DNA of 59,744 bases, from positions 1 to 59,744 of the IMG/VR virus record IMGVR_UViG_3300025127_000035. One strand, written 5' to 3'. Made by a program: the position numbers and the translations under genes. The notes under the pieces are model-generated. The model saw nothing but the letters and a program-made list of their open reading frames with translations, searched no databases and was not told the DNA's origin. This document shows, piece by piece, positions 1-59,744 of this stretch (within the stretch, counting starts at the first letter, position 1; each line of letters begins with the position of its first letter). This stretch comes from a virus (Duplodnaviria > Caudoviricetes).

Positions 1-2
1 TT

Positions 3-1838
3 GAATTAGAATCAGATAATGTCACATATAAGATTGCTCGTAATTTAAACAAGTATACCAGAAAGCTAAAAGGTAAAGAGACCATTGAAGCAAAGGTAGA
101 TTTGGACTTTTCAAAAGAGATTGGTGGCGTGTTTGAGAGTTTAAATGGCACTTCTCGTAATGAGACAGACGCAAACATTAGAAGGAAATTTGGAACCATT
201 GATGATTTTCTATTGACTTCTATGGCTTCTCAGCTTGATTCCTTATCGTTTATTAAAGAAGGATCAACAAAGAGAAAAGAAATTATCGCTAAGTTTCTTG
301 ACTTAGACATCTTTGATCAAAAGTTTAAATTAGCAAAGAAAGATTCTGCTGATGTAAAAACATTGATTAAGAAATTTGAAGCAAAGAATTATCTTGAAGA
401 AATAACTAAAAATCAAGAGCTTCTGGAAGAAATCAAAGAAGCTATCGAGAATAAAAAAACAGAGTGTAGAAAAACAACAAGCTCAATAGAAACCTTTACA
501 AGCAAGTTAAAAGAAGTAGAAGAAATTATATCCTCTATTCCAGCAGAGATTATTGATATTGATAAAGTTAAGAGCGATATTTCTTCTAAAGAACAAGACG
601 CTAAAAGAATCTTACATGAAAGTTTTGATATTGAAAAACAAATATCAGAAAATGAAGAATTCTCACAACAATATGGAATCGTTCTGGAAGAGTTAAATAT
701 TGATCAACTTCTTTCTTTGACTGAGACTTGTAAGACACACAATGACCGCAAAGCAATAATAACACAGAAGCTAAACCAACAATCAAAAGAACTTGATAAT
801 CTTAAATCGAAAGTTAAACTTCTTGAAGAACACGAATATGATCCAAATTGTAAATATTGTGTAAGCAATCAGTTTGTAAAAGATGCTCATGAAGCTTCGA
901 CTAGAATTTTGCCGACCACAAAGATGATCGAAGAATTGCAACAGTTTATTGAAGACATCCAAGAAAAGATTGATTTTATAAATCCAGAAGTCGTTGCTTC
1001 TGATGTTGAGCGACATAGAAAGCTAACTCAAGATGTTGAACAATTACAGAGTCAAAATGAAATAAAACAAATGGAACTTACGTCTAACAAAGATAAGCTT
1101 AATCTTTTAAAGAATGAGATTGAGAGTTTAAAAAACAAGGAAGCGGAATATGAAGAAAACAGAGAAGCCATTGAAAACCTTGGAACACTTACAAGAGAAA
1201 AGAAAGCACTTGAAACAAAGCTATCCCAACTGCGAGAAGTATATACTAAATGTAATGAGCAGTTGCAAGAATGTCTTATTGAACAGGGATCAACCACCCA
1301 AATCATAAAGAACATCGAGAAGGAACTTGAAGAATATAAGGGTTATGAAAATAAATGGGTTGCTTATGAAATGTTTATGCGCTGTATGCATGCTAATGGC
1401 ATTTCATATAATATCATTAAAGATCGTCTTCCAATTATTAACGAAGAGATAGCAAAGGTTCTAGCGAATATTGTTGACTTTGAGGTGTTCTTTGATAATA
1501 CAGACTCCAAGTTAGATATATTCATCAAACATCCAGCATACGATCCACGGCCTCTTTCTATGGCCTCCGGTGCAGAAAAGACTTTGGCTTCCATGGCGAT
1601 ACGACTTGGTATGATTTCAATTACAAATTTACCAGTTGGAAACCTTTTTGTGCTTGATGAGCCAGCAACAGCATTGGATGCCGAGCATATGGAAGGATTT
1701 GTTCGTTTATTGGAGATGATCAAGTCACAATTTAAGATTGTATTGCTTGTTTCTCACCTTGAATCATTAAAAGATGTTGTAGATATGACCGTCGATATAG
1801 ATAAAAATGATGGATATGCGAAGGTTGATTTAAAATAG
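3..1838 (+). CDS. SbcC/Rad50/T4 gp46-like recombination ATPase, 5'-truncated
   Basis: Frame is open from position 3. Long coiled coil with CKYC zinc hook, ABC signature ASGAE, Walker B LFVLDEP and H-loop LVSH. Confidence 0.9.
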   Translation, partial: ELESDNVTYKIARNLNKYTRKLKGKETIEAKVDLDFSKEIGGVFESLNGTSRNETDANIRRKFGTIDDFLLTSMASQLDSLSFIKEGSTKRKEIIAKFLDLDIFDQKFKLAKKDSADVKTLIKKFEAKNYLEEITKNQELLEEIKEAIENKKTECRKTTSSIETFTSKLKEVEEIISSIPAEIIDIDKVKSDISSKEQDAKRILHESFDIEKQISENEEFSQQYGIVLEELNIDQLLSLTETCKTHNDRKAIITQKLNQQSKELDNLKSKVKLLEEHEYDPNCKYCVSNQFVKDAHEASTRILPTTKMIEELQQFIEDIQEKIDFINPEVVASDVERHRKLTQDVEQLQSQNEIKQMELTSNKDKLNLLKNEIESLKNKEAEYEENREAIENLGTLTREKKALETKLSQLREVYTKCNEQLQECLIEQGSTTQIIKNIEKELEEYKGYENKWVAYEMFMRCMHANGISYNIIKDRLPIINEEIAKVLANIVDFEVFFDNTDSKLDIFIKHPAYDPRPLSMASGAEKTLASMAIRLGMISITNLPVGNLFVLDEPATALDAEHMEGFVRLLEMIKSQFKIVLLVSHLESLKDVVDMTVDIDKNDGYAKVDLK

Positions 1839-1843
1839 AGTTG

Positions 1844-1851
1844 ACTATTTA
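1844..1851 (+). promoter_or_regulatory. Putative late promoter motif ACTATTTA
   Basis: First copy of an aCTAnTTA motif that recurs upstream of many structural genes. Confidence 0.6.
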
Positions 1852-1886
1852 CTGTTGTAATTTTATATTTATGGGAGAGTAGAAAT

Positions 1887-2204
1887 ATGAAACTCACAAC
1901 AGAACAACTAAAAAAAATTATTAAAGAAGAACTTGAAGCTATCATGACCGAAGACTTAGAAGTAGTCGCAGATATGCTCGGTGATAAAGCTGAACAAGCT
2001 AAACAAGGTTGGAAATCTAATAAGCAAGCAGCCATTGCCGGTCAAAATTTTCTTAAAGCCAAAGGAATGGATAAAGCATTAATGCAGTATAATGGAATGT
2101 TAATGGCTGGTAATCAGTCTCTTATTTCTGTATTATCTAATATGTTGAAACATGTCGCACCAGAAGGCGAAGAGTTTGTGAATCATGTGGCTAGATCAAT
2201 TTAA
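1887..2204 (+). CDS. Hypothetical protein with MKLT..LKKIIKEE leader (putative internal head protein)
   Basis: GGGAG RBS. N-terminus MKLTTEQLKKIIKEELEAIMTE is shared with several other ORFs. Confidence 0.7.
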   Translation: MKLTTEQLKKIIKEELEAIMTEDLEVVADMLGDKAEQAKQGWKSNKQAAIAGQNFLKAKGMDKALMQYNGMLMAGNQSLISVLSNMLKHVAPEGEEFVNHVARSI

Positions 2205-2219
2205 AGAAAGGATAATAAT

Positions 2220-2429
2220 ATGGTACAAGCACTAAAAGAAAAAACCGGAAGTGTAATCGACAGAATGCTTGAAAAAGCAATCTCAAGAAAGCTTCTTGTA
2301 TTTGCAACAGCAACAGGTCTCATGGCCTACTCGCTTCTTGACCCAGAAACTTGGGGCTTGATTGCGATTGTTTATGTTGGTGGTCAATCGGTCATCGACA
2401 CTGTGAAGGTTTACAAACACGGAGAATGA
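2220..2429 (+). CDS. Putative holin
   Basis: 69 aa, two hydrophobic segments after an SRKL motif, charged C-terminus; adjacent to a spanin-like gene. Confidence 0.55.
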   Translation: MVQALKEKTGSVIDRMLEKAISRKLLVFATATGLMAYSLLDPETWGLIAIVYVGGQSVIDTVKVYKHGE

Positions 2430-2836
2430 GTTTTATGTCATGGTTGCTGATTAAAAAATGGTGGGATATTGCTTCTGTTTGGTGTCGGCAACATTGGCGT
2501 TGGCTTGTGATGTTAGCCGCTCTTGTTATTGTTTATCTTCTTGGTAAGAGACAAAACAGAGTAGAGCTACTCCAAGCCAAACTCGCTCTTAAACACTATC
2601 AGCAAGAAAAGGATGCTATCATAAAAGCATACGAGACTGAAAAGAAACTTCGCGAACAAGCAAAGCATAAATATGATAATGCGATGTCTACTATTCGCGA
2701 GAAGTATAAAGATGATTTCAATTCTATGAACATGCAAAAAGAAGCAGAGATTAGAAAGAAATTAAAACAGGCAAAAAATAACCCTTCCGAAATTGATAGA
2801 ATTTTAGAAGAAGAATTAGGAATAAAACAATCATGA
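2426..2836 (+). CDS. Membrane-anchored coiled-coil protein, Rz/i-spanin-like
   Basis: ATG overlaps the holin stop (ATGA). N-terminal TM (WLVMLAALVIVYLLG) followed by a charged helix. Confidence 0.5.
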   Translation: MSFMSWLLIKKWWDIASVWCRQHWRWLVMLAALVIVYLLGKRQNRVELLQAKLALKHYQQEKDAIIKAYETEKKLREQAKHKYDNAMSTIREKYKDDFNSMNMQKEAEIRKKLKQAKNNPSEIDRILEEELGIKQS

Positions 2837-3234
2837 AATTAACAGCAAAAATACTTAAAAAAATTATTCAAGAAGAAGTACAGAAAGAGGGCCACTATCA
2901 CGACATGGGCGGCGAAGACGAAATGTACAATGTTCTTGACATGCCCAAGCGATTATCACCAAAAGAAATCTTTGGAGAGTTTCAAAACTTTGTGGAAGTA
3001 AATAACCTTAGTCGTGAAGATGTTGAAGGAATGGTTGAGATGCTTTTTTCTGATGTGATGGATGTGCCACTTAATGAATCACCATCTATGGAGCATATCA
3101 CACCAGAAAACATTATGATGGTTATCAGCGTTCTTAAAGACCTTGGTCTTTTAGCTGTACCAGCAGCCGCTGCTGCGATGGGAATCAGCAAGATGTTGGA
3201 CAAGACAGGTAAAGAGGAGCTTCCAGAAAAATGA
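2833..3234 (+). CDS. Hypothetical protein with MKLT..LKKIIQEE leader
   Basis: MKLTAKILKKIIQEEVQKE; ATGA overlap. Confidence 0.7.
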   Translation: MKLTAKILKKIIQEEVQKEGHYHDMGGEDEMYNVLDMPKRLSPKEIFGEFQNFVEVNNLSREDVEGMVEMLFSDVMDVPLNESPSMEHITPENIMMVISVLKDLGLLAVPAAAAAMGISKMLDKTGKEELPEK

Positions 3235-3653
3235 AACTGACGGCTAAATTACTGAAAAAACTTATTCAAGAGGAGCTTGAAACAATTCAAGAGGATGGAC
3301 ACGAAGATGTTTCCTCCGCTCGTCGTAAACTAAAAACAACAATTGAAGACGCATCAGAGATTTTACAATCATTAGAGTCTACACCAGAACAAGAACTCCC
3401 AAGTTGGTGGATGAGTAAGATTACAATTGTCGGTGAGTATATTAATAAAGCCAGAGACTATCTGCTAGTCAGTGGTGATTCAATGACCGAAGTTGAAATC
3501 GGACCCGGTGATCAAACCATTCAAGGTTTGGAGCCACAACACGATGAAGAAAATAGAGTTGATCGTATGAGACAGAAAGCAATTGAACTTATTTATAATA
3601 TGAGTCCACTGGAATTGCAAGATCTATTAAAACAAATTAACCCAGAAACTTGA
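3231..3653 (+). CDS. Hypothetical protein with MKLT..LKKLIQEE leader
   Basis: MKLTAKLLKKLIQEELETIQE; LPSWWMSKIT helical domain. Confidence 0.7.
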   Translation: MKLTAKLLKKLIQEELETIQEDGHEDVSSARRKLKTTIEDASEILQSLESTPEQELPSWWMSKITIVGEYINKARDYLLVSGDSMTEVEIGPGDQTIQGLEPQHDEENRVDRMRQKAIELIYNMSPLELQDLLKQINPET

Positions 3654-3678
3654 CAAATTATAAAAAATATGTTATAAT
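3650..3678 (+). promoter_or_regulatory. Sigma70-type promoter
   Basis: TTGACA (3650), 17 nt, TATAAT (3673), with a TG extension. Confidence 0.8.
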
Positions 3679-3707
3679 ACATTCATCCTTTTAATCATGG
3701 AGTCAAC

Positions 3708-4139
3708 ATGAAGTATTTACTTATGGGCGCATTGCTTACTTGGTCTTCTGCCGCACACGGAGAAGATGAAAAACCTAAATTTAATAATATCAAACAAGGC
3801 GAAGCCGCACCATTTGATGGGCGGCTTTTTAACGATGCTGCTGTATCCAAGATTATTGTTGATAATCAATTTGAGAATCTTGAATGTAAATTAAGAGTTG
3901 ATTTCGAGATTGGCCAAGTAAGAGCCGAAGAGCAATATAAATACGATGTCCTTTATGCTAAATCAGAAGCAGATAATCAACGATTTACTGATGTGATTAA
4001 TATTCGAGATGAGCACATTCAGAGTTTAGAAAAGTATGTTCGCCCCACGACAGCACATTGGTGGGCTATTGGTGGTTTCACAGTTGGCGCGGGGGCAGCA
4101 ATCGGCATCATGTATGCGATTAAACCGGGGATTCAATGA
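3708..4139 (+). CDS. Exported protein with signal peptide and C-terminal TM (possible spanin component)
   Basis: Signal-like MKYLLMGALLTWSSAAHG, coiled coil, C-terminal hydrophobic WWAIGGFTVGAGAAIGIMY. Confidence 0.6.
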   Translation: MKYLLMGALLTWSSAAHGEDEKPKFNNIKQGEAAPFDGRLFNDAAVSKIIVDNQFENLECKLRVDFEIGQVRAEEQYKYDVLYAKSEADNQRFTDVINIRDEHIQSLEKYVRPTTAHWWAIGGFTVGAGAAIGIMYAIKPGIQ

Positions 4140-4513
4140 ACAAAAAAGATCCGAATTATACAGTAAAAGTTGAGAAAGCAATTGCGAAGAAATATGGTGA
4201 AGAAACAATACAACACCCGAAGAGCAATTGGACAGATGAGAAAGAAAAAGAGTATTTGGCTCAACTAAAAGAAACACACAAATACTATGAAGACAAAGAA
4301 GATTTTGATCGTGAAGAAGTAAATGGGGTTTTTATTCCGAAAAAACTACTTAATAAAGAATCCGAGCGATCTTGTCCGGTCTGTAATACATACTCTTTTA
4401 AATCAAACGATGATGTCTATATGACGAAGTTTGATTGTTGTGAAAAGTGCTACATACAATGGATTGAAGGTCGGGAAGATAGATGGAAAAAAGGATGGAG
4501 ACCCCCAAAATGA
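4136..4513 (+). CDS. Hypothetical Zn-finger protein
   Basis: CPVC...CCEKC; overlapping start/stop on both sides. Confidence 0.7.
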   Translation: MNKKDPNYTVKVEKAIAKKYGEETIQHPKSNWTDEKEKEYLAQLKETHKYYEDKEDFDREEVNGVFIPKKLLNKESERSCPVCNTYSFKSNDDVYMTKFDCCEKCYIQWIEGREDRWKKGWRPPK

Positions 4514-5220
4514 AATTGACCAAAGATGTTCTTAAAAAAATTATTCAAGAAGAAGTAGCCAATATAGAAGAAAGAAACCACCCAGTGCGATCAAAATATA
4601 GAGTTGCTGGCGTTGGCTCATTTGAAGACACCGATTGGTATGAAACGGGAAAATTAAGAGATCGTGAAGCAGCTATGGATGCGGCAGATGCTGAAGAATT
4701 TGAAAGGGGAGAGCGCAAGAGAAGATACGAGAAAGAAAAGGAACGAGGCAGACAGAGAGAACTTGATCGTCAAAAGGACATGAAAAGAGATGCAGCTAAT
4801 CGAGAAGATGAAGAACAAAAAATTAAAGGTGCTCTAAGAGGTGCCGCAAAAGCTCTTGGAATGAGCCCTTCATTTAAACCTTCAAATTATTCCACTGGAG
4901 AAATATTAGATTTTATTAACTCCAATCAAGACAATAGCGAACTTATAAACGTATATCGTAACAATATCAACATTGTACCAGATGCAGATGGTATGAAAAG
5001 GATGGGACTTAAAAAAGCTATAGAATTTGTAAATGCACTTGATTCTGCTGGTGTTGATACCCTTAGTATCAACCAATTAAAAAGAGCGATTGATAAGCGT
5101 GGCTTCTTGAAAAAAACAGGTGCATTTTTGACCGGAAAGGGTTTCAATGAAGACATCACAAAAGAAGATATACAAAAAATGGTTCAAGAAGAACTTGAAG
5201 CCGTAACTAAAGGAAACTAA
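4510..5220 (+). CDS. Hypothetical protein with the leader at the N-terminus and a second copy at the C-terminus
   Basis: Likely start 4510 (ATGA overlap). MKLTKDVLKKIIQEEV ... ITKEDIQKMVQEELEA. Confidence 0.7.
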   Translation: MKLTKDVLKKIIQEEVANIEERNHPVRSKYRVAGVGSFEDTDWYETGKLRDREAAMDAADAEEFERGERKRRYEKEKERGRQRELDRQKDMKRDAANREDEEQKIKGALRGAAKALGMSPSFKPSNYSTGEILDFINSNQDNSELINVYRNNINIVPDADGMKRMGLKKAIEFVNALDSAGVDTLSINQLKRAIDKRGFLKKTGAFLTGKGFNEDITKEDIQKMVQEELEAVTKGN

Positions 5221-5223
5221 AAC

Positions 5224-5766
5224 ATGAGTTCAAACACATTAAAAATCGTACAAGGTATCGCACAAGCAGCCGCAAATGCTTATGACGGCTCACATGATGA
5301 GCGATATGCTGCCGATGGAAAAGCACGAAAGATTGGTCTCAATCGTGAAGAAGGTGATCCTATTCTTGATAAAAGAGTCATTGATGGATTCAAAGTCAAA
5401 TTTTCTGGTGATGCGATGTGTATTGTGTATCAATCAGATATTATGCTTAAAGATATTTATGCTGGTGGATTTGAAGCCGAGATGGAAAGAAAAATTAATG
5501 ATATTAAAAAATTCTTACAAAAAGAATACAAAGCCATTACTGGTGAATCAGTTAGAATTACCCCTGTAAAAGATGAAGAAATTAAAGTTCTTGCTCAATC
5601 AGTTTCTCGCGTTCGTTCTTTTGTACAAGCTTACCGATGGTTTAAAATCTCTGGTGTTGATTCAGAACCAATCTTGTCTCCTTCCGAGGACACAGTTGAT
5701 AAAGCAGTCAGAGATTTTCTTTCTCTTAACTCTAACAAGAGGCCAAACAACGACACTAGGAAATAA
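5224..5766 (+). CDS. Hypothetical protein upstream of terminase
   Basis: 180-aa ORF with AAGGA RBS, coupled to the terL start. Confidence 0.7.
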   Translation: MSSNTLKIVQGIAQAAANAYDGSHDERYAADGKARKIGLNREEGDPILDKRVIDGFKVKFSGDAMCIVYQSDIMLKDIYAGGFEAEMERKINDIKKFLQKEYKAITGESVRITPVKDEEIKVLAQSVSRVRSFVQAYRWFKISGVDSEPILSPSEDTVDKAVRDFLSLNSNKRPNNDTRK

Positions 5767-7349
5767 TGTCCTTTAAGCTTTCAAAAAAGGAGATTGTAAA
5801 AGAAATCCTTAAGTGTGGTAAAGATCCAGTTTACTTTACAAACAATTTTTGTAGGATCTCGCACCCGCTCAAAGGTCTCGTTCCGTTTAAAACTTATCCA
5901 TATCAAGATGATCTGTTAAACGATTATAACGATTTCCGCTTTACAGTTATCCTAAAAGCTCGACAGTTGGGGATCTCAACTATTACAGCCGCATATTGTG
6001 TGTGGCTTATGTTGTTTCATCGTGATAAAAATGTTTTGGTTATCGCGACTAAATTTGCAACTGCTGCTAACTTGGTAAAGAAAGTAAAACACATCATGAA
6101 AAATTTACCACCTTGGTTGCAAGTGGCTACAATTTCAATCGACAATAGAACATCATTTGAGTTGTCAAATGGCTCTCAAATCAAAGCGGCATCTACCTCT
6201 GGTGATGCTGGTCGTTCTGAAGCACTTTCGCTTTTGGTAATTGATGAGGCTGCACACGTTGATGGTCTAAAAGAACTATGGACCGGTTTATATCCCACTC
6301 TATCAACTGGTGGTCGCTGTATAGCACTTTCAACCCCAAACGGTGTTGGTAACTGGTTTCATAAAACCTATGTTGATGCTGACAGTAAGGAGAATGATTT
6401 TCATCCTGTCTGTCTTCCTTGGGATGTTCATCCCGAAAGAAATCAAGAATGGTTTGAGAAAGAGACAAAGAATATGTCTCGGAGACAAATAGCACAAGAG
6501 CTAGAATGTAACTTCAATACATCAGGTGATACTGTTATTCATCCTGATGATATTGCTTGGTTAAATCAAACAATTAGAGAACCAGTATATAGAACCGGTT
6601 ATGATAGAAACTTTTGGATTTGGGAGAAATTTGAAGAAGGTAGCACTTATTTGCTTGTCGCTGATGTTGCAAGAGGCGATGGTGCTGATAATTCTGTATT
6701 TCATGTTTTAAAATTAGAAACAATGGAGATCGTAGCCGAATACCAAGGCAAGCCTAATCTAGACATGTATGCTCAAATGTTATATTCAGCAGGCACAGAA
6801 TATGGAAACTGCCTTTTGGTCGTTGAAAACAATGGTATTGGTATATCCATCTTAGAAAAACTAATTACTCTTGGATATTCGAATCTTTATTATTCAATTA
6901 AATCGACACATGAGTTTGTTGAATCTGTTCAAGGTGAAGCCATGGACGGAGCAATAGCAGGTTTCACAACCTCTACCAAAACTCGTCCCTTGATTGTTGC
7001 AAAACTTGAGGAGTTTATAAGAAATAAAATGCTAAATATTTATTCATCAAGAACTTTTCATGAATTTAAAACTTTTATTTGGAAAAACGGAAAACCACAA
7101 GCCATGCGATCATATCACGATGACTTGGTTATGTCTTTGGCTATTGCTTGCTGGGTTAGAGATACCGCACTTCAAGTAAACGAGCGAGATGTAGAATATA
7201 AAAAAGCAATATTAAATTCTATGTATCTAAACAAAACCACAATGAATACCGCCATTAAAGGTATGAATGGATATGGTTTAGATATAAAGGAAAAACAATT
7301 AGAAGCAAAACAACAAATGAAAGATTTCGTTTGGATTTTTAAAGGATAG
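5766..7349 (+). CDS. terL: Terminase large subunit (T4 gp17-like)
   Basis: YPYQ adenine-binding motif, KARQLGIST Walker A, LLVIDEAAH Walker B, STPNG, nuclease ADVARG and HDDLVMS. Confidence 0.95.
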   Translation: MSFKLSKKEIVKEILKCGKDPVYFTNNFCRISHPLKGLVPFKTYPYQDDLLNDYNDFRFTVILKARQLGISTITAAYCVWLMLFHRDKNVLVIATKFATAANLVKKVKHIMKNLPPWLQVATISIDNRTSFELSNGSQIKAASTSGDAGRSEALSLLVIDEAAHVDGLKELWTGLYPTLSTGGRCIALSTPNGVGNWFHKTYVDADSKENDFHPVCLPWDVHPERNQEWFEKETKNMSRRQIAQELECNFNTSGDTVIHPDDIAWLNQTIREPVYRTGYDRNFWIWEKFEEGSTYLLVADVARGDGADNSVFHVLKLETMEIVAEYQGKPNLDMYAQMLYSAGTEYGNCLLVVENNGIGISILEKLITLGYSNLYYSIKSTHEFVESVQGEAMDGAIAGFTTSTKTRPLIVAKLEEFIRNKMLNIYSSRTFHEFKTFIWKNGKPQAMRSYHDDLVMSLAIACWVRDTALQVNERDVEYKKAILNSMYLNKTTMNTAIKGMNGYGLDIKEKQLEAKQQMKDFVWIFKG

Positions 7350-7354
7350 AAAAA

Positions 7355-9301
7355 ATGGCATCAAGAAACAATAATGGAAAAAACCCTTACAATGAAGAGT
7401 CTGGATTGTTTAAATCTTTAACTAGATTGTTTTCTGGCCCCCTGACACAAAGAAGAACACAATCGGGGCGTCAACTGCGTAGAAGGCACCTAGACATATA
7501 TTCGTCTCAATTTAAATCCGCATCAGGACAACAATTTAAAAAGTCTGAATATAATCCAATGAATGTCACAACTTTAAACATGATTGCAAACCGAAATCGT
7601 GCTGAAAGATATGTTGATTTTGATCAAATGGAATACGAACCAATTATCGCTTCTGCTCTTGATATTTATGCTGATGAGATGACAACGCATTCGTCTCTAC
7701 AACCAATGTTAAGAATCAAATGCCCAAATGAAGAAATTAAATCTATTTTACATTCTTTATATCACAATGTATTAAATATTGATCATAATCTTTTTGGTTG
7801 GTCTCGCACGATGTGCAAATATGGAGACTTCTTTTTATATCTGGACATCGATGATAAGCGAGGTATTACCACATGCATTGGATTACCACCACAAGAGATT
7901 GAGAGATTAGAAGGAAAAGACCCAACAAACCCAAATTATGTACAATTTCAGTGGAATAGTGCTGGAATGACATTAGAAAATTGGCAGCTTGCACATTTTA
8001 GAATACTTGGGAATGATAAATATGCCCCCTATGGCACTTCCGTTCTTGAACCGTCTCGACGAATTTGGAGACAACTAACTTTGCTTGAAGATGCTATGAT
8101 GGCTTACCGTATTGTTAGAAGCCCAGAGCGAAGAGTTTTTAAAATTGATGTTGGAAATATCGCACCAAACGATGTAGAACAATATATGCAGAAAGTTATG
8201 ACTCAAATGAAGAGACATCAGGTTGTCGATCCAAAAACAGGCCGAGTTGATCTTCGTTATAATCCTCTTTCAATTGAAGAAGATTATTTTATTCCTATTC
8301 GCGGTGGAACCTCTGGAACAGAAATTATAAATCTACCCGGTGGTCAGTTCACTGGAACTGTGGAGGATGTAAAATATTTAAGAGAAAAGCTATTTGCTGC
8401 TCTCAAAGTGCCGCAATCATATCTTGTAATGGGTGAGGGCGCACAAGAAGACAAAACAACTTTGGCTCAAAAAGATATTCGTTTCGCAAGAACAATTCAA
8501 AGATTACAAAGAGTTGTAATTGCAGAGCTTGAAAAAATTGGAATTATTCATCTTTTCACATTAGGTTTTCGTGGCGATGATCTTCTATCTTTTGATTTGG
8601 CTTTGAATAATCCTTCTAAAATTGCTGAACTTCAAGAACTTGAACACTGGAAAACTAAATTTGATGTCGCAGGCGCGGCTACCGAGGGTTTCTTTTCAAT
8701 GCGTTGGATTGCTGAGCACATGTTTGGTGTTTCAGAAGATGAATTTATTAGAATGCAAAGAGAAATGTTTTACGATAGAAAGTTTATGGCTTCGCTTGAG
8801 GCTGCTGGTCAAGCTCCCGAAGGCGGTGGAGCCGGTGGGGGTGATCTTGACCTCGGTGGCGATGATGCCGGTGGGGGTGATCTTGACCTCGGTGGTGACG
8901 ATGCAACTCCTGCTGAAACACCTGATCTTGGTGGCGATGATGCTGGTGCTGCTGCTGGTGGTGGCGAAGGAGATGACGATGTTCTTCTTGCTGCCCCCGG
9001 TAAACGAGACGACGATAAGTCAAGAGGCCCATATAAGAAACATCAATTAAAATATCGCAAAGGCGGCATGGCCAAACAAATGAAAAATCAAGCTACGGGT
9101 GAGTATGGAAACACCACCAGAAGTATATTTAAAGGCAAAACTGGTTTCGGTGGATTAGATTCATTAGCCAGAGGCATAACAGAAAATAAAACACTAGATA
9201 AAATAGAAGAAGAAAAACTATTTAATACATCAGCAGAAGTAAACAAACTTCTAGAAAGTTTAAAACATTTGGAGAACAAAGAGAATGAGAGTAAAACATA
9301 A
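7355..9301 (+). CDS. Portal protein (T4 gp20-like)
   Basis: EDAMMAYRIVRSPERRVFKIDVGN, EEDYFIP, LPGG, LKVP motifs. Confidence 0.95.
   Translation: MASRNNNGKNPYNEESGLFKSLTRLFSGPLTQRRTQSGRQLRRRHLDIYSSQFKSASGQQFKKSEYNPMNVTTLNMIANRNRAERYVDFDQMEYEPIIASALDIYADEMTTHSSLQPMLRIKCPNEEIKSILHSLYHNVLNIDHNLFGWSRTMCKYGDFFLYLDIDDKRGITTCIGLPPQEIERLEGKDPTNPNYVQFQWNSAGMTLENWQLAHFRILGNDKYAPYGTSVLEPSRRIWRQLTLLEDAMMAYRIVRSPERRVFKIDVGNIAPNDVEQYMQKVMTQMKRHQVVDPKTGRVDLRYNPLSIEEDYFIPIRGGTSGTEIINLPGGQFTGTVEDVKYLREKLFAALKVPQSYLVMGEGAQEDKTTLAQKDIRFARTIQRLQRVVIAELEKIGIIHLFTLGFRGDDLLSFDLALNNPSKIAELQELEHWKTKFDVAGAATEGFFSMRWIAEHMFGVSEDEFIRMQREMFYDRKFMASLEAAGQAPEGGGAGGGDLDLGGDDAGGGDLDLGGDDATPAETPDLGGDDAGAAAGGGEGDDDVLLAAPGKRDDDKSRGPYKKHQLKYRKGGMAKQMKNQATGEYGNTTRSIFKGKTGFGGLDSLARGITENKTLDKIEEEKLFNTSAEVNKLLESLKHLENKENESKT
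8831..8902 (+). repeat. 36-bp tandem repeat (two copies) in the portal C-terminal region
   Basis: GCCGGTGGGGGTGATCTTGACCTCGGTGG(C/T)GA(T/C)GAT twice, encoding AGGGDLDLGGDD. Confidence 0.85.
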
Positions 9302-10109
9302 TAAGAAAAGAAACACCGCTTTTCTTTACGAATCATTAATTACAGAATTAACAAAAGCAATTGTCCGAGGACAAGAAGACAAAAAACAAAATGTCTTGGA
9401 GACCATTAAAAAATATTTTAATGCCGACTCTCCATTAAAGAAAGAATTGGAAATCTACAAATCTGTATTAGAGGCAGATAAGATGTCTCCAAATCTTTCT
9501 CAAAGGTTTTTATTTGAAGTCAAAAAAGATTTTAATAATCTTGATAAGAAAGAAATCTTCAACCAACAGACAGCTTTGATTAAAGAAATAAATGAGTCAT
9601 ATTCAAGTTCTGTTTTCTCAAACTTTATTTCAAACTATAAAAACATCGGATCTTTGTATCAGTATTTTAATTCAGAGGGTGCTAATGCTAAAACTCGTTT
9701 GATTTTGGAACAAAGAGTTGTTGGAATACTTGCTTCTACAAAGACAGAAGAAAAGCAAGAAATGAAACATATTGATAGTTTGGAGTATAAGACATTTGTT
9801 AATAAATTTAATGAAACTTATGATAATACCCTTCGCAAAGAACAAAAGGACCTGTTAACAAACTATATTACTTCCTTCTCAGACAATGGCCTTGGCCTTA
9901 AATCGTTTCTAAACGAAGAAGTGGCCCGACTCAAAGAGCAAGTTACAAAATGTTCCAAGACAGATAAAATTAAAAATAATAAAGAATTCTATGACAATAC
10001 CCAAAGAGTTCTTGAAAAGCTTGAAAGTTATAAAAAAACTCCGATTACCGAAGAGTTGGTAAAAGAAGTGTTTTATATTCAAGATTTTGTTTCTGAGGTG
10101 CTCGAATAA
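9285..10109 (+). CDS. Helical hypothetical protein of the head module (possible prohead core component)
   Basis: Overlaps the portal end; KHNKKRNTAFLYE N-terminus; position in the head operon. Confidence 0.65.
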   Translation: MRVKHNKKRNTAFLYESLITELTKAIVRGQEDKKQNVLETIKKYFNADSPLKKELEIYKSVLEADKMSPNLSQRFLFEVKKDFNNLDKKEIFNQQTALIKEINESYSSSVFSNFISNYKNIGSLYQYFNSEGANAKTRLILEQRVVGILASTKTEEKQEMKHIDSLEYKTFVNKFNETYDNTLRKEQKDLLTNYITSFSDNGLGLKSFLNEEVARLKEQVTKCSKTDKIKNNKEFYDNTQRVLEKLESYKKTPITEELVKEVFYIQDFVSEVLE

Positions 10110-10696
10110 TGGCTATTAAAATAAACATTACTGAACCTGTTTCAGAACCAACCGAACCAGCTAACGAGACTGTTAATATTAAGATTGTAGATCCAAATAG
10201 ACAGATGTTGGAATTTAAATTAAATATGCGAAGGGCTTTGAACGGTGATTTGATGATTTTTGATCACGCTGATATTGATATTGTCGTTATGCTTGAATCA
10301 AAGAAAATTATTGCTTTTGCAAAAGATTTAATGTCGGAAGTGGTATACGGAGCAGAGAGTCGTCTGTTTGATCATCTCAAGAAAAAGGGCATCGTTGCTT
10401 TTGACTCTATTCAAGGTGGTAATGTTTACGGCTCTCTTGAAGCGAAAATTCTGGACTCAACCGATCTTGATTCTGTAAAAGCTTCATTATATGAAATTAG
10501 CCAATGGATGGATGGTGAGCGACCATACTTTAAATCCATGGAGGCTTATGATGAAATGATGGATGATGCTTTACTAGATCCTGATAAAAAGGATTCAACT
10601 GAGCTTGGCGAGGTCCCACAAGAAGTAGAACAGGGCTCCATCAATCAAAGTGTTTTATTTTCGCCATATCTTTATGGCCGTTATATGTACGAGTAA
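10109..10696 (+). CDS. Hypothetical protein
   Basis: 195-aa ORF, TAATG coupling, GAGG RBS. Confidence 0.7.
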   Translation: MAIKINITEPVSEPTEPANETVNIKIVDPNRQMLEFKLNMRRALNGDLMIFDHADIDIVVMLESKKIIAFAKDLMSEVVYGAESRLFDHLKKKGIVAFDSIQGGNVYGSLEAKILDSTDLDSVKASLYEISQWMDGERPYFKSMEAYDEMMDDALLDPDKKDSTELGEVPQEVEQGSINQSVLFSPYLYGRYMYE

Positions 10697-10699
10697 AAA

Positions 10700-11077
10700 A
10701 TGAACATTGACAACAGTAATATAAATATTAGAGACGACCTTAACATGATAGAGTTTGATATGGGAATGATTTGGTTTATTTTGGCCGCATATGGCCTAAC
10801 ACAGATTTTAGTTTATTCTAAAATTTTTGAAAAAATACGACCCAACCGAGACCAGTATGGTCTTTTTGGATACATGGCGAATTGTGCTATGTGTATGGGT
10901 TTTTGGGTAGGAATGTTTTTGTTTTTCATAAACGGATGGACAGAACTATTTACTTTCAAATACTCCATCGGAAACATGTTTATTTGTGGCTGGGTTTCTT
11001 CGGGAACCTCTTACATTTTATCCATGCTAATTAATGATGATGGTTTAAAAATTAACAATACAGGAGAGGACAAATGA
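10700..11077 (+). CDS. Membrane protein with CxxC (DUF1360-like)
   Basis: Three hydrophobic segments and CAMCMGFWVG. Confidence 0.6.
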   Translation: MNIDNSNINIRDDLNMIEFDMGMIWFILAAYGLTQILVYSKIFEKIRPNRDQYGLFGYMANCAMCMGFWVGMFLFFINGWTELFTFKYSIGNMFICGWVSSGTSYILSMLINDDGLKINNTGEDK

Positions 11078-11133
11078 CTTGGACAACTAAATGGATGCTT
11101 CAGCCAGTTCGTCGTTGCTGCTCTGGATCCTAG
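11074..11133 (+). CDS. Unannotated 19-aa peptide MTWTTKWMLQPVRRCCSGS
   Basis: AGGAGAGG RBS, ATGA overlap with the upstream stop, TAG directly before a hairpin. Confidence 0.5.
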   Translation: MTWTTKWMLQPVRRCCSGS

Positions 11134-11137
11134 CTCG

Positions 11138-11166
11138 AACGGGTTGCGCCCGTTTTTTATTTTTTT
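11138..11166 (+). terminator. Intrinsic terminator
   Basis: AACGGG-TTGCG-CCCGTT followed by a long T tract. Confidence 0.7.
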
Positions 11167-11180
11167 AAGGAATTATAATA

Positions 11181-11579
11181 ATGAAGATTACAAAAGAAAG
11201 ATTAGTACAAATTATCAAAGAAGAATTAAAAAATAATCAGATGGAAAGTGAGTTTCAGAAACCTCGTTACTCTTCCGATGATTATTGGAAAATGCAAAAA
11301 GTATTAAACGACAAATTTGGAACCACTTTTCAAAAAATTGATGGTCGTATGCAACGAGTTGAAACCCCTGCTTACCAAGAACTGATAAAAGACCTTGAAG
11401 AGCTTGGCCGACAAGATGTAATTGATCGGCTTCCTGTTCTAAGTTCAATTAGCATTTATATGGTGGCAGAAATAGCTCACTATGTCGAAACAAATGATAT
11501 GGAAGCGTTAGATAAAATGGTCAACAAAGCCAAACGCCATGGTCAAGCTGTTGTTAGAAGTGGGCCGTTGGGAACATGA
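11181..11579 (+). CDS. Hypothetical protein with MKIT..LVQIIKEE leader
   Basis: MKITKERLVQIIKEELKN; AAGGA RBS. Confidence 0.7.
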   Translation: MKITKERLVQIIKEELKNNQMESEFQKPRYSSDDYWKMQKVLNDKFGTTFQKIDGRMQRVETPAYQELIKDLEELGRQDVIDRLPVLSSISIYMVAEIAHYVETNDMEALDKMVNKAKRHGQAVVRSGPLGT

Positions 11580-12199
11580 AAAAACTTTTAACAGAATTTT
11601 ATGAATTATGTAAAGACGGTATCTGTCAAGACCTTTTAACCGAAAGAGAAAAACACGAAGTCGCTAACGGAGCACTTTATCTTTCCGGTCGCATTCAAAC
11701 TTGCGAGAAGAAGAATGGTAATGGCCGAATATATCCTTGTAATGTTTTGAAAAGAGAAATACAAAAATATGAGAGTGTTGTAAAAGATAACAGAGCATTA
11801 GGAGAATTAGACCACCCAGATGATTCAGTTATTAATCTTCGTAATGTATCTCATCTAATTACCGATATTTGGTGGGATGGTAACGATGTTATTGGAAAGA
11901 TTAAAATTTTGGACACACCATCAGGCAAAGTTGTAAAAGACCTTGTTAATTCTGGTGTTAAGCTTGGTATCTCATCAAGAGGTATGGGCTCTGTTCAAGA
12001 ACAAATGGGCGCATCTATGGTTCAAGAAGATTTTGAACTAATTTGTTTTGATATTGTCTCCGAGCCATCAACACCAGATGCTTATATTTACCCCGATAGC
12101 AAATCAAAAAATATCACGGCTTCTATTTATGAGAAGAAAATAAATGAAAACAAAGCTGAGATTATTGGAGATTTGTTTAAAAAGATTTTAAAGGATTAA
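11576..12199 (+). CDS. Prohead protease (T4 gp21-like)
   Basis: NGNGRIYP, ALGELDHP, catalytic GISSRG, FDIVSEPS. Confidence 0.95.
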   Translation: MKKLLTEFYELCKDGICQDLLTEREKHEVANGALYLSGRIQTCEKKNGNGRIYPCNVLKREIQKYESVVKDNRALGELDHPDDSVINLRNVSHLITDIWWDGNDVIGKIKILDTPSGKVVKDLVNSGVKLGISSRGMGSVQEQMGASMVQEDFELICFDIVSEPSTPDAYIYPDSKSKNITASIYEKKINENKAEIIGDLFKKILKD

Positions 12200-12202
12200 A
12201 AA

Positions 12203-13210
12203 ATGAGTAAATATTCAAGTTTTAAGAAAGATAAATTAATTTTTGAGAATTGGAGAAAATATCTCTCTGAAGAAGCAGACCCTAGAAAGATGAGTGCCGA
12301 TGACTTTCCAATGAAGTTAAGTGATGTTGGTGCTGAATATACACCTCAACAGGCAAAACAAATTGCGACAAGTGGGCTTAAAGATGGTGATAAAGGGGAT
12401 GATCAAATATCTGCTTCAACGGCAAGCTTTCCGGTTAAAAATTTGAAACCATCTCAATCTTCAATGAATATTGGTAAGGCTGTGGCTTTTGCTATTGCTG
12501 CGATTTTAAAAAACAAGCCTTTTCCAAACGGACCCGGTGGTAATCTAGGGGCGATGATTGATAAAGATAGTCACATTATGGATGGGCACCATCGATGGAT
12601 CGCAAGTGGAATGGTAAACCCAGACTCAGAGGTCGGAGGCTACCAAGTACAATTTCCCGCAGAAAAATTAATTCCAATTTTGAATATTCTTACACTTCAT
12701 TTTACAAAAAGCGCAAAAGGTAAGCCCGGTGGTGGGAGCTTTGAGGCATTTAATGAAGCAGGCATTGGCAAGGTGTTACAAAAATATGCTAAAGAAGGAG
12801 TCTGGTCAGCCAATGAAGATCCAAAAATGGTAATGAAGGCACTAGAAGAATTCACGGGACAATCTGGTCAAGCTGCGATTTCTGCTGCTGCTAAAAAAAT
12901 GGCTGATAATGTAAGTCAATTGACCCTCTCTGTTCCAGCAGGTTTCCCAGAAAGAGAAGATATGCCAATCATCAGTGCTAAGAAAGGACATTTGGATTTG
13001 GCAGTTAAACTATTAAACTCAGGCGCGATTGACGTAAATCCAAAATATGCTGGCAAATCTGGTGAACCCGGTGGGATTGTTCCTGATTCTGGTGGAATAT
13101 ATAAAAAAGGTGCTGACTCTGATGCTGGCTATGATGAAGAAGAAGCAAAACGTCAGAGAATGATGAGGAATCTTGAGGAAAATAAAAAACCCAAAAGAAG
13201 GAAAAAATGA
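12203..13210 (+). CDS. ParB/Srx-like domain protein with LIFENWRKYLSE N-terminus
   Basis: LKPSQ and HIMDGHHRW motifs of the ParB/sulfiredoxin N-domain. Confidence 0.65.
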   Translation: MSKYSSFKKDKLIFENWRKYLSEEADPRKMSADDFPMKLSDVGAEYTPQQAKQIATSGLKDGDKGDDQISASTASFPVKNLKPSQSSMNIGKAVAFAIAAILKNKPFPNGPGGNLGAMIDKDSHIMDGHHRWIASGMVNPDSEVGGYQVQFPAEKLIPILNILTLHFTKSAKGKPGGGSFEAFNEAGIGKVLQKYAKEGVWSANEDPKMVMKALEEFTGQSGQAAISAAAKKMADNVSQLTLSVPAGFPEREDMPIISAKKGHLDLAVKLLNSGAIDVNPKYAGKSGEPGGIVPDSGGIYKKGADSDAGYDEEEAKRQRMMRNLEENKKPKRRKK

Positions 13211-13626
13211 ACAAAAACGAATTGAAAAAGGTTCTCAAACCTTTGGTAAAGCAATGTATTAATGAGGTTCTTTTAGAAGAAGGTTTGTTATCAACCGTTA
13301 TAGCGGAAGTTATGAAAGGCACAGGTGCTACTCGCATTGTTGAAACAATCCAGCCCGTTAAGCCAAAAATTGATAATACAGCCGCAAGAGAGAAAAAGAG
13401 AAAAGAATTATTAGAACAAAAGAGAAAACTTCTCGATGCAATCGGCACAGAATCATATAATGGTGTGAATTTGTTTGAAGGAACAACGCCAACTAAATCC
13501 GCCCCAGCACCCGGACAAACTCAACAACAAGGACCGTTAAGCGGTGTAGCACCAAATGATCCCGGTGTTGATATCAGTTCTTTGATGGGCTCGGCTCACA
13601 ACTGGTCAAAGATGGTGGATAAATAA
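13207..13626 (+). CDS. Hypothetical protein with leader-like N-terminus
   Basis: MNKNELKKVLKPLVKQCINEVLLEE. Confidence 0.7.
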   Translation: MNKNELKKVLKPLVKQCINEVLLEEGLLSTVIAEVMKGTGATRIVETIQPVKPKIDNTAAREKKRKELLEQKRKLLDAIGTESYNGVNLFEGTTPTKSAPAPGQTQQQGPLSGVAPNDPGVDISSLMGSAHNWSKMVDK

Positions 13627-13627
13627 A

Positions 13628-13843
13628 ATGGCTTGTAACTATAAAATTAAACCTCGAAAGAATGAAAACATTGAGAGAGTAATAAAAAGATTTAATAAAA
13701 AAGTTAAAAAATTGGGAATTATTGAAGAAGCTAAGGAGCGTCGTTATTATATTAAACCTTCTGAAAGAAGAAGAAAAGCTAAGAAACGAGCAGATGCAAG
13801 ACGTCGAAAAGAGTTAGCAAAACAAAGGAAACGAACTAGTTAG
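13628..13843 (+). CDS. rpsU: Phage-encoded ribosomal protein bS21
   Basis: ENIERVIKRFNKKV..GIIEEAKERRYYIKPSERRRK matches the bS21 pattern; 71 aa, very basic. Confidence 0.9.
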   Translation: MACNYKIKPRKNENIERVIKRFNKKVKKLGIIEEAKERRYYIKPSERRRKAKKRADARRRKELAKQRKRTS

Positions 13844-13865
13844 TTTGAGTTGGAGTTTTTAAAAA

Positions 13866-14303
13866 ATGTCAGAAAGCAATATCTATACAGCAGGTTTAAA
13901 CAATGCAGGGTCTTACATAGTTAGTGGTGTGCCATGGATAACAGGTTCAACACCGGGTACATCTGCTTTGCCACAGGATCATGAAGTTAGGATTGAATTT
14001 CCATATGTAACTAAAAAAATTCACATACAAAACACAAGAGGTGGAGGTGGTGCAGCTTCTAAAAGATTGCGTGTTACGCTTATACCAACTGGTTCTGGCA
14101 ATGTTGTGGGCGGTCTTCACTATTATGATATAGCGAATGTCTCTACCTTGGGACCAACAACACTTGATTTGAATGTAAAAGTAAAAGAAATATATTTATC
14201 ATGTCCGGGCTCATCTGGTACGGCATACACAGTAGTCGCAGAATTGACAAGAATACCTGCTGAAAGAATGTTTGAACTAACCGGATCAGGAGTTAGCGAG
14301 TGA
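13866..14303 (+). CDS. Putative virion protein, paralogue of 14300..14701
   Basis: Shared YTAGL..G.Y.V.G.P.ITGS, EFP.VTK, KEIY and VVAELT.IP motifs. Confidence 0.7.
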   Translation: MSESNIYTAGLNNAGSYIVSGVPWITGSTPGTSALPQDHEVRIEFPYVTKKIHIQNTRGGGGAASKRLRVTLIPTGSGNVVGGLHYYDIANVSTLGPTTLDLNVKVKEIYLSCPGSSGTAYTVVAELTRIPAERMFELTGSGVSE

Positions 14304-14701
14304 GTAATTTATATTATACTGCTGGCTTGCGAAGTGTTGGCTGTTATCAAGTTGCTGGCACTCCCTACATTACAGGTTCAAGCATAAACAATGGTGTTGA
14401 AGTTAAACTAGAATTTCCAAAAGTAACAAAGAGTGTTACTGTTCATGCACTTTCCTCATCGGATGGAACTGGTGTTGATGTTCATTTTAATTCTTTGTCT
14501 TCTGGTCGTGTTCTTGATGGGATTCACTACAAAAGGCTTGCTCACATGGAGAGCTTTACTTTCAATGTTAAATGTAAAGAAATTTACATTTCTAATCCTG
14601 CTTCTGGAACACAACCGTTGAGCTTTACAGTTGTTGCTGAATTAACTACTATTCCAACCGGTAGCATGTATGCTTTAACCGGCTCTGGGCTTACGGATTA
14701 A
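14300..14701 (+). CDS. Putative virion protein, paralogue of 13866..14303
   Basis: Same motifs; GTG start overlapping the upstream stop. Confidence 0.7.
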   Translation: MSNLYYTAGLRSVGCYQVAGTPYITGSSINNGVEVKLEFPKVTKSVTVHALSSSDGTGVDVHFNSLSSGRVLDGIHYKRLAHMESFTFNVKCKEIYISNPASGTQPLSFTVVAELTTIPTGSMYALTGSGLTD

Positions 14702-14713
14702 AGGAGGTTTTTG

Positions 14714-15322
14714 ATGGCTAGATTTGGATGGGCACATATATCTAATGCTAAAAACCTTGGCAGTGGACCAAATGGAGCAGTGCAGTTTGCAACAGGCTCT
14801 GATGGAGAAATATCTGGAAGTAGCTCGTTTGTATATAATTATGCTAGTAATAATTTGGTTCTTAGTGGAAATATGGACATTAGTGGTACAATAACCGCTC
14901 ATGTTTTTGATGTAAAGCAGACTACAAAAGAAGAGATTACCGTAAGTGGTAGTACAAACTTTGGTAATTCATCTGATGACACACACATTTTCACTGGTTC
15001 TGTTATTATTTCTGGTGCATTAAGGCAGAATTATTACGAATTAAAAAATACAACTTATTCTGTTGCTTCATATGATTCTATAATTGGTGTTTCATCGTCC
15101 GCGTATGTTTCAATAACGATACCCGCAGCTTCAGTGGCTGGCCCCGGAAGTATTCTAATTATTAAAGACGAGACAGTTGGAACACGCTCTGATGCTAATA
15201 GAATCGCAATCACGGCTTCTGGCGGTGATAAAATAGATCACCAATCAACATACTCACTTTCTGGTGATAACCCCGCATTGACTATTTATAGTAATGGTGT
15301 ATCAAAATGGTTCATCTATTAA
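14714..15322 (+). CDS. Fibre/decoration-like protein with the shared C-terminal TLP..IKD..IDG..SNG domain
   Basis: AGGAGG RBS; C-terminal ITIPAA..IIKDE..ID..YSNGVSKWFIY. Confidence 0.65.
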   Translation: MARFGWAHISNAKNLGSGPNGAVQFATGSDGEISGSSSFVYNYASNNLVLSGNMDISGTITAHVFDVKQTTKEEITVSGSTNFGNSSDDTHIFTGSVIISGALRQNYYELKNTTYSVASYDSIIGVSSSAYVSITIPAASVAGPGSILIIKDETVGTRSDANRIAITASGGDKIDHQSTYSLSGDNPALTIYSNGVSKWFIY

Positions 15323-15339
15323 TGTAGGGGAAGTCGTGA

Positions 15340-16044
15340 ATGGGTTACAATGTTTTATCGGGCTCTGTCTCTAATATTTACAATATTAATGCCTCCGGAA
15401 CTTTTACAGGCTCATTTGGCGGAGATGGTGCAAATTTAGAAAACGTAACTCAATTTACACTTTATGGTGATTCTGCTGGTGGGGTCATACCGTTTTATAA
15501 ATCAATATCAGGTGAGACACATTTAGAAGGCGATTCCACCCTTACATTTAACCCAACCACCGATACTTTATCAATTTCTAGATTATCCGCCTCTTCCGGT
15601 ATAAATTTATCAGGTATTTTAGCTGGTACTGCAACGACATCTAGATTTCTTGCATTGGATTCTAACAATAATATTGTTTTAACTTCGTCTGCCGCAGGAG
15701 GCTCTGATGATGAATTTTCTGCTGCTGGAAGTGGTATCGGTGCAAACGGTGTGTTTTTTGCAAGAACTGTCATTACAGCTAGTCGAGTGGTTCCAAAAGA
15801 AAGTTACTACATTGGCGTTTCTGCTTCTTCAAATGTCACTTTGACGTTACCATTAGCTAATACAACAACTGTCGGTCAAACATTTATAATTAAAGATGAA
15901 ATGGGTGTTGCCAATACGCATGATATTATTATAGCAACAGCAGGTGGGCACACAATAGATGGCACCACAAGCGTTCAAATCGAAAGTCCATTTGGCGCAA
16001 TCAACATCTACTCTAATGGTGCGAATAAATATTTCATTTATTAA
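15340..16044 (+). CDS. Fibre/decoration-like protein with the shared C-terminal domain
   Basis: TLTLPLA..IIKDE..TIDG..ESP..YSNGANKYFIY. Confidence 0.65.
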   Translation: MGYNVLSGSVSNIYNINASGTFTGSFGGDGANLENVTQFTLYGDSAGGVIPFYKSISGETHLEGDSTLTFNPTTDTLSISRLSASSGINLSGILAGTATTSRFLALDSNNNIVLTSSAAGGSDDEFSAAGSGIGANGVFFARTVITASRVVPKESYYIGVSASSNVTLTLPLANTTTVGQTFIIKDEMGVANTHDIIIATAGGHTIDGTTSVQIESPFGAINIYSNGANKYFIY

Positions 16045-16165
16045 TTAAAAAAATATATTTTTTTGTTCTAAACGCTTTGCTGCTCCCTAGTTATGATGAG
16101 GGGATTGGTGTATCTTGCGTAGCTTGATATGCTTTACCTCATGCTATATTTAGGAGGATTTATAT

Positions 16166-18232
16166 ATGGCTTATAAATTTCAATTAGGGGCTGCTCGTTT
16201 GAGTGGTTCCTTGGTTCAAGAAGGACAAGCAGAAGTCGATGCGCTTACTGCTGATTCCTTGAATGTACAATCGGGTGGAATTACAAACGCTGGTTCTATT
16301 GCTGGTGCTACTTCCATCGACGGTTCTGGTGACCTTACAATGGGCACTATTACTATGACTGGTTTCACTGTCGATGCTGACGGTGATATGACTGCCAAGT
16401 CAATTGTCATCCCTGATGACGCGACTATTGGTGCCGTTGGCGACACTGATATGATTACATTAGATGCCGGTAATGATGTTACTTTTGCTTCTGATCTTAA
16501 TGTTGTAATGGGCGATGGCAAATTAGTTCTTAATGCAACTGCTGTTACTTCAACTGCTGCTGAGTTAAACTTACTTGACGGTTCAGCCGCTGACACAATC
16601 GTTAACAGCAAAGCTGTTATTTACGGTTCAAGTGGTGAAGTTAATGCTTCTCAATTCGATTTAGGTGGCCAAACAGTCATTGATTCCGCTGGAACATTTC
16701 AAGGTAACAAAGGTGACTTTGGACAACTTTCTGCTTCCGTTGGTTTGCTTGTTTCTGGTTCCGGTGGTGCTTCTTTGATCACTAACGGTTCTGTTAGATT
16801 TGACGCTAACTTAGACGAGACTATTAGTCTTGCTAACGATGCTCTTTATTTTAAAGATCAAAACGACAATGGTAACTTGAAAGTCGATACTGTCGCTGAC
16901 ATTATGGCTCTTGTTGCTGGTAACGGTCTTGCTGCTGCTAGTGGTGTCTTGTCTGTCGGTGTTGATGACTCAACTATCGAACTTAACTCTGATGCTCTCA
17001 GAATTAAAAATACTGGTGTTACAGCCGCAAAATTAAATGATAATATCATTTCTGGTCAAGATGAATTGGCTCATGCTGATATCGTTGATGCTGATGAATT
17101 GATGATCTCCGATGGTGGAGTTATTAAAAGAGTTGGTGTTGATAGTATTCGTGACCACTTCTTTGGTGTTGTTTCTGGTGATGCTACTGTCGCTGATGGT
17201 GGTGCTTTAACAATTGCTGCTGATGCTGTTGAGAGCGGAATGCTTAATGACAATATTATTTCTGGCCAAACTGCACTTACTACTGGCTTGGCTCTTACTG
17301 ACGAATTCTTAGTTTCTGACGCTGGAAGCATCAAGAGAATGGATGTTTCTGTTCTCGCTGAAGCAATTGATGGTGCTGGTCTTTCCAACAACGCTGGTCT
17401 TCTTGATGTTGACGCTGCTCAAACTGGTATTAGCTCTATTTTGCACAACGATCTTAAACTTGGTCGCGCTGATGGTAACGATGCTATTGACTTCGGTACT
17501 GATGATCAAATTGATTTCTTTATCGATGGTACTACTGCTGCTGATCTTGAGATGAGAATTGCTTCTGGTTCTGTTACAGTTTATGGTAACTTGAATGTTC
17601 AAGGTACAACAACAACAATTGACTCTGCAAATATTTTAGTTACAGGATCAATTTCTTTTGAAGGTGCTACCGCCAATGATTTCGAGACCACCTTGGGTGT
17701 TATCGATCCTACTGCCGATAGAGCTATTAATCTTGCAAACGTTGCTGGTACTTTGATTCCTTTCGCTGCTGCTTCAACAACTGCTATTTCTGCAACACCA
17801 GCCGAAGTCAACTTGCTTGATGGTGACACCTCTGTTGGTGGCTCAATCACTCTTGCTGCTGGCGATGGCTTTATTGTTAATGATAATGGCACAATGAAGA
17901 CAATCCCTGCTTCTGACATTAAGACTTTTGTTGGTAGTGGTGTCTCACCAGTTACACCTATTGATAATGGTGAAACTCTCGCAGTTGGTGTTAACTACTT
18001 TGATAATGCTCATGGTGGTGCTGAATCAGTAAACCTTCCAGCTTCTGCTGGCTTGTCTGCTGGTGAATCTATTAAGATTAAGGTTTCTTCTGATTGTAGT
18101 TCAACAAATTCAGTAACTATCAACCGCGCTGGTTCTCAGACAATTGATGGTGCAACTTCAATTGTTCTTGAATCACCAAATGCTGCTGTCGAATTGGTAT
18201 ATGTTGCTGCCGATTTGTTTAAGATCTTCTAA
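16166..18232 (+). CDS. Long fibre protein with internal repeats and the shared C-terminal domain
   Basis: Ala/Gly/Asp/Thr-rich; repeats LNDNIISGQ x2 and AE(L/V)NLLDG x2; C-terminal VNLPAS..TIDG..LESP. Confidence 0.75.
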   Translation: MAYKFQLGAARLSGSLVQEGQAEVDALTADSLNVQSGGITNAGSIAGATSIDGSGDLTMGTITMTGFTVDADGDMTAKSIVIPDDATIGAVGDTDMITLDAGNDVTFASDLNVVMGDGKLVLNATAVTSTAAELNLLDGSAADTIVNSKAVIYGSSGEVNASQFDLGGQTVIDSAGTFQGNKGDFGQLSASVGLLVSGSGGASLITNGSVRFDANLDETISLANDALYFKDQNDNGNLKVDTVADIMALVAGNGLAAASGVLSVGVDDSTIELNSDALRIKNTGVTAAKLNDNIISGQDELAHADIVDADELMISDGGVIKRVGVDSIRDHFFGVVSGDATVADGGALTIAADAVESGMLNDNIISGQTALTTGLALTDEFLVSDAGSIKRMDVSVLAEAIDGAGLSNNAGLLDVDAAQTGISSILHNDLKLGRADGNDAIDFGTDDQIDFFIDGTTAADLEMRIASGSVTVYGNLNVQGTTTTIDSANILVTGSISFEGATANDFETTLGVIDPTADRAINLANVAGTLIPFAAASTTAISATPAEVNLLDGDTSVGGSITLAAGDGFIVNDNGTMKTIPASDIKTFVGSGVSPVTPIDNGETLAVGVNYFDNAHGGAESVNLPASAGLSAGESIKIKVSSDCSSTNSVTINRAGSQTIDGATSIVLESPNAAVELVYVAADLFKIF

Positions 18233-18269
18233 GTCGAACTTTATGTTTGCCTTATTGGCTTATTTGCTT

Positions 18270-18297
18270 GGGGAGGGGGTTTCCCCTCCCCTTTTTT
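18270..18297 (+). terminator. Intrinsic terminator
   Basis: GGGGAGGGG-GTTT-CCCCTCCCC followed by TTTTTT. Confidence 0.85.
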
Positions 18298-18317
18298 ATT
18301 CGGAGGAAAGATAAAAA

Positions 18318-18863
18318 ATGGCTTATAAATACCAACTAGGAGAATCCACAATGAGCGGCTCGCTCACACAAGAGGGTGATGTCGATCTTTCTGGTTCTGT
18401 TAATATTGCACTTCCCGGTCAAGCTGCCGCTGTTCGTGGTGGCCTGACTGTGGTCGAGGACTCTTTATTCAGTTCTATGTTGCAAGTTGATGGAACGCTT
18501 GATTGTAATAGTACATCTGATTTTCAAGGTAATGCTAATTTTCAAGCAAAAGTAACTTTCAATGGCGCACAGGTTGGAAATGTAACTTCTGTTACTTCTG
18601 CGACCTATACTATTGTTGCCACAGATTATTTTGTTGCTGCTAATTCTACTAGTAATACAATTACTATCACTTTACCGGCTGCTAGCAGCCATAGTGGAAG
18701 AGTTTTGAAAATTAAAGATGTTGGAGGTAATGCAGCCAACAACAATATTACTATTGATGGAAATAGTTCTGAATTAATTGATGATCATCAATCTATCGTT
18801 CTTGAGTCGCCTCATGCTGGTGTTACATTGGTTTGTAACGGCACATCGTGGTTTGTCCTATAA
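18318..18863 (+). CDS. Short fibre/decoration paralogue
   Basis: N-terminus MAYKYQLG..SGSL.QEG matches 16166; shared C-terminal domain. Confidence 0.7.
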   Translation: MAYKYQLGESTMSGSLTQEGDVDLSGSVNIALPGQAAAVRGGLTVVEDSLFSSMLQVDGTLDCNSTSDFQGNANFQAKVTFNGAQVGNVTSVTSATYTIVATDYFVAANSTSNTITITLPAASSHSGRVLKIKDVGGNAANNNITIDGNSSELIDDHQSIVLESPHAGVTLVCNGTSWFVL

Positions 18864-18880
18864 AAAACTTATTTGTTTTT

Positions 18881-18904
18881 GGGGGGTTTAGGCCCCCCTT
18901 TTTT
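18881..18904 (+). terminator. Intrinsic terminator
   Basis: GGGGGG-TTTAGG-CCCCCC followed by a T tract. Confidence 0.75.
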
Positions 18905-18987
18905 ATATCTTTTCGAGAACAAGAAAAACAATTTTATAAAAACTATTTATAAACAACTCTAAGCTGTTGTTCAAAAGGAGGACGAAT

Positions 18988-19599
18988 ATGGCTATTACAG
19001 ATGCAAATGGGGATACTATAAATCCTAATGGTGGTTGGAGAATATTAGCAAATTCAACCGCAAGAAAAACAATTAATTTAGGAACCGCACCCGATGCTGG
19101 TGTTGTATGGACAGTCACCGATACCGTTGGAGATGCTGGTTCTAATAATATTACAATTAATGCTACTGGTGGCCAAACCATCGGTGGAAGTGCAAGTTTG
19201 ACTATTAGCACAAACAATGGTCGTGTTTCTTTGAAATCAACCGGAAGCGGATGGACCGTCTTATCGAATTCAGTTGATGCTAACCCCGGTGGTGGTGGAA
19301 GCAGCAGCGGAAGTTTAAGTGTTCAATCGCAGAAAACCGGCAATTACACAGCATCTGCTGGTGAAGTTGTTTTGGTTAATTTGGTTACTGCTGGTGCCAA
19401 TGTTACTGTGACATTGCCTGCTGCTTCAGCAGATGCCGAAGTGGTTATAAAGATCGCTGGTGCGGCAAATGGATATATTGTCACAGTAGATGGTAACGGA
19501 TCAGAAACAATTGATGGCTCGACAACAAGAACAATGGATTCGGATAACGAAATAATGCATGTCGTCTCTGACGGCTCTAACTGGTGGAGGATAGCATAA
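18988..19599 (+). CDS. Fibre/decoration protein with two copies of the shared domain
   Basis: AGGAGG RBS before ATG 18988; two related domains joined by a GGGGSSSG linker. Confidence 0.7.
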   Translation: MAITDANGDTINPNGGWRILANSTARKTINLGTAPDAGVVWTVTDTVGDAGSNNITINATGGQTIGGSASLTISTNNGRVSLKSTGSGWTVLSNSVDANPGGGGSSSGSLSVQSQKTGNYTASAGEVVLVNLVTAGANVTVTLPAASADAEVVIKIAGAANGYIVTVDGNGSETIDGSTTRTMDSDNEIMHVVSDGSNWWRIA

Positions 19600-20354
19600 T
19601 GTCAGTAATGAAAGAAAATTTTTTAAAAAATGCACACGACACAACATTTGGCCCAACAGGGTTATATAACTTTGTTAAAGATAGTGAACTTGTTGACTCT
19701 TCCGGTAACGGTTCAGCAAAAAACTTAACACAAGACGATGCTCCGACTGATGATGTAGATTTTATCCCCGGACAAGCAGAAGGTTTGTCTCATTTTTCTT
19801 ATTATCGAAATAGCAATACTGATTTTAAGTATACGGGAGCAATGTCTTTTTGTTGTCTATTTTATACCCCTCAAGCGGCATCAGATGCCACCACACCACA
19901 GCATTATTTTTGCAAGTTCGATGGTGAGAGTGCAGTAGGAGCGGCTTTATATGGGCTTCAAATTACACCAACTGGTGCGGGTTATTCGGGAGTGCCCGAA
20001 ATTCGTTATTTTCATGAATCGGAAGCAGGCACTGCTTTCGGATTAGCTACAGGTAAATTAATACCGACGAATCATGAATGGCATCATGTGGCTTTTACCA
20101 GAGATTCAAATGGTACGGGTGTAAAAATATATCTTGACGGTGCAGAAGTTGCCTCTGGAACAGCCGGATTCGCACCGGGATCGGCTGTAATGCAAAATTC
20201 TGGCTATTTTATGTTGGGTAATATATATAATTTTCCCAATGTTCAAAATACAATTTATGTCCAATCATCTTGTGCGATCTACGACAAAGAACTCACAGCA
20301 AATCAAATAAAGTATCTTGCGAGAAAAACGCTTGGATACGATAAAGTAAGATAA
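19599..20354 (+). CDS. LamG/concanavalin A-like lectin-fold protein
   Basis: WHHVAFTRD..KIYLDG and AIYDKELTANQI. Confidence 0.75.
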   Translation: MSVMKENFLKNAHDTTFGPTGLYNFVKDSELVDSSGNGSAKNLTQDDAPTDDVDFIPGQAEGLSHFSYYRNSNTDFKYTGAMSFCCLFYTPQAASDATTPQHYFCKFDGESAVGAALYGLQITPTGAGYSGVPEIRYFHESEAGTAFGLATGKLIPTNHEWHHVAFTRDSNGTGVKIYLDGAEVASGTAGFAPGSAVMQNSGYFMLGNIYNFPNVQNTIYVQSSCAIYDKELTANQIKYLARKTLGYDKVR

Positions 20355-20370
20355 ACAAAGGAGAAAAGTT

Positions 20371-21189
20371 ATGGGCGTAATGAAAGAAAATCTTTTTACC
20401 AATCCACATGATACGACATTTAGTCCCACAGGGTTATATAATTTTGTAAGTGGAAACATAGGTGCTGACTCGTCAGGAAACGATCCAGCAAAAAATCTAA
20501 CAGAGGCAGAATTAGATTCTGGTGACCCTACCGATGATATAGATTTTATTGGTGGAAGTGCAGAGGGTTTATCACACTTTACTCTTTACAGAAATGATAG
20601 TTCTGATTTTAATTATACAGGGTCTATGACTTATTGTTGTCTTATGTATACAACAGCCTCTATTGCAGACAGTCCAAATGCACATGCTGTTTTGGGTATT
20701 TGTCGCGGTGGTGCAAACGGTAATAGTTTTAGTGAAGCAAATGACCAAAGATGGGCCTTGCAGCTTAACAATCAAGGGCACATTCGTTATGCCCATATAC
20801 ACAATATGGATCAAGGATCTGGCAATCACACTTTACATCTTGCGACCTCAGATAAAAAGGTAAGAGAACATCATACTTGGAATCATGTTGCTTTTACTAG
20901 AGATTCACTTGGTACTTTAGTAAAAATTTATTTTAATGGAGAAGAGTTGACCTTGAATCTTCAAAAATATGTTGGCGGTGCGTATCATAGCCTCACTGGT
21001 TCTAGGCTTGAACATGCCCCAGAAACCACAGGCACGGCATATTTTGCTGTTGGAGATATTTATAATTATCGTAGAAGCCTTACCAATACGGTTTCTATTG
21101 CATCCTGTGCTATTTATGATCAAGAACTAACAGCAAACCAAATCAAATATCTTGCGAAAAAAACACTGGGTTATCGAAGAGTAAAATAA
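20371..21189 (+). CDS. LamG/concanavalin A-like protein, paralogue of 19599
   Basis: WNHVAFTRD..KIYFNG and AIYDQELTANQI; near-identical termini to 19599. Confidence 0.75.
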   Translation: MGVMKENLFTNPHDTTFSPTGLYNFVSGNIGADSSGNDPAKNLTEAELDSGDPTDDIDFIGGSAEGLSHFTLYRNDSSDFNYTGSMTYCCLMYTTASIADSPNAHAVLGICRGGANGNSFSEANDQRWALQLNNQGHIRYAHIHNMDQGSGNHTLHLATSDKKVREHHTWNHVAFTRDSLGTLVKIYFNGEELTLNLQKYVGGAYHSLTGSRLEHAPETTGTAYFAVGDIYNYRRSLTNTVSIASCAIYDQELTANQIKYLAKKTLGYRRVK

Positions 21190-21758
21190 TGTCATATAAA
21201 TATTCAAGCGGCTATCAAGTAATAGGCGATCTTTCTGGTTCAGATGACGCCAATAGGAATACTGGTATTGATTTTGAAGAAGATGCAATTTACTTAGTAA
21301 CAAACGGAAACGAAAGATTTAGAGTTTCTGGGTCTAATGGTGCTATTACATTTAATGGTGCTTACACATTTCCAGTTACCGATGGGCAGAATAATCAAGT
21401 TCTCCAAACAAACGGAAGTGGGCAACTATCTTTTGCTAATGCTTCCGGTGGAGGAGGCGGTGGTGGAAGCAGCTTAACCGTTGTTTCACCAAAGACAGGA
21501 AACTATACTGCTTCCAATAATGAAGTTGTACCTGTTAATCTTATTGGAGCATCAGGCGATGTTACAATCACTTTACCTGCTGCTTCCTCAAATGCCCAAG
21601 TGGTTGTAAAGATATCAGGAAATGCCGAAGGTAAAATAGTCACAGTTGATGGTAATGGTTCTCAAACAATTGATGGTTCCACCACAAGAACAATGGACTC
21701 GGATAATGAAAGTATGTTCTTAATCTCCGATGGGTCGAACTGGTTGAGAATATCTTAA
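21189..21758 (+). CDS. Fibre/decoration protein with the shared C-terminal domain
   Basis: QVLQTNGSGQLSF fibre motif; C-terminal domain closely matches that of 18988. Confidence 0.7.
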   Translation: MSYKYSSGYQVIGDLSGSDDANRNTGIDFEEDAIYLVTNGNERFRVSGSNGAITFNGAYTFPVTDGQNNQVLQTNGSGQLSFANASGGGGGGGSSLTVVSPKTGNYTASNNEVVPVNLIGASGDVTITLPAASSNAQVVVKISGNAEGKIVTVDGNGSQTIDGSTTRTMDSDNESMFLISDGSNWLRIS

Positions 21759-21813
21759 ACATCCGAGAACTATAAATAAATAAACTATTTAATCTTAAAT
21801 AAGAGGTTTTGTA

Positions 21814-23805
21814 ATGTCGTATAATATATTAAGCGGAAGTGTTAACTTTGAAGGAGCCGGTCAGGGCTCAATAGAGGACATTGTTGATAAACATTCTGTT
21901 CAGACAATAACTGGTCAAAAAACATTTTCTAATTTATCATCTTCAGCTGATGTAAGTGTTGTTGGTAATCTCAGTGCCTCTATTAATATATCTGCATCAG
22001 CTTTTTATGCAAATGGTGTTTTAGTAGATCCTGCTGGTGGAGGCGGCATATCATTTGATGGTAGTACCGCTAACGGTGTTTTAACATTTAAAGACTCTGA
22101 TGAAGCAACTGTTGAATCTAAATTAACTTTTAACGGTACTGTTTTAGATTTTACCGATACTTCAATTTCGGGTTCTGGTAATATTTCTGGATCTCAGTTC
22201 TATGGCTCTTGGGCCGGTTCAAATATTCTTGGATCACAGGTTCAAAAAGCATCTGCTGGCGGTATAGGAGACAGTGGCGGCTTAACATTAACGACCACTG
22301 GACTTGCATCGCAAGCCACACCTGCTGGCACTGTAAGTCTTTTTGTCGATGAATCGGGCACAATTAAAAAATCTACCATAGCACAAATACTAACCAATCA
22401 ATCAATAACAGATGCATCTGCTCTTGGGAACACTGGTAGAGTTTTGCTTGACGGTGGTGTTGGAACAATTTCATCAAATGGTGATTTATCGTTGACCACA
22501 TCTCCTACAAGATTGACAGTTAATGGAGAAATAAGTGCATCAAGCAATGTAAATGTCGGAGGAATATTAAGGGCAGATAGTCATATTAGTGCCTCAGAGA
22601 TAACAGTGGCCAACAATATCAGACACGAAGGAGATGAAGATACATATATTTCTTTTGCCAATAATAGTATAAATCTTATCTTGGCTAATGGTGCCCATGT
22701 AATGTTGAACGGAAATACCGACCAAACAACAGTTACAAATTCAGATTTTAGAGTGAATGCAGTCCGTCCAGATTTAAGAATTATAAATTCAACAGGTCAT
22801 GTTGGCGTTGGTACAGAAATACCAACAGTGCCTCTTGAAGTTTCATCTTCTACATTAGCCCAACTTAAATTGACAAACACAACCGCTAAGGCTGCTGAAT
22901 TTACTGTTGCCGCGAATGGTGATTTAACAATTACCCCAACAGGCTCTACAACAATTGCATCTTCGCTTACTGTCAATGGTAACGCATCATTTGGTTCCGA
23001 CTCTGCTGCCACTTTCACGTTGCTTGGGTCATCTGTGACCTGCAACAATGGTCTTAATTTTGATTCCAATACGTTTTTTATTAGTGCTTCTAACGATAGG
23101 GTTGGTGTTGGAACAAATACCCCTATTGCCAAATTAGATGTTAGTGGTGCAATTGCTATTACTGCTGAATCGGTAACACCAAATCAACCGCTCGATGGAC
23201 AAGGGTTTATTTATTCAAAAAATGATGGCAATTTATATTGGAGGTCATTTGACAAAGCAGAAACAAGCTTAACAACATCTGGCACAACAACTATTAAAAC
23301 TGCTTTTCTTTCATCGGCTCCAACATTTTCTGGTGGAGATACAAATGAATTCTTTATTAAGTGGTCTGACGGCACAACAGTTAGCCAACCTGATTTGAGA
23401 TCAAATAATCAATATTTTCTTTTTACGGGTGGGGGTTTCTTATCAAAAGTTACCGCATTTGGGTCCAGCACCACGGACACATCAGATTCCAACCCTTTCA
23501 CAAATGATTTAAGAGTCAAAGTGTATGTGTGGGATGCAAACGATACAAGCGATTTGGCCGAATCAGGTGGGTTTGCAAGCGGATATGTCCCAGTTGCTTC
23601 GGTATCTGGTTCTGCTACTGATATAAAAACAACTGATTCCGGTGGAACGAACAAATACCACAGAGCAGCATATAGTATAAATGTAAATCATCAGATCTCT
23701 GCAAGTGTTGGTATAGCGGTTTCTGTCCAAGGTGTAGATGCTGGTAATAACAACAGTAAAGGATTTAATGCTTTGAATCTTTCGTTTCACTTTACAGACA
23801 TTTAG
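21814..23805 (+). CDS. Long fibre-like virion protein
   Basis: VGVGT..P...L.VS beta repeats; N-terminus MSYNILSGSV resembles 15340. Confidence 0.7.
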   Translation: MSYNILSGSVNFEGAGQGSIEDIVDKHSVQTITGQKTFSNLSSSADVSVVGNLSASINISASAFYANGVLVDPAGGGGISFDGSTANGVLTFKDSDEATVESKLTFNGTVLDFTDTSISGSGNISGSQFYGSWAGSNILGSQVQKASAGGIGDSGGLTLTTTGLASQATPAGTVSLFVDESGTIKKSTIAQILTNQSITDASALGNTGRVLLDGGVGTISSNGDLSLTTSPTRLTVNGEISASSNVNVGGILRADSHISASEITVANNIRHEGDEDTYISFANNSINLILANGAHVMLNGNTDQTTVTNSDFRVNAVRPDLRIINSTGHVGVGTEIPTVPLEVSSSTLAQLKLTNTTAKAAEFTVAANGDLTITPTGSTTIASSLTVNGNASFGSDSAATFTLLGSSVTCNNGLNFDSNTFFISASNDRVGVGTNTPIAKLDVSGAIAITAESVTPNQPLDGQGFIYSKNDGNLYWRSFDKAETSLTTSGTTTIKTAFLSSAPTFSGGDTNEFFIKWSDGTTVSQPDLRSNNQYFLFTGGGFLSKVTAFGSSTTDTSDSNPFTNDLRVKVYVWDANDTSDLAESGGFASGYVPVASVSGSATDIKTTDSGGTNKYHRAAYSINVNHQISASVGIAVSVQGVDAGNNNSKGFNALNLSFHFTDI

Positions 23806-23905
23806 ACCAAAAACAAACTCAATCACTGTTATACTTTGTATATTGGACTTTTCTTCTTTAAAACACTATTTATTCTTGTTAATAGTATCTTAGGAGTTTA
23901 TTTTA

Positions 23906-24937
23906 ATGTCTTCAATGTTAGAGCAAGCAATTGTGGATGCCGCAGCCCTTCGCGAAGCAGCCCTTAAAAACGCAGAACAATCAGTTATTGAGAAGTATGC
24001 ACCAGAAATTAAAGCAGCAGTTAATTCGCTGTTAGAGAACGATAACGTAATAACGGAACAAGAAATGGGCATGGAAGCAGCCCCTGCATCCGCTATTGAA
24101 GCACCATTTGCAGTTGCTGATCAATCACCCGGACAAGAAGTTGAAATGGGAATTGAGTTTACTTTTGATGCAAAAGACTTCCTTGATCTTGGGGATCTAA
24201 AACAACAAGCAGCCCAAGAAGAAGACCAACAAGCCGTTGAGGCCGATCAGGAAACAACAGAAGATGTTATGGCTGATTTGGGTCTCGATGATGCTGCCGA
24301 AGAAGAACCAACAGAAGATGATGACACTGCTGCAATTCAAGAGATACTAGATATGTTGTCTGAAGATGCAGACGAACAGGTCTTAGAAGAAGAGTTGGTT
24401 GTTGATATGGGTCATGTAAAAGATGGAACTTTCCAAACAAACGCTGGCCGTTTAAAATATGAAGAAGAAATGGAATTGGCCAAGACTGAATCAACTAAAT
24501 ACAAAGAAGAAAACGAAGCTCTTGAAAAGAAAATAGAAGATATGAAAGAATCTATTGAATCTTACAAGACAAAAAATAAAGAATTATACTCTGCTGTAAA
24601 GCAGTTAAATAATAAGTTAGAAGAGTCAATGTTATCAAACGCAAAATTGATTTATTCTAACAGAATATTAGGCGATGCCTCCTTGAATGAGCGACAAAAA
24701 GATAAAATTGTTGAAGCCATCGCTAACGCAAAAACCAAAGATGAAGCAAAGGCACTTTGTGAAACTCTTAAAGCTACAGTGGGAACCACTAAAAATGATG
24801 GTCCAAAATCACTTAGCGAGTCTGTTAACAGAAAGTCTAATTTATCTAATATTTTGCAAAGATCAAAAAGAAATATCAACGAGACACAAGAACATTCCTT
24901 CTCTGAAAGAATGAGAAAACTCGCTGGTCTTTCTTAG
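23906..24937 (+). CDS. Prohead scaffold/core protein (gp22-like)
   Basis: Acidic coiled coil immediately upstream of the major capsid gene; many (I/L)xE sites; ends RMRKLAGL. Confidence 0.8.
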   Translation: MSSMLEQAIVDAAALREAALKNAEQSVIEKYAPEIKAAVNSLLENDNVITEQEMGMEAAPASAIEAPFAVADQSPGQEVEMGIEFTFDAKDFLDLGDLKQQAAQEEDQQAVEADQETTEDVMADLGLDDAAEEEPTEDDDTAAIQEILDMLSEDADEQVLEEELVVDMGHVKDGTFQTNAGRLKYEEEMELAKTESTKYKEENEALEKKIEDMKESIESYKTKNKELYSAVKQLNNKLEESMLSNAKLIYSNRILGDASLNERQKDKIVEAIANAKTKDEAKALCETLKATVGTTKNDGPKSLSESVNRKSNLSNILQRSKRNINETQEHSFSERMRKLAGLS

Positions 24938-24958
24938 ACATTATAAGGAGGTTATAAA

Positions 24959-26848
24959 ATGTCTATTCTAGAAACACTTACAGAAGGCATTGTAAACCGT
25001 GATATGGCCAAAGAAGGGGAAGCTCTTCTTAACAAGTGGTCACAAACAGGTTTACTTGAAGGTCTTCAAACTGAAAGAGATAAGCACTCAATGGCTCGTC
25101 TCTTAGAAAACCAAGCAAAAGAACTTCTTCGTGAAAGTTCTACAATGGGTGCTGGCGATGTTCAAGGTTTCGCTGCTGTTGCATTCCCAATCGTTCGTCG
25201 TGTATTCGCTGGACTTATTGCTAACGACCTTGTTAGCGTTCAACCAATGAGTTTGCCATCTGGCCTCATTTTCTTCCTTGATTTCGTTCACTCGCCAAAT
25301 GCTGGTGGCGGAAACGGTGTATTCCCTCGTATGGGTAATGCATCTGATAAATCAATCTATGGTACAAACCAAGTTGGCTCCGAAGTCATTAATGGTGTTG
25401 ACCTTATCGATGCTGCTACCAAAGGCGGCTTTGGTGGTCCACTTCGTGATGGTGCTGTCGGTTATGCGTATGGATCTCCAAGCGGATCTAACGTTGATAC
25501 TGTTGCCAACGACACCAGTAATGCTGTTTTGAGAACATTCATGCTCAATGGTGCTGTTGCAGAGTCCGACAAGAAGCTTATTCAGTATGATCCTGATTTG
25601 CTTTCACAGACAGATGGGACTCGCGGTGTTCTTGCATTGGACGTAGCAAAAGCAGACTTGGAATCTATTTCTGGTGCTGCTGATGCTGATTTTAACAATG
25701 TCACACCATTTCAGATCGATCCTCTTACTGTTGATGCTAGTACATCAGCCCCAGCAAAGGCTTTTGTTGATGCACTTGTTAATCATAGCGGTATCACCAG
25801 TGGTACTTTAGCAGCCGCAGATTTGACACAAATTCGTCGTCTTACAAAGGCTCTTAAAAACGCAGACAGCCAATTGGCTAATGATGGTGGCGATGCTGTA
25901 CGCTTTATTATATCTGGTCCATCTGCTATCGTTGGAGCTTCTGCTGCCACTGCCGTTGGTACAACTCTTCCAATCGGATCTTTCAGCTTCCCAATTATTG
26001 ACAAGTTGAATGCTGGCTCTACTCTCGGTTCTATCGGATCCGCTAGTGACAACTATTCACTTGAAGGAAACCCTGATATCCCTGAGATCGACATCAAGGT
26101 TGACAGTACAGCTATTACAGCACAAACCAAGAAGTTGAAGGCCAAGTGGTCACCAGAATTGGGTCAAGACTTGAATGCATACCATAACTTGGATGCTGAA
26201 GTTGAATTGACTTCTATTCTTTCAGAGCAAGTTGCTTTGGAAATTGATCGCGAAATCCTTGCTGACCTTGTTAATGGCGCAACCGCTGCCACTTATTACT
26301 GGTCACGCTCACCGGGCCTCTTCGTTAATCGTGAGACCGGTGCTGAATTGGGTGCAACTTCTGCTGCTCCTGACTTCACAGGTACTGTTAGCGAATGGTA
26401 CGAGACTTTGATTGAAACCATCAATGATGTTTCTGCTCAAATTCATCGTAAGACACTTCGTGGCGGAGCTAACTATGTTGTTTGCTCACCAGAAGTTGCT
26501 AACATTCTTGAGTTCACCTCTGGCTTCCGTGCCAACGTCACTGCTGATGCAGACAAAGGCGTTATCGGTGCTCAAAACGTTGGTTCATTGAGCCGCAAGT
26601 TTGACGTTATCGTTGATCCTTATTTCCCACGTCAAGTCATTCTTGTTGGACGTAAGGGTAACTCATTCCTCGAAAGTGGATATGTGTATGCTCCTTATGT
26701 ACCACTCCAAGTAACACCTACTATCTTCGGTGTCGAGGACTTCGTTCCTCGTAAGGGGGTCATGACCCGCTACGCCAAGAAGATGGTCCGTCCAGATATG
26801 TATGGATTGGTTATTTGTCGTGGCTTGCTTGGCGAGTCCGGTTCCTAG
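24959..26848 (+). CDS. Major capsid protein (T4 gp23-like)
   Basis: LLENQ, VQPMSLPSGLIF, KLKAKWSPELGQDLNAYH, YAPYVPL, GVMTRY. Confidence 0.97.
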   Translation: MSILETLTEGIVNRDMAKEGEALLNKWSQTGLLEGLQTERDKHSMARLLENQAKELLRESSTMGAGDVQGFAAVAFPIVRRVFAGLIANDLVSVQPMSLPSGLIFFLDFVHSPNAGGGNGVFPRMGNASDKSIYGTNQVGSEVINGVDLIDAATKGGFGGPLRDGAVGYAYGSPSGSNVDTVANDTSNAVLRTFMLNGAVAESDKKLIQYDPDLLSQTDGTRGVLALDVAKADLESISGAADADFNNVTPFQIDPLTVDASTSAPAKAFVDALVNHSGITSGTLAAADLTQIRRLTKALKNADSQLANDGGDAVRFIISGPSAIVGASAATAVGTTLPIGSFSFPIIDKLNAGSTLGSIGSASDNYSLEGNPDIPEIDIKVDSTAITAQTKKLKAKWSPELGQDLNAYHNLDAEVELTSILSEQVALEIDREILADLVNGATAATYYWSRSPGLFVNRETGAELGATSAAPDFTGTVSEWYETLIETINDVSAQIHRKTLRGGANYVVCSPEVANILEFTSGFRANVTADADKGVIGAQNVGSLSRKFDVIVDPYFPRQVILVGRKGNSFLESGYVYAPYVPLQVTPTIFGVEDFVPRKGVMTRYAKKMVRPDMYGLVICRGLLGESGS

Positions 26849-26871
26849 AAATTAATTTAGGAATTATAAGA

Positions 26872-26908
26872 GCCCTCGATGATTTATTCATCGGGGGTTT
26901 TCTTTTTT
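26872..26908 (+). terminator. Intrinsic terminator after the major capsid gene
   Basis: CCCTCGATGA-TTTAT-TCATCGGGGG followed by a T tract. Confidence 0.85.
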
Positions 26909-26966
26909 AAACTACTATTTATTATTGATTGTGAACACCACAAATACATTTTAGGAGATATAAGAT

Positions 26967-27452
26967 ATGTCAAGAGTTGCAAGAAGTGCAAGAGTCGCAA
27001 GCCGCCAACGGCCAGAGATCATCACAACGGATAAAACTATTCAAGCCGCAGAAACTGGTGAACTTTACCTCATTAATCACAATGCTGGATCGACAATCAC
27101 TCTTACGTTGCCACCTGTTCAAGACGGAGCTTACTTTAGATTTCAATTTATGACTGCAATGAATGCGGTTGATGCTAAGGTTAATATTGTAACAGCAAAT
27201 GGTGCTGGAACTATAAAAGGTACAGTATTAAATTTCATATATCAAGCCTCTAGCGTAGATGCTGATGTCGCCACTAATAAAGACAATACCTCTTTGCTTC
27301 TTTGTTATAGTGGAAGTCTTACTGGACAGCCAGCCAATACAATTCATGTTGGAACATATTTAGACCTTCATTGCGATGGCACAAACTGGCAAGCTTCTGG
27401 GAAAACTATTGCTTCACATCTTTCTGCTTCCGTATTCCACATTGGTGCGTAA
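26967..27452 (+). CDS. Putative capsid decoration protein, tandem paralogue 1
   Basis: MSRVARSARVASRQR; TLTLPPVQDGAYFRFQF; CDGTNW, a distant form of the shared domain. Confidence 0.65.
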   Translation: MSRVARSARVASRQRPEIITTDKTIQAAETGELYLINHNAGSTITLTLPPVQDGAYFRFQFMTAMNAVDAKVNIVTANGAGTIKGTVLNFIYQASSVDADVATNKDNTSLLLCYSGSLTGQPANTIHVGTYLDLHCDGTNWQASGKTIASHLSASVFHIGA

Positions 27453-27568
27453 TGCAGATAATAAAAAGCCCTAGTTTTTTTCTTTTTTCATTCGAAAACA
27501 CTACTTACAAAGGACAAGGCAGAACAAGCCCACACACATTTTATTGATATTTTTAAGGAGAACACATT

Positions 27569-28021
27569 ATGTCAAGAGTTGCAAGAAGCGCAAGAGTCGC
27601 AAGCCGACAAAGAGCAGAAATTATTACAGGTGCTAAAACTATTCAAGCCGCAGAAACTGGTGAACTTTTCTTTTTTAATTATAATGCCGGTGCCGCAATT
27701 GAAGTAACTCTTCCTCCTGTTCAAGAGGGAGCATATTTTAGGTTTCAATTCATGGCTCAAATGAGCGACAACGACGCACAGATTGATATTGTAGCCTCTG
27801 GAAGTGATACAATTAAAGGCACTCTTGTGAATCTTATTTACGCTGGTTCTTCAGTTAATACCTCAATTGGAACCAATAAAGACGATGGAACTGATACAAA
27901 GGTTAGACTTACTGACGATATCCATGTGGGATCATATGTTGAACTTTATTGCGATGGTACAAACTGGCAAGCTACTGGTGTCATTATCGGCAGTGGTCGT
28001 GATGTTGGTGTCTTCGCCTAA
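27569..28021 (+). CDS. Putative capsid decoration protein, tandem paralogue 2
   Basis: Identical N-terminus and near-identical 5' DNA to 26967. Confidence 0.65.
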   Translation: MSRVARSARVASRQRAEIITGAKTIQAAETGELFFFNYNAGAAIEVTLPPVQEGAYFRFQFMAQMSDNDAQIDIVASGSDTIKGTLVNLIYAGSSVNTSIGTNKDDGTDTKVRLTDDIHVGSYVELYCDGTNWQATGVIIGSGRDVGVFA

Positions 28022-28048
28022 TAGGAACTATTTTCACTTATTAAGACT

Positions 28049-28071
28049 AAGCTCACTTCGGTGGGCTTTTT
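28049..28071 (+). terminator. Intrinsic terminator
   Basis: AAGCTCAC-TTCG-GTGGGCTT followed by TTT. Confidence 0.8.
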
Positions 28072-28110
28072 CTATTTGAGACTAATTATTTTATATTTAA
28101 GGAGAATATT

Positions 28111-28434
28111 ATGGGTAGAAGATCCAAAAGAAAAAAGTTAATTCTTAGAAAATTAAATGCTGGACAAGAAGTCCCAGATCAAGAGCTTATTAGAAACGGC
28201 CTTGGTAGAATCGTAGAAGAAAACTCCATAAGAATTCAAAAATTAAAAGAAGCACAAGAAGCAGAAGAAAGAGCAGCTAAACTTAAAGCTGAAGCAGAAG
28301 CTGCTGAACTCAGAGCAAAAGAAGAAGCTGAACTAAAAGCAAAGAAAGAAGCCGAAGCAAAAGCAAAAAAAGAAACCCCAGCTAAAAAAACTCCCCGTAA
28401 AAGAGCACCAAAGAGAACTACAAAGAAGAGTTAG
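28111..28434 (+). CDS. Basic Lys/Ala-rich hypothetical protein
   Basis: AAGGAG RBS; EAEAKAKK repeats and a PAKKTPRKRAPK tail. Confidence 0.7.
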   Translation: MGRRSKRKKLILRKLNAGQEVPDQELIRNGLGRIVEENSIRIQKLKEAQEAEERAAKLKAEAEAAELRAKEEAELKAKKEAEAKAKKETPAKKTPRKRAPKRTTKKS

Positions 28435-28483
28435 AAGCTTTCCCATTCTGGAAACTATTTAATCTTGATTGGGGGATTTATGT

Positions 28484-29737
28484 ATGTCAATACCAACTTT
28501 AACACCGGCTTCAACTAAGAGCGCAATTGTATTACCAGAAACAGGCAGTACATCAAATGTTGTTGCTGGGCTTCCACTTGGGGTTTATTCTGGATCAGTT
28601 CAATTTATAACTGGCGCAGCCAAACAAGTTAATTTGACTTATAAAAAACTTGGTGGAGATGTCTTAGATATTGAGTTGACAGAGCAGAATGTATATGCAA
28701 ACTATGAAGAAGCCGTATTGGAATATTCTTATCTGGTAAATATACATCAATCTAAAAACACTCTAGGATCAATGCTAGGGGCCCAAACAGCGAGTTTCGA
28801 CCATAAAGGCGAGGCTACTAGTGGCCCGGAAGATATAGCACTTAAATACCCAAGATTCTCCTTTGAAGCGGCATTTCGTATCGCAGAGGCTTACTCTACG
28901 GAAGCAGTGGTTGGCGGAAGACAAACAATATACTCAGGTTCCATAACAACTGTATCTGATAAGCAAGATTATGACTTACAAAACATTGTATCTTCATCAG
29001 CAGCCACAGACACCAATGTACCATATTATGGAAAAGTTGGTAATAAGAGAATAAAAATTCATCAAGTATATTATGTAACACCTCGACAAATGTGGAGATT
29101 TTATGGCTATTATGGTGGATTAAATGTTGTCGGTGATTTTCACAATTATGGACAATATGCCGATGATTCAAACTTTCAAGTGATTCCCGTCTGGCAGAAT
29201 AAAATACAAGCCATACAATATGAGGATCATCTTTATACAAGAACATCCCACTATTCTTATGAAATCATTAATAATCAGCTAAGACTGTATCCAACACCAG
29301 ATGATGTTTCACCGGAGAAGTTTTGGTTTAGATTTTCTGTTGATGATGGTAATCAACCTTGGGAAGATGATTATGAGTCTGGACAAAACGGAATTAACAA
29401 CATGAACACGCTTCCGTTTGAGAACTTACCTTACGAAAACATTAACTCAATTGGTAAACAATGGATCCGTAGATTTGCTCTTGCTTTATCCAAGGAGACG
29501 TTAGGACAAATTAGAGGAAAATTTGGAGGCTCTATACCAATCCCCGGAGACAACATAAGTTTAAATGCCTCTGACTTGTTGTCTCAAGCCAAAGATGAAC
29601 AAAATGCCTTAAGGGAAGAGCTAAAAACTCAGTTGGATGAAATGACTTATCCAAAACTACTTGCTACTGACTCTGAGATGACGAATAATGCACAGAATGT
29701 TGTTGGGAAGACACCGTTAAAGATTTTTGTAGGGTAA
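28484..29737 (+). CDS. Neck/head-tail adaptor (gp13-like)
   Basis: LGGDVLDIEL N-terminal and ALALSKETLGQIRGKF..PG C-terminal motifs; position. Confidence 0.75.
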   Translation: MSIPTLTPASTKSAIVLPETGSTSNVVAGLPLGVYSGSVQFITGAAKQVNLTYKKLGGDVLDIELTEQNVYANYEEAVLEYSYLVNIHQSKNTLGSMLGAQTASFDHKGEATSGPEDIALKYPRFSFEAAFRIAEAYSTEAVVGGRQTIYSGSITTVSDKQDYDLQNIVSSSAATDTNVPYYGKVGNKRIKIHQVYYVTPRQMWRFYGYYGGLNVVGDFHNYGQYADDSNFQVIPVWQNKIQAIQYEDHLYTRTSHYSYEIINNQLRLYPTPDDVSPEKFWFRFSVDDGNQPWEDDYESGQNGINNMNTLPFENLPYENINSIGKQWIRRFALALSKETLGQIRGKFGGSIPIPGDNISLNASDLLSQAKDEQNALREELKTQLDEMTYPKLLATDSEMTNNAQNVVGKTPLKIFVG

Positions 29738-29741
29738 TTAA

Positions 29742-30230
29742 ATGTCGGACAAATGGAAAAAATCAGCACAACCGCCTCCTCCAATGTTTTTAGGAGAGAA
29801 AGAAAGAGATCTTGTTAAACAAGTAAACGATGAGATTATTGAAAGAGTTATCGGACAACAGATTCTGTACTTTCCAATTGATATAGATCATACAAACTAT
29901 CATCCACTTTATGGCGAGGCCATAGAAAAAACTTTTTTACCACCTATAAGAGTGTTTGCACTTGTTGAGTATGGTGGAGAGGAAACAAACTTTTTATCAA
30001 ATATCGCAGTCGATACAATGGAAAAGATAACTGTTAAATTTCATAGAAGAAGATTAACAGAGGACCAAGACCTAGAGGTCAGAGTTGGTGATTTTGTTAG
30101 ATATGGCGATATTTACTATGAAATCATGAAAAAATCGGAACCCAAGCATCTTTTTGGACAACCGGAACATGAATTTGAAACAATCGCAGAGTGTATAAGA
30201 GCGAGAGACGGAGTATTCAATGCCAGTTAA
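29742..30230 (+). CDS. Neck/head-completion protein (gp14-like)
   Basis: GQQILYF, LYGEA, VGDFV..YYEI; position. Confidence 0.65.
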   Translation: MSDKWKKSAQPPPPMFLGEKERDLVKQVNDEIIERVIGQQILYFPIDIDHTNYHPLYGEAIEKTFLPPIRVFALVEYGGEETNFLSNIAVDTMEKITVKFHRRRLTEDQDLEVRVGDFVRYGDIYYEIMKKSEPKHLFGQPEHEFETIAECIRARDGVFNAS

Positions 30231-31059
30231 AGAGATAGTTTTTGAGCCCTCTACAATAGAGACAATAGACACTGGATTGTATGATTGGGTTGATAATACG
30301 CTTGCTCTTCACACCACAACAAACAGTGGATGGAAGAAAGTTCCAGTTATTTGGCTTGGCGCAGAGAGATCGTTTCAAGTTAAAAAAGACCAACTTTTAA
30401 GAGACGATGACGACAGATTAAAACTCCCCATAATTTCGGTGACTAGAGAATCTATCTCAAAAGACCCAACTTTTAAGGGAAGATTTCAAGCTCATTATGA
30501 TCAAAAGAGTGACTATAAAGGCGGTGCAGTTACAATAACACGCAGAATACAACAAGATAAAACCAGAAATTTTACAAATGCAGATTTGGCGAGATTATTA
30601 AAAGATAGTAGAGAAACTGGGCCACAATTAAACAATAAAGGTAAAATTGTTTATCAAGAAATAACAATCCCAGTGCCCTCATATGTCACTGTTATGTACA
30701 ATATCATCCTTAGAACAGAGTATCAGCAGCAAATGAACGACCTAGTTGCCCCTTTTATCGCTAAAACGGGAAATATAAATGGCTTTTTCTTTGAACAAGA
30801 GGGGTATAAATATGAAGGGTTCATTCAGCCAGATTTTACTGAAGTTAAAAATGTTAAGGATTTGGGCGACGACGAGCGAATGTTTGAAACAATTGTGTCC
30901 ATAAAAGTGCTTGGATATTTAATTGGAGAAGGCAAAAATCAAGAGCGTCCTAAAGTGACTATCAGAGAGAACTATGTTAAAATTCGGGTATCTAGAGAGC
31001 GCGTCATTGCTGGAGACAAGGTTCCATGGAAAGAAAAAGACAACGATTACAGAGAATAG
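30220..31059 (+). CDS. Tail terminator/sheath stabiliser (gp15-like)
   Basis: KVPVI, LPIISV, P...YNI...QMNDL motifs; precedes the sheath gene. Confidence 0.65.
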   Translation: MPVKEIVFEPSTIETIDTGLYDWVDNTLALHTTTNSGWKKVPVIWLGAERSFQVKKDQLLRDDDDRLKLPIISVTRESISKDPTFKGRFQAHYDQKSDYKGGAVTITRRIQQDKTRNFTNADLARLLKDSRETGPQLNNKGKIVYQEITIPVPSYVTVMYNIILRTEYQQQMNDLVAPFIAKTGNINGFFFEQEGYKYEGFIQPDFTEVKNVKDLGDDERMFETIVSIKVLGYLIGEGKNQERPKVTIRENYVKIRVSRERVIAGDKVPWKEKDNDYRE

Positions 31060-31119
31060 GTTTTTAGATTAAAACAATACTATTTACTGTCAGTTAATTA
31101 TTAAAAGGAGAGTATTTTA

Positions 31120-34100
31120 ATGCCTAGAAAGTTTGATTTTGTTTCACCCGGAGTTCAGATCACAGAAGTTGATCAGAGCCAAATTGAGACCCCATTAGCA
31201 GAAGAAGATGGCTTGTTGGTCATCGGTACAGCACAAACCGGCCCTGCCCTTAAACCAATTAAAATTAAAAGTTTAGACAATTTTCTTGATATCTTTGGAA
31301 AGCCGATAAGCGGCAAAGGTACAGTTAATGATGATGTTTGGCGTGACGGCAATAATCAAAATCCGTCATATGCTATGTACGCAGCACAGGCTTGGCTTGC
31401 ATCAGAAACCACTCCTCTTACTTTTGTTCGCTTGCTTGGAGAAGATCATCCAAGTAGCACTGGTGTAAAAGCTGGTTGGAATCTTGGTGGTGCTGTTCTT
31501 AGCGGTCAGCCAAATGCATCTGTAAGTGCTTATGGTCTTTTCTTGGTGCCTTCTGCCTCTGCTACTGCAAACCCCACCGGAACACTTGCTGCTGTATTTT
31601 ATACAAGCGGATCCACCATAACCTTGAGTGGTACGATAGCGGAACGCCCATCACTAACAACTTCTTCGGCTGGTACTCTGATCAAATCAATATCGTCCGG
31701 TCAAGCCGCAACATTCCAAATTGATATTTCTGATAGCACAGCACAACTTCCGGGTGCCTCTTATGCACCAGCAGAATCACTTATCGTTCATTTAAATCCT
31801 GACGAGAAAACAAGTTATATTAGAAATGTTGCCAATACAAACCCACATAAATTATTTGCAACAAATGCACCATCTGCACAAGTAAAGAAATATTTCCTTG
31901 GAGAAACATACGAAGAAGCTGTAAAGCGTTTAGTAACAGATGTATCATCTTCTGCTGGAAACCAATATGGTATAATTTTGCCTCTTGCATCGGGCTCTAC
32001 TGCTGCAAACAATCTTGTAAATCATTTGGGAGCAGCAAGAATTTCAAGATCGGGATATGTTATTAATCGTAACCCAAGCCCAAAAGCAAACAAAGCAAGC
32101 TTCCAAGCAGATGCAATGAAAAAGCTTTTCCGATTCGCATCTTTAAGCGAAGGAAGCTGGTTTGAAAGAAACTATTACATTGTTGTTTCTGACTTGCAGT
32201 TGGGATCAGTACAAAATCCGAACTCTTCTTTCTCTGTTAGTATTCGTAATAAAGCTGGAGACGCTGTAGAACAATTTTCAAACTTAAATCTTGACGAATC
32301 TTCAGAAAACTTTATTGGAAAAAGAATCGGAGATATGTTCCAGACTTGGGACACCGCTAAAAAACGTTATGAATTATTTGGACAATATCCTAATAATTCA
32401 AGCTACATTCGTGTAGAAATGGCCCCAGATTGGGAAGCTGGTATTGATGATGCTTATATGCTTCCATTTGGGTTTTTCGGCCCTGTGCATCCTCAGTCGT
32501 TTACAGTATCTTATGGATCATCAGGCCCTCAAGTTCTTGGCGATGGCGTAAACGACCCCGGTTCTAGATCTAATAGAAGCATTACATATGGCGGTGCAAT
32601 GTCAAACAATGATGATCTTATTTTTACCCACCCAACTGACGGCGTTTTTACAATTAACTTTAAAAACGGTTCAGGTGGGCCACCAACCACCTTCAGCGCA
32701 ACCAACGAAGCTGAAATAAAGCTCACCACAACCGACAATGCAGCTAAAACAGCCGCCGCTGTCTCCACTTTGCTTAATAGCTTAACAGATTATTCAGCAT
32801 CTCAAGATGGGAATGATGTGAGGATCACCGCATCTCTTAATGGTCCTCATTTTAATGTTCTCTTGTCTGAAAATGCTGGGGCGCAGCAAACAATCAGTGC
32901 TCTTGTAGCTGGTACAGATACAGACAATATGGTTCATCCTTATGTTAGGGGTAACAAAACAATGGCTTATGCTGGTGGAGATGACGATGTTTTCGCAATT
33001 TTACCACAAAACTACACAGCATCATTTTCTTTCCCAAGATTAAAGCTCACAGAACAAAATACTTCAAGGAATGGTATAAACTACAACGGAAAAGATTTAT
33101 TTGGCTTAAATCATAAATTCGCCACCGACAACGTTAGGGGTGTGCTTAGTGATAGAAGCTATATCGACCTGCTTCGTTTTCAAGGTGGAGGGATCAATCT
33201 TGATACTGTATCTGATGGAACTCAACACTCATTTGTTTTCTCAATGGATGAAATTCGTGAGTCTAGTGGTAGATTTTACTGGGAATCTGGTTCTGCACCG
33301 GGTGGAAATGCATTTACATCAACGCAAGGAACAAATGCTCTTTTAACAAGTAGCGTTAGACAGTTCGCTCTTCCAATGTTTGGAGGATCAGATGGAGTCG
33401 ATATTACTCAAATTTCACCTTTCTCTTCAAAGACGATTTTAGATAATTACGCAGAAACAACTCACTACGCAAACTATTCAGTTCAAAAAGCAATTGAATC
33501 TATTTCAGACTCTGAAGTTGTTAAGTTTGATGTCTTAGCTATGCCCGGCCTGACCAACACGGCATTAAGCAACGAAATCATTGCTACTGTTGAAGATCGT
33601 GGAGATGCATTAGCGATTATCGATCTTGATGATCAATATAAAGAAACATATGAAAATTCTGGTACAAGAACCGGTGGTGGAATTGATGATGTTAAAGCTA
33701 CCGCTGTAAGTCGAGATCTTAACACAAGCTATGCAGCAACATATTATCCAAGAGTTCGTATGCGAGATACGATCTCAGGAAACGGTGATGTGTTTATTGC
33801 ACCTGCTTCTGTCGCTGCCCTTGGCGCATTGGCCTTCTCAGATGCTAATTCTGATGGTCCATGGTTTGCTCCAGCAGGCTTTAATCGCGGAGGTATTTCG
33901 ATCCTTGGTGGTAATGAAGGTCCTCGCGTCATTGGAACTTGGAAGAATCTTCCAAAAGCAGATCGTGATGAGTTATACGAACTAAACATCAATCCTATTG
34001 CAAGATTCCCAGCCGTGGGTGAAACTGTTATCTTTGGTCAAAAGACACTACAACAAACACCCTCTGCTTTGGACAGAATCAATGTTAGAAGATTAATGGT

Positions 34101-34383
34101 CTTTTTGAAGAAGAAGATCGGTTCTATCGCAGACACAATCTTGTTTGATCAAAATGTACCAGCAACATGGTCACGCTTTAAGTCAAGAGCAGATTTGATT
34201 TTAAGAGACGTTCAGTCAAGATTTGGTATCACAGAATTCAAGCTTGTTCTGGACACAACCACAACTACACCAGATCTAATTGATCAAAATATCTTGTATG
34301 CTAAGATTTTTGTTAAGCCAGCAAGATCAATCGAGTTTATCGCTATAGACTTCATTATTACACGAAGTGGCGTTCAATTCTAG
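31120..34383 (+). CDS. Contractile tail sheath (gp18-like)
   Basis: FVSPGVQITEVD, WFAPAGFNRG, INPI, GQKTL, RINVRRL, IEFI. Confidence 0.97.
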   Translation: MPRKFDFVSPGVQITEVDQSQIETPLAEEDGLLVIGTAQTGPALKPIKIKSLDNFLDIFGKPISGKGTVNDDVWRDGNNQNPSYAMYAAQAWLASETTPLTFVRLLGEDHPSSTGVKAGWNLGGAVLSGQPNASVSAYGLFLVPSASATANPTGTLAAVFYTSGSTITLSGTIAERPSLTTSSAGTLIKSISSGQAATFQIDISDSTAQLPGASYAPAESLIVHLNPDEKTSYIRNVANTNPHKLFATNAPSAQVKKYFLGETYEEAVKRLVTDVSSSAGNQYGIILPLASGSTAANNLVNHLGAARISRSGYVINRNPSPKANKASFQADAMKKLFRFASLSEGSWFERNYYIVVSDLQLGSVQNPNSSFSVSIRNKAGDAVEQFSNLNLDESSENFIGKRIGDMFQTWDTAKKRYELFGQYPNNSSYIRVEMAPDWEAGIDDAYMLPFGFFGPVHPQSFTVSYGSSGPQVLGDGVNDPGSRSNRSITYGGAMSNNDDLIFTHPTDGVFTINFKNGSGGPPTTFSATNEAEIKLTTTDNAAKTAAAVSTLLNSLTDYSASQDGNDVRITASLNGPHFNVLLSENAGAQQTISALVAGTDTDNMVHPYVRGNKTMAYAGGDDDVFAILPQNYTASFSFPRLKLTEQNTSRNGINYNGKDLFGLNHKFATDNVRGVLSDRSYIDLLRFQGGGINLDTVSDGTQHSFVFSMDEIRESSGRFYWESGSAPGGNAFTSTQGTNALLTSSVRQFALPMFGGSDGVDITQISPFSSKTILDNYAETTHYANYSVQKAIESISDSEVVKFDVLAMPGLTNTALSNEIIATVEDRGDALAIIDLDDQYKETYENSGTRTGGGIDDVKATAVSRDLNTSYAATYYPRVRMRDTISGNGDVFIAPASVAALGALAFSDANSDGPWFAPAGFNRGGISILGGNEGPRVIGTWKNLPKADRDELYELNINPIARFPAVGETVIFGQKTLQQTPSALDRINVRRLMVFLKKKIGSIADTILFDQNVPATWSRFKSRADLILRDVQSRFGITEFKLVLDTTTTTPDLIDQNILYAKIFVKPARSIEFIAIDFIITRSGVQF

Positions 34384-34423
34384 AGTATAAACTAATTAAG
34401 TTATAATAAGGAGAAAACAAATT

Positions 34424-34969
34424 ATGGCATTTTGGGCAAACGCAACATCTGAGGCGAAAAGAAATTATAGATTTAAAATCACCATGGAACCATTTGGTGC
34501 AGACAATATCGTGTGGTGGGCAAAAACCGCTACGTTACCGTCTTTTGATGTCTCAGAGATCGAACATAATCATATGGATAATAAATATTATTTTCCCGGT
34601 AGAGTATCTTGGTCTGAAGTTACAATGGCCCTTGTTGATCCTATTTCTCCTGATGCAACTGGCTTATTGAATGAGATGTTAGTTCAAAGTGGCTATATTG
34701 TTCCGGCCAACGAAGCCGTCGCAGCTAATAAATCAACAATTTCTAAGAAAAAAGCCTCAAGCTTAGGCACAGTTAAGATTGATATTCTTGACGCAGAGGG
34801 TAAAGAAATTGAAACTTGGGAATTACAAAACGCATTTATTAAAGCCGCAAACTTTGGATCTTTAGATTATAGTAGTGATGACTTCAAGCAAATCGAATTA
34901 ACTGTTCGTTATGATTGGGCAACATGCACAACTGCAAATGAAACAAGGTTTGAAGCTAAAGGCTCATAA
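34424..34969 (+). CDS. Tail tube protein (gp19-like)
   Basis: RF..LPSF..PGRVSW..W.LQNAF..LDYSSDD..YDW. Confidence 0.85.
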   Translation: MAFWANATSEAKRNYRFKITMEPFGADNIVWWAKTATLPSFDVSEIEHNHMDNKYYFPGRVSWSEVTMALVDPISPDATGLLNEMLVQSGYIVPANEAVAANKSTISKKKASSLGTVKIDILDAEGKEIETWELQNAFIKAANFGSLDYSSDDFKQIELTVRYDWATCTTANETRFEAKGS

Positions 34970-34982
34970 AAAAGGTGTCTAA

Positions 34983-35765
34983 ATGGCTTTTTGGAACTCT
35001 CCAGATGCTAGTCCAGCAAGAAAATATAGATTTAAAGTAGGTCCCGAAGGTGTTATTTGGTGGTATGCTAATTCCGTAACGTTGCCATCTTTTGATATTA
35101 ATGTCTCAGAATATCAACTTGTTAATCAAAGGTTTAAAATACCCGGTACTGTAACATGGGGCGATGTAACCATTAATATGGTTGATGTTTCCGATTCAAT
35201 TGAAAGGGTGAAAAAAGTTTTAGCTGGTCAAGATGTGACACAAACTGGTCCTCAAATTGAAGGTGTAAGAAAAGAAGATAATGAACTAAGAAAAAGACTC
35301 TTAACTGAAAGGCAGCAAAAAATAACAATAGGCACACTTGGTGCCGAAAACCCAGAATTATTTGATAATGATCCAGAATTGAACCGTCTTGCCCAAAGAA
35401 GCATTCAAAACGAAGATGAAATGGGTGGCTCCAACCGAACTTCTAATACGGATGCACCTATTCGACCTCAATCTGATGAAATGATGGAAGCCCTCAAAGT
35501 AAGTCAAAAAACTATAGAGAGAAGATATAAAGAGAGAGGAGACCAGATTTTAGCCCAAGAAAGAGCAAAATTAGCAAAAACAGAACCAGAAGATTTTAAC
35601 GATATTATAATAGAGCAGTTAAAATCAGATGGCTCAAAGTTAAGAACGTGGACTTTAGTAAATTCGTTTATTAGGTCGGTTAACTATGGTGATTTAGATT
35701 ATAGTAGTGACGATTTGGTATCGTTAGAAATTGTTATTGGATATGATTTCTGTAAAATAGAATAA
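34983..35765 (+). CDS. Second tail-tube-fold protein with a central insertion
   Basis: Both ends paralogous to 34424 (MAFW, TLPSFD, PG.V.W, LDYSSDD). Confidence 0.75.
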   Translation: MAFWNSPDASPARKYRFKVGPEGVIWWYANSVTLPSFDINVSEYQLVNQRFKIPGTVTWGDVTINMVDVSDSIERVKKVLAGQDVTQTGPQIEGVRKEDNELRKRLLTERQQKITIGTLGAENPELFDNDPELNRLAQRSIQNEDEMGGSNRTSNTDAPIRPQSDEMMEALKVSQKTIERRYKERGDQILAQERAKLAKTEPEDFNDIIIEQLKSDGSKLRTWTLVNSFIRSVNYGDLDYSSDDLVSLEIVIGYDFCKIE

Positions 35766-35784
35766 TTAATTAAAGAGGTGAAAA

Positions 35785-36633
35785 TTGAGTAGAAACAATA
35801 TGGAACGAATGGGAGCCGTTCCCCAAGCAGAAGCTCCAACCCCAGAGGCAGCAGATGTTCAAAGTCCAATGCATTTTGTTGCCCCGACAGAATTTGTAGA
35901 CTTGCCGTCTAAAGGGTTAGGATACGATAATTCACACCCAATGCACGGCAAGGACACAATTGAAATTAGATACATGACTGCAAAGGATGAAGATATATTG
36001 ACTTCAAAAACGCTTTTGAAAAAGGGCGTTGCTATAGAGCGTTTTTTAGATAATATTATTGTTGATAAAAATGTTAAAGCTTCCTCTTTGTTAGTTGGAG
36101 ATAGAAATGCTATCATTATTGCAGCCAGAATCTCAGGATATGGATCGGATTATAGTACAAACGTCTCTTGTCCGTCATGTGGTAATTCTTCAGATTATGT
36201 TTTTGATTTGGAAAACAAAAAAGTATTTGAATCTTCCACAGACGAAAAGATGGGTTTAACACAAACACCAGAAGGTTTATTTAAAGTAGTGATGCCTTTG
36301 TCTAAGTTTGAAGTTCACTTCAAGCTATTAAAGGGCGAGGATGAAATTTATTTAACGCAATTGGCGTCTAACAAAGCAAAAGGAAATCTTTCTGAGTCTA
36401 ACCTAACCGATCAATATAAGAGAATGATTGTTTCAGTTGGAGGACATACAGAAAAAAATATAATTTCAAAGTTTGTGGATAATTTACCCACTAGAGATTC
36501 TCGTTTTCTTAAGAACTGTTATAAGGTTGCTAATCCAGATGTAAAAGTTATAGACCAATATTCTTGTACCGCATGCGGCTTTGAGCAAGAATTGGAGGTG
36601 CCCTTTGGGGCTGACTTTTTTTGGCCTGAATGA
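35785..36633 (+). CDS. Tail/baseplate assembly chaperone (T4 gp26-like)
   Basis: VDLPSKG, MTAKDEDIL, RISGYG, CPSC and CTAC, C-terminal FFWP. Confidence 0.8.
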   Translation: MSRNNMERMGAVPQAEAPTPEAADVQSPMHFVAPTEFVDLPSKGLGYDNSHPMHGKDTIEIRYMTAKDEDILTSKTLLKKGVAIERFLDNIIVDKNVKASSLLVGDRNAIIIAARISGYGSDYSTNVSCPSCGNSSDYVFDLENKKVFESSTDEKMGLTQTPEGLFKVVMPLSKFEVHFKLLKGEDEIYLTQLASNKAKGNLSESNLTDQYKRMIVSVGGHTEKNIISKFVDNLPTRDSRFLKNCYKVANPDVKVIDQYSCTACGFEQELEVPFGADFFWPE

Positions 36634-36808
36634 TAACTATATTCAAGCGATTTATGAACAATTTTTTCTTTTAAAACATCATGGCGGCTGGTCTTTTATG
36701 GAAGCTTATAATCTACCAGTTGGCTTAAGGTTGTGGTTTTTACAGAGATTGCAAAAACAATTTAAAGATGAAAAGAAAGAGATAGATAAGGCTCATCGAA
36801 AAAGATAA
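36614..36808 (+). CDS. gp51-like chaperone extension, probably reached by frameshift
   Basis: +1 frame reads TFFGLNDNYIQAIYEQFFLLKHHGGWSFMEAYNLPVGLRLWF; no ATG or RBS at its start; T7 run at the overlap. Confidence 0.6.
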   Translation, partial: TFFGLNDNYIQAIYEQFFLLKHHGGWSFMEAYNLPVGLRLWFLQRLQKQFKDEKKEIDKAHRKR

Positions 36809-36810
36809 CT

Positions 36811-36833
36811 AATGCCCGTAAGGGCATTTTTTT
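36811..36833 (+). terminator. Intrinsic terminator
   Basis: AATGCCC-GTAA-GGGCATT followed by TTTTT. Confidence 0.8.
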
Positions 36834-36870
36834 ATTAAAACTATTTACTTGTAATTGGGGAGTATTTTAC

Positions 36871-37221
36871 ATGCTAGTTATTGATTTATCCGATAGGAAA
36901 CTTATTAAAGAGACGTGGATGGAGACTTTTGGCTCTTGGTCCAAATCTTTGTTAAAAATGATGTATGGTGATGACGTTCAAGTTGTTGCAAATGTTAATG
37001 AAGAAGAAGCCGCAGGCCCAAAGTTTATTATTCGTGGAAAGCAAAAAGATGTTAAATCATACGCTATGGCTATAGTGGCTGAGAAAAATTATCTTGATGC
37101 TTATTCAACTTATGGAAAAGAACACTTTCAAACTGTAAAATCTCGCGAAGAACTAAATACAGCAGTGCAAAACTTTGAAGCGACAACTGGGTTGTTGTGG
37201 CCATTCAAAGACGAGGGTTAA
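36871..37221 (+). CDS. Hypothetical protein
   Basis: GGGGAG RBS; ACTATTTA at 36840. Confidence 0.7.
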   Translation: MLVIDLSDRKLIKETWMETFGSWSKSLLKMMYGDDVQVVANVNEEEAAGPKFIIRGKQKDVKSYAMAIVAEKNYLDAYSTYGKEHFQTVKSREELNTAVQNFEATTGLLWPFKDEG

Positions 37222-37224
37222 TGA

Positions 37225-39753
37225 ATGGCGATAAAAGATACGCAAAAGCAAATTGAAGAACTCAATAAACAATTTAAAGAAGGGAAGATCGCACCCGAAG
37301 AATTTCAAAAAAGTTTAGATAAAGTTCTTAAAACCATGAAGGAGTTGGCCGAAGAGACAAAAAAGGTCAACGATCAAACTATTGCACTCGCAGCTAGTGA
37401 AGCTCGGTTAAATGAGATGTTTGGTGATACACTTTCCGCGTATGAAGCTAATGTTGAGATATTAAGGCAGTTTAATGAAGTTTACGGTGATGCCTTTCAA
37501 AACACCGACAATCTAACGCAAGCCCAGATAGAACAAATAAATGCAACCTATGGCTCTGTTGAGGCCATGATTGAAATTAAAGAACGAGCACAAGAATATG
37601 TTGATGAGGTTGATAAACTGGGCCCTGCGTATACAAAAGCATTAAAAAAATCAAAACCATTCTTTGAAGACGCAGCAACAAAATTGGGCCTCTTGTCTAA
37701 ATCAGGAAATAAATTTGTAAAGACACTGAGCGAAATGGGCTCTATGGCTACCCAGCCCGGTGGCCTAAAGGGCTTGGCTAGAGGATTTTATGAGGCATTT
37801 AATCCTTTAAATATTGGTATCTCTATATTATCAAAAGTTGTTGAACAAACAATTAAAATGATGTTCGCTGTTGATAAAGCTGGGGCTGAATTTGTTAAAA
37901 CAACGGGATTTGCCCGTAATTTTGATGGCCTCATTGCATCTACTAATGATAGAATGAAACAGTTTGGAATTTCAGCAGAGGACGCTGCTAAATCAATCGC
38001 TAGTTTAAGACAAGGGTTGTCTCAGTTTGATACACTAACTGGAGCAGTGCAGCAAAAGTTAACCACAACGGTCGCAAGTCTTAATGAAATTGGAGTTTCA
38101 TTTGAAGATTCAACGCAGACTATTTCGTCTTTAAATAAAGCTTTTGGTGTTTCAGCAGATGTCGCTGCGGATGTTACTAGAGAGCTTGCAATGTCTGGAG
38201 ATGTTCTTGGAAAAACGGCTTCTCAAATTACAAAAGATTTTAATAAAAGCTTATCTACTCTCGCAGTGTACGGCACTAGATCTGTAAAGATATTTAAAGA
38301 TATTGCTACAATGGCTTCGACTGCTGGTGTATCAGTAGACTCTTTGATGGGGATCGCTAATAAATTTGATACTTTTTCTGATTCCGCAAAAACAGCGGCT
38401 AAAATGAATGCTATCTTGGGCACAAGTTTTTCTGGTAACAACTTGATGATGATGGATCATGATAAGCGAATAAAACATGTTATAAAAGGAATTCAGCGAT
38501 CTGGTGTCGCATTTGGTAAATTAGACAAATTTACTCAACAAGCGATAGCAAACCAGCTAGGCATAAAAGACATGGGAGAGGCAGCAAAGATTCTTAGCAT
38601 GAATAGCCGAGAATACGATAGAATGAAGCGCAAACAAGCCGAGACAGCAAAAGAACAAGAAGAATTAAATAAAAGAATGAAAGCCGGAATGGATGTTGTA
38701 ACGGAACTCAAATTAATAATGGCTGACTTTGCCGTCAATCTAGAAAAAGGAGGAATAATAGAAAATATAAAGAGTATTGTAAATGGTCTTGGTGAATTTA
38801 TTTTATTTCTCAAAGACTTAAGCCCTTACACCATTGCATTTACTGGGATTATGTTTTCTCTTGGGGGGGCACTTCTTAATACGGTAATGATGATTGGGAA
38901 AGTTAGAATTGTAGGTGCTGCTGCGGGTAAAACCATCGAAGGTGTTGGTAAATCAATTTCAAAAACAATTACAAAAGTCGGTGCTGCAAGTGCAAAAGCT
39001 AGTCCCGGTATAGGCTCTCTCAGCATATCGATGGGTGGTATTGCATTGGTTATCGGTGTTGCTGGTGCTGCTGTTGTTGGAATAACACTGTCGCTAGCGC
39101 ACTTATTTAAAACTTTTGTTGAAGGAGCAATAGCACTTCAAGAGGCTGGGGTTGGTTTTGGATTTGTTGCTGGGTCTCTTGTGTTGTTTGGCGCAGCGAT
39201 ATTTGGCGTGTCTTTTGCAATTAAAGCCTTAGCGGCATCATCTGCTGCTTTAACTGCGACTGGCCCAATTGGCTTGGCTATTGGCGGAGCCATCGCAGGA
39301 CTTGGTGGTGTTGCATTTGGAATAGGGGCTCTAACAAGTGCTTCAAGGCAATCTGCACAGCCAAAAATGGATAATAGCGAACTTTTAAAAAGTGCCGAAA
39401 CTCTCTCAGATCTGTCAACAAAGTTACAGGTTTTAGTGGATAAAAGAGCAGAAATTGAAAAAACATTTGCCGCGATAGGCACAGGGCTCAAAGAAGCAGA
39501 AGATAAGCTCACAGCAGATATAAAAGCAACCATAGCAAACGTTGCTCTTATCACAACAGGTCAAGCCGCTGGTGAAATGACCCAAGGGGCAGCAGGCGCA
39601 GCATTGAGCAGAAACTTAGGTAAATTTATTGATTCCGTTGGTGCATATTTTACAGGCGAGGATAAGAAAAAAGAAAAGGTCTTACTTCAGCTTGATGGAA
39701 AAGCAACAAAAGACCTTCTTAATGGAACTATTGCTGAGGCTCACAAAAGATAA
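37225..39753 (+). CDS. Tape measure protein
   Basis: 842-aa Ala/Gly-rich helical protein with hydrophobic C-terminal stretches; follows the tail chaperone. Confidence 0.8.
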   Translation: MAIKDTQKQIEELNKQFKEGKIAPEEFQKSLDKVLKTMKELAEETKKVNDQTIALAASEARLNEMFGDTLSAYEANVEILRQFNEVYGDAFQNTDNLTQAQIEQINATYGSVEAMIEIKERAQEYVDEVDKLGPAYTKALKKSKPFFEDAATKLGLLSKSGNKFVKTLSEMGSMATQPGGLKGLARGFYEAFNPLNIGISILSKVVEQTIKMMFAVDKAGAEFVKTTGFARNFDGLIASTNDRMKQFGISAEDAAKSIASLRQGLSQFDTLTGAVQQKLTTTVASLNEIGVSFEDSTQTISSLNKAFGVSADVAADVTRELAMSGDVLGKTASQITKDFNKSLSTLAVYGTRSVKIFKDIATMASTAGVSVDSLMGIANKFDTFSDSAKTAAKMNAILGTSFSGNNLMMMDHDKRIKHVIKGIQRSGVAFGKLDKFTQQAIANQLGIKDMGEAAKILSMNSREYDRMKRKQAETAKEQEELNKRMKAGMDVVTELKLIMADFAVNLEKGGIIENIKSIVNGLGEFILFLKDLSPYTIAFTGIMFSLGGALLNTVMMIGKVRIVGAAAGKTIEGVGKSISKTITKVGAASAKASPGIGSLSISMGGIALVIGVAGAAVVGITLSLAHLFKTFVEGAIALQEAGVGFGFVAGSLVLFGAAIFGVSFAIKALAASSAALTATGPIGLAIGGAIAGLGGVAFGIGALTSASRQSAQPKMDNSELLKSAETLSDLSTKLQVLVDKRAEIEKTFAAIGTGLKEAEDKLTADIKATIANVALITTGQAAGEMTQGAAGAALSRNLGKFIDSVGAYFTGEDKKKEKVLLQLDGKATKDLLNGTIAEAHKR

Positions 39754-39767
39754 AAAGAGGAAAAGTT

Positions 39768-40403
39768 ATGTCGATTTCAAGCACTTATGATACAAATGTT
39801 AGAGATGTGGTAGAAAAAACAAACGCTAAATTAATTATAAAAAGCATGTTAACAACTCAAAGAGTTCAATTTCCAGCGTTTTTAACCTCTTTTAGTCAAT
39901 CATGGACTTCAAGCTGGAATGAGGAAGAGGTCTACGGAAGAATGGACCCAATAGCAACATTTCAAAGCACTAGAAGGATTATATCTGTTGCTTTTGACTT
40001 ACCCGCAACTAATGTTAGCAATGCGAGAGATAACTTAAAAAATTGTGATAAACTAGCCAAGTTTTTGTATCCCGGCTACACAAAACAGACCTATAAAAGC
40101 TTAAAAGACGAAGAAAAATTGGCGGGTAGAATTATTGCGAGACCTCCATTAGTGAGTGTGAAATTCGCTAATTTAATAGGAGGTTTCACAAAAGCAAAAA
40201 AAGCAGATCGCGGTGGTCAATTGGGTTATTTATCGGGACTTGATTGGACACCTGTATTAGAGATGGGTATGTATACAGGCGCAGGTGGTAAATTATTTCC
40301 AAAAGTTATATCTTTGTCATTTACTCTCAATGTTCTTCATCAAGCCGATAAAGGTTTTAGTGAGGGTAATAAGTGGCTTAGTAACGGGTTTTTTGGAACT
40401 TAA
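39768..40403 (+). CDS. Baseplate tube-initiator-like protein
   Basis: FPAFLTSFS, YGRMDPI, YP, PP...F motifs; follows the tape measure gene. Confidence 0.6.
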   Translation: MSISSTYDTNVRDVVEKTNAKLIIKSMLTTQRVQFPAFLTSFSQSWTSSWNEEEVYGRMDPIATFQSTRRIISVAFDLPATNVSNARDNLKNCDKLAKFLYPGYTKQTYKSLKDEEKLAGRIIARPPLVSVKFANLIGGFTKAKKADRGGQLGYLSGLDWTPVLEMGMYTGAGGKLFPKVISLSFTLNVLHQADKGFSEGNKWLSNGFFGT

Positions 40404-40421
40404 ATAAGATAGGAGCAAAAC

Positions 40422-40754
40422 ATGTCCAGATATAGTACAAGAGAAATAGCTATAAATTCTGAAGAGCAATATAAAAAAATGCTTGATAAAAGAGGGATTA
40501 AAAAAATCTCACAATATAGAACTTTAGAAAAAGAGGTCTTTGAACAGGAAGTTTATGACTCTATTGAGACAATAGATTATGTTTGGAAATATGGAGACTT
40601 GTATTCTAACATAGCTTATCGTGCTTATGGTGATCCCGAATATTGGTGGGTAATTGCATCGTTTAATAAAAGACCAACAGAGTTTCATAATAAAATCGGA
40701 GATATTTTGAAAGTACCAATTAGTTTAAGTGATGTGTTGCAGGTGGTTGAATAA
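40422..40754 (+). CDS. LysM/gp53-like baseplate protein
   Basis: GD...IAYRAYGDPEYWWVIASFN..GDILKVP. Confidence 0.8.
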   Translation: MSRYSTREIAINSEEQYKKMLDKRGIKKISQYRTLEKEVFEQEVYDSIETIDYVWKYGDLYSNIAYRAYGDPEYWWVIASFNKRPTEFHNKIGDILKVPISLSDVLQVVE

Positions 40755-43700
40755 TGGCGAAAACAGATGCAGAATTAAAAAATGAGGCCACAAAGGCTGG
40801 TGGTTTTATAGATAAAATGCTAAAGTGGTACAACCCTAAAGCCAGACAGAGCGCTAAGGGTGGGAAAAGCCAACCCTTAACGATTCAGACGGATGCGTTT
40901 TATGACTCAACCCTTGGGTATGCCCAAACTGAAGGAAAATTTCAAGGTTTTAAAGCTTACCAAGGCGGTGGTAGTGAACCAGCAACAGTCAATTTTATAA
41001 GAGGTGTCGGGCAGAACATGATTGGCCTCAGTGGCGGACCAAATGAGTTAAACAGCTATATAGGTGGTGCTCAGATATCACATTATTTAATGGACAATCA
41101 AATCGGTAAAGTTTTTGAAGACCCAACATTTACTCGCTACATGTTAAGATGCTATAGTAATGTAAAAGTTGCTCTTAATGGTAAAACTAAAAAAGTGACC
41201 GAAGAAATACCAATAATATTTAAAATGACTTCAGGGGGCGCGGACAAGAAATGGACAAATAATCTTGAGTATAAAAAAATAATTACAAAAGCTTGGGGTC
41301 AAAACGAGGGACCAACCCCCTTGAATATGACTTATGCTGAAGAGATATGCCTACCAGTGGTTTTTAGTTACAAATCAATGCTAACCAAAGGCTGCGATGA
41401 ATTCTTAAAAGAAAGAATAGCACCTATATTGCTTGGTGCTGACCCAGATACTAGTAAATATCTTCCAAAGATTTTTATGGAACACTTGGGGAACAACCCA
41501 TCCTTCAGTGATGATAATGAAAGAAGGTTGTTTTTGCTGATGGGTGGCAAACACTATGGTGCAAATGATATTCCTTATTTAAACATCATAAAAGCAGACA
41601 GCAGTACAGCATTCGCTAATGTTCCCACAGATGTTAGAGATTATTGGAAAAAACATTACACCACAGCTATTCGTATAGAAGAAGCTGGAACTCAAGCTGG
41701 TGCGGAAGGTCTTAAGCAACTTTTGGGAGAGGAACCCAACCTACAGACGTTTGCAAAATATATTACACATGGGGCACCCACCGATAAGGAGTGGGGTTCA
41801 AAAGTAATGAATTACATGTTCTACAGCAATACTTACGACGAATCGCCCAACAAAAATGATTCCTCCAGAGAACGCATGATTGCTATGCCTTTCGTAACAT
41901 CTATTGAGGTCCAGTCTGGGGAGAGAGGAAAAGGCAGGCGTTTTGTCCTTGGCTTTCCATTAATGAAGACCAATCGATCTACAGATTACATAAAACAGAT
42001 GCATAATCTAATCTATCTAAACAAAGTAGAGTCGGACATACCCCAAAAACATTTAATACCGTATTTGATCGGTAAGGGTTCCCTAGCTACCGCAGTAGAC
42101 CCTTCAGTTTATAGTGTATACGTCCAAGATGAAAGCAACGCCTCTGAATCTTTATTATATGATTATAATTTTCCAAACTTAGATAGCATAAATTCTGCCC
42201 CAAGTAATTTAGTTAATGCTTTGGGTGGACCAACGAATTATCTGACAATGGCCGGAGATAGATTCTCAGCTTTGAAGGAAAGGGGTCTAGATTTCTCACC
42301 TGATCCTGAGTGGGTAAAAGAATCTTTTACCCACCAAAGCAAGGGCATTGGTATCACCAACGGCCCCGCTGCGGCTGGTACTGGACATGAAGTGACTGTT
42401 TTTAAAGCAAATCCAAACCCTGTGGTTTTGGATGATGTATATAAAAGTGTGCTTGTAGGCTACAATGAGTCGTTGGGGAAGGGGACTGCGTTCGTCAAGG
42501 GCCCACGTCAATTTGCCGAACCAAACGAAACAATTTTAGATTTTGAACCCTCTAAAATCTCTAAACAACTTATAGCGAATCTTAAACAGGCAATACAGGT
42601 TGATTCATTTACTAATGAAGAATCCGTTCATATAAATGACGAACTTGTTACTTTGCTTTATGAGCCTCTAACGAGATGTAATGAGATGATAGCATCGGAA
42701 TATGCGAGATATAACAAAAGGGTAGCAAAATTTAAAGAACTCGTCGCATCTGGACAAACCTCAAAAGATGCTATAAGGGGTTTAAATTTGGGAACCGCAG
42801 ATGCAGTCCCCGCATCTGCAACCACACCCGAACAAATAAGAGAATATTATATACTCCAGCTTTGGATCGATGCGGTTAACGCTGCTTCTTATAAGGCATT
42901 TTTATTTTTGAGAAGGTCTCAATTTAATGTAGAGACGTGGATTAGATTTACATCAACTCTTATTCTTAATAATCAAAAAAAGAGCAATAAAGAAATAAAT
43001 GAATTATTGAAAGCTATTAATCAGAGCCCCGGCAAAGGTCTTGGCGAAATAGCATCCGATGTTTTAAAGGAGGTTGAACCACCAGCCCCCCCTACCTCTG
43101 GCGACGATGACGAAGAAGAAGACATAGGCGAGGCCAAAGAGCGTCTAAAAGAAAGGAGAAAAAACGCCAATCAGTGCCTAATATCCACAAATATTGAAAC
43201 ACTAAAACACAAATATCATGAAATAATAAAAAGTGAATTAAAGGACACGACTTTCCAAAACACCAAACGTCACAGTAAGAAAGATCGGTTTACAATTCAT
43301 AGAGAAGCGGGCTATGGATCCCAAGCTTTTGGAAACAGGTTTAGCTGCTTAAGACATACCCTTGGTGATCATGGGGAGATACCAAACTTATTGGTGGCCA
43401 ATTCGGGCGATGATTTGCGTCTGTTTTTAAACGGAACACCAGAGATTCAGTCTGCTCTTGTTCCAAAAATAAGATTATTTAGGGTGACAGATAGCTCTGG
43501 AGGCGTGGATGAATATGAAACAGAATTTACTTTTAAAAACTTTTCTGACCCTAAAGAGATAATAGGTCTTAGCAACGGTAATAACATCCAAAAAGGCCAA
43601 GGCGGTGGAATTAAAAGTTTTACTTGGACATATGAAGGAGGAACGCCCGCCACGGCAAAAAAAGATATTAATGCCGAATTAACTCTTTACTTTCAGTCTT

Positions 43701-45865
43701 TTGCTGAGTTAACTAAGAAAAGAGGCACTCAAGAAAGAAGCTGGCGTTACATAGATTTATTACTTTATCCAACAAATGATGCTTATGTAAAAGAAAATCA
43801 AAATGCCCACCCAAACCAGTATAATCCCACAAACTTTAGGATTAGAGCCGATGTTGGATGGCATGTAAGAAAAGACATAGCTTTTAGAAATCTTTTATTG
43901 GATAGTGCGTATGGTTCTAAATCAAAAGTTACTGATGACCAACAAAACAGGATTAGTGCATTAGTAAAGAAAGCCAAAGCCCAAAAGAAGAAGGTTGACT
44001 ATAACGAGGTGTTTAGAAAAGTAGTAGGCGGAGATCTATTGAAGAAGTTTAACAAAGGCTTAAGAAAAATTAATAAGTCGCTTTTATTGAATATGATAGA
44101 TCATGATATTGATTTTAGAAATGACGGGTCAGTTGAACTAAAAATTACTTATGCTGCATACGCTGAATCAATGGCTAGGTCATCTTTAATAAACGCCCTC
44201 TCAACACCAGAAATAGAATATTATCGACAAGCTGCTGATCGTGAATTGTATGATTTATTAAAAAAGAGCAATTGTCGAGCAGAGGAAATAAATGCAATTC
44301 GATCTGAGCAATCAAGCGCAGAAAAAAATCTTATTGTCGCTGCTCAATCGTCAATTGTGTCAAGGCTAACCTTAAGGGGTCTCATCAGAACTGTTTATTT
44401 TGATAAAGAAAATGCTGATAATTATTTAGATAAAGAACTCTTTGGTTCTGTTCCCAAGCCGGTTTTTACTGATAAGTTCGACAGGGCAATCGCCCCTAGT
44501 GAGCTTCCCGAAGCTGACGATCTGGACAAGTTAAGAATGGTAAAGTTTTTCTTTTTAGGTGATTTAATGCACACGATATTAGATTGTTTATTTCTACCAG
44601 ATACTAATCTAAATGCAACAGAATATTCTAAGCAGTTTGGCGACAAATTAAGATCCGGCAAATATGTTCCACAACCAAATTATACCAAAAAAAGACCCGA
44701 AACAAAAAACTTTATTCCCCTTCTATCTTCATTTATATACTCAGATTATAACACAAAAATTAATGTTTCTGGTGCTGAAGTGGTTCAAGCAAATAAGATT
44801 TTTAGTGCTAATATAGCAGACATGCCTATTTCAGTGGACTATTTTAATAGATGGCTGCGAGAAAATGTTATAAAACCTGAGAGAACGGTGTATCCTTTAA
44901 TGAACTTTATAAGAGATATTGTTGAAGCCGTTATTGAGCTTTTAACTGATACATGTATCAACAAGAATGTTGACTCTTCTTTAATGTTTCAAACACAACA
45001 AATTAGAGCTAAATCAAATATACAATCTAATCCATACGCTAATGGAAAAACATTATATAAGGATGTGTTTCGCTCTTTAAGGGCAGAAGCCCGGAGCAAT
45101 CCAACAATATTTGTTGATGTTGATAAGCATTATAATAAAAGCAATGGAAAAATGGCCTTTCCTCTTGTAACAAGCGACGAAGACCCCAAAACTGGTGAAC
45201 GCATTGAGAGTAAAGCATATAAAGATTATATGCTACTTTATGCAGTATCTCCGATTCTTGCAACGTCACATCAGGGTAGAGGCATTAGATCCAAAGATGA
45301 ACAAAGAGGTACTTTTCACTTTTTAATTGGTAATAATAAAGGCTTATTAAAAAATATTAAATTTTCAAAAACAGATATGGCGTATTTAAGAGAGGCGAGA
45401 TACTATAATCAAGGTAACTATGGTCTACTACAACTCGGTGCTGTCTATAATGTTGATTTGGAGCTTTTTGGAAACACAATATTTTATCCCGGTATGGAGA
45501 TATTTATTGATCCAAGGTCTTTTGGAGGGCCACAGTGGGACCCAACTAAGGGCGGTAAAGGTAGATCCATCGCAAACGCACTTGGAATTGGTGGCTATCA
45601 CACCATCACAAGGGTTACTTGCACCATCTCGCCATCTGGATTTACCACTTCTGTGCAAGCTGTTTTTCAATATAGTGGTGATATATCATCTAGAAATATT
45701 GCAATTGATGGGCAAGCTTATCAACAAGACTCAAAGGAAGATATCACAGAAGCCGGTGCAGTAAGAAGCATTAAATGTGTTGAAGCTGTTGATAGCGCAA
45801 TTGAACAAAGCATTCGAGCGGAGGCAGCGCAGCAGAATTCCACAACAAAGAAATACCGTTTTTAG
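40754..45865 (+). CDS. Large baseplate hub-like protein (1703 aa)
   Basis: C-terminal LFGNTIFYPGMEIFI and GGYHTITRV resemble the gp27/VgrG hub; position. Confidence 0.55.
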   Translation: MAKTDAELKNEATKAGGFIDKMLKWYNPKARQSAKGGKSQPLTIQTDAFYDSTLGYAQTEGKFQGFKAYQGGGSEPATVNFIRGVGQNMIGLSGGPNELNSYIGGAQISHYLMDNQIGKVFEDPTFTRYMLRCYSNVKVALNGKTKKVTEEIPIIFKMTSGGADKKWTNNLEYKKIITKAWGQNEGPTPLNMTYAEEICLPVVFSYKSMLTKGCDEFLKERIAPILLGADPDTSKYLPKIFMEHLGNNPSFSDDNERRLFLLMGGKHYGANDIPYLNIIKADSSTAFANVPTDVRDYWKKHYTTAIRIEEAGTQAGAEGLKQLLGEEPNLQTFAKYITHGAPTDKEWGSKVMNYMFYSNTYDESPNKNDSSRERMIAMPFVTSIEVQSGERGKGRRFVLGFPLMKTNRSTDYIKQMHNLIYLNKVESDIPQKHLIPYLIGKGSLATAVDPSVYSVYVQDESNASESLLYDYNFPNLDSINSAPSNLVNALGGPTNYLTMAGDRFSALKERGLDFSPDPEWVKESFTHQSKGIGITNGPAAAGTGHEVTVFKANPNPVVLDDVYKSVLVGYNESLGKGTAFVKGPRQFAEPNETILDFEPSKISKQLIANLKQAIQVDSFTNEESVHINDELVTLLYEPLTRCNEMIASEYARYNKRVAKFKELVASGQTSKDAIRGLNLGTADAVPASATTPEQIREYYILQLWIDAVNAASYKAFLFLRRSQFNVETWIRFTSTLILNNQKKSNKEINELLKAINQSPGKGLGEIASDVLKEVEPPAPPTSGDDDEEEDIGEAKERLKERRKNANQCLISTNIETLKHKYHEIIKSELKDTTFQNTKRHSKKDRFTIHREAGYGSQAFGNRFSCLRHTLGDHGEIPNLLVANSGDDLRLFLNGTPEIQSALVPKIRLFRVTDSSGGVDEYETEFTFKNFSDPKEIIGLSNGNNIQKGQGGGIKSFTWTYEGGTPATAKKDINAELTLYFQSFAELTKKRGTQERSWRYIDLLLYPTNDAYVKENQNAHPNQYNPTNFRIRADVGWHVRKDIAFRNLLLDSAYGSKSKVTDDQQNRISALVKKAKAQKKKVDYNEVFRKVVGGDLLKKFNKGLRKINKSLLLNMIDHDIDFRNDGSVELKITYAAYAESMARSSLINALSTPEIEYYRQAADRELYDLLKKSNCRAEEINAIRSEQSSAEKNLIVAAQSSIVSRLTLRGLIRTVYFDKENADNYLDKELFGSVPKPVFTDKFDRAIAPSELPEADDLDKLRMVKFFFLGDLMHTILDCLFLPDTNLNATEYSKQFGDKLRSGKYVPQPNYTKKRPETKNFIPLLSSFIYSDYNTKINVSGAEVVQANKIFSANIADMPISVDYFNRWLRENVIKPERTVYPLMNFIRDIVEAVIELLTDTCINKNVDSSLMFQTQQIRAKSNIQSNPYANGKTLYKDVFRSLRAEARSNPTIFVDVDKHYNKSNGKMAFPLVTSDEDPKTGERIESKAYKDYMLLYAVSPILATSHQGRGIRSKDEQRGTFHFLIGNNKGLLKNIKFSKTDMAYLREARYYNQGNYGLLQLGAVYNVDLELFGNTIFYPGMEIFIDPRSFGGPQWDPTKGGKGRSIANALGIGGYHTITRVTCTISPSGFTTSVQAVFQYSGDISSRNIAIDGQAYQQDSKEDITEAGAVRSIKCVEAVDSAIEQSIRAEAAQQNSTTKKYRF

Positions 45866-45876
45866 GAGGATTATAA

Positions 45877-47211
45877 ATGGCCAGATTTAAAGCACAAAAT
45901 ACAACTCGCTCTGCTTGGAATTCTTTTTACCATAGAGTAAATTACAAAAAGAACGCCCTTCCTAAAAACCCAGAGATAAAAGATTTTAGCTTTGCGGAAG
46001 ATACGCTTTATGGAAGAGTAGATCCAGCACTGAATACAGTTTATCCCGATGAAAACAAGATGACGACCCTAATAAACAGCGAAGCAACAGAAAATTCATT
46101 TCGATTGTTAGATTTTGTAGCGGATGCATTTATTGGTGTAAAAAATGCTATGGATGCCGCTGCTGAAAATGGAACCATTCCTACCGATCAGGCGATTTTT
46201 TCTAAATTTAGTATTAAAAAGGCTTATCAATCTCCATCAGATTTATACAATGCCTATATTGATAACCTGATGGACAGATATATTACTGAATACCTATATG
46301 GCCAAAATTTAAAAAAAAAGGTTTTAAATTTTAGTCAATTTGTAAACCATCTTATACATTTTTTAAAAAATCAAACTGACCACACTCCAGTTACATTTAC
46401 ATCTTGGCAGCGTTCAACTACATCAAACATTTTTACGTCTGGGATAGCGGTCGATATTGGTACTTTTGAATATGGTGATGACCCAAGAACAGAAAGAGTT
46501 GTTTTAGACAACCCATGTCTTCCATATTATTTGAAAGTTTGTCGAGCAAATGGCTTTTTAGTATCAAATTTAAACCCTACTATAATGGTTGCCGATATAT
46601 TGTCTCCGGGTTTACTCCCATACGCAACAGCTAGACAAATCTATTCAACAGAAGAGGTTTTTACGAGTAGGTACTTGTACGCCTACACAATTGATTATGA
46701 GACTCTTGTTACTAAATTTATTGATGGCTTTAATTTATTTGTATCAAGGTCACCACTTGAAAAAATAGTTTCCATAAAGTGTAGAAAATCACACTCATAT
46801 AAATTAAAAGAGAGAAGTGCTCTTAATCCGAACAAAATTAATAATGTCATGTCGATGTCTAGTCTGTTAGTAAAATATACTCAAATTAGAAACATGGAAG
46901 AAGAATACATTTTGGATAAAAAAACCATGGATTCTTTAATTAGAAGAATAAAAATAACAAAAAGTGTTGACAAAGACATTATGATGAGATATATTAATAG
47001 AACTTTCCGAGAAACATATAAATTAAAATATGGCGGATTAAATTATTTTTCACAAAAATTAAAAGCAAGAAATGAAATTAAAGAACCCTCAACTCAATCA
47101 GCATCCGGTGCATCACTTGTTGACTCAGGTGTCTCAGATACAACATCAGTTGCTCAAACATCAGTTCCATCAGGTGGTGGTTCAAGCGGGGGATCAAGCG
47201 GGGGGTATTAA
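45877..47211 (+). CDS. Hypothetical protein (baseplate region)
   Basis: AGGAGG RBS; 444 aa with a Ser/Gly-rich tail. Confidence 0.7.
   Translation: MARFKAQNTTRSAWNSFYHRVNYKKNALPKNPEIKDFSFAEDTLYGRVDPALNTVYPDENKMTTLINSEATENSFRLLDFVADAFIGVKNAMDAAAENGTIPTDQAIFSKFSIKKAYQSPSDLYNAYIDNLMDRYITEYLYGQNLKKKVLNFSQFVNHLIHFLKNQTDHTPVTFTSWQRSTTSNIFTSGIAVDIGTFEYGDDPRTERVVLDNPCLPYYLKVCRANGFLVSNLNPTIMVADILSPGLLPYATARQIYSTEEVFTSRYLYAYTIDYETLVTKFIDGFNLFVSRSPLEKIVSIKCRKSHSYKLKERSALNPNKINNVMSMSSLLVKYTQIRNMEEEYILDKKTMDSLIRRIKITKSVDKDIMMRYINRTFRETYKLKYGGLNYFSQKLKARNEIKEPSTQSASGASLVDSGVSDTTSVAQTSVPSGGGSSGGSSGGY
46967..46995 (+). promoter_or_regulatory. Internal sigma70-type promoter upstream of the polymerase
   Basis: TTGACA, 17 nt, TATATT. 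Confidence 0.55.
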
Positions 47212-48401
47212 TGACTTTTCAAATTCTTGATGATAGGAGAGAGTGCTATGGAATCTATTATAATGGAAGCTTTATTTACGACAATTTCCCAAGCAACCTT
47301 GATCGGACTTGGGAGTGGTCTTCTCATCTTCTTGGTCGGAACATCAATTATGGTTCTATCTTTTGCGGTGGTCGAGAAATTGGTAAAGTCGGTCCCGTCC
47401 ACCTTCAAGACAGGTATGAAATCTATTCTCGCAAGATTCGGAGCTTTTTAAGAGCAACAGCAAATGCAAAGATAAAGTTTGATGATGTTTGTTTGTTTGA
47501 GATTGTTCCTCAACAACACCTCCGACACTATTGTGAGGTCAAGAACGATATAACCAATTGGGTATTTGAGAATCATGTAAAACCACAGAATCATCAGCAC
47601 ATAGTAGATGTAATGGAGTTGTGCGATGATATTTCACAAAAAATCCCCGTAATCGACCTAAATCGGCTCTATAGACATAGTAAGCATGATAGGAAGGCCA
47701 AGTATCTTTTCGAGCAAGTTAAGGGTGAAAATACCCCCATTCTGTACGATGTATGGGGGTCTGTGACCGGAAGATTGACCACCAAACCCGGCTCTTTTCC
47801 GATCCTAAATCTTAAGAAAGAAATCGCTGATTGCGTGATTCCAACCAACGATGTTTTCGTCCAACTTGATTTCAATGGAGCCGAGATCAGAACTCTAATT
47901 TCTCTTGCTGGAAAAGAGCAACCAGAAGAGGATATCCATGAATGGAATATGAAGAGCATCTATCATAATATAACCGAGAGATCAAAAGCAAAACAACGAT
48001 TCTTCGCTTGGTTGTACAATCCGAATTCAAATGATCAAGAGACTGAGAGGCACTATACGAGAGAACAGATACTAAATAAACATTATAATAATAGTATAGT
48101 ATCAACTCCTTTTGGAAGAAAGATAGAAGCCGATGATTTCCATGCTTTGAATTATCTTCTACAATCTTCATCATCAGATAATTGCTTACAATCAGCAGTT
48201 AAGGTTAATAAACTATTAAAGAATAAAAAATCATTTGTTCAATCAGTTGTGCATGATTGTGTTACAATCGACATGGATTTATCAGAAAGACATATGCTTC
48301 CAACTTTGGTTGAGATCTTCAGCGAGACCTCGTTGGGTAAGTTTAAGACATCAGTACAAATTGGACACAACTTAAAAGACTTAGAGGAAGTTCAATGGTA
48401 G
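47211..48401 (+). CDS. Minimal family-A DNA polymerase domain
   Basis: TGRL, motif A LDFNGAEIR, motif B RSKAKQRFFAWLY, NYLLQ, motif C VHD. Confidence 0.85.
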   Translation: MTFQILDDRRECYGIYYNGSFIYDNFPSNLDRTWEWSSHLLGRNINYGSIFCGGREIGKVGPVHLQDRYEIYSRKIRSFLRATANAKIKFDDVCLFEIVPQQHLRHYCEVKNDITNWVFENHVKPQNHQHIVDVMELCDDISQKIPVIDLNRLYRHSKHDRKAKYLFEQVKGENTPILYDVWGSVTGRLTTKPGSFPILNLKKEIADCVIPTNDVFVQLDFNGAEIRTLISLAGKEQPEEDIHEWNMKSIYHNITERSKAKQRFFAWLYNPNSNDQETERHYTREQILNKHYNNSIVSTPFGRKIEADDFHALNYLLQSSSSDNCLQSAVKVNKLLKNKKSFVQSVVHDCVTIDMDLSERHMLPTLVEIFSETSLGKFKTSVQIGHNLKDLEEVQW

Positions 48402-49201
48402 TAATAGGTATAGGTACAGCAGGCTGTAAAATTGCTAATTGTTTTAGTAAGGGTCATAAGAAAATTCTTATTGCGCCTGATAAGTTTCCGAAGATATGTA
48501 AGACCGTTGAGGATTATGAAAGCAAGTGCCCTTCATTAAAGAAAGAGCTTACATTCTCTCAAAAAGAATGTTGGGTGTTTGTTTGCGGTGCTTCAAAAAC
48601 ATCTGGGGCAACATTAAGAATCTTAGAAAAGATAAAAAATAAAAAAATAAATGTTATTTATATGGTTCCTGATAGTTTGCTTTCAACACCAACACAACTA
48701 AAGCAAGATAAAGTTGCCTTTAATGTTTTGCAAGAATTTGCTCGCTCTGGTTTACTAAATTCTATATATCTTGTTTCAAATATAGCTTTAGTTGATATTG
48801 CTGGTGAGGGTCCGATTAGTGATATTTATAGAGATGCAAATTTAATAATTACTAACATCATTGAAACAATAGAATATTTTAAAAAACAAGAACCCGTTCT
48901 TGGAACAATTGCTGAGACAAAAGAAGTATCCAGAATAAAAACATTTTCTGTAGGAACCCTTGACCATGATCAAGAAAAATTACTTTTTCCTCTTGACAAC
49001 ATTACAGAAACTGGTTACATGTATAGTATAAACGAAGACGAACTTAATCAGGAGAATGATTTGTTAATGTCGATAAAAGATAAGGTCGCCCAAGATAAGG
49101 AGAACAACCTTCTCTCTTCTTTTGCTATCTTTTCTTCTCCACATGAGAAGTCATTTTATTATGCGATTAAGTCTACGCACTTCATTCAAGAAAAAATATA
49201 A
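48395..49201 (+). CDS. Divergent tubulin/FtsZ-like protein
   Basis: N-terminal VIGIGTAGCKIA, degenerate signature CGASKTSGA, YLVSN. Confidence 0.65.
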   Translation: MVVIGIGTAGCKIANCFSKGHKKILIAPDKFPKICKTVEDYESKCPSLKKELTFSQKECWVFVCGASKTSGATLRILEKIKNKKINVIYMVPDSLLSTPTQLKQDKVAFNVLQEFARSGLLNSIYLVSNIALVDIAGEGPISDIYRDANLIITNIIETIEYFKKQEPVLGTIAETKEVSRIKTFSVGTLDHDQEKLLFPLDNITETGYMYSINEDELNQENDLLMSIKDKVAQDKENNLLSSFAIFSSPHEKSFYYAIKSTHFIQEKI

Positions 49202-49210
49202 AAAAATTAT

Positions 49211-49238
49211 TTGACAAAAAATGGTTTTATGTTATATT
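49211..49238 (+). promoter_or_regulatory. Sigma70-type promoter
   Basis: TTGACA, 16 nt, TATATT with a TG extension. Confidence 0.65.
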
Positions 49239-49289
49239 AAAAGAGTCGATAAAGACACAACAATAAAACAACAACAAACAGGAGAAAAA

Positions 49290-49532
49290 ATGAGTAATTA
49301 CACTGCATACACCGGAACTTTCGTAAACAAGAATGGCCAAACTCGTACCATGACCTTTATCCGTAAAGGTGATGTTCCAAGTTCTTTCTTTAACGGGAGT
49401 ATTAAGCGTAAACTTTCTGAGGGTATGGAAACCGTTTACGATGTAAATGCGAAAGGTTGGCGTACATTTAATAGCAATACACAAGTTGGCCAACTTTCAC
49501 AACAAACAGTACAATTTTCATTTGACAGTTAA
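49290..49532 (+). CDS. Small WYL_2/SH3-like beta-barrel protein
   Basis: AGGAG RBS before ATG 49290; F.NKNG..RTM...YDV..KGWRTF. Confidence 0.6.
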   Translation: MSNYTAYTGTFVNKNGQTRTMTFIRKGDVPSSFFNGSIKRKLSEGMETVYDVNAKGWRTFNSNTQVGQLSQQTVQFSFDS

Positions 49533-49550
49533 GCATAATTATGCTATAAT
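49522..49550 (+). promoter_or_regulatory. Sigma70-type promoter of ssb with a palindrome in the spacer
   Basis: TTGACA, 17 nt, TATAAT with TG extension; AGCATAATTATGCT at 49532-49545. Confidence 0.8.
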
Positions 49551-49625
49551 ATAAATAGCGGGGGGCTTTTGCCCCCCGACTTTAGCCTGAAACGGCAAAA
49601 ACTTTAACAATAGAGGAGTAACAAC

Positions 49626-50387
49626 ATGGCGTTAAATTTAGATAAGATGAGAGAGAAGCTAGAAGCTTCCAAGAATGGTGGAAAAAAACAAGAAAACAAC
49701 ACCAAGTGGCGACCGCAAGAAGGTGACCAAACAATTCGCATTATGCCCACTGAAGATGGCGATCCGTTCAAGGAATACCACTTTCATTATAATGTAGGCA
49801 AGAATCCCGGCATTTACTGTCCAAAGAAAAACGATGGTGAAGACTGTCCAATCTGTGAATTTGCTTCATCCTTGTGGCGAGATGGTGTTCAAAACAATAA
49901 TGACACCGCAAAGCGAGAAGCCAAAAAGCTGTTTGTTCGCAAACGCTATTACTCTCCAGTCTTAGTCCGAGGTCAAGAATCCTCTGGAGTAAAAGTTTGG
50001 TCTTATGGTAAGACCGCATATGAAACCCTTTTGGGTTATGTATTGGATCCTGACTATGGTGATATTACTCATCCAGAAACAGGAACTGATATCGTACTAA
50101 CCTATACGGTCCCGAACACACCGGGCTCGTTCCCAAAGACACAATTGAAACCAAGAAGGCGTCCATCCGTTTTGTGTGACGATGCTGTGGCTAATTGTGA
50201 TGATTTGGTAAGTTCTGTCCCTGAGATTGATACTCTCTTCCAACGACATACTACCGCAGAGGTACAAGCCTTGTTGGATGATTATCTTTCCTCCGATGCA
50301 AATAGTGAGTCGCGATCATCAGAGACAGCAAAATATAATACTGAAAGCAAGGTAGATGCTGCTTTTCAAAAATTTATGAACGGTTAG
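49626..50387 (+). CDS. Single-stranded DNA-binding protein (T4 gp32-like)
   Basis: IRIMP, CP...CPICE, RYYSPVLVR, VWSYGK, YGDITHPETG. Confidence 0.85.
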   Translation: MALNLDKMREKLEASKNGGKKQENNTKWRPQEGDQTIRIMPTEDGDPFKEYHFHYNVGKNPGIYCPKKNDGEDCPICEFASSLWRDGVQNNNDTAKREAKKLFVRKRYYSPVLVRGQESSGVKVWSYGKTAYETLLGYVLDPDYGDITHPETGTDIVLTYTVPNTPGSFPKTQLKPRRRPSVLCDDAVANCDDLVSSVPEIDTLFQRHTTAEVQALLDDYLSSDANSESRSSETAKYNTESKVDAAFQKFMNG

Positions 50388-50394
50388 ATACGGG

Positions 50395-50439
50395 CCGCTA
50401 CGGGGGCGCAGCGGGTAATAAATTGCGCCCCACCTTTTT
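50395..50439 (+). promoter_or_regulatory. Predicted H-type pseudoknot / terminator-like hairpin, copy A
   Basis: CCGC/GCGG and GGGGCGCA/TGCGCCCC, followed by a T tract. Confidence 0.5.
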
Positions 50440-50496
50440 AACATTTATAGAGATAAATCTTAATAATCGAAATAAAAAGCAAATAAGAGGCAAAAA

Positions 50497-51660
50497 ATGC
50501 AAAATATAGCAGATCTACAAAAACATAAGCAACAGAAGCAAGAACAAGAAATTCAAAAAGCGATTAATAAAGGGCATTTAAGTCCCTTGAGAAGTGAAAA
50601 AAAGTGCAAGGCTTTCTTAAATAGAAGATATATTTTATCTTTTGAAAACTTGAATGTACAAGATATTATCCCTGCAAATATTAGGTTTAATGACATTGAT
50701 ATTAAATATTGTGCTCATGATCTGGGCCCAAGATTAGATCAATACGAGCAATTAAACACCCAAAGTCAAGGTTTTATGGACCCGATTATGGTCACAAAGC
50801 TTGGAAATGGAAAATATAGCCTTGATTCGGGACATAATCGCTATTACACACAAGTAAATATTAGAAAAAGGAATAAAATTCCAGCATTTGTTATATCTTC
50901 CGCTTCATCTTTGATTCAATCAACTAAAGATAAAATTAAATCAAACCAAAAATCAGCAGATTATAATAGAAATTATTCTATGGAAGATGTGGTGAGTCAA
51001 TTAATTTTGCTTTATGAGCAACAATCTTCTGCAAGTGAAAAAGTTTTTAACGATATCAGCGATTCAAAACAATTTGATCATGATTTTTCAATAATTATGA
51101 ATGAGTTATATCCTCATGAGTTTTTGTCAAATATAGCCAGAGGCAAAATTAAAAAGGCTTTCATGGACAAGATGAGCCAAGGCAGCACAAGCATTGTTAC
51201 TTTTGATGAATCCTACAGATCAGATGTTCTTAATAGAAATGCTTATCCAAGCCAATATTATAAAGATGAAAAAGGTAAGGTCAAAAAAACAGCATGGCCA
51301 AATTATCTCTGTCAAAAGCAAAATGCGATTATTGGGCTTGGTACTTCAAATGCAAGAAATAATGAGGGTATGGTCTTTTCTTTCATGCAGCAAGTTTCTA
51401 ATAATCTAACTTATCAAAAAGAAACTAAAGGCTATAATATTCATTTGGTTTGTGAAATATATCGCCCAAAGCCATCGGTTTTTGAACTCGCAGCACAAAG
51501 AGAACAAGAATTGGAAAAAATTTCTAAATGGAATAACGTATTATCTTCATTTAAAAATGGTTCGTATTTAATCACAAAGGTTATTTTTCCAATACAATTA
51601 AAATCAGAACAACAAGATTTAATATACAATTGGAACTCAAAACAAAATAAATTTTGTTAG
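50497..51660 (+). CDS. ParB-like N-domain protein in an AT-rich insertion
   Basis: DPIMV..GKYSLDSGHNRY..IPAFV. Confidence 0.6.
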   Translation: MQNIADLQKHKQQKQEQEIQKAINKGHLSPLRSEKKCKAFLNRRYILSFENLNVQDIIPANIRFNDIDIKYCAHDLGPRLDQYEQLNTQSQGFMDPIMVTKLGNGKYSLDSGHNRYYTQVNIRKRNKIPAFVISSASSLIQSTKDKIKSNQKSADYNRNYSMEDVVSQLILLYEQQSSASEKVFNDISDSKQFDHDFSIIMNELYPHEFLSNIARGKIKKAFMDKMSQGSTSIVTFDESYRSDVLNRNAYPSQYYKDEKGKVKKTAWPNYLCQKQNAIIGLGTSNARNNEGMVFSFMQQVSNNLTYQKETKGYNIHLVCEIYRPKPSVFELAAQREQELEKISKWNNVLSSFKNGSYLITKVIFPIQLKSEQQDLIYNWNSKQNKFC

Positions 51661-51680
51661 TCAAACAACAGGGAGGAGGC

Positions 51681-51782
51681 ATGAAGTATTTCATGATGGC
51701 TGCACTACTCATCGCATGTGGTGACAAAGACACAGGTGAAGAAGTAGCAGAAGAGCAAGATTCAGCAGTAGAAGCTGAATAA
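51681..51782 (+). CDS. Unannotated 33-aa lipoprotein
   Basis: GGAGGAGG RBS; MKYFMMAALLIACGDKDTGEEVAEEQDSAVEAE with LIAC lipobox. Confidence 0.7.
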   Translation: MKYFMMAALLIACGDKDTGEEVAEEQDSAVEAE

Positions 51783-51794
51783 AATAAAAAAACA

Positions 51795-51825
51795 CCACAG
51801 GGAGGCATGGGTTTATTGATGTCTC
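51795..51825 (+). promoter_or_regulatory. Predicted H-type pseudoknot, copy B, in the recA leader
   Basis: CCA/TGG and GAGGCA/TGTCTC, with the same loop lengths as copy A. Confidence 0.45.
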
Positions 51826-51847
51826 AATCTACTTAACGGAGCAATAA

Positions 51848-52942
51848 TTGGGAAAGGTAATACAAATGAAAACTAAACCGGGTAAAGTTGATATTGGCGA
51901 CTTTAAAAAAGCCCTTAACAAAAAACTAGGGATTGAAGTTGCTTACGACTTAAACCATGAAAACCCTGCATCAATCAAGGATTGGATCTCAACTGGATCA
52001 ACTATTCTTGATTGGCTAATATATCCCGGCAAGAGAGCCGGTATTCCTGTTGGCAGGATCACAGAACTAGCAGGTCTTTCAGCAGCAGGTAAGTCTTTTA
52101 TGGCTGCTGTTATTGCAGCGAATGCTAATAAGAAAGGAATGAAGGTTATCTATTTTGATTCCGAGGCAGCAGTGGATGCAGAGTTTCTGGAGAAAGCTGG
52201 ATGCAATAAAGATCAAATTCTTTATGTACAAGCAACATCTGTAGAAATGGTGCTAACTTCCATTGAATATCTAATGGAACAATGGCCAGATGAACAATTA
52301 TTATTTATTTGGGATTCTATTGCCGCTACACCAGCAGAAAAAGATGTAGAGGGGGATTTTAATCCTCAATCAAGTATGGCTCAAAAGCCAAGAATCTTTT
52401 CAAAAGCGTTTGCTAAATTGCAAGTTCCTTTGGAGAGAACACAATCAACTCTTCTGCTCATTAATCAGCTTAAAACCAACATTACAACCAATGTAGCAGA
52501 AGCCATGACTACTCCTTATTTTGCCCCCGGTGGTAAAGCTATTGAGTTCCATTGTGCGCTTCGCATTTGGCTCACACGCCGAAAAGCAAAAGCTGGTAAA
52601 GTTCTTGATGAAAATGGAACACAAGTTGGTTCAGAGGTTAAAGCTAAGATTCAAAAGGTCCGTTCAGCCGGATATGGTAGAGAATGCACTTTTGATGTTC
52701 TTTGGGGCGGTAAGGATGTTAGGATTGCAGATGAAGAATCATGGCTCCATGCTTTAGCCAAAGTCAATAGTGAACGCTATAAAGCTTCTGGTGCTTGGAA
52801 AACCATCATCGATAGTAAGGGCAAAGAATATAAGTTCCAATCAAAAGATTGGCTTGAAAAACTAAAAGATGAAAAGTTTAAAGCTGCCGTAATGGAAGTT
52901 TTAGAAGAAGAGTTCGTAAACAAATATAAAAAAAATTCGTAA
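51848..52942 (+). CDS. recA: RecA/UvsX recombinase
   Basis: ISTGS..LD, GRITELAGLSAAGKS, WDSIAA, INQL, PGGKA. Confidence 0.93.
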   Translation: MGKVIQMKTKPGKVDIGDFKKALNKKLGIEVAYDLNHENPASIKDWISTGSTILDWLIYPGKRAGIPVGRITELAGLSAAGKSFMAAVIAANANKKGMKVIYFDSEAAVDAEFLEKAGCNKDQILYVQATSVEMVLTSIEYLMEQWPDEQLLFIWDSIAATPAEKDVEGDFNPQSSMAQKPRIFSKAFAKLQVPLERTQSTLLLINQLKTNITTNVAEAMTTPYFAPGGKAIEFHCALRIWLTRRKAKAGKVLDENGTQVGSEVKAKIQKVRSAGYGRECTFDVLWGGKDVRIADEESWLHALAKVNSERYKASGAWKTIIDSKGKEYKFQSKDWLEKLKDEKFKAAVMEVLEEEFVNKYKKNS

Positions 52943-52967
52943 ACCATCTCCTTTGGTTAGAGAAACT

Positions 52968-52997
52968 AAAAACCCTGATTAATTTCGGGGTTTTTTT
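52968..52997 (+). terminator. Intrinsic terminator
   Basis: AAAAACCCTGA...TCGGGGTTTTTTT. Confidence 0.75.
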
Positions 52998-52999
52998 AT

Positions 53000-53027
53000 T
53001 TGACAAATCAAAATATCGTGATATAAT
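53000..53027 (+). promoter_or_regulatory. Sigma70-type promoter of purA
   Basis: TTGACA, 16 nt, TATAAT with a TG extension. Confidence 0.75.
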
Positions 53028-53048
53028 ATAAAAGCAACGGAGGTATTC

Positions 53049-54053
53049 ATGAAAGAAATACAATATGTAGACATTGTTGCCGATCTCTCTTGGGGAGACA
53101 CAGGCAAAGGAAAAATAACATCACATCTTGCGAAGGATAAATCTTATGATTATGTTTGTCGCTGGGCTGGTGGTAATAACGCTGGACACACAGTTTTCTT
53201 AAAAGGTAAGAAGTTCAAAACACATCTTATTCCATCTGGTGTTTTTCATGGAATTAAATCAATTATCGGGCCTCAATGCGTTGTGCATCCAGAGTCCTTA
53301 CAAGAAGAGTTAGACTATCTCAAGGAGAATGGATTTGATACTTCCTTAGTTAAGGTCTCTCCGAGAGCACATATTGTAACAAAAAAGCACATATCAGCAG
53401 ATAAAAGAAAACTAGCTAAGAAACTTGGGACAACCTCAAAAGGTATAGCCCCATGTTATTCAGACAAGATGGCTAGAACCGGACAATTAACAAAAGATGT
53501 TCTCCCAGAGGAATTAATATGGGATGAACAATTAAGTGGAAGAATTCTCTGCGAGGGGGCCCAAGGTTATTATTTAGATATAGACCATGGTAATTATCCT
53601 TATGTCACCTCATCCATTACACTACCCTATGGTGCTTGTTCCCTTGGGTTTCCTCCGCAGAAAATTCGCCGTATATGGGGCATAGCCAAGCTATATGATA
53701 CCCGTTCTGGTGTGGACCCACTATTCCCCGATAAGCTCCTAAAAGACAAGCAATTGGCCAAATTGGGCGATCTAGGGGGTGAAGTTGGAGTAACAACCGG
53801 ACGGAAAAGAAAGTGCAACTGGCTTAATGTCGATATGATGATTGATGCCGCAAGAAAAACAGGAACAACTCACTTGGTCATTAATAAATGCGATGTGATT
53901 AGAGAATTAGGCATCTTTAAGTGTTATAGCGGAGGAGAGTTAAAAGAATTTTCTTCTTATCACAAGATGACCGAGTTTATTACCGATAAAGTTGGCCAAT
54001 CTGATTCATTAGCAAAACACATTTACCTTTCAAACTCCCCGGAGAGACTATGA
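53049..54053 (+). CDS. purA: Adenylosuccinate synthetase, short form
   Basis: WGDTGKGK, GGNNAGHT, GTTSKGIAP, EGAQG, YPYVTSS, TTGRKR, NKCD. Confidence 0.92.
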   Translation: MKEIQYVDIVADLSWGDTGKGKITSHLAKDKSYDYVCRWAGGNNAGHTVFLKGKKFKTHLIPSGVFHGIKSIIGPQCVVHPESLQEELDYLKENGFDTSLVKVSPRAHIVTKKHISADKRKLAKKLGTTSKGIAPCYSDKMARTGQLTKDVLPEELIWDEQLSGRILCEGAQGYYLDIDHGNYPYVTSSITLPYGACSLGFPPQKIRRIWGIAKLYDTRSGVDPLFPDKLLKDKQLAKLGDLGGEVGVTTGRKRKCNWLNVDMMIDAARKTGTTHLVINKCDVIRELGIFKCYSGGELKEFSSYHKMTEFITDKVGQSDSLAKHIYLSNSPERL

Positions 54054-55009
54054 CCGAGAAAAAAAGATTATTAATTGTTGATGCACTTAACTTGTTTATA
54101 CGAAGTTATGTTATCATTCCAACTATGGACCCCTCCGGTATTCCAATTGGCGGCACTATTGGGTTTCTCAAGTCACTACAGAAGATTATGCGTCAATCAC
54201 GACCTCATGAGGTTATTATCTGTTGGGACGGAATTGGTGGCTCTCAGAGAAAGAAACAACAGAACGAGAACTACAAAGAGGGTAGAAAACCGCTTCGTTT
54301 TAATCGTCGCATGATTGAGCTTGACCCCAAAAGCCAAAAGCAAAACAAAATTCATCAACAGATTCGCTTGTTTGAGTATTTAAATGAGCTACCTGTAATG
54401 CAATTAACTTATGATGGTGTTGAGGCCGATGATGTAATTGCGATTGTTTCTCGTCACAAACACTATGAGGATTGGCAGAAGATTATTGTCTCAAGCGATA
54501 AAGATTTCTTCCAGTTGTGTGATGAGAGCACAGCGGTTTATAGACCAGTGCAAGATGTGTTGGAGACACAAGGTACAATAAAATATAGATTCGATATTCA
54601 TCCAAACAACTTTGCATTGGCCAGAGCAATTGCGGGGGATGCCTCGGACAACCTCAAGGGAGTGGGTCGTGTTGGGTTAAAAACCATCGCCAAAAATTTT
54701 ACATTCCTCTCCGAGTCGAAACAGTACGAGTTGGAAGATTTGGTCGAATATTGCGAGAACATAGAAAAAAAGAAAGTTGCACATAATAAAATTATTGAGA
54801 ATCAAAAGTTAATAGAAAATAATTACTCAATTATGCAGCTATATAGACCCTCGATTTCGGTGCTCAATAGAAAGAAAATTGACTACACCATAGCCAGTTT
54901 TGAAACAGAAAGCAATAAGATGAATTTCACAAAAATGCTTTTTGAAGACGGACAAGGATCTATAAATTTCACGGACTTATGGAATTTAATCAAAAATTTT
55001 CAAAGATAA
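54050..55009 (+). CDS. 5'-3' exonuclease / T4 RNase H-like flap nuclease
   Basis: IVDALN, YKEGR, EADDVIA, SSDKDF, GDASDNLKGV. Confidence 0.92.
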   Translation: MTEKKRLLIVDALNLFIRSYVIIPTMDPSGIPIGGTIGFLKSLQKIMRQSRPHEVIICWDGIGGSQRKKQQNENYKEGRKPLRFNRRMIELDPKSQKQNKIHQQIRLFEYLNELPVMQLTYDGVEADDVIAIVSRHKHYEDWQKIIVSSDKDFFQLCDESTAVYRPVQDVLETQGTIKYRFDIHPNNFALARAIAGDASDNLKGVGRVGLKTIAKNFTFLSESKQYELEDLVEYCENIEKKKVAHNKIIENQKLIENNYSIMQLYRPSISVLNRKKIDYTIASFETESNKMNFTKMLFEDGQGSINFTDLWNLIKNFQR

Positions 55010-55018
55010 AAAAGTCAT

Positions 55019-55047
55019 TTGACAAGATTACAAAAAGATGTTACATA
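55019..55047 (+). promoter_or_regulatory. Possible sigma70-type promoter of the helicase
   Basis: TTGACA, 17 nt, TACATA with a TG extension; weak -10. Confidence 0.45.
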
Positions 55048-55069
55048 GTTAAAAAGCATTGGAGGAAAA

Positions 55070-56428
55070 ATGGAACACACCAACGAAACATTTCAGAGAT
55101 TTGGAAAATCATTTCAAGAGGACTTGTGCCATTTGATGCTACAGGACAGACCTTTTTGCGATCAGATCACAGAGGTGCTTAGTCTTGAATTTTTGCAATA
55201 CGAGTATCTACGAGTATTCGCCAAGACAATTTTAGATTACCGCCGTGAGTACAAGATGCACCCATCTTACAAGATTATGGCGACACATATTTCCGCAGGG
55301 CTTGGCGAGTACTCCGATGCTCTTCAAAAACAAATAAGACAGTTTTATGCTAAGGTACTCTCAAATTCAGAGATTGAAGGTACACAATATATTAAAGATA
55401 ATGCTCTTGACTTTTGCCGCAAACAGGTCCTAAAAGGAGCCATGATGAAATCGGTAAAACTCATCAAAACTTCATCTTTTGACGAGATACAGAAAGTTAT
55501 CCAAGATGCTCTTAAACTCGGAACCGACAATAACTTTGGCCATGATTACCTTAAAGACTTTGAGGAAAGATTCCAAATAAAATCTCGCGATCCGATATCA
55601 ACCGGGTGGGATAGAATCGATGATATCTGCAAGGGTGGACTTGGTAAACGGGAGCTTGGAGTTGCGATTGCCCCTACCGGGGCTGGAAAGTCTATGGTGC
55701 TCGCTGCGCTCGGTGCTGCCGCACTTAAACAAGGAAAAACTGTTGTTCACTATACACTAGAATTAGCCGACACTGTTGTCGGGTCAAGATACGATTCATC
55801 AATATCGAGCGTTCCATTAGGCGACCTAATGTCGAATAAACAAAAAATTCTCGATGTTGTAAAAGATATTGAAGGAACTCTAATTATTAAAGAGTATCCA
55901 ACGAAGTCTGCTTCAACGGAAACAATCAAAAATCACATCGAAAGGTTAAAGAAGCGCGGAATTGAACCAGACATGATTATTGTCGATTATGCCGATCTTT
56001 TGAGACCAGTTAAGGAGACCCGTGAGAAACGCCACGACCTTGAAAACATTTATGAAGAGTTGCGAGCAATCGCACAAATTTATGATTGTCCGATGTGGAC
56101 AGCTTCACAAACAAACAGGTCAGGTCTAAATGCGGAAGTTATCACCATGGAGGCGATATCAGAAGCCTTCAATAAATGCTTTGTCTCTGATTTTATATTT
56201 TCGTTGTCGAGAACCATCGAAGACAAGAATGCGAACACTGGAAGAGTCTTTGTCGCCAAGAATAGAAATGGCCCAGATGGCCTTGTGTTTCCCATTTTCG
56301 CTGATTGGTCGAGAGTTACGATGAAAGTATTAGAGAGACAAGATGAGACAATGGATGCTGCTGTGCAAGAATCCACAAAATCAACCGTAGAATTTTTAAA
56401 GAACAAATACAAAAATATGAAAAAATAG
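55070..56428 (+). CDS. dnaB: Replicative helicase (DnaB/T4 gp41-like)
   Basis: APTGAGKS, YTLEL, IKEYP, IVDYADL, TASQTNR, KNRNG. Confidence 0.93.
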   Translation: MEHTNETFQRFGKSFQEDLCHLMLQDRPFCDQITEVLSLEFLQYEYLRVFAKTILDYRREYKMHPSYKIMATHISAGLGEYSDALQKQIRQFYAKVLSNSEIEGTQYIKDNALDFCRKQVLKGAMMKSVKLIKTSSFDEIQKVIQDALKLGTDNNFGHDYLKDFEERFQIKSRDPISTGWDRIDDICKGGLGKRELGVAIAPTGAGKSMVLAALGAAALKQGKTVVHYTLELADTVVGSRYDSSISSVPLGDLMSNKQKILDVVKDIEGTLIIKEYPTKSASTETIKNHIERLKKRGIEPDMIIVDYADLLRPVKETREKRHDLENIYEELRAIAQIYDCPMWTASQTNRSGLNAEVITMEAISEAFNKCFVSDFIFSLSRTIEDKNANTGRVFVAKNRNGPDGLVFPIFADWSRVTMKVLERQDETMDAAVQESTKSTVEFLKNKYKNMKK

Positions 56429-56439
56429 AGGGAGTTATT

Positions 56440-58431
56440 ATGTTAAAAATTGGAAATATTAATGTTCGGAGATTTGGTCTATCAGATCAATTTATCGATC
56501 AATATAAAACAAAAGAGGTTCCATGGGGCCCTGTTGGTTATATCACCTATAAACGAACCTATGCTCGTCGTTTAAACGAGATAGATGCAAATGTTAAAGG
56601 TACAGAGGAGTGGTATCAGACTTGTCGTCGTGTCATTGAAGGAATGTTCGACATTCAAAAAAGACATGTGTTTGCTCTTGGATTAGAGTGGAATGATGCT
56701 AAAGCACAAAGAACAGCAAAAGAAGCTTATGATCGTTTGTTTAATTTAAAGTGGACACCGCCCGGTCGTGGTCTATGGATGATGGGAACTAAATTCATTT
56801 ATGAAAGAACAGGTGCTGGTCTATTCAATTGTGCTTTCCGCTCAACAAAAGACTTATCTTCCAAAGGAGGATATATTTTCGCTTGGATGATGGATGCTTT
56901 GATGGTTGGTATTGGTGTTGGCTTTGATACACTCGGTGCTAAGACTTTAACAATCAAAGAGCCACAATGGACAAAAGAGACTCTTATTATTGATGATAGT
57001 CGTGAAGGGTGGGTTGATTCGGTTCACATGCTTCTTGATGGATATCTGCAAGGTAAAAAAGTTCCCACTTTTGATTATTCAAAAATTCGTCCCGAAGGGG
57101 CACCAATTAAAGGCTTTGGGGGAACTTCAAGCGGCCCTGCTCCTTTAATTGAACTTCATAACAATTTAAAAGAATTATATAACGAAAAAATCGGTGAACC
57201 GATTTCATCAATTGACATTGTTGATACCGAAAACCTCATTGGTCGTTGCGTTGTTGCTGGTAACGTTCGACGCTCTGCTGCTCTTGCTTTGGGACAACAT
57301 GATGATCGTGAATACCTTACCATGAAAAATGATCAAGAAAAACTTTATCATCACCGCTGGGGTTCTAATAATTCTTTTGAGGCCAAAATCGGTATGGACT
57401 ATACTTGGCATGCCGAACAGTCACAAAAGAACGGCGAGCCCGGTTATATTTGGCTTCATAATGCTCGCCACTATGGCCGCATGAAGGATGGTAAAAGATA
57501 TGATGATATGAAGGTTATGGGCTTCAATCCTTGCGTTGAGCAACAATTGGAAGACGGAGAGCTTTGTTGCTTGGTCGAAACTTTCCCTGCAAAACACGAT
57601 TCTTACGAAGATTATGTTAAGACACTTGAAATTGCTTATTTGTATGGTAAGACAGTTACTCTTGTGAATACACACTGGAGAGAAACTAATGCTATCATGC
57701 TAAAGAACCGCCGCATTGGTTTGTCTCAATCAGGCGTAGTACAAGCTTTTAATAAGCATACACGAAGAACCATGTTACAGTGGTGTGACGATGCTTACGA
57801 ACATGTAACTGAGATGGATAAAGAATATGCTGATTGGCTTTGTATTCCTCGCTCTGTTAGAATGACCTCTATCAAACCAAGTGGAACAGTGTCTCTTCTC
57901 AATGGTTCAACACCGGGTATTCACTTCCCAGAGAATGAGTTTTACATTAGGAGGATACGCTTTGGAAAGGATTCCGATTTATTACCAACTTTGAAAGAAG
58001 CAGGTTATAAAATTGAAGATGATAAATATTCACCGAATACTGTTTGTGTTGAGTTTCCAGTAAAAGAGCCTTACTTTGTTAAAGGTAAAAAAGATGTTTC
58101 TATGTGGGAACAGCTAGAAATTGCTTCACAATACCAGCACTATTGGGCAGATAATAGCGTTAGTATTACGGTAACCTTCAATGCTAATGAGGCTCCGCAA
58201 ATCAAAGATGCTTTGGAGCTTTATGAATCTCGTCTAAAAGCCGTGTCTTTTTTAAGATATCAAGAGACGGGATATGAGCAAGCTCCTTACGAGCCAATCA
58301 CAGAAGAACAATATAATGAAATGATAAAGGGTATCACCCCTATACAAAGAATCGACACAGAGGAAGAAGGAGTTGGTTCTAAATACTGCACAAATGATTC
58401 GTGCGAAATTAATTTTGGAGAAGAAAAATGA
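56440..58431 (+). CDS. nrdJ: Class II (B12-dependent, monomeric RTPR-type) ribonucleotide reductase
   Basis: PPGRGLW, NCAF, VRRSA, NPCVEQ, IKPSGTVS, C-terminal CTNDSC. Confidence 0.93.
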   Translation: MLKIGNINVRRFGLSDQFIDQYKTKEVPWGPVGYITYKRTYARRLNEIDANVKGTEEWYQTCRRVIEGMFDIQKRHVFALGLEWNDAKAQRTAKEAYDRLFNLKWTPPGRGLWMMGTKFIYERTGAGLFNCAFRSTKDLSSKGGYIFAWMMDALMVGIGVGFDTLGAKTLTIKEPQWTKETLIIDDSREGWVDSVHMLLDGYLQGKKVPTFDYSKIRPEGAPIKGFGGTSSGPAPLIELHNNLKELYNEKIGEPISSIDIVDTENLIGRCVVAGNVRRSAALALGQHDDREYLTMKNDQEKLYHHRWGSNNSFEAKIGMDYTWHAEQSQKNGEPGYIWLHNARHYGRMKDGKRYDDMKVMGFNPCVEQQLEDGELCCLVETFPAKHDSYEDYVKTLEIAYLYGKTVTLVNTHWRETNAIMLKNRRIGLSQSGVVQAFNKHTRRTMLQWCDDAYEHVTEMDKEYADWLCIPRSVRMTSIKPSGTVSLLNGSTPGIHFPENEFYIRRIRFGKDSDLLPTLKEAGYKIEDDKYSPNTVCVEFPVKEPYFVKGKKDVSMWEQLEIASQYQHYWADNSVSITVTFNANEAPQIKDALELYESRLKAVSFLRYQETGYEQAPYEPITEEQYNEMIKGITPIQRIDTEEEGVGSKYCTNDSCEINFGEEK

Positions 58432-58619
58432 ATGATAAAATGTTAGAAATAATCAGTATCTTAAACGGTACAGCAGATGACCTTGATAAGCTTGAAAATA
58501 AAAAGTATGGCTATAAGTCCTCCGCTGTTAGGGCAAGAAAAGCTTGTCAGGAAGCTATTAATATGCTTAAGCAAATGAGAAAGGATATTCAAGATTCTAA
58601 AAACGAAGTGGAGGGGTAA
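58428..58619 (+). CDS. Small helical protein, Hc1-family-like
   Basis: D.DK...G.KSSAVRARKA.QE....K.MRK pattern. Confidence 0.5.
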   Translation: MNDKMLEIISILNGTADDLDKLENKKYGYKSSAVRARKACQEAINMLKQMRKDIQDSKNEVEG

Positions 58620-58903
58620 TGAACTTTGAACCAACTAATCGTCACATTTTAGTTAATCCTATCGAGGAAGAACAAGAAGAATCAAATTCTTTAATTATGC
58701 TTCCTGATGATTATAAAAAACAAGAATCACCTTATCTGGCTTGTTCTGTCCTCGCAATAGCGAGCGACAGCAAGCTTGTTGATTCTATTCGCCAATATGA
58801 TACCATAGTTATTGAAAGAAGAATGTTACAAAAAATAGCCATGAATGGAACAGAAATCTATTTAGTCCTAGACAACTATGTTATGGGGAGATTTTTAGAA
58901 TGA
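58619..58903 (+). CDS. groES: GroES/cpn10-like co-chaperonin
   Basis: FEPTNRHILVNP, mobile loop SLIMLPDD, C-terminal YLVLDNYVMG. Confidence 0.75.
   Translation: MNFEPTNRHILVNPIEEEQEESNSLIMLPDDYKKQESPYLACSVLAIASDSKLVDSIRQYDTIVIERRMLQKIAMNGTEIYLVLDNYVMGRFLE
58857..58864 (+). promoter_or_regulatory. Late-promoter motif embedded in groES
   Basis: TCTATTTA starts 43 nt before ATG 58900, the same offset as 1844 to 1887. Confidence 0.45.
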
Positions 58904-59583
58904 AATTAGATGCTCAAATGCTTAAAGAATTAATTAAAGAGGCGGCTGGTCCGTCTATGCTTTTAGAAGAACCAGTTATTACTGAATCTTCTTTTAATCG
59001 CATCAAAGACAAGGTAGATAACTCAGATATTTCTTTTGTTGTCATGTCTGCTGATCGTCATGAAAAATCAAGAAATGAAAACGATCAAAGAGGTAAAGAA
59101 TTAAAGGCTGCTTGGAAAGCTGCTGGGTTTCCCTTTACTGAAATTGATGGCTCTTGGGTTGAGAAGGACGAAGACGGAAATGAAGTTCGCGTTATCGAAA
59201 AATCGATTGTCGTTACCGATGAAGAACGAGGTGATGTTGAGAAAGGCGAAGCAGATCTCTTCGAGAAGGCTAAAGAATTAAGCTCAAAATACGAACAAGA
59301 TGCTTTTATCTTTGGTGAAACGGGCTCTCGTTCCGGTAAAAGATACATCGATGCATTTGCTCCTGACGGTAGCCGTGTTGAATATGGTGGCCCTTGGACA
59401 AGTCTTGAGCCAATCGAAAAGGATGCTAATTTCTGGTCCAGAGTTCGTGGATCCACATTTGTATTCAAAGAACAGCAAGAAGAAGTTGTTGAAGTTGGTG
59501 CTCCAAACTCTGTTATCGAAGCAATGATTAAGGCAGAGATGCACAAAGACAAGAAAATTAAATTTGTGCGGAGGAAGAAGTGA
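58900..59583 (+). CDS. T3-SAMase-like (SAM lyase fold) protein with putative capsid-targeting leader
   Basis: Leader MKLDAQMLKELIKEA..ITE; core VMSADR, EN.QR, GSWVE, IEKSIVV, YEQDAFIF. Confidence 0.6.
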   Translation: MKLDAQMLKELIKEAAGPSMLLEEPVITESSFNRIKDKVDNSDISFVVMSADRHEKSRNENDQRGKELKAAWKAAGFPFTEIDGSWVEKDEDGNEVRVIEKSIVVTDEERGDVEKGEADLFEKAKELSSKYEQDAFIFGETGSRSGKRYIDAFAPDGSRVEYGGPWTSLEPIEKDANFWSRVRGSTFVFKEQQEEVVEVGAPNSVIEAMIKAEMHKDKKIKFVRRKK

Positions 59584-59744
59584 GCGAATATGAAAAGTCT
59601 GTTCCCCTATATGATGACGGGATTGGTCGTGTGGATTACATTTCTCATATGGGTAGTGACCTTACCGTCGTCAATTCTGCTAGGGTTTCTTTTGGCGTGG
59701 AGAAGTTACAGTTGGATAACAGGGACAGGAAACTTATCAAGTAT
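59580..59744 (+). CDS. thyX: Flavin-dependent thymidylate synthase ThyX, 3'-truncated
   Basis: GTG start overlapping the upstream TGA; translates MSEYEKSVPLYDDGIGRVDYISHMGSDLTVVNSARVSF...LIKY. Confidence 0.85.
   Translation, partial: MSEYEKSVPLYDDGIGRVDYISHMGSDLTVVNSARVSFGVEKLQLDNRDRKLIKY

Follow-up and report, generated by a model that had tools for sequence, protein, structure and literature searches.

The window analyzed here is the whole 59,744-nucleotide stretch of IMG/VR virus record IMGVR_UViG_3300025127_000035 (Duplodnaviria; Caudoviricetes). Near its 3' end lies an open reading frame of 227 aa (58900-59583, + strand), hereafter the target, whose ATG overlaps the stop codon of the upstream gene (ATGA). 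A Shine-Dalgarno-like GGGGAG, read from the sequence, is found 9 nt 5' of the start codon (58885..58890, + strand). The upstream gene (58619..58903, + strand) encodes a Cpn10/GroES-like co-chaperonin, an analogue of T4 gp31 (PF00166, E = 1.4e-6; phrog_3188); it carries a CTATTTA heptamer inside. The target is translationally coupled to this gene and also on its other side, and it lies in a block of genes for replication and nucleotide metabolism; a preliminary description made from the sequence had likewise placed it among nucleotide-metabolism genes. At 53049-54053, the NCBIfam models (PurA/PurZ) all score under their cut-offs, and a megablast search of positions 55000-59744 against a phage collection gave zero matches.

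The target comprises three parts, all on the + strand: an N-terminal leader (residues 1-29; 58900..58986), a core (residues 30-195; 58987..59484) that holds G84, W86, E88, E100, S102, Q133 and D134, and a conserved basic C-terminal tail (residues 196-227 with the stop codon; 59485..59583) with a net charge of +4.8. In an AF2 model of the protein (pLDDT 87.9), the leader forms a helix at residues 5-16 followed by a flexible linker, with pLDDT below 50 at residues 24-27, and the core begins at residue 30. The tail, modeled as a strand (196-200), a helix (205-214) and a second strand (219-223) at a pLDDT of about 80-84, is joined to the core by a variable linker that accommodates an insert of about 100 aa in some homologues (alignment A1). 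Every sequence block quoted in the preliminary description is present in the translated frame: VVMSADR (47-53), ENDQR (60-64), KAAG (73-76), GSWVE (84-88), IEKSIVV (99-105) and YEQDAFIF (131-138), as is the leader end, VITE(29)|SS.

Profile and structure searches both identify the core as a SAM lyase, as the preliminary description had proposed. Residues 47-186 match positions 1-129 of the 133-position PF23780 profile with 41.1 bits (E = 2.2e-10; curated cut-off, 28 bits). With the AF2 model as query, the top seven Foldseek matches in the PDB are all SAM lyases, with the T3 enzyme at a probability of 1.00. VIA-align also ranked the T3 SAM lyase (8bb1_E) best, superposing 129 of its 147 residues on model residues 37-191 at 2.7 Å rmsd with Z = 13.6, versus Z of about 6 for the next unrelated folds. 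A 98-sequence family profile was aligned by hhalign to the product of T3 gene 0.3 (NC_003298) with a probability of 89.5% (E = 2e-6); the alignment pairs exactly the blocks that the preliminary description had matched to T3. The link to known structures and to T3 came only from the fold search and hhalign, not from sequence searches of the PDB: there, phmmer with the target protein returned an unrelated nanobody as its best match (E = 1), and a 25-sequence profile reached a best E of 1.2.

The residues that define this family are retained. hhalign places T3 G55, Y57, E68, Q94 and D95 opposite G84, W86, E100, Q133 and D134 of the target, and the aligned T3 residues are reported to be strictly conserved or catalytic (PMC7877911; bioRxiv 10.1101/2023.02.27.530186). 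Family-defining positions are G56, E69 and Q104 in Svi3-3 and E68 and Q94 in T3 (PMC7877911). Among the 98 homologues of alignment A2, E100 and Q133 are invariant (98/98 each) and G84 is present in 97. The one substitution that had raised concern, Trp for the Tyr of the T3 GCY motif, falls at a position where an aromatic side chain packs against the sulfonium (Svi3-3 Tyr58, T3 Tyr57) and where Y58F in Svi3-3 costs just a fivefold loss of activity (PMC7877911). This position is aromatic in 94 of the 98 homologues (W in 44, Y in 38, F in 12), and Trp86 is, judged by the alignment, a normal family variant. Sequence, fold and catalytic residues together place the target in the phage SAM lyase family. 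A dimer prediction (two copies of residues 30-227, alignment A2) gave a score of 0.06 against a mark of 0.42, which speaks neither for nor against oligomerization. The family abounds in marine metagenomes, where one search gave 134 relatives and a second gave 379 cluster representatives. Phages in culture have homologues too, namely S-CREM2, P-TIM68 and Paraglaciecola phage GD1. One source annotates a homologue as a 'predicted small secreted protein'.

Within this family, the T3 SAM lyase (gene 0.3; PDB 7OCK, 8BB1) shares the Pfam family of the target and has the closest fold, but it is a 152-aa protein that lacks both leader and C-terminal tail and has Tyr at the Trp position; its gene is the first of the early genes, placed behind host promoters. 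The target, from a marine T4-like myovirus, is extended by a leader of 29 aa and a basic tail of 32 aa. Svi3-3 SAM lyase (PDB 6ZM9/6ZNB) shares the SAM-binding Gly/aromatic/Glu/Gln-acidic pattern, but it fits the model of the target less well (Z = 6.0-6.5; Foldseek E = 0.02-0.03), and it is a trimeric PII-like enzyme without a targeting peptide.

The leader that the preliminary description singled out is not private to the target. Among the 42 ATGAAR-starting ORFs of at least 50 aa in the window, six carry it, all on the + strand. In addition to the target, these are three small ORFs at 1887..2204 (with ACTATTTA 42 nt upstream), 2833..3234 and 3231..3653, an ORF at 4510..5220 whose start was placed at the internal ATG with which the leader begins, and an ORF at 11181..11579 that occupies the T4 gp68 position immediately 5' of the prohead protease gene. 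PHROGs, Pfam and NCBIfam assigned no function to these other five. Resemblance among the six is limited to the first 16 or so residues, and their codons differ at synonymous sites, which argues against a mere footprint of DNA recombination. A signal-peptide reading was rejected in view of the leader's charged, amphipathic and non-hydrophobic character.

Leaders of a second type stand at the same place on homologues. Those in P-TIM68, AG-345-L05 and Paraglaciecola GD1 begin with MKT[YF]xEF, are joined at the E|SS junction as in the target, and resemble the ipI, ipII and ipIII leaders of T4 (read from NC_000866). A DNA pattern describing this T4-type leader found nine sites in five phage genomes, and a control pattern found none; the nine are the three T4 internal protein genes, three SAM lyase homologues, GD1 gp8, GD1 gp90 and T4 61.1. 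In GD1, the homologue thus shares its leader type with gp8, which occupies the gp68 position. We rejected the same correspondence for P-TIM68, S-H34, S-CREM2 and Slickus01, in which the ORFs before the protease lack the leader of the homologue; by sequence, the match with the gp68-position ORF holds only for the window and GD1. In distant homologues, the match begins at about residue 26 of the target, and four stored homologues start just 3-5 residues ahead of the E|SS junction. These patterns support a leader that is a shared, modular and lineage-specific tag of the T4 capsid-targeting type.

T4 arranges its head genes in the order 20-67-68-21-22-23. The window encodes, on the + strand, a T4-type portal (gp20 homologue; 7355..9301; PF07230, E = 2.3e-75), a T4-type prohead protease (gp21 homologue; 11576..12199; PF03420 Peptidase_S77, E = 5.5e-32), which is the presumed clipping enzyme, and a 629-aa T4-type major capsid protein (gp23 homologue; 24959..26848; PF07068, E = 1.5e-72). 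Two scaffold candidates, at 12203-13210 and 23906-24937, received no function from PHROGs, Pfam or NCBIfam. A T4-type protease is also encoded in all five isolate genomes that have a target homologue. Proteases of the gp21 type cut after Glu (PMC5694885). Candidate sites in the leader lie after E14 (LIKE|A) and after E29 (VITE|SS). An L/I-x-E motif is a further detail of gp21-type cleavage sites, and L or I stands at P3 ahead of the E|SS junction in 104 of 118 homologues, leaderless ones included. Since homologues without a leader have it too, L/I-x-E ahead of the junction may have a structural role and not mark a cleavage site.

The T4 internal proteins IPI*, IPII and IPIII and the enzyme Alt offer the nearest architectural parallel. 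Like the target, they bear a short N-terminal propeptide common to head-internal proteins, and T4, like the window phage, encodes a gp21-type protease. IPI* is an injected anti-restriction protein and Alt an injected enzyme, so both kinds of cargo have a precedent. The T4-type leader itself is present on the cyanophage and GD1 homologues of the target, while the leader in the window (MKLxxxxLKxLIxE) is unlike that of T4 in sequence and longer than its 10 residues. The presumed cargo differs as well: a predicted metabolite-degrading enzyme, compared with a nuclease inhibitor or an ADP-ribosyltransferase in T4.

Virion proteomics is available for one homologue. ORF6 of Synechococcus cyanophage S-CREM2, labelled 'SAM hydrolase (virion protein)' (BLASTP E = 4e-11, 27% identity; hhalign, 95.8%), was identified through mass spectrometry of CsCl-purified virions, with 19 peptides and 26.3% coverage, and its authors already proposed that a SAM hydrolase enters with the DNA (PMC10665884). 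The idea of a virion-borne enzyme of this kind is thus in print; the passages of that paper available to us mention neither a capsid-targeting leader nor protease clipping (PMC10665884). ORF6 resembles the target in its homologous core and in a leader whose end falls at the same E|SS junction, and it has TATAAATA upstream. It differs in its length of 414 aa, with a long and very basic C-terminal extension, and in its setting, a Kyanoviridae phage in which the gene adjoins a Dam methylase gene. The mature target protein is acidic (pI of about 5.3), in contrast to its very basic homologues from cyanophages (pI 9.7-10.7), so the two may behave differently within a DNA-filled head. For the target, the proteomic support is by analogy and comes from S-CREM2 ORF6 alone, a 27%-identical homologue in another family.

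Two kinds of upstream signal bear on when the target would be made. A late-promoter-like CTATTTA lies inside the GroES-like gene (58858..58864, + strand), its first base 42 nt before the ATG rather than 43 nt as first described. The window contains 16 copies of this heptamer, which is not above chance (14.4 ± 4.2 in shuffles). Strand and position are nonetheless non-random: 14 of the 16 are on the + strand. Eight are intergenic, 22-45 nt before the starts of structural genes, and the six intragenic + strand copies approximate the number predicted by shuffles. A PWM derived from these eight sites plus their flanks gave the 58858 site 2.7 bits, compared with 5.8-20.3 for those sites in leave-one-out scoring. 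From this score we first favored a chance copy, a view we revised upon finding CTATTTA 41-46 nt upstream in 17 of 17 groES-adjacent loci (the window and 16 IMG/VR loci, 43-90% protein identity) and in two codon frames. Given the encoded residues and the codon usage of the window, the heptamer would arise by chance with a probability of 0.046-0.17 per context. The comparison across these loci supports DNA-level conservation of the upstream copy. The exact TATAAATA precedes the S-CREM2 and AG-345-L05 homologues.

The preliminary description had gone further, assigning the target a private late promoter and late synthesis. The conserved heptamer agrees with a late signal, but its flanks deviate from those of the intergenic sites, and the operon is of an early type. 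The gene block of the target is headed by a consensus sigma-70-type promoter (53000..53027, + strand; TTGACA-16-TATAAT with a TG extension, 12/12), itself preceded by a terminator-like hairpin at 52968-52995. As the target is coupled into the block that starts at this promoter, it may be made early too.

We propose that the target is a catalytically competent SAM lyase, converting SAM to 5'-methylthioadenosine and homoserine lactone, with the design of a T4-like internal head protein. A propeptide of about 14-29 residues, common to prohead-core proteins, would direct it into the assembling prohead core, and the gp21-type protease would remove this propeptide after E14 and/or E29, so that the mature form would start at A15 or S30. 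This form would stay in the DNA-filled head and be ejected with the genome, removing SAM, which type I restriction and BREX use as cofactor, ahead of any phage gene expression. Because the target carries the same address tag as head-core proteins, it is probably packed in the virion and enters along with the DNA to act against SAM-dependent defenses. Targeting, clipping, ejection, activity and anti-defense effect in the window phage are what we infer, and we put the full sequence of events, from packaging to depletion of host SAM, at slightly better than even odds (about 0.55). The active site of SAM lyases sits between subunits (PMC7877911), so an ejected enzyme would have to re-oligomerize.

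Three other accounts of the locus were weighed. The target could be a T3-type cytoplasmic SAM lyase, expressed from an early or middle operon and acting only in the infected cell, with the shared helix serving oligomerization or regulation or marking a recombination-prone gene start. Its replication and nucleotide-metabolism neighbors, the 12/12 promoter upstream, the coupling on both sides and the atypical flanks of the local CTATTTA all fit such an enzyme, and the T3 SAM lyase is itself early and cytoplasmic (PMC7877911). We nevertheless regard this account as unlikely, since it does not anticipate the same leader on five ORFs of the head module, the gp68-position ORF included, nor T4 internal protein leaders on homologues, the virion detection of S-CREM2 ORF6, or a heptamer kept in two codon frames; the synonymous differences among leaders also speak against its recombination variant. 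A role as a prohead core or scaffold component, in which a SAM-lyase fold would have no enzymatic function after injection and would be degraded, could draw on the leader shared with the gp68-position ORF and on the degradation of T4 gp67 and gp68 to small peptides. Ligand-binding and catalytic residues that are invariant over 98 diverse homologues, and an S-CREM2 homologue that persists in mature virions at 26.3% coverage, make this account highly improbable.

A third account retains packaging and injection but changes the point of attack: the enzyme might cleave SAM-AMP, the signal of type III CRISPR, or might mainly bind and block MetK. One phage member of the superfamily, a candidate AcrIIIB4, is specific for SAM-AMP, accommodates the AMP moiety in its T-loop and has in common with SAM lyase just the Glu and Gln (PMC12255297). 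The T3 SAM lyase also acts by binding and inhibiting MetK, and a dead mutant retains part of the anti-BREX effect (bioRxiv 10.1101/2023.02.27.530186). The model of the target is much nearer to the T3 enzyme than to the trimeric Svi3-3 type, with which the SAM-AMP lyase is compared, and the N-terminal MetK-binding residues of T3 are without an evident counterpart in the target; neither point is decisive, and we consider this account doubtful, falling between the other two in likelihood. T3 mutants without SAMase activity still overcome restriction, and for this reason depletion of SAM may be just part of how the packaged lyase that we favor would work.

T3-type SAM lyases are usually viewed as cytoplasmic enzymes of the early phase. 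Since a T4-like phage needs only seconds to eject its entire genome, an enzyme synthesized after entry would come too late against SAM-dependent restriction or BREX. Delivery of a pre-made enzyme would solve this timing problem, as IPI* does against GmrSD. T4-like internal proteins are present at 40-370 copies per head, and Svi3-3 turns over about 10 SAM per second (PMC7877911); with these values and a SAM pool size that we assumed, a rough calculation suggests that seconds could suffice to clear a few thousand SAM molecules from a small marine cell. More tentatively, we speculate that marine T4-like phages of several lineages use lineage-specific N-terminal tags, co-evolving with their prohead cores, to fill the capsid with 'first-strike' enzymes made beforehand, a SAM lyase in this case and elsewhere a nuclease, and that the tag may hold the lyase inactive until it is clipped. 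If so, the producing cell and, where encoded, the adjacent SAM-dependent methylase of the phage would keep their SAM. If this reading of the tag is true, injected cargo would be readable from phage genomes by its leader, a logic that would allow injected proteins of uncultured T4-like phages to be predicted from sequence.

The 227-aa product of the ORF at 58900-59583 (+ strand) belongs, with a probability that we place near 0.9, to the SAM lyase family and retains an intact active site; its activity is putative. Residues 47-186 match PF23780 (S-AdoMet lyase family) at 41.1 bits (Pfam cut-off 28). Sequence-only searches of the PDB found no match. An AlphaFold2 model built from 98 homologues (pLDDT 87.9, pTM 0.72) returned SAM lyases as its best seven Foldseek matches. 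The T3 enzyme aligns to the model with Z 13.6 and an rmsd of 2.7 Å over 129 residues, and the next, unrelated folds (PII/CutA/ribosomal) score near Z 6. The preliminary description had proposed a SAM-lyase-like enzyme from blocks described as collinear with T3 SAMase. Aligning the family profile to the T3 gene 0.3 product (NC_003298) with hhalign recovered every one of these blocks (89.5% probability, E 2e-6) and paired T3 G55, Y57, E68, Q94 and D95 with G84, W86, E100, Q133 and D134. Family match, fold and aligned conserved active-site residues thus bear the assignment out.

In active SAM lyases, the Gly, Glu and Gln are reported to be the sole strictly conserved residues, the Tyr being conservatively substituted and Y58F causing a fivefold loss (Guo et al., PMC7877911); an E68Q/Q94A double mutant of the T3 enzyme is described as catalytically dead (bioRxiv 10.1101/2023.02.27.530186). 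Among the 98 diverse homologues, none departs from E100 or Q133, 97 keep G84, and 91 have D or E at position 134. Trp in place of the T3 Tyr had been held out as grounds for refutation; because position 86 is W in 44 homologues, Y in 38 and F in 12, Trp counts among the three aromatic residues normal there. RefSeq NC_003298 names T3 gene 0.3 (901-1359 of the stretch examined) "SAM-dependent methyltransferase", a label shared by phrog_2226, which our protein also matches (E 2.5e-6); this is probably a propagated annotation error. In the homologue alignment A1, some members carry an insert of ~100 aa that separates the core from the conserved C-terminal tail (P0004, P0025, P0028). Others have two tandem SAM-lyase domains (P0153, P0157, P0165, P0168, P0170), and one 6888-aa protein (P0149) contains 10 stretches matching the query.

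The contig (59,744 bp, 38% GC, the entire record) is that of a distant T4-like myovirus with all convincing genes on the + strand. It encodes a large terminase (5766-7349, +), a T4-type portal (PF07230), a T4-type prohead protease (11576-12199, +; PF03420, E 5.5e-32), a Gp23-type capsid protein (24959-26848, +), a tail sheath and a tape measure. By capsid protein, its closest cultured relatives (Flavobacterium phage immuto, Microcystis Mel-JY01 and Rhodothermus RM378), and an uncultured jumbo phage grouped with them, share just 41-49% identity with it over partial alignments. The capsid protein is 629 aa, and a long N-terminal stretch precedes the Gp23 domain match, which begins only at residue ~343. 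Downstream lie tandem paralogous ORFs (26967-27452 and 27569-28021) with near-identical N-termini (MSRVARSARVASRQR...), the first with a CTATTTA site upstream. The lyase gene is the last but one of a block ordered UvsX-like, PurA/PurZ-like, 5'-3' exonuclease, DnaB-like helicase, class II RNR, Hc1-like, GroES-like, lyase and ThyX-like, and overlaps each neighbor by 4 nt. Within this block, the adenylosuccinate-synthetase-like gene (53049-54053) is short (334 aa) and takes its PurZ-type name from PHROG 1211, its product falling under the cut-off of every NCBIfam PurA/PurZ model (PurZ, 111.5 bits vs 300). The 63-aa ORF between the RNR and GroES-like genes (58428-58619) matches Pfam Hc1 (chlamydial histone H1-like) over its cut-off (E 4.1e-6).

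Ahead of the core, which begins at residue 30, the model shows a helix at 5-16 and disorder at 24-27 (pLDDT <50). Since alignments with distant homologues start at residue ~26, and four stored homologues start just 3-5 residues ahead of the conserved E|SS junction (E29|S30), residues 1-25 are an add-on. The same opening, MK[LI]-x4-5-L-x2-[LI]I-x-E, occurs in six of the 42 window ORFs of at least 50 aa with an ATGAAR start on either strand, those beginning at 1887, 2833, 3231, 4510, 11181 and 58900 (all +). These six are unrelated past the first ~16 residues, and their leader codons differ at synonymous positions, so the conserved unit is a peptide rather than a DNA cassette. Four are grouped just upstream of the terminase, and a fifth (11181) directly precedes the prohead protease, the position of core gene 68 in T4 (order 20-67-68-21-22-23, NC_000866). 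Related IMG/VR loci contain four more ORFs with this opening and different cargo.

With the P-TIM68 homologue as tblastn query, family members turned up in 15 phage records, among them P-TIM68, S-H34, S-N03, S-CREM2, four AG-34x marine viruses, Paraglaciecola GD1, two Alishewanella phages and one Campylobacter phage; all five homologue-bearing phages tested encode a T4-type protease. The core is joined at the same E|SS(L/F)xR junction, and the leaders differ: MKT[YF]xEF... in P-TIM68, AG-345-L05 and GD1, with related acidic leaders in S-H34 and S-CREM2. In T4 (NC_000866), ipII and ipIII open with MKTYQEFIAE and ipI with MKTFKEF, starts described as capsid-targeting sequences removed by gp21 (PMC3012670, PMC9958956, PMC5694885). 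A reversed control pattern matched nowhere; the forward DNA pattern, for MKx[YF]xEF, matched nine sites in five genomes: ipI, ipII, ipIII and 61.1 in T4, the SAM-lyase homologues of P-TIM68, S-H34 and GD1, and GD1 gp8 and gp90. GD1 gp8 is flanked by the protease and by a protein annotated as prohead core, which is the gp68 position. Because the gp68-position ORFs of the window and of GD1 match their own lyase leaders, the lyase carries its phage's own core-protein tag in two lineages with different tags; no such match was found in P-TIM68, S-H34, S-CREM2 or Slickus01. GD1 gp90 (487-927 of the stretch examined), an annotated nuclease, and T4 gp61.1 (667-831), a 54-aa hypothetical protein, have leader starts of this T4 type (MKSFKEF/MKTFKEF) and are possibly unrecognized packaged proteins.

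The preliminary description also gave the gene a private late promoter, CTATTTA. The window holds 16 copies vs 14.4 expected, a total uninformative by itself. Fourteen are on the + strand; eight of these are intergenic, 22-45 nt ahead of structural-gene starts, each with A in front and several after terminator-like hairpins. The replication block instead has perfect 12/12 sigma-70 promoters with extended TG at 49522-49550 and 53000-53027, the latter preceded by an 11-pair terminator-like hairpin (52968-52995). Placement and strand, together with these promoters, make CTATTTA a good candidate for the late promoter core. The canonical sigma-70 sites suggest a host that recognizes them rather than a Bacteroidota-type promoter.

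The copy inside the GroES-like gene (58858-58864) has T in front and G behind and, on a PWM that includes the flanks, reaches 2.7 bits (leave-one-out 5.8-20.3); by flanks alone, it looks like a chance match. The heptamer is nevertheless kept 41-46 nt ahead of the ATG in the window and in all 16 IMG/VR loci (43-90% protein identity) where the gene follows a GroES-like gene, that is 17/17, in two codon frames (xxC-TAT-TTA, [I/F/N]-Y-L; ACT-ATT-TAY, T-I-Y), and flanking synonymous sites vary. Given the amino acids and window codon usage, its chance probability is 0.046-0.17 per context, values that cannot simply be multiplied as the loci are related. The four loci with another context have intergenic ACTATTTAA (one) or CTAATTA (three). 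In five related contigs, the heptamer falls 120 times on the gene-sense strand and 19 times antisense. Exact TATAAATA, which we take to be the T4 late-promoter sequence, lies upstream of the S-CREM2 and AG-345-L05 homologues. In a lineage with MKEIMNEWRK-type leaders (two loci, L017 and L018), the homologue directly follows the 3' end of an apparent tRNA gene, with CTAATTA in between. A dedicated late-type promoter is therefore likely from sequence conservation, its poor flanks notwithstanding. Read-through from 53000 is also probable because no strong terminator intervenes, so the claim that the enzyme is made late only is unsupported; it may be made both early and late.

The favored interpretation is a T4-style internal protein with SAM lyase as cargo: its leader would direct it along the T4 internal-protein route, clipping would occur after E14 and/or E29, and the enzyme would leave the head together with the DNA and act immediately against SAM-dependent defenses. 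Packaging and injection may be proposed by analogy and from one proteome of a distant homologue. That homologue, S-CREM2 ORF6 (27% identity, BLASTP E 4e-11; hhalign 95.8%), is reported in CsCl-purified virions (19 peptides, 26.3% coverage), and its authors propose that it is carried into the host at infection and shields DNA from restriction-modification (PMC10665884). Several observations speak against a packaged, injected enzyme. At pI ~5.3 the mature form is acidic and basic only in its C-terminal tail, the cyanophage homologues being extremely basic. Leaderless homologues, too, have L/I-x-E at the junction. The active site is described as lying between subunits (PMC7877911), so an ejected enzyme would need to reassemble, and T3 SAM lyase is reported to act also via MetK binding (bioRxiv 10.1101/2023.02.27.530186). 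The substrate is uncertain because a SAM-AMP-specific relative has been described (PMC12255297). The original observation is confirmed, and its interpretation as a packaged lyase is largely supported by computation, not proven.

In the stretches examined from S-H34 (452-1345) and S-CREM2 (450-1340), a DNA adenine methylase, itself SAM-dependent, is encoded two genes upstream of the homologue, and one may ask how the phage spares its own methylase from starvation. Within the limited literature collection searched, we found no SAM lyase linked to a capsid-targeting sequence or internal protein, and only the S-CREM2 paper (PMC10665884) combined a SAM-degrading enzyme with virion terms. The concept of a virion-borne SAM-degrading enzyme is thus partly in print; what is new is the logic of capsid targeting, the matching of tags to lineage, the likely promoter conserved inside the GroES-like gene and the family's wide occurrence among marine T4-like phages.
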